Below, piece by piece: positions 1 through 23,460 of a DNA stretch of 23,460 bases. The stretch comes from a virus (lineage: Duplodnaviria > Heunggongvirae > Uroviricota > Caudoviricetes): IMG/VR virus record IMGVR_UViG_2728369186_000002. One strand, given 5' to 3'. How positions within the stretch are numbered: position 1 is the first letter of the stretch; the number at the start of each line of letters is the position of its first letter. The notes under the pieces were generated by a model. It did not search any database. It was not told the origin of the DNA and worked only from the letters and a program-made list of their open reading frames with translations. The translations under genes were made by a program, and so were the position numbers.

Positions 1-482
1 CCCCACGCCAGAGACGTGTTGCTGTGGCGACCGTCATCACTTCCGGTCAGCACATCGTGCTTTTTCCCCTTGTTGTCAGTTACGCGGAGATAATCCCCGG
101 AGAAAGTCGACACACGGCTGTAAGCCACACCCGCCATCGCATACGCGCTGAACCATTCATTCACGCGCACAGACGGCCCCGCCATTACGCTGAACCAGCG
201 GTTACGAACGGAATCTTCATGCCAGCGGGTATCGCTGTAACGGGTAATCTGGCGATTCTTGTCTCCTGCATAGCTGAACGACGTCACCATCCCCAGTGTG
301 TCCGTAAACTCATAACGGTATTTCACGTTAATCCCGTTCAGATCATCACTGCCGGGAACGTTCGTCCGGGCATGAAGATACCCCGCGCTCAGCGTGGACT
401 GATGTTCAGACGCCCATGCAGGCGCACCGGATACGGCCAGACAAATGGCTGCGGACAAAATGGCGGCATAAAGTTTACGCAT
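1..482 (-). CDS. lom: Lom outer-membrane protein (Ail/Lom family), 3' end runs off window start
   Basis: Minus-strand ATG at 482..480 with GAGAGG Shine-Dalgarno upstream; translation begins [37 protein letters not shown]..., a signal peptide followed by beta-barrel sequence, near-identical to lambda Lom as recalled. The 173-aa plus-strand ORF 24..545 is its antisense shadow. Confidence 0.85.
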
Positions 483-504
483 AATTACCTCTCGCTTTTC
501 TGCA

Positions 505-530
505 ATAAAAAAGGCGTCATTTCTGACGCC
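505..530 (-). terminator. Rho-independent terminator downstream of J
   Basis: 7-bp stem ggcgtca (513-519) / tgacgcc (524-530) with loop tttc; on the minus strand the hairpin is followed by a U-run (plus-strand A-run 507-512). Sits 19 nt after the J stop. Confidence 0.6.
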
Positions 531-548
531 CGTTCTGGGTTATAAAAT

Positions 549-1719
<1,171 letters not shown>

Positions 1720-1729
1720 NNNNNNNNNN
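1720..1729. other. Assembly gap (10 N) with overlapping flanks
   Basis: Run of n; sequence left of the gap (about 1440-1719) recurs right of it (about 1800-2079) with substitutions. Confidence 0.95.
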
Positions 1730-2622
1730 GATTTCATTGCTGACATCCGTAATGGATGTCCTGATTTCAGCCAGGTCAGGCGCAAGCTGACCGTTATCAA
1801 TCTGCGTCCACAGCTCCTGAGCCAGATGGGTTTTCCCTATCTCGCCTTTGAAAAAATCCAGATAGCCTGATGCATCATCACTCGGCTGACCGACAGCCTC
1901 CACGAATGCCGATTTGCCAACGGTGTTCACACTGCGAACGTAAAAATAATAATTATGGCCCGGCCTGATATTGATACTGGCGGCTATCCAGTACAGCGCC
2001 GTGCCAAGATAGCGTGCTGTGGTTTCAACCTGCCTGATATCGGTAATCCGCGTTTCCGAGAACCAGAACTCAAACTGTACCGTCGGATCATAAACCGCAA
2101 GATGCGGCGTGGCGGTTATCTGAAAATAGCCCGGCGTCAGCTCAATCCGCGACGGCGCTGCCGGTGCGGCAATCCGGAACGATACCGATGCCGGATCGCC
2201 CTGCTGTCCCCACGCATTTACCGCCCGGACCGTCAGCGTGTAACGCCCCAGCGCCAGTTGCCTGAAGCGGTATGTGGTTTCCGTCGTCCGGGCCGTGCTG
2301 ACCAGCCGCTCACTGCCGTCATCCGCTGTTACGGTCAGACGGAGCAGGAAGCTCACGCCCTTCACCACCTTCGGCGTGTCCCAGCGCGCCAGCACCTGAT
2401 ACTCCCCGCTGTCTGCGGTGACTTCTGCGGTCAGGTGCTGCACCGCGGGCGGCGTGACGCCATTCACCGTGCCGCTCAGGTCGCCGTCAAAGTGCGCCCC
2501 GTTATCCACGATGGCTTCTTTTTCCGGTACATGCTGCACGGCGGTGATGGCATACGTGCCGCCGTCGTTCTCACGGATACTCACGCAGCGGAACAGGCGC
2601 TGGCGCAACGTCGGCAGCTTCA
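1730..2622 (-). CDS. J: J segment, a second allele: FN3-like repeat region plus start of a divergent C-terminal domain
   Basis: Part of the 768-aa ORF 1628..3934; encodes ...[46 protein letters not shown]... then [42 protein letters not shown], which diverges from the lambda-type sequence in 549..1719 after the shared FFKG motif. Confidence 0.75.
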
Positions 2623-2632
2623 NNNNNNNNNN
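2623..2632. other. Assembly gap (10 N) with overlapping flanks
   Basis: Run of n; about 430-520 bp on each side are near-identical (2100-2622 versus 2633-3062). Confidence 0.95.
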
Positions 2633-3941
2633 CGCCGGATCGCCCTGCTGCCCCCACGCATTTACTGCCCGGACTGTCAGCCTGTAGTTCCCCAGAGCCA
2701 GTTGTGTGAAGCGGTAAGTGGTTTCCGTCGTCCGGGCCGTGCTGACCAGCCGCTCACGGCCGTCATCCGCTGCCACGGTCAGGCGAAGCAGGAAGCTCAC
2801 GCCCTTCACCACCTTCGGCGTGTCCCAGCGGGCCAGCACCTGGTATTCCCCGCTGTCTGCGGTGACTTCTGCGGTCAGGTGCTGCACCGCTGGCGGCGTG
2901 ACACCATTTACCGTGCCGCTCTGGTCGCCGTCAAAGTGCGCCCCGTTATCCACGATGGCCTCTTTTTCCGGTACATGCTGCACGGCGGTGATGGCATACG
3001 TGCCGTCGTCGTTCTCACGGATACTCACGCAGCGGAACAGGCGCTGGCGCAACGTCGGCAGCTTCAGCCCCCACACGCTGTATTCAGCAACACCGTCAGG
3101 AACACGGCTCACTTTCACCTTCACGCCGTCGGTGACGGACTGAACCTCCACGCTGACCGGACTCCCCTGCCCGTCAACCAGGCTTATCAGCGTGGTGCCG
3201 GAAGATGGCAGCGTGATTTCACGGTCGAGCGTCAGCGTCCGGGTCTGGCTGTTTACCGCCAGCACGCGCCCGCCGGTGCTGATACCGGCATAGTCATCAT
3301 CGCAGATTTCAATGACATCGCCCGGTACATGGCGAAGCCCTTCTGCGCCGACGCTGAAATCCACGGTCTGCGTTTCCAGCAGTTCTGTTTTAATCAGCCA
3401 CAGCCCGGCGCGGTGTGCCTGCCCCCGACTGGTACAGCCAAAGGCATCCATCTTCGTGACGTTACGACCGTAACGGGCAATGGCCTGCGTGTCCTCCACA
3501 AGCTCTGTCGCCGTCTCCCAGCCGTTATCCGGGTCAATCCAGTTCACCTCAACGGCATTATGGCGGTCCTTCAGGGCGCTGAAGCTGTAGCGGAACGGCG
3601 CACCATCATCCGGCATCACCACATTACTGCGGTTATAGGTCCACACCTTATCCGACGGTCGGTCCTGCACGAACGTCAGCGTCTGCCCGTTCCATACCGG
3701 CATACAGCGCATCGCAGAGCAGAAATCACTGAGCACATCCCACGCCTTGCGCTGTGTGGTCAGGTACGCATTACAGGTGATGCGCGGCTCCGTGCCGCCA
3801 AAACCGTCCGGCACCGACTGATCGCAATGCTGGCCGATGACATACAGCGCCCATTTGTCCACATCCGCCGCACCAAGACGTTTCCCCATGCCGTAGCGCG
3901 GATGGGTCAGCATATCCCACAGACACCAGGCCATGTTGTTG
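2633..3941 (-). CDS. J: J segment, central domains
   Basis: Translation MAWCLWDMLTHPRYGMGKRLGAADVDKWALYVIGQHCDQSVPDGFGGTEPRITCNAYLTTQRKAWDVLSDFCSAMRCMPVWNGQTLTFVQDRPSD... matches the lambda J central region as recalled. Confidence 0.85.
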
Positions 3942-3951
3942 NNNNNNNNNN
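3942..3951. other. Assembly gap (10 N) with overlapping flanks
   Basis: Run of n; 3752-3941 is near-identical to 3952-4141 (peptide has H on one side, N on the other in ...YVIGQ[H/N]CDQ...). Confidence 0.95.
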
Positions 3952-4930
3952 GCGCTGTGTGGTCAGGTAGGCATTACAGGTGATGCGCGGCTCCGTGCCA
4001 CCAAAGCCATCCGGCACCGACTGGTCGCAATTCTGGCCGATGACATACAGCGCCCATTTGTCCACATCCGCCGCACCGAGACGCTTCCCCATGCCGTAGC
4101 GCGGATGGGTCAGCATATCCCACAGACACCAGGCCATGTTGTTGCTGTATGCTGGCTTAAACGTTCCGTCCCAGATACCGCTGTATTGCCGCGTCTGCGG
4201 GTTATAGTTCGACGGCACCTGCAGAATGCGCCCGCGAAGATGATAATTACGGCTCACCTGCTGGCTGCCGAACTGTTCCGAGTCCACCTGCACGCCGACC
4301 AGTGCCGTGTTCGGGTAGCACTGTTTCACATCGATGATTTCGGTGTATGACGACCAGAGCGTTTTGTTCTGCAGCTGGTCTGTGGTGCTGTCCGGCGTCA
4401 TCCTGCGCATCCGTATATTGAACGGGCGCGGCGGCAGGTTACCCACCACCACCGAGGCCAGATACTGCGAGGTGGTTTTGCCCTTAATGGTGATGTCTTT
4501 TTCCGTCACCCAGCCACCATTACGCTGTATCTGAACCAGCAGGCGAACTTCCGACGGATTCCGGTCCCCCTTTGAGGTGGTTTCCACCAGTGCCTGCACA
4601 CCGAAGGTAAAGCGCAGTCGGTCGATGTTTGCCGACGTGATGGCGCGGGTGATCGGCGTGTCGTATTTCACTTCCGTACCCAACACCGTCTCGGAGCCGG
4701 AGGATTCAAATCCCTCCGGCGGAGTCTGCTCCTGCTCACCAGCCCGGAACACCACCGTGACACCGGCGATGTTGGTATTCCCATCACTGTCCAGCACCGG
4801 CGTACTGTTCAGCAGCACGCTTTTTAATCCATCCATCGGACCTTCAATCGGCCCTTCACTGATGGCATCAATCACACTCAGCAACTGCGTGGACTTCAGG
4901 TTGTCCTTCGCTTCGCGCGGGGTATGCCCC
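3952..4930 (-). CDS. J: J segment, N-terminal region; first ~7 codons lie in the following gap
   Basis: Frame reads GHTPREAKDNLKSTQLLSVIDAISEGPIEGPMDGLKSVLLNSTPVLDSDGNTNIAGVTVVFRAGEQEQTPPEGFESSGSETVLGTEVKYD..., matching the lambda J N-terminus from residue ~8. Confidence 0.85.
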
Positions 4931-5092
4931 NNNNNNNNNNNNNNNNNNNNNNNNNNNNNNNNNNNNNNNNNNNNNNNNNNNNNNNNNNNNNNNNNNNNNN
5001 NNNNNNNNNNNNNNNNNNNNNNNNNNNNNNNNNNNNNNNNNNNNNNNNNNNNNNNNNNNNNNNNNNNNNNNNNNNNNNNNNNNNNNNNNNNN
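4931..5092. other. Assembly gap (162 N) hiding the J start and I 3' end
   Basis: Run of n between the I body and the J N-terminal region. Confidence 0.95.
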
Positions 5093-5660
5093 ACCCCACG
5101 CGCATTTCACCGTACAGAACAGGCAGAACATTGCCCTGGGCAACCATGTTATCCAGTGAAGAAAAATAGGTGTTCTGTTTGCCGTTATCCGTTGTCTGTG
5201 TGCGGGGGGTTTTGGGTTTAGGGGCCAGCATCTGTGCAACACCGCCAAGCGTCATACTGGCACCGAGAGAAAACAGCAGATTACTCGCCATAATTCCTAC
5301 CCCCGGCATCCATATAGCAACCGCCATAACAGCCGCCCCCAGCACAGCCTGAAACACACCGCCACTTTTGGCTCCCGCCAGACGCGGCACGATATGGATC
5401 ACAGCACCATTTGCCAGCGGTTCATTAAGACGGGCTGATAATTCCGTTTCACCTGTATCACGCCCGGCAATGCGTACCTGATACCAGCCGTCGCTCAGCT
5501 TCTGACGAAACGCCGGGATCTGCATGGCCAGCGCCCGGATGGCTTCGGCCCCCGTTTTCACACGCAGATCGATGCGGCGGCCAAATCGTTGTAAATCCCC
5601 GTAAAGGCAGATGCGCGCCATGCCCGGTGACGCCAGAGGGAGTGTGTGCGTCGCTGCCAT
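5093..5660 (-). CDS. I: Tail assembly protein I, 3' end lost in gap
   Basis: ATG at 5660..5658; MAATHTLPLASPGMARICLYGDLQRFGRRIDLRVKTGAEAIRALA...NGKQNTYFSSLDNMVAQGNVLPVLYGEMRVG, near-identical to lambda I as recalled. Confidence 0.85.
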
Positions 5661-6067
5661 TTGTCGGTATACCTCTCTCGTTTGCTCAGTTGTTCAGGAA
5701 TATGGTGCAGCAGCTCGCCGTCACCACAGTAAATGGCGGCATGATTCGGCACCGATGAACCAAAGCAGCACAGCAGCACATCGCCCGGTTGTGCTGATGA
5801 CAACGGCACCTGATACAGCCCTGTGGCCTCCAGATTATCCAGATAGAGATTCTGACCGTGACGCCACCAGTCATCCCCGCGATGAAAATCCGGCATCTCA
5901 ATTCCCGCCAGATGGTAAGCGTCCCGGAACAGCGTGTAACAGTCCGTCACCCCGTGCTCAAAGCGCCGCCCGGTGAGATGCGGCACACAGCGGAATTTAT
6001 GAATCGCCCCCCGGCAGACCAGCCACCACGGCAAATCACTCTGCACCTGCAGCCGCCGGTCGGCCTC
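5558..6067 (-). CDS. K: Tail assembly protein K (NlpC/P60-type), copy 1, 3' portion with stop
   Basis: ...EADRRLQVQSDLPWWLVCRGAIHKFRCVPHLTGRRFEHGVTDCYTLFRDAYHLAGIEMPDFHRGDDWWRHGQ...YNDLAAASICV with stop at 5558; matches the lambda K C-terminal half; overlaps the I start. Confidence 0.8.
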   Translation of the reverse strand, partial: EADRRLQVQSDLPWWLVCRGAIHKFRCVPHLTGRRFEHGVTDCYTLFRDAYHLAGIEMPDFHRGDDWWRHGQNLYLDNLEATGLYQVPLSSAQPGDVLLCCFGSSVPNHAAIYCGDGELLHHIPEQLSKRERYTDKWQRRTHSLWRHRAWRASAFTGIYNDLAAASICV

Positions 6068-6077
6068 NNNNNNNNNN
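6068..6077. other. Assembly gap (10 N) with overlapping flanks
   Basis: Run of n; 6078-6427 repeats 5718-6067 with substitutions. Confidence 0.95.
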
Positions 6078-6604
6078 CGTCGCCGCAGTAAATTGCGGCG
6101 TGATTCGGCACTGATGAACCAAAACAGCACAGCAGCACATCGCCCGGCTGTGCCGCTGACAACGGCACCTGATACAGCCCCGTCGCCTCCAGATTATCCA
6201 GATAGAGATTCTGGCCGTTACGCCACCAGTCATCCTCACGATAAAAGTCCGGCATCTCAATCCCCGCCAGATGATAAGCATCCCGGAACAGTGTGTAACA
6301 GTCCGTCACACCGTGCTCAAAGCGCCGCCCGGTGAGATGCGGCACACAGCGGAACTTATGAATCGTCCCCCGGCAGACCAGCCACCACGGCAAATCACTC
6401 TGCACCTGCAGCCGCCGGTCGGCCTCACTCAGCCAGGGCAGACCACCGGGGTGGCTGTGGACCAGCGCCACAATCTCTCCCTGCATTTCTGCACTCAGCC
6501 AGTCCTCCGGCGACATCCGGAAATACTCCTCCGGCTCACCGGATATATTCACGCAGGGAAAATATCTTTCCCCCTCCGGTGTTCTCACCACGAAGCCGCA
6601 CGAC
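6078..6604 (-). CDS. K: Tail assembly protein K, copy 2 (second allele), truncated at both ends by gaps
   Basis: ...SCGFVVRTPEGERYFPCVNISGEPEEYFRMSPEDWLSAEMQGEIVALVHSHPGGLPWLSEADRRLQVQSDLPWWLVCRGTIHKFRC...DFYREDDWWRNGQ...NHAAIYCGD; differs from copy 1 at several residues. Confidence 0.8.
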
Positions 6605-6708
6605 NNNNNNNNNNNNNNNNNNNNNNNNNNNNNNNNNNNNNNNNNNNNNNNNNNNNNNNNNNNNNNNNNNNNNNNNNNNNNNNNNNNNNNNNNNNNNNNN
6701 NNNNNNNN
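6605..6708. other. Assembly gap (104 N) hiding the L 3' end and K 5' end
   Basis: Run of n; the computed ORF 5947..7146 artificially fuses L and K across it. Confidence 0.95.
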
Positions 6709-7146
6709 CACCGCGCTCAGTTCACTGCACTGCTCGATGCGCCAGCGGCTGATCACCTCCTGCTCCGGATCGGCGTCACTGTTTCCGTTGACGAAGTTCA
6801 CCGCATCCAGAAAACGGGCGTAAACCTTACGCCGGACCACCGTTCCGCCGACCAGACTCTGCAGGTCTTCCGCCATCCCGGTGACCATGCCGTGCAGGTT
6901 AGAAACCGTCAGTGTCGGACGGGCAGCACTGCCCTTGCCATTCAGTTCAAATCCCGTCCCCTGAATGGGGTATGCCTGATACTGCCGCCCCTGCCAGGTA
7001 ACCGGCTCACCTTTTTCGTTCTGCTCATTACAGAAAAAATAACGTTCACCACCGACCTCTGTCAGATCGATTTCCCAGAGCACCACCTGGGCTGACTGAG
7101 TGAGGCGTGTCGTCTCATGATGTGTTTCCTGTGGAATATCCTGCAT
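6709..7146 (-). CDS. L: Minor tail protein L, N-terminal 146 aa (3' end in gap)
   Basis: ATG at 7146; MQDIPQETHHETTRLTQSAQVVLWEIDLTEVGGERYFFCNEQNEKGEPVTWQGRQYQAYPIQGTGFELNGKG..., near-identical to lambda L as recalled. Confidence 0.85.
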
Positions 7147-7155
7147 CAGAGCCTC

Positions 7156-7485
7156 CTATGCCACGACCTGTTCAAAATCTGCCGTTATGGTTATCCACAG
7201 CGCCCCCACGCTTGCCGACCATTTACGACAAACCACCCTGATCGGCTTCCAGTCATAAGGTGGCGTCCACTGAAATGCGCGGACGCCACCGTGCCGTTCC
7301 AGAAAGGCTTTTAAAGATGGGTGTTCACATTTACGAACACGTATCGTCACGCTGTAAATCGACAACTGGTTATTCAGTCCCGCCGCACGACGCTGTTCAT
7401 AACCATCGCCCAGCTTCACTGTCACCACTTTCGGCTCTGATACCACATTCATATCCGGGCGCACTTTCCAGTGAAACGTCTCCAT
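7156..7485 (-). CDS. M: Minor tail protein M
   Basis: 109 aa, METFHWKVRPDMNVVSEPKVVTVKLGDGYEQRRAAGLN...ADFEQVVA; same length and colinear with lambda M (MKTFRWKVKPGM...AEFEQVVN); start overlaps the H stop. Confidence 0.85.
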   Translation of the reverse strand: METFHWKVRPDMNVVSEPKVVTVKLGDGYEQRRAAGLNNQLSIYSVTIRVRKCEHPSLKAFLERHGGVRAFQWTPPYDWKPIRVVCRKWSASVGALWITITADFEQVVA

Positions 7486-10400
7486 TACCGATATGCTCCA
7501 CTTAACCGACCACCATCACGGGCCTGCTGTTGCATAAAGTCCGCTGCCGCTTTTTTCCCGAGGTCATAAACCACCTTCAGGGCAGCCGGACCTATCTGCC
7601 CGTTCGTGCCATCGTTATTGATCTCGATGTTGTACTGCGGGGCAAACATCGCCATACCTGAACCACCAATATCCGCCACAACCCCCAGCTTACCGTCAGC
7701 ACCACGACGCAGTGGCAGAATGGCTTCAGGTCCCGCTTCCCCCATCACACCCGCGCCTTTTGCAAAAGCAAAAAACGTCGGACGGTTAACCACCGTGCCA
7801 CTGTAACGACTCAAATCAGCAGACTGATAAATCCCCCCATTGGCATTCAGGGAAAGGCTGCTGAGATCAAATCCCAGTACACTGCCAATCCCTTTTATCG
7901 ATTTCATCATGGTTGCCTGCGCCAGGATTTTCGCCATATCTGACAGCACAGAAGAGGTGAAGGATTTGAAATTGAGTTTGCCGGTAGTGACAAAAGTTGC
8001 CAGGCCATTTCCCATGTTGCTGAAGGCTGACGAGAACACCTGTTCTGCTGTTCCTGCCGTATTATCTGCATCCACGGTAAAATCCTGAAATGCACGCAGG
8101 ACTCCGTTTTTCCAGTTACCCTGCACAACTTCAAGCTGTTGCCAGTAACGGCGATTCTCATTCAGTTGTCGGTTCAGGCTCTCCGTCAGCGCCTGCTCGG
8201 CCTTTCTGTAGTCATCCGTGTTATATGTTCCTTTCTGCTCACTATCCCGCCTCAACTGCTCCAGCTGTTGCTGGTATTTCTGGCGAAGACTCAGTTGTAC
8301 CTGATATCGCTGCCGCTGCTGATCACCCATACCCACAGTGGCGATATCCAGGTCATGTTGCTGACGCTGAGCGCGCTCTTCTTCAGCCAGTTGACTGGTC
8401 AGCTGAATTGTTTTTTTCTTCAGCTCGTTGAGTGCCGTCTGTTTCTGAAGCTCCTGCTGTTTTACATCCAGCAGCGTCAGTGCCTGAATCAGTTCATCTT
8501 TACGGGCCAGCACACTCTTTTCATCTGCCGTCAGTTTTTTCCCGTCCAGGTCGCTGATGCGCTGCTGCAGAGCCAGAAGCTGTTTATGCGCTTCTGTCAT
8601 CCTTTCCGTGGCAATGCCTGCTGACTGTCTGGCAGCAGCAATCTGTCCTTCCACCTGTGCCTGTTGCTGACTGTACTGCAGCAATAACCGGGTGGCCTCA
8701 TCATTACGGGGGTCGCGTGTTTTTTTCTTACCGGATGCCAGGGCTTTCTCGTAACGTTCATTTTCACGTTGTATCGCCGCATCCCTGACAGCCTGATCGG
8801 CGTACTGCATGGAATTAATACGCGCAATTTCACGCTGATGTCGTGCTGCTTCCGTTTCATTCATCCGGTTCAGTGCAGCATTTTCAGCATTACGGCGTTT
8901 CTGTTGCTCCTGATAATTCCGCTCTGCCTGCTCTTTTGCATCCTGCAAATCCTTCTGGCGTTTTTTCTCCTGAAGCTCGTTAAGACGCTGCTGATCGTAC
9001 TCAACCTGAGAAGATGATGCCGTCCAGGGGAGTCTTTTCGCCCGCGACACTTTCTCCTGTAAAGCGGAAATCTGTTCATCCAGCGAGTCTTCACGACCAA
9101 TATTCATGGCCGCATCCCAGAAACGACTCCATAAATCAGACAGATACTTCAGCGTACTGCCCAGCGCATTGAGGTTATTATCAATATCCGCAGTACGCCG
9201 ACCGGTTTCCTCTGCCAGTGCAGACATGGCTATCCGTGCCGCATCACTGGACCGCCCCTGTTCCCCAAGGACGCGTATCTGCTCAAGCTGAGTGGCAGTA
9301 AGAAAATGCAGCTCATTGTCCAGAGCCTTCGCGGCATTTACAGGATCATCCTTCAGCCGCTTAAACTGATTTATGGTATCGCTGACCGACTGGCCAACCG
9401 ATCGCTCCATCTGTGCGGCAGCTCTCGCCACCATACCGATATCGTTTCCACGAAATGCACCACTCCCCACCACCTGAGCCAGCGCACCGGCTGCAGCATG
9501 TTGCGTAATACCATTCCCGGAAATAGCACGACTGAGCGTCCACAGCTGCCCGGCAGTGACTCCGGCATAATGCCCCGTCAGCGACAACTGGCGGTTAAAT
9601 TCTTCCCCCTCCTTCTGACCATCATACCAGGCTTTACCCAGACCATAGACGGCCGCGGCAATACCGCCAATAACCCCGCCCAGCATCATGCCTTTCGGTG
9701 ACATCAGTGTGTCTATCCATCCGGCACGGTTAGCCAGCGTTATCCCGGATCCCCTCAGCGCACCTAAATTGCCGCGAGCCAGTTCACCTATCAGAACGCC
9801 TATCTCCTGGCGGGCCGCTGCACTTTTCAGACCCAGCGAATGCGTGGCTTTTCCTGCCTGCTCCATTTTGCGGATATACACTTCTGCAGCACTGCTTACC
9901 CCCAGCTGGGCAGCCTTAGCACGAAGCAACTCAGAAGAAGAAAGATTCTGGCGGGTTGCCTGCTCTTTAAGCTGACGGATAAACGCCACTTTCTGTCGGG
10001 TAGCCTCTGCCTCAGCCTGCGTAAGAACACCGGTTTTCGCCGTAACCTCAGAAATCAGCGCCAGATAATCCTGCTGACCAATCCCGCCACTGTTTCTGGC
10101 CTGTCGGATCTGCTGCTGAATACGCTGTAATTCCTGCAGTCCCGCACTGGCCTGTTTCACACTGTCAATCTGACGATAAAACGCGGCAGCCGCTTTATCC
10201 TGAGCCTCCGCCAGAGCCATGGCCTGCGCCTGTTCCTCGCGCATTTTCTGGCTCAGTGCCTCCATACGCTGGCGGGTTTGCTCCACCTCGCGGGCCATGC
10301 GTTCATGAGCCTGTGCGCTCTTCTCCACCGTCTGCGCATGGACGGATGCGGCTGTTGCAGCCGAAGAAGCCGCCTGCATTGTCTGCCGGGCGGCCTGAGT

Positions 10401-10550
10401 CTGACGCTCCATAAAACGCTGCATACGGGCAGAAGACCGTTCTGCATCGCTGGCTGCACCATTCAGAAGGTTTTTGATACGGGGAATTTCATTTTTAAAC
10501 TCTGCCGCATCAATCCCCAAATCAATGACCAGGTTGGCTATCTGGTCCAT
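7485..10550 (-). CDS. H: Tail length tape measure protein H
   Basis: About 1021 aa from MDQIANLVIDLGIDAAEF (the track ORF starts 10 codons earlier at 10580); long coiled-coil-rich body; C-terminus ...INNDGTNGQIGPAALKVVYDLGKKAAADFMQQQARDGGRLSGAYR matches the lambda H C-terminus. Confidence 0.9.
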   Translation of the reverse strand: MDQIANLVIDLGIDAAEFKNEIPRIKNLLNGAASDAERSSARMQRFMERQTQAARQTMQAASSAATAASVHAQTVEKSAQAHERMAREVEQTRQRMEALSQKMREEQAQAMALAEAQDKAAAAFYRQIDSVKQASAGLQELQRIQQQIRQARNSGGIGQQDYLALISEVTAKTGVLTQAEAEATRQKVAFIRQLKEQATRQNLSSSELLRAKAAQLGVSSAAEVYIRKMEQAGKATHSLGLKSAAARQEIGVLIGELARGNLGALRGSGITLANRAGWIDTLMSPKGMMLGGVIGGIAAAVYGLGKAWYDGQKEGEEFNRQLSLTGHYAGVTAGQLWTLSRAISGNGITQHAAAGALAQVVGSGAFRGNDIGMVARAAAQMERSVGQSVSDTINQFKRLKDDPVNAAKALDNELHFLTATQLEQIRVLGEQGRSSDAARIAMSALAEETGRRTADIDNNLNALGSTLKYLSDLWSRFWDAAMNIGREDSLDEQISALQEKVSRAKRLPWTASSSQVEYDQQRLNELQEKKRQKDLQDAKEQAERNYQEQQKRRNAENAALNRMNETEAARHQREIARINSMQYADQAVRDAAIQRENERYEKALASGKKKTRDPRNDEATRLLLQYSQQQAQVEGQIAAARQSAGIATERMTEAHKQLLALQQRISDLDGKKLTADEKSVLARKDELIQALTLLDVKQQELQKQTALNELKKKTIQLTSQLAEEERAQRQQHDLDIATVGMGDQQRQRYQVQLSLRQKYQQQLEQLRRDSEQKGTYNTDDYRKAEQALTESLNRQLNENRRYWQQLEVVQGNWKNGVLRAFQDFTVDADNTAGTAEQVFSSAFSNMGNGLATFVTTGKLNFKSFTSSVLSDMAKILAQATMMKSIKGIGSVLGFDLSSLSLNANGGIYQSADLSRYSGTVVNRPTFFAFAKGAGVMGEAGPEAILPLRRGADGKLGVVADIGGSGMAMFAPQYNIEINNDGTNGQIGPAALKVVYDLGKKAAADFMQQQARDGGRLSGAYR

Positions 10551-11249
10551 AACGCACACCTCCGGAAATACCTTCCCCAAGATGCATCAGTTCTTCGTCC
10601 GTTCGCTCCGGTATCCCGTTCTCTTCCGGTAAAAGGCTGAAATCAGCCACCGCAGCATCACTGCTACCGGACACCATTCTCACGATCAATGCCTTCAGCG
10701 AGGCAAACTGCGCATCCATCCACACATCACTGAAGCTATGCATCTGGAAATAATCGCCCCATTCACCAAGCTCAGTGGCCGACATTTCCGACAGCATCCG
10801 CCGCCAGTCTGCCCGCCGGAACTCCCGGGCAAGCCGCATGACAAACTGCATTTCCCGCGTCAGGACTTTTCCGGCGTCAGCACCTCATGCTCCAAATCCC
10901 CGGCATTCTCAATGGCTCCCATACCGCTCAGCGACAGAACCATCTCCGCCCCCGCTCCTAGGGCATCATACGACCATGTTGTAATAACGGATGCGCAAAG
11001 CGTCTCAACATCCTGAGACTGTTCCGCATTCCACAGTGAGCGGGAAACCAGCCAGGCATTGATATCCATCCCCATCCGCAGAAAAGCAATCTGTCGTTCA
11101 GCCTCCGGCAGTTCTCCCTCTTCGGCATCAAACTTTGCCGTTCGCTGCTGAACAAACGCCAGATATTCAATTCTCTGCAGCCCGGACAGCTCACTGAGCA
11201 CCACGGACTGCTTTTCATAATTAAACGAGCCCTGTTTCAGAAACATCAT
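10522..11249 (-). CDS. T: Tail assembly chaperone GT, made by programmed -1 frameshift from G into T
   Basis: The T frame (MQFVMRLAREFRRADWRRML...) is the -1 frame relative to G and is open only from 10884 downward. The G 3' end carries heptamer GGAAAAG (plus coordinates 10866..10872), positioned like the lambda G-T slippery site GGGAAAG. Confidence 0.7.
10860..11249 (-). CDS. G: Tail assembly chaperone G
   Basis: MMFLKQGSFNYEKQSVVLSELSGLQRIEYLAFVQQRTAKFD..., colinear with lambda G (MFLKTESFEHNGVTVTLSELSALQRIEHLAL...); GGTGGAG Shine-Dalgarno upstream; start could be the second ATG at 11246. Confidence 0.85.
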   Translation of the reverse strand: MMFLKQGSFNYEKQSVVLSELSGLQRIEYLAFVQQRTAKFDAEEGELPEAERQIAFLRMGMDINAWLVSRSLWNAEQSQDVETLCASVITTWSYDALGAGAEMVLSLSGMGAIENAGDLEHEVLTPEKS

Positions 11250-11306
11250 GTTCTCCACCTGCAAAAAAGCCCCGGATAACCGGGGCAAATGATGAGTATC
11301 GTCCTG

Positions 11307-12056
11307 TTAACCTGCGGCGCTGACAGCCACCGCAGCCACGGCCACAAAATCGCCGTCAGAAGTCATGCCCACAATGCTGACACTGCCCTGCTTCACGCCT
11401 TTCACCGTGGCCACAAGCCCGTTCAGGGTCACCGTGGCAGTCTGTGGATCTGTCGAATGCACACTGATCGCTTTGTCACTGGCTCCGTCAGGTTTTACTG
11501 TAAAGGTCAGCGTGGTGGTTGCTCCCACTTTTACACTGGCAGATGCCGGTGCCACCGTCAGCCCGGTAACGCTCACTGTTTCAGTGCCTTCCTCTGCCAG
11601 ATGCGGACGCCCCACACCGCTGATTTTCACTGTGCGGGTCATCACGTCTTTTGAGGCAATGGTTTTACCCAGTGAGCTCAGCCAGCCACGGAAAACATCA
11701 ACAGTGCCGTTGGGATATTTGATACGAAACGCGCAGACTTCACCGGAGTCGAACAACTGAACCAGTTTTTTCTGCCCGCTGTCACCCGGACGCCAGGCCA
11801 GCGTCGCCGAAGTATCACCGACGGATTTCTGCCCCTGGGTTGTCGTTTTCCAGTCTGCATCTTCATCATCGAGATAAGTGTCATCTTCTGCATCAGCGGT
11901 CATTTCGCCAGGTTGCAGATCCTTCACCATCGCAAGACGCAGCCAGTCAGTGTCCGATAAAGGGTTCGCAAACGCATCGCCCTTGCCGGTGTACATCCAG
12001 AACGTCGTTCCCGCACCTTTCGTTTTTGCCAGTGGATTTGGTGTGGTCATTGCCAC
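11307..12056 (-). CDS. V: Major tail protein V with C-terminal Ig-like domain
   Basis: 249 aa; ...KTKGAGTTFWMYTGKGDAFANPLSDTDWLRLAMVKDLQPGEMTADAEDDTYLDDEDADWKTTTQGQKS...NGTVDVFRGW... matches lambda V; T/V/S-rich C-terminal Ig-like domain. Confidence 0.9.
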   Translation of the reverse strand: MAMTTPNPLAKTKGAGTTFWMYTGKGDAFANPLSDTDWLRLAMVKDLQPGEMTADAEDDTYLDDEDADWKTTTQGQKSVGDTSATLAWRPGDSGQKKLVQLFDSGEVCAFRIKYPNGTVDVFRGWLSSLGKTIASKDVMTRTVKISGVGRPHLAEEGTETVSVTGLTVAPASASVKVGATTTLTFTVKPDGASDKAISVHSTDPQTATVTLNGLVATVKGVKQGSVSIVGMTSDGDFVAVAAVAVSAAG

Positions 12057-12061
12057 CTCCT

Positions 12062-12463
12062 TTAATTCGTGTACGTGATCTGGTATGTGATTTCCGCCAT
12101 CGCCCAGGTGGCCATCTCATTATCACGTTGATAGTTAAAACCGAGAGGGATCAGGGTGTCGATGAGTCCGGAAAGTGCCGGTATATCATTCAGAGCCGGG
12201 AAAATGGTGCTCTCCATCCACATATCCAGCTCTGAATCCGGTGCCTGTGCCCGGATGAAGACAGCAATATGCAGAACAGCCTGCCAGTCATCTTCATCCG
12301 TCATTTTTCCGGTGTACTGAGCATCACTCAGCCACACCGCCACGGCAGGCAGTTCCTGCGCATCAATAAATGCCGGAAGCCCGTCAAAAAACGTGGCGCT
12401 GTCTTCACACTGTTCCCGAAGGCGTGCCAGTACGGCCTGGCGGATTTGTGTATGTCGGTTCAT
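12062..12463 (-). CDS. U: Tail terminator protein U
   Basis: MNRHTQIRQAVLARLREQCEDSATFFDGLPAFIDAQELPAVAVWLSDAQYTG...ITYQITYTN, colinear with lambda U. ATG at 12463 overlaps the Z stop as ATGA; an upstream in-frame ATG at 12475 is the alternative start. Confidence 0.85.
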   Translation of the reverse strand: MNRHTQIRQAVLARLREQCEDSATFFDGLPAFIDAQELPAVAVWLSDAQYTGKMTDEDDWQAVLHIAVFIRAQAPDSELDMWMESTIFPALNDIPALSGLIDTLIPLGFNYQRDNEMATWAMAEITYQITYTN

Positions 12464-13038
12464 CGGGTCAGCCATAACCTCAGTTGTTGTTTCAGTGCAT
12501 ACCCCAGCTGTTTCGGCATTTCCGCAGCAATAATGCGGTCGCGGGCATCTTCAAATGCCTGTGTCAGCGGTCCGGACAGCGGGACTTTCACCACATCAAT
12601 GGGGTAACGATTTTTGCCATCAATACGCCGCATCACATGCCAGCGACCATTCGCCAGTTGCTGAATAAACGCATCCCGGAAAAGATATTTACCCACCTTC
12701 AGCACACTGCCACGGTACTGCAGTTTTCCACCACGCCGGGCCAGTCTGACCCGGGCTGTCCCCAGCTTAATAGCGGGCAGATTGCCCCGGTTAACGCGGA
12801 TCCTGGCCGTCATTTTTCCTGACGGACTGGCTTTAAACACCCGGACACGCTGACGTACCAGTTTCAGGGGGATCCCTTTCACCTGGTTATCTCCCGCAAC
12901 GGTATTCCCGGCAACCTGCCGGGTGGCGACCGAGACCGCTTTCTGTGCCACACGGTTTATCGCCCATGCGCTGGCCTGTGGCACCATACGGGTATCAAGG
13001 CTGTTCAGATTACGGATGGCATTCTCAAGCCCCTTCAT
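12460..13038 (-). CDS. Z: Tail completion protein Z
   Basis: 192 aa, MKGLENAIRNLNSLDTRMVPQASAWAINRVAQ...FIQQLANGRWHVMRRIDGKNRYPIDVVKVPLSGPLTQAF...LGYALKQQLRLWLTR; same length and colinear with lambda Z. Confidence 0.85.
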   Translation of the reverse strand: MKGLENAIRNLNSLDTRMVPQASAWAINRVAQKAVSVATRQVAGNTVAGDNQVKGIPLKLVRQRVRVFKASPSGKMTARIRVNRGNLPAIKLGTARVRLARRGGKLQYRGSVLKVGKYLFRDAFIQQLANGRWHVMRRIDGKNRYPIDVVKVPLSGPLTQAFEDARDRIIAAEMPKQLGYALKQQLRLWLTR

Positions 13039-13049
13039 CCCACACCTCT

Positions 13050-13325
13050 TTACTCAATAAAGATCATTGGCTTACCGTTAAAACGTTCATGCCGTGTGAC
13101 CGTCCATTGTTGTCCGTCATAAACAACGCGATCCCCGCGCCGTGGGCGGTATCCCGAAGAAAACACCACCAGAGAGACCGCAGGTCCGGACAGAGCATTC
13201 AGCTCTGCCAGTGTTTCTCCCGGGATCACAGTCATATCGGCATCATTAATCGAGGCTGTCTTTCCCATCTTTCTGACCGTGATCGCATCCATATGCGCTG
13301 CCAGCCGGGAAAAGGGATCAGACAT
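13050..13325 (-). CDS. Head-tail joining protein, FII-like
   Basis: 91 aa, sits immediately upstream of Z as FII does in lambda; ...RRGDRVVYDGQQWTV... resembles the FII RRGDTLTIGEENFWV motif region. Assignment is by position and weak similarity. Confidence 0.55.
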   Translation of the reverse strand: MSDPFSRLAAHMDAITVRKMGKTASINDADMTVIPGETLAELNALSGPAVSLVVFSSGYRPRRGDRVVYDGQQWTVTRHERFNGKPMIFIE

Positions 13326-13641
13326 TGAGTTTTACCGGCACTTCTTCTGCACTGGTTCCGGCATCTGCCCAGACAACCCCGACCAGCGGATCAGAGCCGC
13401 TGTTAGTCAGCTGAACTTTTCCGGACTTCAGATAAACCTTCTTACCCGTTTTCATGTCATCCGTTTTCAGCTTAGGCAGCATAAACACACCTTCGGTCAT
13501 GCCGTCGCCTGTTTCACCCTGTGGAATATCGGTCAGCGCCACCGCAAAAACATCACCCACCTGCACCAGATCTCCGCTGCTGATGGCTGCACTGGCAACA
13601 ATCGCCACCGTTTTTCCTTCTTCTACAAAATTCTTTGCCAT
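13318..13641 (-). CDS. Small head-associated protein (possibly DUF2190-type decoration or completion protein)
   Basis: 107 aa from MAKNFVEEGKTVAIVASAAISSGDLVQVGDVFAVALTDIPQGETGDGMTEGVFMLPK...; GGAGA Shine-Dalgarno 6 nt upstream of ATG 13641; lies between capsid and FII-like genes. Family assignment is from memory and uncertain. Confidence 0.5.
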   Translation of the reverse strand: MAKNFVEEGKTVAIVASAAISSGDLVQVGDVFAVALTDIPQGETGDGMTEGVFMLPKLKTDDMKTGKKVYLKSGKVQLTNSGSDPLVGVVWADAGTSAEEVPVKLNV

Positions 13642-13684
13642 AACTGTCTCCGCACAGCCCCGTTCAGGGGCTGATTTCAGGTAC

Positions 13685-13704
13685 AAAAAAAGCCCTTACG
13701 GGCC
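13685..13704 (-). terminator. Candidate intrinsic terminator or attenuator after the capsid gene
   Basis: Minus strand GGCCC-GUAA-GGGCU hairpin (GNRA loop) followed by a U7 run (plus-strand A-run 13685-13691), 24 nt after the capsid stop. A second 7-bp stem (13655-13673) lies just before the next gene's Shine-Dalgarno. Confidence 0.5.
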
Positions 13705-13727
13705 ATCAGAGTTGTTGTCTGCGACGT

Positions 13728-15686
13728 TTACGCCGTACATTTCACCAGACCGCGGTGATCAACTGGCGCGACACCGGCGTCAATACGCACTTTCGTTGTC
13801 ACGCCATCCACACTGAAGCCCTCCATCTGATCAATATATGGCGTATCCACACCGTTGAGATAAGCCACTTCAATCGTATCGGAGCCTTTTGACGCAGCCA
13901 GGTAGAAGGTGGTCTGGCTGTTATCATCAAGACGAGGCTCTGCAATAACGGTCGCAAAATCTTTCACCGGGTTAATAATACCGGCGTTAATGTCAGCCCC
14001 CTTGACACTTGAGGAGCGAATGACCTGGTTAGCAACAGACTCCATCGCCGTCGGTACCAGTACGAACGCAGGACGAATATTCAGATGACGCTCCCCCTCT
14101 TTCTGAACGCGCATCAACTGGCGGGCTTTATCCAGCGATGCCACGTCCATTGCAGCGCTCTCCAGTACGTTTGCATGTTTCGCTTTATCGAACAGACTTA
14201 CATTATCTGTGGAGATTTTCGGGTTAGACGTCAGAATGGCATAAACCAGATCGGCAATAGTGGATTTCGCCGCACGGCCCAGTTTCATCGGGACATCGGT
14301 CAGCATATTCAGATCATCATTGATAATGGCCTGACGGGTGATACTGAACAGCTCGCCATAGGTCGCCAGTGCAATAGTGGCCTGTTTATCTCCGGTGGTG
14401 ACGTATTTATATTCCGCCCCTTCACGCACCTGACGCAGAGCACTGAAGCCCCCCATACCCACACGATGGGCAATTTTAAAATCAGACAACTGACCTTTCC
14501 GCGTCCACTGTTCATAGGTTTCAGGAGCATCTTCCCAGCCCTGCAGAATGGCTTTGTTCGCAACATCCAGCAGAATATTACCGAAGTCAGACGTACTGTG
14601 TGTGAACGCCGCACCGACCATCTGCATCGGGTTATAACTGGAAACCCCAATACCCCGTTCAGTCAGTGACATACGGGCATATTCACGCAGGGTCATCCCG
14701 TTGTAGACATTATCACGTTCGGTTTTTTCAAATCCGGCACGCGCCATCAGCGCCTGGCGGATCCCGTCCCCCACAAAATTACCGTTACCGGCATAAATAT
14801 GAGCCGGTGTATTTTTATTGGATGGCGTGGACTCGCGCCCCATCTCGTTCAACAGCTTTTCGCGGGCCTGCTCCAGCGAACATTCAGGATCGGCAAGACA
14901 CTGAGCCTGCAGCGTCTGATAACGCCCGCCAAACATGGCAAACAGATCATTAATACCGTTTACACGCGCTTTTTGCTCTGCCAGTACCTGCGCACGGATA
15001 CTGTTTTCATCCACCACGGGTGCTGCTGCCTGCACTGGCGTCCGGGAGGCTGCAGGTTCATCATCCTGTACGCGTGGAGCACTGTTGCGTGGCGGAGTAA
15101 TCATGTTTCGAATGGATTCCGGCATCTTTTTAAATTCCTCTGTACGTTTTGACTGAATACATGCCATTGCCTTAACGGCTGGCGTCACCTGATCAGCAAA
15201 TCCATGTGCCAGACATTCGGCACCGGACATCCAGGTCTCATCCGCCAGCATGGCAGCAATTTCATCGGTGGTTTTCCCGGTTTTCTGTGCATAAGCGGGT
15301 AACAGAACCGCCTCAACCTTATCGAGCAGGTCGGCATAGGTGCGCATGTCCTCCGCATCACCGCCCGTAAAGCCAAATGGTTTATGAATCATCATGAAGG
15401 TGTTTTCCGGCATAATGACCGGGTTTCCCACCATCGCAATGACCGACGCCATTGACGCCGCCACACCGTCGACATAAACGGTAATGGACGCACCATGTGT
15501 TTTCAGTGCATTAAAAATGGCGATGCCTTCAAAGACATCGCCACCCGGTGAATTGATATGGAGATTAATGTGGGTGATATCGCCCAGTGCATTCAGATCA
15601 CTGATAAACTGCTTCGCTGTAACACCCCAGAAACCAATCTCGTCATAAATATAAATATCCGCGTCACTCTGGTGACCAGCCTGCAT
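13728..15686 (-). CDS. Head maturation protease (ClpP/S14-like) fused to major capsid protein
   Basis: One continuous frame; N-terminal part has ClpP-like sequence (...INSPGGDVFEGIAIFNALKTHGASITVYVDGVAASMASVIAMVG...MIHKP...), C-terminal ~300 aa look like an HK97-fold major capsid protein, and no separate capsid gene follows. Start taken as ATG 15686 (MQAGHQSDADIYIYDEIGFWGV), 14 nt after the portal stop; the track ORF extends to 15947 inside the portal gene. Confidence 0.7.
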   Translation of the reverse strand: MQAGHQSDADIYIYDEIGFWGVTAKQFISDLNALGDITHINLHINSPGGDVFEGIAIFNALKTHGASITVYVDGVAASMASVIAMVGNPVIMPENTFMMIHKPFGFTGGDAEDMRTYADLLDKVEAVLLPAYAQKTGKTTDEIAAMLADETWMSGAECLAHGFADQVTPAVKAMACIQSKRTEEFKKMPESIRNMITPPRNSAPRVQDDEPAASRTPVQAAAPVVDENSIRAQVLAEQKARVNGINDLFAMFGGRYQTLQAQCLADPECSLEQAREKLLNEMGRESTPSNKNTPAHIYAGNGNFVGDGIRQALMARAGFEKTERDNVYNGMTLREYARMSLTERGIGVSSYNPMQMVGAAFTHSTSDFGNILLDVANKAILQGWEDAPETYEQWTRKGQLSDFKIAHRVGMGGFSALRQVREGAEYKYVTTGDKQATIALATYGELFSITRQAIINDDLNMLTDVPMKLGRAAKSTIADLVYAILTSNPKISTDNVSLFDKAKHANVLESAAMDVASLDKARQLMRVQKEGERHLNIRPAFVLVPTAMESVANQVIRSSSVKGADINAGIINPVKDFATVIAEPRLDDNSQTTFYLAASKGSDTIEVAYLNGVDTPYIDQMEGFSVDGVTTKVRIDAGVAPVDHRGLVKCTA

Positions 15687-15699
15687 CCTGAACCAGGAA

Positions 15700-17208
15700 T
15701 TATTCTTCGGACTGGTCGTCGGTGTGCTGCGGCTCCTGTCGTTTCGTTGCGGCACTGCTGCCTCCTTTATCACTGGCCGGATCGGTATCAAATACCAGAT
15801 CCAGCGTGCGGTTTTCATCAATTTCGGCCTTGCGCCGACGTTTGACATCATCCGGATTACGACCACCTGCACGTACCCAGTCTGATTCTGTCGCTGCTCC
15901 ACCACGAATCTGAATTTTCCAGGCCTCAGCCTCCTTAACAGGGTCAATCCACGGCATCACCGGTCCGGAATACACCGCGGTATACAGTGAAGAACGGTCA
16001 AGATCGCGGGGTAGCCTGATAACACCGGATGCCACAGCCTGTTTCAGCCAGGCACGATACATCGGGCGGGTGACGGCACCAATAAACCAGTCCTGCAGGA
16101 TCAGGTAGCCATCAGTGGATTCAACCAGCTCCTGACGCTGGGCGCTGTAAGTGCCGTTATAGTTGCGTGCCGTACTGGAAAAACTCAGACGACTGCCCGC
16201 CGCCACGGCACGCAACTGACCATTACGAAAAGTTTCAAGGTTAGGATTGGGACGATCCGACTTCACCATTCCGATTTCTTCGCCGGGTTTCAGATCGTCG
16301 TAAATAATGCCTGGCTGAATGGTAAGCTCGCGTTCCTTATCCTTGCTGCCATTACCATCCGGTTCATAGCTCTGCCCGTCGCCTTTCCGGATGTACATCC
16401 CCAGAGCAGCGGCGATCCTTGCTGCAGTCAGCTCAGAATCTTCATACTCTTTCAGGGCACTGAGGCGGATCAGCACACCGGACAACAAAGACGTCCCGCG
16501 CATCTGGTGCAGACGGCGAACAAATTTAAGATGCAGCATTCGCTCTGCATCCACTTCTTTGGTTTCCATCTGCCGTCCGGATACGGGACGACTTTTATAC
16601 ACCAGATATTTTTCGGGACGCCCCCAGTCATCAACAAACACGCCCTGATTCAGCCTGTTGCTCTCATCACTGGTCATGGGAATAAAGTCCGGCTCGAGTG
16701 CCTCCAGCCAGAAATGAACACCGGCAGAAGGCGTCAGGCTGTTTATGCGCCCGGAAACCATCTGGACAAACACCTCACCATCGCGCAGCCAGGTACGCAG
16801 CATCAGACGTTCCAGCATCGGACGGGTAAACTGCCCGGTGACTTCCGGGCTGACAGACCATTCACTCCATCGGGTGCGAATCTCCGCAGCCAGGTCACGG
16901 GCAATGGCCCCATTGCGTAATACCGGATGTGGCTCGACAATAATCCCGTTTTTCCCCACCACCCGTTCTTCCAGCTTGTCAAATACACCAATGACCAGAT
17001 CGTGGTTGTTATCAAGGTAACGGGCCTGCTCACGTAACGACACGGCCCCGTACTGGCTTAACTGGTCGGCAGTTCGGTTTTCCCGCCGGGCTTTGTGTGT
17101 CCGCGTCGTTTTTACGGCCTCATAAGCCTGGATCACCGCACGGGAACGCAGCCTTGCCGCTTTCCATCCTGGTGAAAAAACGCCAATCACATCATCAAGA
17201 ATTGCCAT
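15700..17208 (-). CDS. Portal protein
   Basis: About 502 aa from MAILDDVIGVFSPGWKAARLRSRAVIQAYEA...; position between W and the protease/capsid gene; start ATG overlaps the W stop (TGATG). Not closely similar to lambda B by eye. Confidence 0.75.
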   Translation of the reverse strand: MAILDDVIGVFSPGWKAARLRSRAVIQAYEAVKTTRTHKARRENRTADQLSQYGAVSLREQARYLDNNHDLVIGVFDKLEERVVGKNGIIVEPHPVLRNGAIARDLAAEIRTRWSEWSVSPEVTGQFTRPMLERLMLRTWLRDGEVFVQMVSGRINSLTPSAGVHFWLEALEPDFIPMTSDESNRLNQGVFVDDWGRPEKYLVYKSRPVSGRQMETKEVDAERMLHLKFVRRLHQMRGTSLLSGVLIRLSALKEYEDSELTAARIAAALGMYIRKGDGQSYEPDGNGSKDKERELTIQPGIIYDDLKPGEEIGMVKSDRPNPNLETFRNGQLRAVAAGSRLSFSSTARNYNGTYSAQRQELVESTDGYLILQDWFIGAVTRPMYRAWLKQAVASGVIRLPRDLDRSSLYTAVYSGPVMPWIDPVKEAEAWKIQIRGGAATESDWVRAGGRNPDDVKRRRKAEIDENRTLDLVFDTDPASDKGGSSAATKRQEPQHTDDQSEE

Positions 17209-17420
17209 CAGAACCTCGCCAGCCGGTACCCGGGATGCCCCCGTCGTCGTGTAATCAGAGCCGCAAGGCGGCGCTCCCACTCCTGCCGCCCCTGCCGGAT
17301 CTCAGATAAGTTTTCCATGGTCATCTGCTGACCATTAAAGGTGACGGATTTTCCGTCCAGCACCGCCATTTCAGCTTCCGTATAACGCTGAATCATGGCT
17401 TCGATATCATTCTGGTTCAT
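17208..17420 (-). CDS. W: Head-tail joining protein W (gpW-like)
   Basis: 70 aa, MNQNDIEAMIQRYTEAEMAVLDGKSVTFNGQQMTMENLSEIRQGRQEWERRLAALITRRRGHPGYRLARF; size and C-terminal RRRG motif like lambda W; GGAGG Shine-Dalgarno; ATG overlaps the terminase stop. Confidence 0.75.
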   Translation of the reverse strand: MNQNDIEAMIQRYTEAEMAVLDGKSVTFNGQQMTMENLSEIRQGRQEWERRLAALITRRRGHPGYRLARF

Positions 17421-19519
17421 AACCATCCTCCGGAAGTCAGCCAGGGGTTAACATCGTCAGTTACTGTTTTCTTCCGTTTTTGTTTTTTAACAGGCGTGGA
17501 TACCGGTTCCGGTGTGGGTGACGGTTCGGTACTGTCCGGGACACACTCCAGCCAGGTTTCCCGGCTCGCCCACTCCGGTGCATCCGGCCAGCGGATCTTT
17601 TCGTATCCATGCAGAATGACCAGAGCCTCGGCATACACCATCAGGTCAAAAGCTTCGTTGGCACCGCGACCTGGCTTACTCCATTTCCCGTCACTGCTCC
17701 GCTCTTCATACGTCAGTTCGTCGTAAAACCAACTCCCCAGCCAGTCAGGGAAATGCACATAGCCGGGACCTGGCGAGTCACGCCATAACGCGTTATTCAC
17801 CCGGTCTTTCAGTGCATCCGTCTGAAGAAGCCAGAGCGGCACATCACCTGCGGCCTGCGCCCGTCGGCCCGTTCGTCCGGTGTTATCAGGGAATGTACGG
17901 GTGATCAGTTTTGCGCGCCGGATGCTGTCGCCCTTAAACAGGTAAATACGTTTACCAAGGCCATCACGACGGCAACGACGCCAGAATTTATAGGCATTAT
18001 CAGTGACCCCGTCTTCACCGCCGGAGTCCACCGCCATTGCCATCAGTCGCATTTGTTGAGAAGGATCGGAGGCCAGCGGCCAGCTTTTATGAAAAACATC
18101 CGTCAGCAGGACATCCCAGTCTTCCGGATAGCTGGCCGGATCAATTCGCTGGCTCTCCCCGTCGCTGTCACCGCGTAATGACTGCGTGATGTTGTAACGA
18201 TCAATAATCCAGCGTTCGCCACGGCTGCCATAGCCCGTTACCTGAACCACAAAACGGCGATGACGTCCCGCCTGCACATCCACTGTCGCCACAAGGAAAT
18301 TAACGCCATCCGGCACACTGCGGGAAGGAACTGGCTCTGCCCGCTGCTCAAGCAGTTCACTTTTTCGTTGCTCCATGCTGGCGCGGGGAAGATAAGGTAA
18401 TCCCCAGTCGGTATTGATAACCGTCTTGAGTGTTTCTTCACTTCCGGTTGTCTCGTATTCCTGTTCTGCAGTAAGCAGTTTGTAAACGAGTTGCGAGAGT
18501 GTCTGGTAAGCAGCTGCCGGACCCTCCATCCAGAATGACGCAATACGTGAGCGTCGGGGATCACCATAACGACTGCCATCCGCATTGATGGATTCACCAT
18601 CCCGCAACCAGACCCCACGTCCGTTCAGCTCACGTTTTTGTTCAGGCATAATCCGTCCTGAACAGGAAGGACACTGAATATAAGCCGCCTCACTTGCCAG
18701 CACGGGATCGGCAATATCACGGAAACCAGCAACCACATCGCCGCAGGGCTGAAAATACTCACCACAGTGTGGACAAGGCCAGTACCAGCGACGGCGATCG
18801 CCACGGTTATAGAGCGACAGTATCCCCGTGGTTGGTGGAGCCTCATGCGGTGAAGTCCGTCGCCATTTCACATCCTTCACATCCCTGCCGGGGGAACTCT
18901 CCACAAGCGTCATACCACTGGACATAAATGTTGTGGTACGTTTTGAGGCAAGAGAGAAAGCATCCCCCTCGCCATCAATATCTTCCGGAAAACGGTCATA
19001 ATCCGTCAGCGCGACGCATTTATAATCTGATGAGGACATGATATTGACTGACGGCCAGCCGATTTTCAGGTAGTTACCAGCAAGGAATGTTCTGTCATAA
19101 ACGTTGTTGTCATTTTTGTTCGGACTCAGGCGACTGACCACTTCCGGGCTGACGCGAAACGTTCTGGCGAGTCGTTTTTTGGAGTGTTCGCGGGCTTTTT
19201 CCTCCGTCATCTGTATGATCAGCATATCAGCAGGATCGCAAATCACGTTGTAAATCACCCAGCCGTCAATCAGGCCGATAGTCTTGCCGGTTCGTGCCGG
19301 GCCAACAAATATCACTGCGTCGTATTCACGCGAGGCCAGGCAGTTCATCGGCTCAATAACATACGGTGCCACCAGCGGATCCCACGGGACTGAGTTCCCT
19401 GCCCCCATGGGCACCCGCATATACTGAGCAACGGCATCAGCAACCCGCATTCGTCTCGGTGCGCGAAGGATATAACCTGAATCGGTTCGTGCTGCCTTTG
19501 CGGTTTCCTGATTCAGCAT
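17417..19519 (-). CDS. Terminase large subunit (GpA family)
   Basis: 700 aa; Walker-A-like VGPARTGKT near the N-terminus, CPHCGE...CPSC zinc-ribbon-like motif mid-protein as in lambda gpA, followed directly by W and portal. Confidence 0.9.
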   Translation of the reverse strand: MLNQETAKAARTDSGYILRAPRRMRVADAVAQYMRVPMGAGNSVPWDPLVAPYVIEPMNCLASREYDAVIFVGPARTGKTIGLIDGWVIYNVICDPADMLIIQMTEEKAREHSKKRLARTFRVSPEVVSRLSPNKNDNNVYDRTFLAGNYLKIGWPSVNIMSSSDYKCVALTDYDRFPEDIDGEGDAFSLASKRTTTFMSSGMTLVESSPGRDVKDVKWRRTSPHEAPPTTGILSLYNRGDRRRWYWPCPHCGEYFQPCGDVVAGFRDIADPVLASEAAYIQCPSCSGRIMPEQKRELNGRGVWLRDGESINADGSRYGDPRRSRIASFWMEGPAAAYQTLSQLVYKLLTAEQEYETTGSEETLKTVINTDWGLPYLPRASMEQRKSELLEQRAEPVPSRSVPDGVNFLVATVDVQAGRHRRFVVQVTGYGSRGERWIIDRYNITQSLRGDSDGESQRIDPASYPEDWDVLLTDVFHKSWPLASDPSQQMRLMAMAVDSGGEDGVTDNAYKFWRRCRRDGLGKRIYLFKGDSIRRAKLITRTFPDNTGRTGRRAQAAGDVPLWLLQTDALKDRVNNALWRDSPGPGYVHFPDWLGSWFYDELTYEERSSDGKWSKPGRGANEAFDLMVYAEALVILHGYEKIRWPDAPEWASRETWLECVPDSTEPSPTPEPVSTPVKKQKRKKTVTDDVNPWLTSGGWL

Positions 19520-20013
19520 TACTCCTCCCGCTGTAATTCCTCCTCATCATCCGCACCTGCTTCGGTCACCCGCAGGGCTATCTGATCGCGCAGATCATCA
19601 ATAATGGACTGAACACGGCTCACAGCGGCAGGGTGCAGACCGCAGTCACGTTCAAGAATATCCGGTAATGTCTCCAGCACCTGCACGACCGCTTTTGCCC
19701 AGATGGCAAACTCCCGTCTGACATCACTGGCCGGAATGAGTTGTGCCGTTTCCTGTTCGAACTTAAGACGCTCACGTTCAGACTGATACCAGGCTTTGCG
19801 CTCATGCGCGTCCATTTCGCCTTCTGCAACCGGCGGTGGTAATGCCAGAAATGCCGACACAATATCAACCACCCGATAAAGCTTGAGGTTGCTTTCATGC
19901 CCCCCTGCAACGGGTAGATTTTGCAGCCTTGCCGCAGCAGTCTGGCGATGTACACCTGACAGAGCCGCCAGTTGACTGATATTCAGCGTCAGATTTTTTA
20001 ACTCTCGATCCAT
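19519..20013 (-). CDS. Terminase small subunit (Nu1-like, N-terminal HTH)
   Basis: 164 aa, MDRELKNLTLNISQLAALSGVHRQTAAARLQN... (HTH) with acidic C-terminus; immediately upstream of and overlapping the large subunit start; ~175 bp downstream of cosN as Nu1 is in lambda. Confidence 0.8.
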   Translation of the reverse strand: MDRELKNLTLNISQLAALSGVHRQTAAARLQNLPVAGGHESNLKLYRVVDIVSAFLALPPPVAEGEMDAHERKAWYQSERERLKFEQETAQLIPASDVRREFAIWAKAVVQVLETLPDILERDCGLHPAAVSRVQSIIDDLRDQIALRVTEAGADDEEELQREE

Positions 20014-20125
20014 ACCCGCTCCAGAATGTTTTAAACATGCATCTTGCGAACAACTTTAGGCAAACGGTGTTAGTGATGAACAAAAAACAATCAAAATCGA
20101 CACCACAAAAATAAAACCACTGTAA

Positions 20126-20138
20126 TATCAATACATTA
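20126..20138 (+). promoter_or_regulatory. IHF consensus site within cosB, centred in an 8-bp inverted repeat
   Basis: TATCAATACATTA fits WATCAANNNNTTR; flanked by inverted repeat ACTGTAAT (20119-20126) / ATTACAGT (20135-20142); lies between cosN and the terminase small-subunit gene like the lambda I1 site. Confidence 0.4.
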
Positions 20139-20187
20139 CAGTAGTGGTGATGACGAATGAAATTTCAAAAACTAGCCTTTTTCCGCG

Positions 20188-20199
20188 ACGCTCCCGCCC
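20188..20199 (-). other. cosN (cohesive end site), variant of the lambda 12-nt core
   Basis: Minus strand reads ACGGGGCGGGAGCGTCGCGG against lambda ACGGGGCGGCGACCTCGCGGG: 16 of 20 identical, differences confined to the centre of the 12-mer (GGGCGGGAGCGT versus GGGCGGCGACCT). Confidence 0.65.
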
Positions 20200-20513
20200 C
20201 GTGGCAGGACACACTGCCGGGAGGACCCATTAAAAACTGCTAAGCTGGGCTCGTTATGGCAACAATTCCATACGAAGTTTTATAAGTAAGAAGTTGCATG
20301 CCATCAGGCACCACCGCTGCTGATTACGACCATCAATGTGAACCACAACCAGCGCATCGGGTTACAGATAATTCATATGCTCAACGAGCATAAAGTTCAG
20401 AACGTTTAACTTCAGGTGCTTTGTTTTAGCCATACCGTCCGTAACAACATGATGGAAGCGGGTACTTAGAGAACACTATGGATAGAAACTTGCATTACTA
20501 ATCTCACAATTTA

Positions 20514-20542
20514 TTCATACAGTTATATGATAAATATATTAT
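20514..20542 (+). promoter_or_regulatory. Candidate sigma70 promoter for the cargo gene
   Basis: TTCATA (20514-20519), 17-bp spacer, TATTAT (20537-20542) in a very AT-rich tract about 45 nt upstream of ATG 20585; several alternative -10/-35 pairs exist. Confidence 0.25.
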
Positions 20543-20584
20543 TAGTTATAACATGTTGAAAATTCATAAAGGAGAATTACCTGT

Positions 20585-21277
20585 ATGTCTAGAGAAGGCT
20601 CGTTGGACTTATTGCAAGAAGTTGAAGAAAGTCTTGACATAATGAGACAGACACAGCATATCAAGCCTGTAAAAGTCAAAGCTATTTTGGAAAACTTACG
20701 AAGTTCCTTAGAGTATCTCGCTAATGATACCTATGATAAATATATTTCTCCACGCAGTAATGATGAGCGCCCCAAAATATATTTCCCTTACGGAAAAAAA
20801 GAGTTTATTGATAAATTTTTCTCAAAGACGCTAAAAATAAACCCACCATCATCTTCTCCATTATATAAAATTTTTACTTCTATACAGGATTATCACACTG
20901 GCGAATCTTGGTTGGAAATGATGTGTAATCTCACTAATGAAGTAAAGCACAGACAACCAATCCCCTTAAGAGAAGAGAGTTCTGTTAAAGACCTAAGTGT
21001 GAGCGTAGATGGTTTTGGTTTAATCACAGCAGGAAGCTCAGCAAAAATTCTCTTTAAAAACAACCACATCAATGGCAAAAAATTAGAAGACTTTACTTTC
21101 GAAAATGGGAAATTACAAAGAAGTGGTAATGGTGTACCTTTAAACATAGTCATTACCGAAGAGAAAAAAATAAGATTCCATGGGAATGACCATGAAGTAA
21201 TTCCTTTCATTGAATCATGCCTTATTAAAATCAGAATTTTTATTATCGAAGCCTATAATGAGTTAGATAAGATTTGA
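20585..21277 (+). CDS. Hypothetical 230-aa cargo protein (moron) at the bor-equivalent position; function unknown
   Basis: AAGGAG Shine-Dalgarno (20568-20573) before ATG 20585; ~30% GC ORF on the strand opposite the late operon between Rz and cos; hydrophilic, no transmembrane segment or motif I recognise (MSREGSLDLLQEVEESLDIMRQTQHIKPVKVKAILENLRSS...). Confidence 0.8.
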   Translation: MSREGSLDLLQEVEESLDIMRQTQHIKPVKVKAILENLRSSLEYLANDTYDKYISPRSNDERPKIYFPYGKKEFIDKFFSKTLKINPPSSSPLYKIFTSIQDYHTGESWLEMMCNLTNEVKHRQPIPLREESSVKDLSVSVDGFGLITAGSSAKILFKNNHINGKKLEDFTFENGKLQRSGNGVPLNIVITEEKKIRFHGNDHEVIPFIESCLIKIRIFIIEAYNELDKI

Positions 21278-21328
21278 ATTACCCCCTAAACACCACAGCA
21301 AGTGGGAATTAACCACCCTATATTAAAT

Positions 21329-21370
21329 ATCCCTTTGTGAATGTGTTAAAGCTTATCGTCACAAAGGGAT
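21329..21370. repeat. Perfect 12-bp inverted repeat with 18-nt spacer between convergent genes
   Basis: atccctttgtga (21329-21340) and tcacaaagggat (21359-21370); possible bidirectional terminator or protein-binding site; no clean U-tract on either side. Confidence 0.4.
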
Positions 21371-21445
21371 GCCCATTATTAATCTCACTAGGCAATGAAT
21401 TTCTAATATTAAATTTCATCGCCAGATTTTAAATTTCCTGCAACC

Positions 21446-21982
21446 TTACTGGCCATGCTCAGATGGTCTGTAACGCAACTCATCAATTTCACGAATACTC
21501 GAAAAATTATTATTTCCTTTTTCTATCAACGCCAGTAGCGGCTTAATCCACAAGACAGCTTGGCAGTAGGTCATTGAGCTGGTGGTAGCGGTACGATCAT
21601 AGGCTTCATTAGGTCTGCCGGTATCGGTGTGCATGGCGCTGGCACGTAAACGGTACGTGTATTCGAGCAACCCACCAGCGATATCAGCAGGAACAGGCAG
21701 ATCACAGGTTTTTTCACGGCGGAGAATCTCCCGGTATTCGATTACGGTTTTTTCGGTGCTGGTGTCGATCAGGGAGTTAAGACTGTTGGCATGTTCTGCA
21801 ACCTGATTGAATCGATTGAAGTTGAATGCCTGGGTGGCGATTACCTGCCCCAGCATAGAGTTGTCACTTCGCAGAACGTCGTTATCGCTCTGAAGATTAC
21901 TGGCGTGAGAGCAACTCTTGACGAGAGCGACCGAAAGGCCAGCAATAACGACAACGCCTATAAGATCCGGATTAATTTTCAT
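21446..21982 (-). CDS. Rz i-spanin (inner-membrane spanin subunit)
   Basis: 178 aa from MKINPDLIGVVVIAGLSVALV (N-terminal transmembrane helix) with a periplasmic coiled-coil-like body; ATG overlaps the endolysin stop (ATGA); contains Rz1 in the +1 frame. Confidence 0.8.
   Translation of the reverse strand: MKINPDLIGVVVIAGLSVALVKSCSHASNLQSDNDVLRSDNSMLGQVIATQAFNFNRFNQVAEHANSLNSLIDTSTEKTVIEYREILRREKTCDLPVPADIAGGLLEYTYRLRASAMHTDTGRPNEAYDRTATTSSMTYCQAVLWIKPLLALIEKGNNNFSSIREIDELRYRPSEHGQ
21571..21717 (-). CDS. Rz1 o-spanin lipoprotein embedded in Rz
   Basis: +1 frame inside Rz, GTG start with GGGAGA upstream; (M)KKPVICLFLLISLVGCSNTRTVYVPAPCTPIPADLMKPMIVPLPPAQ has a lipobox LVGC and a proline-rich mature part, typical of Rz1. 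Confidence 0.65.
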   Translation of the reverse strand: MKKPVICLFLLISLVGCSNTRTVYVPAPCTPIPADLMKPMIVPLPPAQ

Positions 21983-22521
21983 TGCTCCAGCCCCCAGCAC
22001 GCCAGTGCGCTTTCCTGATCGCGCCGCTCGACCTGCCCATAACAGCCATTCTTCTGCCCTTTTGTCAGGCGGCAATCACGCCCACCATCTTTTATCCACC
22101 AGCGAATCGCCTCGCATGCCCCCTTACGATCATCGGCATTCAGCCGCTTATAAAACGTCGACGGGAAACACTTACCGGGGCCAATGTTATAGGGACAAAA
22201 TGACGCTATACCCGCTTTCTGTGGTTCGGTCAGTGGCACTTTAATATTGCGCTCCACCCATGCCAGCGCCTTATCCCGTTCAATGGCGTTAACCTGGTCG
22301 CATTTTTCCTTCGACAGTTTCATACCGGGAAAAACGGGTTTTCCATCCACCACCGTGGCACCCCGACAGATGGTCCAGATGCCGGAACCATCGCGGTATG
22401 CCGTTGTGTGGTTACCTTCTTTTTCATTCAGAAACTGGTCGAGAATATCAGGCGCAGGCGCACCGACGGCAATCAGTGCCAGAACGGCAGCCGACAGGCC
22501 GTATCTGATTTTTACGTTCAT
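21979..22521 (-). CDS. SAR endolysin (T4-lysozyme-type muramidase with signal-anchor-release domain)
   Basis: 180 aa; weakly hydrophobic Gly/Ala-rich N-terminus LSAAVLALIAVGAPAP; catalytic spacing E-x8-D-x5-T in EGNHTTAYRDGSGIWT as in phage 21 R and K-12 prophage lysozymes; no obvious Shine-Dalgarno before the ATG. Confidence 0.85.
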   Translation of the reverse strand: MNVKIRYGLSAAVLALIAVGAPAPDILDQFLNEKEGNHTTAYRDGSGIWTICRGATVVDGKPVFPGMKLSKEKCDQVNAIERDKALAWVERNIKVPLTEPQKAGIASFCPYNIGPGKCFPSTFYKRLNADDRKGACEAIRWWIKDGGRDCRLTKGQKNGCYGQVERRDQESALACWGLEQ

Positions 22522-22581
22522 GGATATTTATCAGGATTTATCGGTTTCTGAACCCTGGATATGTTTATCTGTCCCGGCCTG

Positions 22582-22612
22582 TTGAATCAGGCAAGGAATA
22601 GTTAAATACAAT
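22582..22612 (+). promoter_or_regulatory. Weak candidate promoter for the 90-aa plus-strand ORF
   Basis: TTGAAT (22582-22587) and TACAAT (22607-22612), but the spacer is 19 bp, so this is speculative. Confidence 0.2.
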
Positions 22613-22626
22613 AGAGAGGATTGTTT

Positions 22627-22899
22627 ATGGACAATAGCACCATTTCTCTACAGGAGTTGCTCGACTGCATTTCCAAGCTTCGGGATGATGTAAATGCCCT
22701 TACTGTCGCATTTTCATATCTGGCATTCTCAATTCCCAAGGAACAAATGCAACCAACACTGGCATCGCTCCAGCTTGAATCACTCAACCCCAAATGGTCC
22801 CAGCAACAACAAAATTCTTTCAAGTGGCTGGCGGTATTACTGGAAGAAAAATATGCTGGTGAAATTACCATTTCGGCGGAGTCTTCAGAGAACCAGTAA
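22627..22899 (+). CDS. Hypothetical 90-aa protein encoded antisense within the lysis cassette
   Basis: GAGAGGA Shine-Dalgarno 6 nt before ATG 22627; MDNSTISLQELLDCISKLRDDVNALTVAFSYLAFSIPKEQMQPTLASLQLESLNPKWSQQQQNSFKWLAVLLEEKYAGEITISAESSENQ; 3' end overlaps the convergent DUF1327 gene by 35 nt; no family recognised. Confidence 0.55.
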   Translation: MDNSTISLQELLDCISKLRDDVNALTVAFSYLAFSIPKEQMQPTLASLQLESLNPKWSQQQQNSFKWLAVLLEEKYAGEITISAESSENQ

Positions 22900-23209
22900 T
22901 TCTTCCCGGTAGCTTTCCTTTGTAGGTTATCCACACATTCTGCGCCTCTAAAATTATGGGGCGCTTTTCCGGCGACAGCTCATCCCCTTCACATAACCCG
23001 GCAGCAACATCCAGGAAGACCTGTCTGATGCTCCTTCTGGCTGCTGCCTCATAAAACTCCAGCGCGGCACCTTCAACACGGTCCAGCGAGATGTCCAGGT
23101 CAAAAATTTCACCGTCAAAGCGTTCTTTGTCCCGTAACGCTAAAGTTACCGTAACTTTATTCTCAAAATTGCGGATCCCTTTCACAATCAGTTCATATTT
23201 TTGAGTCAT
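22865..23209 (-). CDS. DUF1327-family protein (YdfR-like) between holin and endolysin
   Basis: 114 aa, MTQKYELIVKGIRNFENKVTVTLALRDKERFDGEIFDLDISLDRVEGAALEFYEAAARRSIRQVFLDVA...; resembles my recollection of K-12 Qin YdfR, which sits between essQ and rrrQ; GGGGAGAG Shine-Dalgarno overlapping the holin stop. The C-terminal ~30 aa may be altered by the adjacent insertion. Confidence 0.6.
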   Translation of the reverse strand: MTQKYELIVKGIRNFENKVTVTLALRDKERFDGEIFDLDISLDRVEGAALEFYEAAARRSIRQVFLDVAAGLCEGDELSPEKRPIILEAQNVWITYKGKLPGRITGSLKTPPKW

Positions 23210-23213
23210 TGAA

Positions 23214-23429
23214 TTACTCTCCCCGTGCAGCCTTACGCTTGTCTTCTTTAATCTTGAAATAAAGGTTTGTCAGGTACGTCAGCAGGCCAAATACCAGGCT
23301 ACCCAGCACACCTATTGCTGCCCACTGTGAGGGCGTGACTTTATCGAGCAGCTGTAAAAACCAGTAGCCAGCACTGCCTGCGGAGGTGCCGTAGGCAATG
23401 CCTGTTGAAATTTTGTCCATGGATTTCAT
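23214..23429 (-). CDS. S: Pinholin, phage-21 S-like, with dual-start motif
   Basis: 71 aa, [71 protein letters not shown]; Met1-Lys-Ser-Met4 dual start, two transmembrane helices (first Gly/Ala/Ser-rich), charged C-terminus; GGAGGTGA Shine-Dalgarno. The track ORF begins 10 codons upstream at the window edge. Confidence 0.85.
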
Positions 23430-23460
23430 AGCCTCACCTCCGCACGGAACGGATGGCATA

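Follow-up and report, generated by a model that had tools for sequence, protein, structure and literature searches.

The window, by which we mean the whole 23,460-nt stretch of DNA under study, opens with genes of the lambda-type tail-tip module of an E. coli-type lambdoid prophage, all on the minus strand, and is interrupted by N-runs that divide it into segments numbered 1 to 7. Segment 1 contains the 3′ part of lom (positions 1 to 482), which encodes an Ail/Lom outer membrane protein and is truncated by the window start, and the 3′ end of J (549 to 1719), made up of the C-terminal 390 codons that include the receptor-binding end. Over positions 1 to 1719 the window aligns without gaps, at 99.8% identity, to positions 18001 to 19719 of the reference locus L001, where lom is annotated at 17883 to 18482. 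Segments 2 (1730 to 2622) and 3 (2633 to 3941) are internal fragments of J, while segment 4 (3952 to 4930) is the 5′ part of J lacking its first 7 codons. Segment 5 (5093 to 6067) carries the gene for tail assembly protein I (5093 to about 5621), the 3′ end of which is lost in a gap of 162 N, together with the 3′ two-thirds of K (5558 to 6067), and matches the Pfam families Lambda_tail_I and NLPC_P60. This is followed by segment 6 (6078 to 6604), a second K fragment made up of the JAB domain and part of the NlpC/P60 domain (Pfam Prok-JAB and NLPC_P60). Segment 7 (6709 to 23460) is long and clean and begins with the 5′ part of the gene for minor tail protein L (6709 to 7146), covering positions 1 to 117 of the 206 in Pfam Phage_tail_L. 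The Pfam domains found in J are FNIII-A_GpJ, Phage-tail_3, Ig_J, Ig_J_second, Phage_Tail_Tip, and Ig_GpJ_C, and of these Ig_GpJ_C and Phage_Tail_Tip fall in segment 1. Both the domains and the gene order match the lambda-type tail-tip module (J, I, K, L), and the synteny agrees with RefSeq annotations.

There are six N-runs in the window, at exactly the positions given by the initial annotation. Four consist of 10 N and act as spacers joining contigs that overlap, and each is bordered by sequence that recurs on its other side. At 1720 to 1729, between segments 1 and 2, positions 1450 to 1719 align with 1807 to 2075 over 270 bp at 88.5% identity; by reference coordinates the full overlap pairs 1373 to 1719 with 1730 to 2075, about 347 bp, the first 77 bp of which are too divergent to align. 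At 2623 to 2632, between segments 2 and 3, positions 2190 to 2622 align with 2634 to 3066 over 433 bp at 94.2% identity. Segment 2 is therefore redundant over both 1730 to 2075 and 2189 to 2622 (the latter repeating 2633 to 3066), and only its positions 2076 to 2188 are non-redundant. The start of segment 4 (3952 to 4144) repeats the end of segment 3 (3749 to 3941) across the spacer at 3942 to 3951, over 193 bp at 95.9% identity, and the start of segment 6 (6078 to 6426) repeats the end of segment 5 (5719 to 6067) across the spacer at 6068 to 6077, over 349 bp at 93.1% identity. The local alignment score of the overlaps, 177 against a shuffle maximum of 13, is far above chance. Every repeat junction coincides with an N-run, as three of the overlaps run exactly end-to-start and the fourth, at 1720 to 1729, does so by reference coordinates once its 77 divergent bases are counted. 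A pattern across the junction at 1720 to 1729 matches the window, N for N, but gave no hits in viral, genome, and metagenome contigs.

The remaining two N-runs, of 162 N (4931 to 5092) and 104 N (6605 to 6708), have no flanking repeat, with local alignment scores of 12 and 13 that are at the shuffle level. The initial annotation had described each of the six N-runs as bordered by repeats, which holds for the four 10-N runs and is therefore wrong for these two. Its overlap lengths of about 350, 190, and 350 bp are borne out, but the roughly 500 bp given for 2623 to 2632 comes to 433 bp. It had also counted about 4.4 kb of J against about 3.4 kb in an intact gene, and the measured values agree: the J fragments add up to 4352 bp (1171 + 893 + 1309 + 979) against 3399 bp in an intact homologue. 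Likewise, K does occur twice with allelic differences, reading DFYREDDWWRNGQ in segment 6 (6211 to 6249, minus strand) and DFHRGDDWWRHGQ in segment 5 (5852 to 5890, minus strand). Judging by closed genomes, the 162-N gap conceals about 154 bp that hold the J start codon region, the I-J spacer, and the 3′ end of I (154 bp in L001, L002, and L014), while the 104-N gap conceals about 322 bp that hold the first 56 nt of K and the last 261 nt or so of L (322 bp in L001, L002, L003, and L014).

When the seven segments are placed on complete E. coli genomes, they are collinear and overlapping, and cover one lom-J-I-K-L-M module. Positions 1 to 7500 of the window correspond to 6348 bp in strain H1, and in the 25 best complete-genome records listed the equivalent spans measure 6348 to 6354 bp, each containing one intact lom-J-I-K-L module. 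Removal of the overlaps leaves a J sequence of 3379 nt that forms a single open frame of 1125 codons. This collapsed J aligns to residues 8 to 1133 of the H1 J protein without gaps and at 98.9% identity, with every J domain present once and in order.

The best matches of the segments alternate along the window: segments 7, 5, 4, and 2 are 99.6 to 100% identical to one prophage type, represented by strains A29 and CFSAN061769, and segments 6, 3, and 1 go to other alleles. Against A29, identity is 99.95% for segment 7, 99.9% for segment 5, and 99.66% for segment 2, and against CFSAN061769 it is 99.99% for segment 7, 99.9% for segment 5, and 99.6% for segment 4, falling to 96.2% for segment 2, 95.7% for segment 3, 95.3% for segment 6, and 79 to 86% for segment 1. 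We infer from this pattern that the scaffold would interleave at least two copies of the module: a backbone prophage, P1, represented by segments 7, 5, 4, and 2, and a second copy, P2, possibly with a third, represented by segments 6, 3, and 1. Segment 2, which is A29-like, is 99.7% identical across all 893 bp to sequence within the intact J of A29, and its two right-hand sub-parts show 0/434 and 0/113 mismatches. Segment 4 is CFSAN061769-like, with 99.6% identity to J of the CFSAN061769 and NC22 prophages and 0/193 mismatches to CFSAN061769 in its overlap; the overlap part of segment 5 likewise shows no mismatches to A29. Segment 1, an H1-like allele assigned to P2, is 99.8% identical to J of strain H1 and only 79 to 87% identical to J of A29, CFSAN061769, and elppa6. 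Segment 3 would belong to P2 or to a further copy, as its identities to H1, A29, elppa6, and CFSAN061769 are 96.4, 96.3, 96.6, and 95.7%, and its best match in complete genomes reaches 99.2%. The middle of this segment (3067 to 3748) is only 94.7 to 97.9% identical to P1-type references, and may not be common to both copies. Segment 6 is 99.8% identical to elppa6, and is divided. Its part at 6078 to 6426, elppa6-like and assigned to P2, has 0/349 mismatches to elppa6 against 24 to 25/349 for A29 and CFSAN061769, while the part at 6427 to 6604 is P1-type, with 0/178 mismatches to A29 and CFSAN061769. The switch falls exactly at the end of the overlap with segment 5.

The two versions of the overlapping sequence differ at 40 synonymous and 13 non-synonymous codons, 43 of the 57 substitutions lie at codon position 3, and the frames are open in both copies. 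Because the differences are mostly synonymous third-position changes, both copies are real functional alleles. Both also occur inside intact genes elsewhere, segment 2 in J of A29 and segment 6 in K of elppa6. The substitution pattern leads us to reject sequencing error as the source of the differences. Variation by a diversity-generating retroelement (DGR) or by cassettes is also rejected, including adenine mutagenesis of the DGR kind, as every type of substitution occurs, with third-position transitions as the main class. The repeats sit in the body of J and in K, outside the C-terminal receptor-binding domain where such variation would be looked for, and no reverse-transcriptase gene is annotated in this prophage region of the closed-genome homologues used for gene content.

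The distance from the last mismatch to the end of the left-hand contig is exactly 60 nt in all four overlaps. In segment 1, for example, the last mismatch with segment 2 is at position 1659, 60 nt before the segment ends. Four tails of 60 nt have a chance of about 5 × 10⁻¹³ if ends are random, or about 7 × 10⁻⁵ for any shared value. A constant tail of this kind may be taken as the signature that de Bruijn-graph assembly at k = 61 leaves at contig ends. The right-hand contig starts follow no equally simple rule: segment 3 begins on a mismatch (its first base, C at 2633, against T at 2189 of segment 2), segments 4 and 6 begin 18 and 4 nt before their first mismatch, and there is no partner for the start of segment 2. 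Polymorphism in four reference alleles was considered as an explanation of the right-hand starts, and of these starts that of segment 3 alone lay on a known polymorphic site. A third copy or a detail of the assembler is needed to account for them.

Taken together, the J and K repeats are very probably an assembly artefact, created by mis-scaffolding of contigs from at least two homologous prophage copies, and there is no biological duplication in J and K. Positions 1 to 7146 would then be a single lambda-type tail-tip module (lom, J, I, K, L, minus strand), represented by six short contigs and the start of a long one. These contigs were probably made by short-read de Bruijn-graph assembly at k = 61 from a read set with at least two homologous copies of the module, 4 to 11% divergent in patches and identical in between. 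A contig would break where an allele-specific path merges into sequence common to the other copy, and because breaks fall at these merge points, left-hand contigs would end k − 1 = 60 nt past the last allele-specific base. The scaffolder may then have linked contigs of different copies via the shared stretches, at distances of zero or below, and would have left them unmerged, with a minimum spacer of 10 N, since their overlapping ends differ. The other two runs, of 162 N and 104 N, would be ordinary size-estimated gaps, although 104 N is too small, being far from the 322 bp in references, and this counts against the explanation. The initial annotation had proposed much the same, contigs of similar lambdoid prophages joined by N and no tandem duplication, and is supported in this by the collinearity, the restored J, the 60-nt tails, the alternating identity, and the synonymous differences. 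It had further taken the prophages to be co-resident in one host; at least two similar copies are indeed present, but co-residence is likely rather than proven, as the window would fit two strains in one sample too.

It is possible that the contigs were instead ordered and spaced on a reference genome, with overlapping placements given 10 N. Collinearity is perfect in all references tested, and a contig would map to the same reference prophage whichever copy it came from. However, the gaps of 162 and 104 N differ from the 154 and 322 bp measured in references, and estimates from insert size fit better. We regard reference-guided scaffolding as unlikely; it alters the tool only, and the conclusion is unchanged. 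Alternatively, the artefact may be the same but the alleles may trace to a mixed culture or a metagenome containing two strains or phage variants. In favour of this, the window by itself shows no more, by the 60-nt rule, than that the two alleles shared a read set. Against it, E. coli genomes normally carry several J-K-L loci, and those matching the region have a median of 2 and a maximum of 14. The alleles also differ in the type of prophage they match best: the elppa6 prophage matched by segment 6 is of the lambda-head type, and the head of the backbone prophage has a ClpP-capsid fusion. This looks like two different prophages and not like variants of a single one. Segment 7 is unbroken over 16.7 kb even though strain mixtures usually fragment the whole element. 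A mixed sample is a decidedly slim prospect. There are documented cases of co-resident prophages with some 10 kb of tail genes in common at 97.7% identity, which short reads fail to resolve (PMC10925052).

That a decaying prophage carries genuine partial tandem duplications in J and K, with N-runs at the junctions by chance, is close to refuted and strikes us as extremely improbable. Direct repeats of 190 to 430 bp do exist in the sequence as written, and the repeat with a spacing of 444 is in frame, but at the other three of the four spacings (356, 203, and 359) the frame is lost. Each repeat ends precisely where a contig does, at junctions that are all N-runs, and the tails measure 60 nt in every case. 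Unlike fresh duplicates, the copies differ by 4 to 11%, mostly synonymously, and each is 99.6 to 100% identical to parts of intact genes elsewhere. The longer arrangement is found in 0 of the 25 best complete-genome records listed, which have a single J and K. It is just as hard to credit that diverged partial J and K copies lie physically in tandem and that the N-runs are a mere local assembly failure, an arrangement which, if true, could be a reservoir for recombinational reshuffling of tail-tip alleles.

As a mis-scaffolded region, the window has close parallels. Intact lom-J-I-K-L-M modules in E. coli lambdoid prophages, at the ydfJ site in A29 and CFSAN061769 and at the ssrA site in H1, have the same order, strand, and lengths once overlaps are removed, and segments of the window are 99.6 to 100% identical to these prophages. 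Unlike them, the window breaks J into four overlapping pieces and K into two, and lacks the start of J, the 3′ end of I, the start of K, and the end of L. Short-read de Bruijn-graph scaffolds of the Velvet or ABySS type, in which contigs share k − 1 bases, have the same contig ends at branch points, k − 1 nt past the last allele-specific base, as well as near-identical unmerged contig ends and minimum-length N spacers alongside sized N gaps. There is no biological difference between these and the window, whose right-hand contig starts are not fully explained by the comparison. Velvet writes at least 10 N, and NCBI treats 10 N as the shortest run counted as a gap; a usable literature statement of the Velvet minimum was not found. 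Short-read assemblies of E. coli are known to be weak in multi-copy prophage regions (PMC10925052), and the window lies in one.

On this scaffold, gene calling would yield J, K, L, and I proteins that are chimeric or truncated, such as the ORFs of 768 and 399 aa, which both pass through N-runs. These are the ORFs at 1628 to 3934, with a duplicated block of 148 aa, and at 5947 to 7146, in which L is fused to K, and both are chimeras, as had been suspected. An exact protein look-up found no record of the 399-aa ORF. An accessory ORF of 230 aa occurs in 2518 blocks of the collection, too many for it to point to a source. Counts of tail genes or of "duplications" would be inflated, which is a matter of data hygiene only. 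In the window, a receptor-binding end of J from one prophage is probably linked to tail genes from another, and since segment 1 with this C-terminus is probably attached to the wrong prophage, inference of host range or receptor from the record would be unsafe. The 60-nt tail can be checked from the sequence alone, and such a check gives away both the assembler's k and the joint presence of the two alleles in a single read set.

The repeats in the tail module of this lambdoid prophage (lom-J-I-K-L-M, with the tail genes on the minus strand) are best read as an assembly artefact and not as a biological feature. The initial annotation had proposed mis-scaffolding of overlapping contigs from similar prophage copies, and this is supported by collinearity with closed genomes, a restored J gene, constant 60-nt contig tails, and alternating allele identity. 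The window contains six N-runs, four of 10 N (1720-1729, 2623-2632, 3942-3951, and 6068-6077), one of 162 N (4931-5092), and one of 104 N (6605-6708), which split it into seven segments: seg1 (1-1719), seg2 (1730-2622), seg3 (2633-3941), seg4 (3952-4930), seg5 (5093-6067), seg6 (6078-6604), and seg7 (6709-23460). Comparison of the window with itself showed that the end of the left segment recurs at the start of the right segment at all four 10-N runs, pairing 1450-1719 with 1807-2075 (270 bp, 88.5%), 2190-2622 with 2634-3066 (433 bp, 94.2%), 3749-3941 with 3952-4144 (193 bp, 95.9%), and 5719-6067 with 6078-6426 (349 bp, 93.1%). No alignment to seg1 was obtained for the initial 77 bases of seg2 (1730-1806); since all 893 bp of seg2, these bases included, are contiguous within the intact J of the A29 prophage (99.7%), the overlap at the first gap amounts to ~347 bp with a highly divergent patch. 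The four overlaps listed earlier are thus all real, the second measuring ~433 bp rather than 500, but the claim that all six N-runs are flanked in this way fails for the 162-N and 104-N runs, where no flanking repeat was found and local alignment scores stayed at shuffle level against 177 for the positive control.

Thousands of complete E. coli genomes match window positions 1-7500. The 25 best records listed each have a corresponding stretch of only 6348-6354 bp, with single copies of lom, J, I, K (C40 peptidase), L, and M. On the H1 prophage the segments map collinearly, gap-free and overlapping: seg1 to 18001-19719, seg2 to 19450-20266, seg3 to 19833-21141, seg4 to 20949-21927, seg5 to 22082-23056, seg6 to 22708-23234, and seg7 from 23557. 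The J fragments, put at about 4.4 kb against 3.4 kb for an intact gene, measure 4352 bp versus 3399 bp. Joining 549-1719, 2076-2188, 2633-3941, and 4145-4930 gives a collapsed J of 3379 nt in a single open frame of 1125 codons, which is 98.9% identical to H1 J protein residues 8-1133 with no gaps. Pfam finds every J domain once and in canonical order, and confirms I, K (JAB and NlpC/P60), and L. Both peptides quoted as allelic versions of K were located (6211-6249 and 5852-5890, minus strand), and the ORFs at 1628..3934 and 5947..7146 are artefacts as claimed, both running through N. The former crosses two N-runs and holds a 148-residue duplicated block, the spacing of 444 nt being divisible by three; the latter links the N-terminal portion of L with K across the 104 N.

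The contig ends provide insight into how the overlaps arose. In all four, the left segment ends exactly 60 nt beyond its last mismatch with the right segment (1659 to 1719, 2562 to 2622, 3881 to 3941, and 6007 to 6067). Given how dense the mismatches are, four 60-nt tails would arise by chance with a probability of ~5e-13, and four equal tails of any length with one of ~7e-5. Such a tail is as expected of a de Bruijn-graph contig that ends where an allele-specific path merges into shared sequence: the last allele-specific k-mer begins at the last differing base and runs k-1 further, which puts k at 61. An odd value is in keeping with the k-1 overlap convention of Velvet or ABySS-type assemblers. 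The tails also establish that the two alleles come from one read set. At the right-hand side, the start of seg3 (2633) falls on a mismatch with its neighbor, at a position already known to be polymorphic; the first mismatch with the neighboring segment lies 18 nt after the start of seg4 (3952) and 4 nt after that of seg6 (6078); and the start of seg2 (1730) is without a partner in the scaffold. The starts of seg2, seg4, and seg6, which depart from the mismatch rule, may reflect a third homologous copy or an output convention of the assembler. Velvet leaves spacers of no fewer than 10 N, and NCBI counts no run shorter than 10 N as a gap; a literature search found no confirmation of these spacer conventions.

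Allele identity alternates along the scaffold. Against H1, A29, elppa6, and CFSAN061769 prophages, respectively, identities (%) are 99.8, 79-87, 80-86, and 79-86 for seg1; 92.4, 99.66, 96.5, and 96.2 for seg2; 96.4, 96.3, 96.6, and 95.7 for seg3; 97.8, 96.6, 95.6, and 99.6 for seg4; 98.1, 99.9, 84.9, and 99.9 for seg5; 94.3, 95.4, 99.8, and 95.3 for seg6; and 99.3, 99.95, 66-82 (two short stretches only), and 99.99 for seg7. At the ydfJ site, one prophage type is common to A29 and CFSAN061769, and it is this type that gives the high matches to seg7, seg5, seg4, and seg2, the other segments being closer to other prophages. The best match of seg3 among complete genomes is 99.2%, and its middle (3067-3748), which may be shared by both copies, is 94.7-97.9% identical to references of the backbone type. 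In its overlap part, seg6 differs from elppa6 at 0/349 positions and from A29 and CFSAN061769 at 24-25/349, whereas its non-redundant part (6427-6604) differs from the latter two at 0/178. Such a switch is expected when an allele-specific node gives way to a shared one. Between overlap copies, 40 codon differences are synonymous and 13 non-synonymous, codon position 3 accounts for 43 of 57 differences, and frames are open in both, so the differences are of the kind seen between functional alleles.

Read most simply, two or more copies are interleaved in the scaffold as an alternating two-copy zipper, in which the backbone prophage would contribute seg7, seg5, seg4, and seg2, while seg6, seg3, and seg1 would come from a second copy and possibly a third. 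Where contigs were linked through shared stretches, the distances would be zero or negative, and the contig ends, not being identical, would stay unmerged on either side of a minimum spacer. The 162-N run corresponds to 154 bp in H1, A29, and CFSAN061769 and the 104-N run to 322 bp (K start and L end) in these and elppa6, so the first estimate is near and the second poor. Both sizes look more like insert-size estimates than reference coordinates, and the poor one is consistent with seg6 and seg7 coming from different copies. The importance of the artefact is practical only: gene models that this scaffold yields for J, I, K, and L cannot be relied on, and J probably has its receptor-binding end joined to the wrong prophage.

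Reference-guided ordering in place of read-pair scaffolding would change the tool and leave this conclusion unchanged. The copies could also come from two strains in one sample, but we favor two prophages on one chromosome because matching E. coli genomes have multiple such loci (median 2, maximum 14) and the window alleles resemble different prophage types. Co-resident prophages sharing ~10 kb of tail genes at 97.7% identity, which short reads cannot resolve, are documented (PMC10925052). A real tandem duplication is nearly excluded: N-runs occupy all of the junctions, tail length does not vary, the frame is broken by three of the four spacings, the copies are old alleles with counterparts in intact genes elsewhere, and the longer arrangement is absent from the 25 best closed-genome records listed. 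Nor is there support for a DGR or cassette system, given the ordinary substitution spectrum, repeats outside the receptor-binding domain, and no reverse-transcriptase gene annotated in the prophage region of closed-genome homologues.

Outside the tail module, collinearity with H1 stops at 20203, just beyond the small terminase (H1 prophage 37051 onward), and the accessory and lysis region (20203-23460) is common to A29/CFSAN061769-type prophages instead, a switch that is ordinary lambdoid mosaicism. This region encodes an Rz-like spanin (21446-22075), a lysozyme (21979-22521), a DUF1327 protein (22865-23209), and a holin truncated by the end of the window. A 230-aa ORF (20585-21277, plus strand) sits between the lysis genes and the small terminase (DUF1441, 19519-20013), in the opposite orientation to all adjoining phage genes, and has a GC content of 33.8% versus ~54% for the prophage. 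It has no Pfam or PADLOC match and matches only phrog_13652, whose function is not known; the exact protein occurs in 2518 blocks of a public collection. The flanking DUF1441 small terminase and lysis genes are kept in 9 of the 10 related prophages shown, and the remaining one (L004) has an IS1 between the ORF and the terminase gene. The ORF looks like a moron-type accessory gene. In E. coli NC22 (CP109953), a relative with the same prophage, a deletion (L015 10599-11846) directly fuses a truncated K (NlpC/P60) to a truncated prohead protease, with loss of L, M, the tape-measure and tail-tube genes, and the head-tail genes; this prophage is a decayed copy of the backbone prophage.

Follow-up and report, generated by a model that had tools for sequence, protein, structure and literature searches.

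The J region of this DNA is best read as a scaffold in which contigs of two different prophages are interleaved, and the stretch that had looked like a divergent receptor-binding tip is instead the start of the long-shaft form of J that is native to the main, type-A prophage; we give this reading a probability of about 0.88. The window, by which we mean the whole 23,460-nucleotide stretch that was analysed, carries on its minus strand the late region of a lambdoid prophage: lysis, terminase, portal, a protease–capsid fusion, tail, tape measure, M, L, K, I, J and lom. A first-pass annotation had proposed that two distinct J alleles from at least two lambdoid prophages are present, and complete genomes bear this out, as the pieces of the scaffold match different prophage types. 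It had also placed the difference between the alleles in a C-terminal receptor-binding domain (RBD, PF12421). That placement fails: the divergent residues, 821–858, fall in the alpha-helical shaft, about 170 residues upstream of the RBD.

Six runs of N (1720–1729, 2623–2632, 3942–3951, 4931–5092, 6068–6077 and 6605–6708) cut the L-to-lom end of the window into six short pieces of 527–1719 bp, which lie beside one 16.7-kb piece. All are read on the minus strand. The first piece holds the left-hand copy of J (549–1718), which encodes residues 744–1132 and the stop codon of a lambda-like prophage (type B), including a short, lambda-type shaft at about 1365–1523 and a tip of the OmpC-binding A8 type at about 552–1058. 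The gene for the Ail/Lom outer-membrane protein, lom (1–482), follows 3′ of this type-B J and is truncated by the window edge; it was identified by translation and from the annotation of the identical stretch in strain 1585m1. A 173-amino-acid open reading frame at 24–545 on the plus strand, present in the mechanical list of open reading frames, is antisense to lom and almost certainly spurious. The flagged second piece (1730–2622) covers J residues 562–858, that is, Ig-like/FNIII domains 1 and 2 and the beginning of the shaft. It is followed by J residues ~270–705 (2633–3941), J residues ~8–333 (3952–4930), the tail assembly genes I and K (5093–6067), a part of K (6078–6604) and the large piece (6709–23460) with the lysis, terminase, portal, protease–capsid fusion, tail tube, tape measure, M and L genes, whose names we took from the annotation of A19. 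The window pieces and every reference locus share the order H-M-L-K-I-J-lom, which fits the placement of gpJ.

Two types of prophage account for these pieces. Type A is the kind found at ydfJ in A29, A19, ECC-1470 and PS3T, with a J of 1159 amino acids, and type B is the lambda-like kind found in the att-lambda region of strain 1585m1, beside ybhB/bio, with a J of 1132 amino acids. The large, fifth, fourth and second pieces are 99.5–100% identical to type-A genomes, and the first, third and sixth are 100, 99.2 and 97.9% identical to 1585m1; against the other type, identity is 1–20 points lower. The large piece matches the ydfJ-site prophages of ECC-1470, PS3T, A19 and A29 at 99.8–100% over its 16.7 kb. 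The fifth piece matches A29, A19 and PS3T at 99.9–100% against 85% for 1585m1, the fourth matches A19 and PS3T at 99.5–99.6% against 96.6% for 1585m1, and the flagged piece matches gpJ of A29 at 99.7%, the A19 and PS3T genes at 96.2% and the lambda-like J of 1585m1 at 92.9%. On the other side, the first piece is identical over 1719 bp to 1585m1 and many complete genomes and only about 80% identical to type-A loci, the third reaches 99.2% to 1585m1 against 95.6–96.3% to type-A relatives, and the sixth 97.9% against 95.4%. The type-A J of the window is itself a mosaic of its relatives, as the fourth piece, closest to A19 and PS3T, is 96.6% identical to A29, the genome to which the flagged piece is closest.

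The first and second pieces both span J residues 744–858 with different sequences, so they cannot be parts of one gene copy. Complete genomes show to which prophage each belongs. In 1585m1, the counterparts of the third and first pieces lie 113 bp apart within a single J gene of 1132 codons. A29 carries just one locus of this kind, and in it the prophage that matches the large piece (99.8%) leads directly into the J that matches the flagged piece (99.7%). This continuity makes the flagged allele the native J of the main prophage of the window, and the left-hand copy, which had been called lambda-type, the outsider. The imperfect matches of the third and sixth pieces to 1585m1 (99.2 and 97.9%) indicate that the true type-B prophage is a relative of the 1585m1 element and not the same element. 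Inside these two pieces we found no switch between types A and B; the positions at which they differ from the references are either scattered or in clusters, as is usual for mosaics.

The two prophages do not have the near-identical tails that the first-pass annotation had assumed. Beyond L-K-I-J, the lambda-like prophage locus aligns with the large piece at just two places, both weakly (919 bp at 74.6% identity and 1137 bp at 65.8%). The annotations also show head genes of different kinds: in the head module at 13728–15947 (minus strand), a ClpP-like prohead protease forms a fusion with the major capsid protein, unlike the lambda-type C/D/E genes of the type-B reference. With head modules of different types, the L-K-I-J tail-tip genes are the sole part that the two prophages have in common.

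Several features of the type-A prophage can be recorded here. In A19, ECC-1470 and PS3T it adjoins a truncated ydfJ and carries essD, ydfR-family and rrrQ lysis genes. In K-12 the ydfJ site is that of the Qin cryptic prophage, and the prophage that occupies it here has a late region that appears complete. An insertion sequence breaks the prophage in two genomes where it is otherwise 100% identical, ISEc52 in ECC-1470 and a member of the IS66 family in PS3T; the copies in the window and in A19 are unbroken. Between the lysis and terminase genes, at 20585–21277 on the plus strand, lies an open reading frame of 230 amino acids, annotated in the identical A19 prophage as hypothetical protein WP_023567552.1, with a moron-like placement and orientation.

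The contig ends suggest how the interleaving came about. The 10-N gap at 1720–1729 joins contigs of two different prophages whose flanks overlap and do not abut, and the overlaps at the four 10-N gaps measure 270 bp (88.5% identity), 433 bp (94.2%), 193 bp (95.9%) and 349 bp (93.1%). The high-coordinate contig ends, at 1719, 2622, 3941 and 6067, each lie exactly 60 nt past the last mismatch to the overlapping neighbour (four of four), and no exact run as long as 60 nt occurs inside the overlaps in the three that were examined. We infer from these ends the signature of a k-mer graph with k − 1 = 60. Given two J genes about 93–100% identical over their first ~760 codons, a k-mer short-read assembler would have broken each copy wherever 60 nt or more were exactly the same in the other; a scaffolder would then have lined up the allele-specific fragments, with gaps of a minimal 10 N between them. 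Between the first and third pieces, 113 bp of type B are absent; with 1585m1 as a proxy, they differ by 1 nt from the type-A copy kept in the flagged piece, a near-identity that fits a shared graph node retained once. Short-read assemblies are known to break inside lambdoid prophages (PMC7175801).

Some ends and gaps behave differently. The low-coordinate ends of the right-hand contigs do not obey the 60-nt rule; the corresponding distance there is 4–18 nt. The end of the flagged piece at 1730 lies inside type-A-specific sequence that has no counterpart in the window, so a bubble between two alleles does not explain this break; a drop in coverage or a third, long-shaft copy of J may. We also considered reference-guided scaffolding by comparing the long N-runs with true distances: the run of 162 N fits its 154 bp, and the run of 104 N does not fit its 322 bp, so agreement with true distances is rough at best.

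The alleles could also come from two strains, each with one prophage, if the sample was mixed, contaminated or metagenomic. Nothing in the window ties both prophages to one chromosome, as it contains no flanking host DNA. The linkage made by the scaffolder suggests read pairs across shared sequence, although a mixture would allow that too. Against separate strains stands the finding that several J-bearing prophages per genome are the norm. Sequence like the flagged piece occurs at a median of 2 places per genome, and at up to 13. Among 5,426 complete E. coli genomes, 3,559 carry the long shaft cassette of the flagged allele, described below (7,147 places), which 67 deposited phage genomes also have; the lambda-type short cassette is in 2,632 of the complete genomes, fewer than the long form, and by inclusion–exclusion at least 765 have both. 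We therefore regard an origin from two strains as unlikely and infer that both prophages sit in one genome.

The interleaved reading leaves the question of what the flagged piece encodes. Its minus strand is a stop-free open frame of 297 codons, and the two peptides that the first-pass annotation had quoted from either side of the gap are encoded there exactly as given. The motif FFKG corresponds to J residues 817–820 in both alleles. Translation and alignment to the J proteins of lambda, 1585m1, A29 and PhiR70_1 assign the divergent stretch, at 1730–1843 on the minus strand, to residues E821–I858 of the long-shaft allele, where an alpha-helical shaft begins that is 28 residues longer. The two copies had been described as sharing their sequence up to FFKG and diverging completely thereafter, and neither half of this description is accurate. 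Over the 270 bp of overlap nucleotide identity is 88.5%, with a drop to 80–93% that begins at about residue 761, and after FFKG the next ~16 residues are still partly alike (HL..EL...D) before the longer allele gains its insertion of 28 residues. The proposal that FFKG marks a recombination breakpoint is right in that the motif lies at a domain boundary (Ig_J_second ends at 818), but the breakpoint is not sharp, since identity decays from about residue 761. The contig end at 1730 falls within the insertion, which leaves the window without sequence past it for comparison; the alleles of full-length relatives realign from ...MWAVK..., with 32 residues that are 100% identical at the protein level.

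Domain boundaries place this stretch more precisely. The Pfam scan was run on the full-length J of A29, which is 99.7% identical in nucleotides to the flagged contig over residues 562–858, and not on the window fragment itself. It returned two consecutive Ig-like/FNIII domains of gpJ, Ig_J (PF24421, 610–714, 1.3e-42) and Ig_J_second (PF24489, 716–818, 5.2e-39), followed by the tail-tip fibre domain Phage_Tail_Tip (PF09327, 872–1000) and the RBD (PF12421, 1029–1159). The last two lie at 845–972 and 1001–1132 in J of lambda. Both PF09327 and PF12421 are present in all four closest type-A relatives, and the type-A contig of the window stops at residue 858, before either. The alpha-helical shaft of lambda gpJ comprises residues 809–861 and forms a three-helix bundle that clamps the FNIII-2 units; after LamB binding it remodels and frees the FNIII domains, and the tube opens (PMC11101478). 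Taken with the Pfam bounds, these residue numbers put the flagged stretch in the shaft, directly after FNIII-2. By this assignment, the segment would encode the start of a longer shaft, a three-helix bundle beneath FNIII-2 of the trimeric tail-tip protein.

In the alignment, the insertion of 28 residues maps after about lambda residue 835/836, a position that is uncertain by several residues in this zone of low identity. By a crude measure, the hydrophobic periodicity of the insertion peaks at 100 degrees, against 105 degrees for the lambda shaft and 165 degrees for FNIII-2. This hints that the extra residues may be helical; the insertion also contains glycine and proline (NGQLAPD), which might break a helix.

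Along the whole of J, nucleotide identity between the alleles is 97–100% up to codon 760, 80–100% over codons 761–820, 33–67% over 821–940, 80–97% over 951–1030 and 47–87% over 1031–1140, and through the shaft and upper fibre the long and short alleles share 7–53% of their amino acids. J contains two separately exchangeable variable cassettes, one of shaft and upper beta-prism fibre (~761–950) and one of the tip (from ~1030), with a near-invariant block between them. The flagged difference is part of the shaft and upper-fibre cassette and by itself does not set the receptor.

What sets the receptor has been established with chimeras of lambda gpJ. Natural C-terminal portions fused at residue 964 sufficed by themselves to make OmpC the receptor in place of LamB (Brodel et al. 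2024, PMC11338833). The A8 chimera works on OmpC of both MG1655 and EDL933, and delivers DNA through OmpC in a lamB-deleted host, and the 1A2 chimera works on EDL933 OmpC only (PMC11338833). The fusion point at 964 falls within the conserved joint. Judged by this standard, the statement that only one of the two J copies is lambda-type misleads: the shaft of the left-hand copy is lambda-type, but its tip shares 30–50% of amino acids with that of lambda and is of the A8 type. No nucleotide match of this copy to lambda was found below window position 991. The tip of the left-hand copy is therefore predicted to bind OmpC. For the type-A prophage, the tip of the four closest relatives agrees with 1A2 at 149 of the 165 codons that can be read, in a frameshift-tolerant alignment to a supplement sequence damaged by optical character recognition. 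The missing tip of the window's type-A J would thus be of the 1A2-like, OmpC-binding kind (...GKAFPRDSRAPERWPSG...AGHGHMTLEFSVSAW...), as in all four of these relatives, and the two J proteins of the window are likely to have different tips.

These results bear on the proposal that a divergent receptor-binding module, one that determines host range, begins with the flagged segment and was recombined in at FFKG, so that the receptors of the two phages would differ through this segment. The second Ig-like domain does end at FFKG (818), J is mosaic there, and the tip of the four closest type-A relatives is 40–63% identical in amino acids to that of the left-hand copy. The RBD, however, begins about 170–200 residues further on, and the alleles return to 100% identity between shaft and tip. 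PhiR70_1 joins the long shaft to exactly the tip type of the left-hand copy, the receptor switch was obtained by exchanging residues from 964 onward alone (PMC11338833), and both tip types match OmpC-binding chimeras. We consider this proposal very improbable. The segment taken as the RBD itself is contradicted outright, as residues 821–858 compare with a PF12421 domain that starts at 1029 in the long allele or 1001 in lambda.

Taken literally, the scaffold shows J segments repeated in direct order, which a single J locus with real tandem partial duplications would also produce. Four successive duplications would, however, require a perfect alternation of two known prophage types and ends that fall 60 nt past the last mismatch, the N-runs mark unresolved joins, and the J genes of seven complete genomes or phages are single intact open reading frames of 1132–1160 amino acids; such a locus is hardly credible. 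Equally hard to credit is an artefact by which sequencing error or a frameshift altered one and the same allele, which the first-pass annotation had named as the outcome that would undo its claim: we found no nucleotide similarity of 1730–1806 to the rest of the window, and the 893-bp piece, divergent end included, aligns without gaps, and with 3 mismatches (99.7%), to the intact, annotated gpJ of E. coli A29, a gene that runs on in frame for another 301 codons.

The feature is thus an already known and very common allele that an assembly artefact has exposed. Of complete E. coli genomes, 4,454 contain the whole flagged contig at full length, as do 181 phage records, and the long-shaft J also occurs in Stx2-converting phages, cdtI and mEp460, which are cultured, plaque-forming or inducible phages. 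In annotations, such genes routinely appear under the names gpJ or host specificity protein J. The mosaicism of lambdoid J genes, and the exchangeability of the tip independently of the rest, were already established and are illustrated here again. As a by-product, the comparison yields a map of two variable J cassettes with a conserved joint, a joint that has already been used to engineer OmpC-targeting lambda particles. The main lesson is one of caution: anyone who took the window at face value would see a J with unusual internal repeats, or else a new host-range module, and gene calls, domain annotations and predictions of host range that span positions 1–6700 would all be chimeric.

A more speculative possibility, to which we give little weight, is that the dimorphism in shaft length (short, or longer by 28 residues, which is four heptads) constitutes a functional module in its own right. 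It is raised by the role of the shaft as the element that unwinds to pass receptor binding on to tail opening. If it were true, the two deeply diverged shaft and upper-fibre cassettes (33–67% nucleotide identity), which are maintained at high frequency and shuffled independently of the tips, might tune the sensitivity of the trigger or how far the tip reaches through O-antigen or capsule.

Among known systems, the closest to the flagged allele is gpJ at the ydfJ site of A29 (WP_201479582.1, 1159 amino acids), which resembles the flagged contig at 99.7% of nucleotides, with mismatches at 1868, 1874 and 1892, and stands behind the same upstream prophage (99.8–100% over 16.7 kb); A19, ECC-1470 and PS3T have near-identical J genes. 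Lambda gpJ (P03749, 1132 amino acids; PDB 8IYK, 8XCI and 8XCJ) has the same order of hub, FNIII-A, two Ig-like/FNIII domains, alpha-helical shaft, beta-prism fibre and Ig-like RBD, and is mostly 93–100% identical in amino acids to the flagged allele family over the first ~750 residues. It differs in a shaft that is 28 residues shorter and in a tip that binds LamB, whereas the tips linked to the window alleles are OmpC types. The gpJ of A8 (PDB 9wca/9wcb; ‘A8 gpJ 713’) is identical to the left-hand copy from residue 964 to the end, bar one substitution (N/S); A8 is an engineered fusion on a lambda backbone, whereas the left-hand copy is a natural prophage gene. The J of PhiR70_1 (XSB43583.1, 1160 amino acids) has a long shaft cassette that is 100% identical in amino acids to that of A29 over residues 811–930, and pairs it with an A8-type tip, whereas the closest relatives of the window pair the long shaft with a 1A2-like tip. 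Lambda thus combines the short shaft with a LamB tip, 1585m1 the short shaft with an A8 tip, PhiR70_1 the long shaft with an A8 tip and A29 the long shaft with a 1A2-like tip, and the different pairings in PhiR70_1 and A29 show that shaft and tip cassettes assort independently.

Follow-up and report, generated by a model that had tools for sequence, protein, structure and literature searches.

The 692 bp between the holin stop codon and the endolysin ATG of the window (the whole 23,460-nucleotide stretch of viral DNA analysed here, IMG/VR record IMGVR_UViG_2728369186_000002) probably represent a two-gene accessory module, a reading to which we assign a probability of about 70%. The module would consist of a moron, the DUF1327 gene ydfR, and a reverse moron, which is made up of a leader and a 90-aa ORF (Table 1). 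By the definition quoted in PMC3594210, a moron is an additional accessory unit that sits self-contained within a phage operon. Two features of such units, presence or absence between the same flanking genes and a deviating base composition, were found, with a GC content of 0.37-0.47 over positions 22500-22950 vs about 0.50-0.59 in the flanks. The layout described in the first-pass annotation, i.e., a lysis cassette with a gap of about 690 bp, a DUF1327 gene, a lower GC content, and an overlap of 35 nt between the convergent 90-aa ORF and the ydfR 3' end (22865-22899), was confirmed in all its coordinates. As the ORF lies on the plus strand and the late genes on the minus strand, late transcripts must indeed read antisense through it.

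Table 1. Features of the holin-endolysin interval and its flanks in the window.
Feature	Position	Strand	Evidence or remark
Endolysin, phage lysozyme, RrrQ type	21979-22521	-	PF00959, E 1e-23; downstream flank
Reverse-moron leader, divergent copy	22516-22632	+	covariance model R1, 35.1 bits, E 1.6e-7
Helix P0 or palindromic operator	22531-22558	+	UCAGGAUU at 22531-22538 pairs with CCUGG-ending region (22554-22558)
TATGTT, -10-like hexamer, candidate promoter element	22560-22565	+	invariant in A6 alignment
Short hairpin GCCUG-uugaau-CAGGC, P1a remnant	22577-22592	+	comparison with canonical leaders; in MFE fold
110-aa "shadow" ORF antisense to cargo gene	22602-22934	-	stops in relatives, no family match
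Shine-Dalgarno of 90-aa ORF, GAGAGGA	22614-22620	+	sequence; AGGA 22617-22620, six nt before ATG
90-aa ORF, reverse-moron cargo gene, phrog_2411 family	22627-22899	+	ATG start
ydfR-like DUF1327 gene, 114 aa	22865-23209	-	PF07041, E 7.6e-43; forward partner in module
Holin, class II (phage 21 S-type)	23214-23429	-	PF04971, E 1.4e-35; upstream flank of module

In phage 21, the S21 pinholin gene is directly followed by that of the SAR endolysin. The window holin belongs to the same P21 S family, and PGAP names the matching 216-bp gene of relatives "class II holin". However, holin and endolysin are not adjacent in the window, where the module lies between them, and the endolysin is of the RrrQ type according to PGAP in relatives and not phage 21 R. 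The backbone of holin, DUF1327 protein and RrrQ-type lysozyme is the same as in essQ-ydfR-rrrQ of the E. coli K-12 Qin prophage, and PGAP likewise uses the names essQ and rrrQ in relatives of the window. In K-12 Qin, YdfR has 103 aa and no reverse gene is known to be annotated, and the arrangement there may be a deletion form like that of phage 611R1, which is described below.

The 90-aa ORF was intact in all nine diverged copies as well as in all 80 copies from IMG/VR. Its dN/dS was 0.17-0.43, with 16, 12 and 34 variable sites at codon positions 1, 2 and 3, respectively. The antisense ORF of 110 aa displayed an equally low dN/dS because the third-codon positions are common to both frames, and this measure was therefore non-discriminating as a test of the strand. 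The strand was decided by stop codons, which interrupt the 110-aa frame in six of nine diverged relatives and at several different positions. No family match was obtained for the 110-aa ORF in Pfam and PHROG-type family searches. According to our analysis of the compared sequences, the 90-aa ORF is a genuine protein-coding gene, and the 110-aa ORF is a mere shadow of it and not a gene, which corrects an annotation trap. The earlier proposal that the ORF, with a Shine-Dalgarno of its own, encodes a small cargo protein is borne out by the intact frames, the dN/dS and the AGGA, and GAGGATT upstream of the ORF was kept in all type-1 copies. Several frameshifted alleles of the ORF also exist, and loss of the gene is therefore tolerated.

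One could suspect that the frame arose by chance or as a shadow, within the ydfR 3' UTR or within spacer DNA that codes for nothing, as the ORF is short and without a Pfam or NCBIfam family, and as the opposite strand of the window has an open frame of equal length. This reading is effectively refuted by the comparative data and retains next to no probability: the frame is conserved, the substitutions fall mostly on third positions, and the protein matches phrog_2411 from end to end (E 2e-59). An ORF-length frame conserved without coding constraint, the outcome named in the first-pass annotation as speaking against the ORF, is thus not what the relatives display, since constraint lies in the ORF frame.

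The homology search that had been suggested for the 90-aa protein places it in this family, for which neither a function nor literature was found; the entries WP_000370546 and A0A135Y1U0 are labelled "hypothetical protein". A full-length match to profile A3 contains the family motif ELLD..I..LR..VN.L.vAFsYLaFS....e....T(I/L).(S/A)L.(F/L)ES, which is shared by homologs of 28-56% identity across the Enterobacterales, including Citrobacter, Atlantibacter, Serratia and Sodalis. The AlphaFold2 model (pLDDT 78) predicts three helices in a three-helix bundle, with residues 80-90, which are encoded by the ydfR overlap, as a disordered tail. A structure comparison of the predicted fold gave no informative match. 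Searching the literature for the family accessions, for reverse morons and for leader sequence strings returned nothing.

The exact 90-aa sequence is present on at least 1000 contigs, and of 5426 complete E. coli genomes, 1139 contain the DNA of the ORF, one instance being the Rac prophage of C41(DE3); the BL21/C41(DE3) copy is 99.7% identical. Judged by this distribution, the gene is a widespread accessory gene. Distant homologs are located between tail genes, upstream of a holin, or in the chromosomal arrangement dinI-X-bssS, where they are antisense to nothing. Stable chromosomal orthologs in the conserved context pyrC-dinI-X-bssS-solA occur in at least two lineages, which are probably Serratia-like. 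The idea of a single conserved convergent partner gene was rejected, as the genes that face the distant homologs share no homology among themselves.

Comparison of relatives between the same flanking genes suggests that the interval is a site of exchangeable cargo. Many relatives have S-ydfR-R without the ORF, and others carry unrelated ORFs in its place. When profiles were compared with one another, the 90-aa family (cargo type 1) and the other two cargo types, 2 and 3, showed no detectable kinship. The C-terminal tails of YdfR vary with the cargo type in the relatives compared, and the last two codons and the stop of ydfR (KW, stop) are specific to the cassette of the window. The interval had been regarded as a segment inserted between the lysis genes. 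It is indeed extra accessory DNA, but the ORF segment was not simply inserted between ydfR and R, as the interval alignment shows that phages lacking the ORF (e.g., 611R1 and L003) keep the first half of its leader, with about 270 bp missing. These phages therefore look like deletion derivatives that have lost the cargo.

The same alignment bears on the endolysin start, before which the window has no Shine-Dalgarno-like sequence, as had been noted. This absence is not the scar of a recombinational junction, since the 25 nt that directly precede the endolysin ATG do not differ between phages with cargo type 1, 2 or 3 and phages without cargo; between the window and a cargo-less phage, identity extends over the first 30 nt. 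In our comparison, this invariant sequence is part of the conserved leader, which is about 105 nt long (22522-22626), starts opposite the endolysin ATG and fills the entire region between endolysin and ORF.

Moron and reverse moron pairs are annotated in GenBank for the phages HK97 (gp22/gp23), HK022 (gp22/gp23, "srb") and ES18 (gp24/gp25). As in the window, a small forward gene of the late operon and a small reverse gene run towards each other, in most cases with an overlap. The same leader precedes these reverse genes: R1 reaches 83-114 bits ahead of gp23 of HK97 (annotated as "reverse moron product"), gp23 of HK022 and gp25 of ES18, vs 35 bits in the window. Because the pairing is the same, the interruption between holin and endolysin appears to be a known kind of two-gene module. 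In ES18, gp25 converges on a DUF1327 gene, gp24, that is homologous to the window ydfR. The differences concern position, cargo and leader: the modules of these phages are located between tail genes (I and J, or M and L, the latter in ES18) and that of the window between holin and endolysin; HK97 gp23, HK022 gp23 and ES18 gp25 do not belong to the 90-aa family; and the window leader is degenerate and not preceded by the late-strand terminator hairpin found ahead of the tail-slot leaders.

The covariance model R1 was defined in the present analysis from 26 canonical leaders. Its match in the window is a single copy that ends at the ORF start. Overall, the leader precedes at least 12 unrelated families of small ORFs, at two sites in the late operons of temperate phages, namely the holin-endolysin interval (lysis slot) and the tail slot. 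Leader blocks A and B are common to the window, to cargo types 2 and 3, and to the distant homologs. The arms of helix P0 and their spacing (ATCAGG-N17-CCCTGG) are invariant in all leaders, while two apical pairs covary; followed by TATGTT, this pattern matches the window exactly at 22530-22565. The P0 hairpin is also present in the MFE fold of the window RNA, although P0 could be a DNA palindrome instead of an RNA helix.

In the set of 26 canonical leaders, pairing is kept in 96.2% of cells vs 31-42% when the partners are slid, and 51 cells with double changes contrast with 19.6 in shuffles, none of 500 shuffles reaching 51. The 69 G.U cells favour the cargo strand, with 96.2% of all cells paired on this strand and 87.6% on the opposite one, and helix P1a shows compensatory changes at six of its eight pairs. 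The leader is thus a conserved, probably structured element with covarying helices. In the window copy, the long-range helix P1 (UCAGCC:GGCUGA) and helix P2 (AGAGG:CCUCU) are lost, with CTGTCC in the place of the canonical TCAGCC and GGCTGA absent, and the action of the leader may therefore be altered there. Neither the window nor six loci with canonical leaders gave a relevant Rfam match at E <= 1.

We posit, with slightly less than even confidence, that the leader is an undescribed cis-regulatory RNA and promoter module and would define a family of portable expression cassettes, oriented antisense, in temperate phages of the Enterobacterales. The leader may then comprise about 110-120 nt with the helices P0, P1 and P1a and a pseudoknotted P2, the latter formed by SD-like and anti-SD-like strands. 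The same leader may drive hypervariable small proteins at both the holin-endolysin and the tail-tip hot spots, and each cassette may also recode the C-terminal tail of the late gene that it faces. The 90-aa gene would be one such cargo.

Several other candidates for signals in the leader were discarded. A mini-ORF (ATG GCT GAT TAA), taken either as translated or as the true cargo start, was rejected, since it is not in a constant frame with respect to the cargo and since it base-pairs with UCAGCC. A LexA box in block A was rejected on its spacing, CTG-N9-CAG and not N10. CsrA sites and mimicry of the 16S 3' end, both considered for the GGA motifs and for GAUCACCUC, are unsupported, since key positions vary. 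The Pas sRNAs of EPEC are encoded elsewhere, either within the structural operon or between the holin and the esterase gene, and the supplement of the paper describing them contained no matching sequence. On the plus strand, scans revealed no consensus sigma-70 promoter, and the invariant TATGTT is without a consistent -35 element, making it a candidate promoter element only. By eye, the leader did not fit the sigma-54, sigma-32 or sigma-E consensus.

An alternative is that the plus-strand transcript itself is the product, a cis-antisense RNA that would damp ydfR, holin or endolysin in lysogens or delay lysis, which is the brake proposed in the first-pass annotation. The convergent overlap with ydfR and the start of the leader opposite the endolysin start codon are in line with it, as is a long-range helix in the MFE fold that joins the anti-endolysin-start sequence with the ORF start (z = -2.4). 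Moreover, a search of the plus strand beyond 22899 predicted no intrinsic terminator, so that the transcript could continue through ydfR into the holin gene. For the reverse morons of HK97 and ES18, a terminator is annotated in the records. Such a brake is nevertheless not favoured and appears quite unlikely, because selection acts on the protein, in a frame open in all copies, and because the chromosomal homologs are antisense to nothing. Distant homologs keep the protein sequence and not the antisense target, unrelated proteins occupy the same slot, and phages in which the ORF is deleted persist.

It is about equally improbable that the 90-aa protein is a component of the lysis cassette, acting as a partner or regulator of YdfR, holin or endolysin. 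In more than 1100 E. coli genomes, the gene adjoins the 114-aa YdfR variant within the lysis cassette, and in ES18, too, the partner of the reverse moron is a DUF1327 gene. As YdfR binds both RNase E and RNA (PMC13232886), an RNA-linked function of the module is conceivable. Against such a role, some family members have neither a DUF1327 gene nor a lysis gene nearby, YdfR is paired in other phages with unrelated cargo proteins or with none, and the convergent partners in the tail slot are not homologous to YdfR.

The 90-aa protein might also be a prophage-expressed factor for superinfection exclusion, anti-phage defence or counter-defence, which would make the sites of leader and variable ORF hotspots of immunity or counter-immunity. 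The cargo is hypervariable, small, and found at fixed sites behind a common leader, and HK97 gp15, one of the morons in this group of phages, is a proven exclusion protein (PMC3594210). Phage moron loci have further been reported as hotspots for Tai immunity genes (PMC11364771). However, neither the 90-aa protein nor cargo types 2 and 3 matched a defence model of PADLOC-DB at E <= 0.1, and the stable pyrC-dinI-X-bssS-solA orthologs fit a housekeeping or stress role better than an arms-race gene. We therefore consider this explanation rather unlikely, if less so than the two preceding ones.

In the two-gene module that we favour, ydfR would be read forward with the late operon, and the reverse unit, leader first and ORF second, would be read against it and end inside the ydfR 3' end. 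The leader would supply a promoter and/or 5'-UTR signals. We infer that the cargo is an autonomous transcription unit that is on while the late operon is silent, i.e., in the lysogen, and that the 90-aa protein would act in trans as an accessory factor aimed at the host or at other phages. The protein would stand outside the lysis machinery, and any antisense effect on ydfR or the endolysin would be a by-product.

The bor gene of phage lambda is a comparable case, being a moron that is expressed in the lysogen, lies beside the lysis genes downstream of Rz, is oriented opposite to the late operon, and encodes a lipoprotein. The 90-aa gene shares with bor its small size, its accessory nature, its location in or next to the lysis genes and its orientation against late transcription, and it would likewise be dispensable for lysis. 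Unlike bor, it is located between holin and endolysin; no sequence relationship and no shared leader were found. A different plus-strand ORF (20585-21277) occupies the bor-like position in the window.

By itself, the 90-aa ORF is an ordinary prophage accessory gene that is already annotated as hypothetical in more than 1000 genomes. It is the leader that joins it to the reverse morons of HK97, HK022 and ES18, and through this common element, the insertions in the lysis slot and the tail slot appear as one cassette family. The covariance model R1 provides a handle, based on sequence and structure, by which the cargo of these cassettes can be listed systematically. If the leader is indeed a regulatory RNA, it would offer a search handle for accessory genes, possibly including those of immunity and counter-immunity, and BL21/C41(DE3), HK97 and HK022 would offer a test system for how prophages express genes against a silent late operon.

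According to gene calling and Pfam searches, the late genes of the window lie on the minus strand. The lysis cassette is interrupted, with 692 bp between the holin (S) stop and the endolysin (R) ATG, and this interval holds the DUF1327 gene ydfR and, on the plus strand, a 90-aa ORF that shares its last 35 nt with the 3' end of ydfR. GC content is 0.37-0.47 over 22500-22950 versus about 0.50-0.59 in the flanks, and inspection of the window sequence revealed no Shine-Dalgarno (SD)-like sequence upstream of the endolysin ATG. The first-pass annotation had described the cassette accurately in coordinates, overlap, lower GC and SD-less endolysin. A second ORF opposed to the late genes (230 aa, 20585-21277, plus strand) lies in AT-rich surroundings (GC about 0.36 at 21400-21549), flanked by the Rz/Rz1 region and the terminase genes; it had no Pfam match, no PADLOC match and no leader detectable with R1, the covariance model of the element described below.

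Features of the lysis region, of the conserved leader and of related loci (numbered positions are those of the window)
Feature	Position	Strand	Evidence or remark
Holin, class II, phage 21 S-type	23214-23429	-	PF04971, E 1.4e-35
DUF1327/YdfR gene, 114 aa	22865-23209	-	PF07041, E 7.6e-43
Phage lysozyme (endolysin)	21979-22521	-	PF00959, E 1e-23
Rz/Rz1-like frames	downstream of lysozyme gene	-	
90-aa ORF from ATG	22627-22899	+	
AGGA, SD of 90-aa ORF	22617-22620	+	six nt upstream of ATG
TATGTT, invariant in leaders	22560-22565	+	
Short P1a hairpin	22577-22592	+	
Leader helix P0, ATCAGG pairing with CCCTGG			invariant 17-nt spacer; RNAalifold
Leader helix P1, UCAGCC:GGCUGA			long-range; RNAalifold
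Leader helix P1a			enclosed hairpin; RNAalifold
Leader helix P2, AGAGG:CCUCU			would form pseudoknot with P1; by inspection
Family member, L014 (Atlantibacter-type prophage)	between tail genes M and L		
Family member, L037 (Citrobacter)	upstream of a holin		
Family member, L018	upstream of two small unannotated genes, then terminase genes		

Because a 110-aa frame (22602-22934) is also open on the opposite strand of the window, the coding strand had to be settled. Among nine copies with a DNA divergence of up to about 12%, the plus-strand frame is open over 90 codons in every copy, and the minus-strand frame is interrupted by stops in six, at several different positions. Since stop codons break the minus frame only, the plus strand is the coding strand. 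Pairwise dN/dS of the plus frame is 0.17-0.43, and variable sites fall on codon positions 1, 2 and 3 in the numbers 16, 12 and 34. As a strand test dN/dS was rejected: the antisense frame, which shares third positions, gives equally low values, so that the ratio alone is uninformative on strand. The ORF is intact in all 80 copies recovered from IMG/VR, and its DNA is present in 1139 of 5426 complete E. coli genomes; the C41(DE3) copy lies in the Rac prophage and is labelled a hypothetical protein by PGAP. The 90-aa ORF is thus protein-coding and under constraint. Several independent frameshift alleles with 94-aa products occur in E. coli genomes (P0044, P0046, P0049, P0051, P0058, P0063; L013 1523-1796), one of them a pseudogene according to PGAP, which fits decay in cryptic prophages.

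Many lambdoid phages carry S-ydfR-R without the ORF, for example vB_EcoS-611R1 (YdfR of 116 aa, 63-nt spacer). Others hold a different plus-strand gene, or cargo, in the same slot: type 2 (86-88 aa, phrog_2572) in 2H10 and PhiR5_1, and type 3 (104 aa, phrog_1853) in Stx2 phage 86, both accompanied by longer YdfR variants (183-268 aa). Profile comparison detected no mutual relationship among these and the window's type 1. Aligning the holin-endolysin intervals, as had been suggested for defining an insertion, located both boundaries. On the ydfR side, homology between types stops right after the SLKTPP codons, which are followed by KW-stop in the window, ESQP-stop in 611R1 and about 70 more codons in type 2. 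Toward the endolysin, all types and the ORF-less phages share the same 25 nt immediately before the ATG (30 nt between the window and 611R1), so the missing SD is not a junction scar, contrary to what the first-pass annotation had supposed. The ORF-less phages keep block A of the leader and a decayed block B (conserved DNA stretches), fall below R1 detection and are best read, from these alignments, as deletion derivatives lacking about 270 bp. The cargo is dispensable.

YdfR tails span 103-268 aa, differing with the convergent cassette, and the window has the 114-aa variant. In phiSTEC1575-Stx2k (L007 1206-1891), what follows the holin-ydfR-reverse-ORF block is a pair of additional holin-like genes plus an M15 peptidase in place of an RrrQ-type lysozyme; the leader is retained, including the complement of a start codon, a gene order indicating that the module recombined onto a different lysis cassette.

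The 90-aa protein aligns with phrog_2411 over the full length (E 2e-59) and has no Pfam, NCBIfam or PADLOC family match. Its close relatives are restricted to Escherichia and Shigella. Homology searching as proposed earlier, by an exhaustive profile search and by another, indexed one, recovered distant relatives of 81-106 aa (28-56% identity) in Citrobacter, Atlantibacter, Serratia, Sodalis and others, sharing the motif ELLD..I..LR..VN.L.vAFsYLaFS....e....T(I/L).(S/A)L.(F/L)ES. AlphaFold2 predicts a three-helix bundle (pLDDT 78), and neither fold nor sequence searches of solved and viral structures were informative. Residues 80-90, encoded in the ydfR overlap, are predicted to be disordered and lack conservation among distant homologs.

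Phage-borne distant homologs are again opposed to the late operon and typically share 7-17 nt with the 3' end of a small gene that converges on them. Chromosomal members, X, show the conserved gene order pyrC-dinI-X-bssS-solA in two or more lineages (L022 3001-3279; L034 2501-2776), which are probably Serratia-like; 92-aa proteins like these orthologs are named in many Serratia species. As dinI ends in its own terminator there, X is probably transcribed separately. The variety of contexts indicates that the protein is conserved, and no particular antisense target. About 1.7 kb from the family member in the Citrobacter prophage L037, the Hfq-binding sRNA isrI of Rfam was matched above its gathering score (4429-4526, minus strand, 51.7 bits).

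Upstream of the distant homologs, DNA blocks are nearly invariant, although identity between the proteins does not exceed 36%. This leader also precedes cargo types 2 and 3 and, in a degenerate form, the window's ORF. At least 174 copies, 52 of them distinct, were obtained from a filtered IMG/VR pattern scan and the loci collected. Each leader is followed, usually within about 20-35 nt, by a small ORF with its SD and start codon, and these ORFs belong to at least 12 families mutually unrelated by BLASTP, one being DUF1883 and the others of unknown function. The leader recurs in two backbones, beginning at the complement of the endolysin start codon in the lysis slot and preceded by a late-strand terminator hairpin in the tail-tip slot, where the convergent forward gene has, like ydfR, a conserved N-terminal part and a cassette-specific C-terminal tail. 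Tail gene L of the tail slot, like the endolysin, is a late gene that lies directly downstream of the cassette and lacks an SD (at about 2845-2870 in L014 and at 22522-22551, minus strand, in the window, respectively); a terminator-like hairpin plus U-run stands directly before the candidate ATG in the tail slot. In the non-phage chromosomal locus L028, a leader copy (1544-1667, R1 27.5 bits) lies ahead of a DUF1883 gene (1676-1963), with a 106-aa protein of the 90-aa family encoded about 540 bp further downstream, placing two different cargo families side by side.

For 26 non-redundant canonical leaders, RNAalifold predicted three helices, and P2 was added by inspection. Paired cells amount to 96.2%, versus 31-42% with partners slid. 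Compensatory changes were found at nine pairs, with 51 double-change cells versus 19.6 +/- 3.9 in shuffles (0 of 500 reached 51), mostly in P1a (six of eight pairs) and at the top of P0; no pair of P1 covaried and P2 showed a single double change. The 69 G.U cells favour the cargo strand (96.2% paired) over the opposite strand (87.6%). As judged from these alignments, the leader is conserved, its predicted helices covary on the cargo strand, and it is portable across cargo and site. No Rfam family matched it and nothing was found in the literature on its sequences, so that the shared element appears to be undescribed.

BLAST against cultured phages revealed canonical leaders in HK97, HK022, ES18, HK633, mEp043, mEp213, SPN3UB and others (R1 83-114 bits). 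In GenBank, among the genes behind the leader, HK97 gp23 is a 'reverse moron product' converging on and overlapping gp22, a 'moron product'; HK022 gp23 is a 'srb protein; moron gene product'; and ES18 gp25, a 'possible moron', converges on gp24. The latter, a DUF1327 protein, is a homolog of YdfR in the window (Pfam E 3.8e-7; BLASTP E 1e-4), but is encoded between M and L, whereas the window's gene lies between holin and endolysin. ES18 gp25 shares 55% identity with the cargo of the lysis-slot cassette L134, whose short convergent partner is DUF1327-like by eye and resembles gp24, a truncated copy giving no Pfam hit. Both pairings indicate that a DUF1327 gene plus reverse moron forms a module of both slots. 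By sequence comparison, the whole 692-bp interruption is one such module; the locus belongs to the known moron plus reverse moron kind, its 90-aa gene already annotated as hypothetical.

The only R1 match in the window (22516-22632, 35.1 bits, E 1.6e-7) scores below type 2 leaders (48-61 bits) and within the range of other distant loci (18-69 bits). It retains P0, TATGTT and a short P1a hairpin and has lost both P1 strands and P2. We posit that the leader supplies promoter and/or 5'-UTR functions that turn the cargo into an autonomous unit, which would be expressed when the late operon is silent; such expression is assumed for morons (defined in PMC3594210). P0 could be an operator-like palindrome around a weak promoter with TATGTT as its -10; transcription starting near 22572 would then yield an RNA with a base-paired 5' end, a plausible stabiliser. 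Alternatively, the whole 120 nt of the leader may be RNA. The plus strand of the leader and downstream of the ORF showed no consensus -35 element and no terminator, and cargo expression is therefore only a proposal. The sole terminator-like feature downstream of the ORF, GCGCC-N13-GGCGC then TTTT (22940-22972, plus strand), lies antisense inside ydfR, has a loop exceeding the scanner size and is also constrained by YdfR coding.

The first-pass reading of the 90-aa protein as a small cargo was right, and by default we regard it as a trans-acting accessory factor. A role in defence or counter-defence is attractive for so hypervariable a cargo, but PADLOC offers no match, and conserved orthologs on chromosomes fit such a role poorly. 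An RNA-level 'brake' on the lysis genes may arise as a side effect, which would leave the protein-level conservation unexplained. The part of this locus worth following up is the shared leader element.
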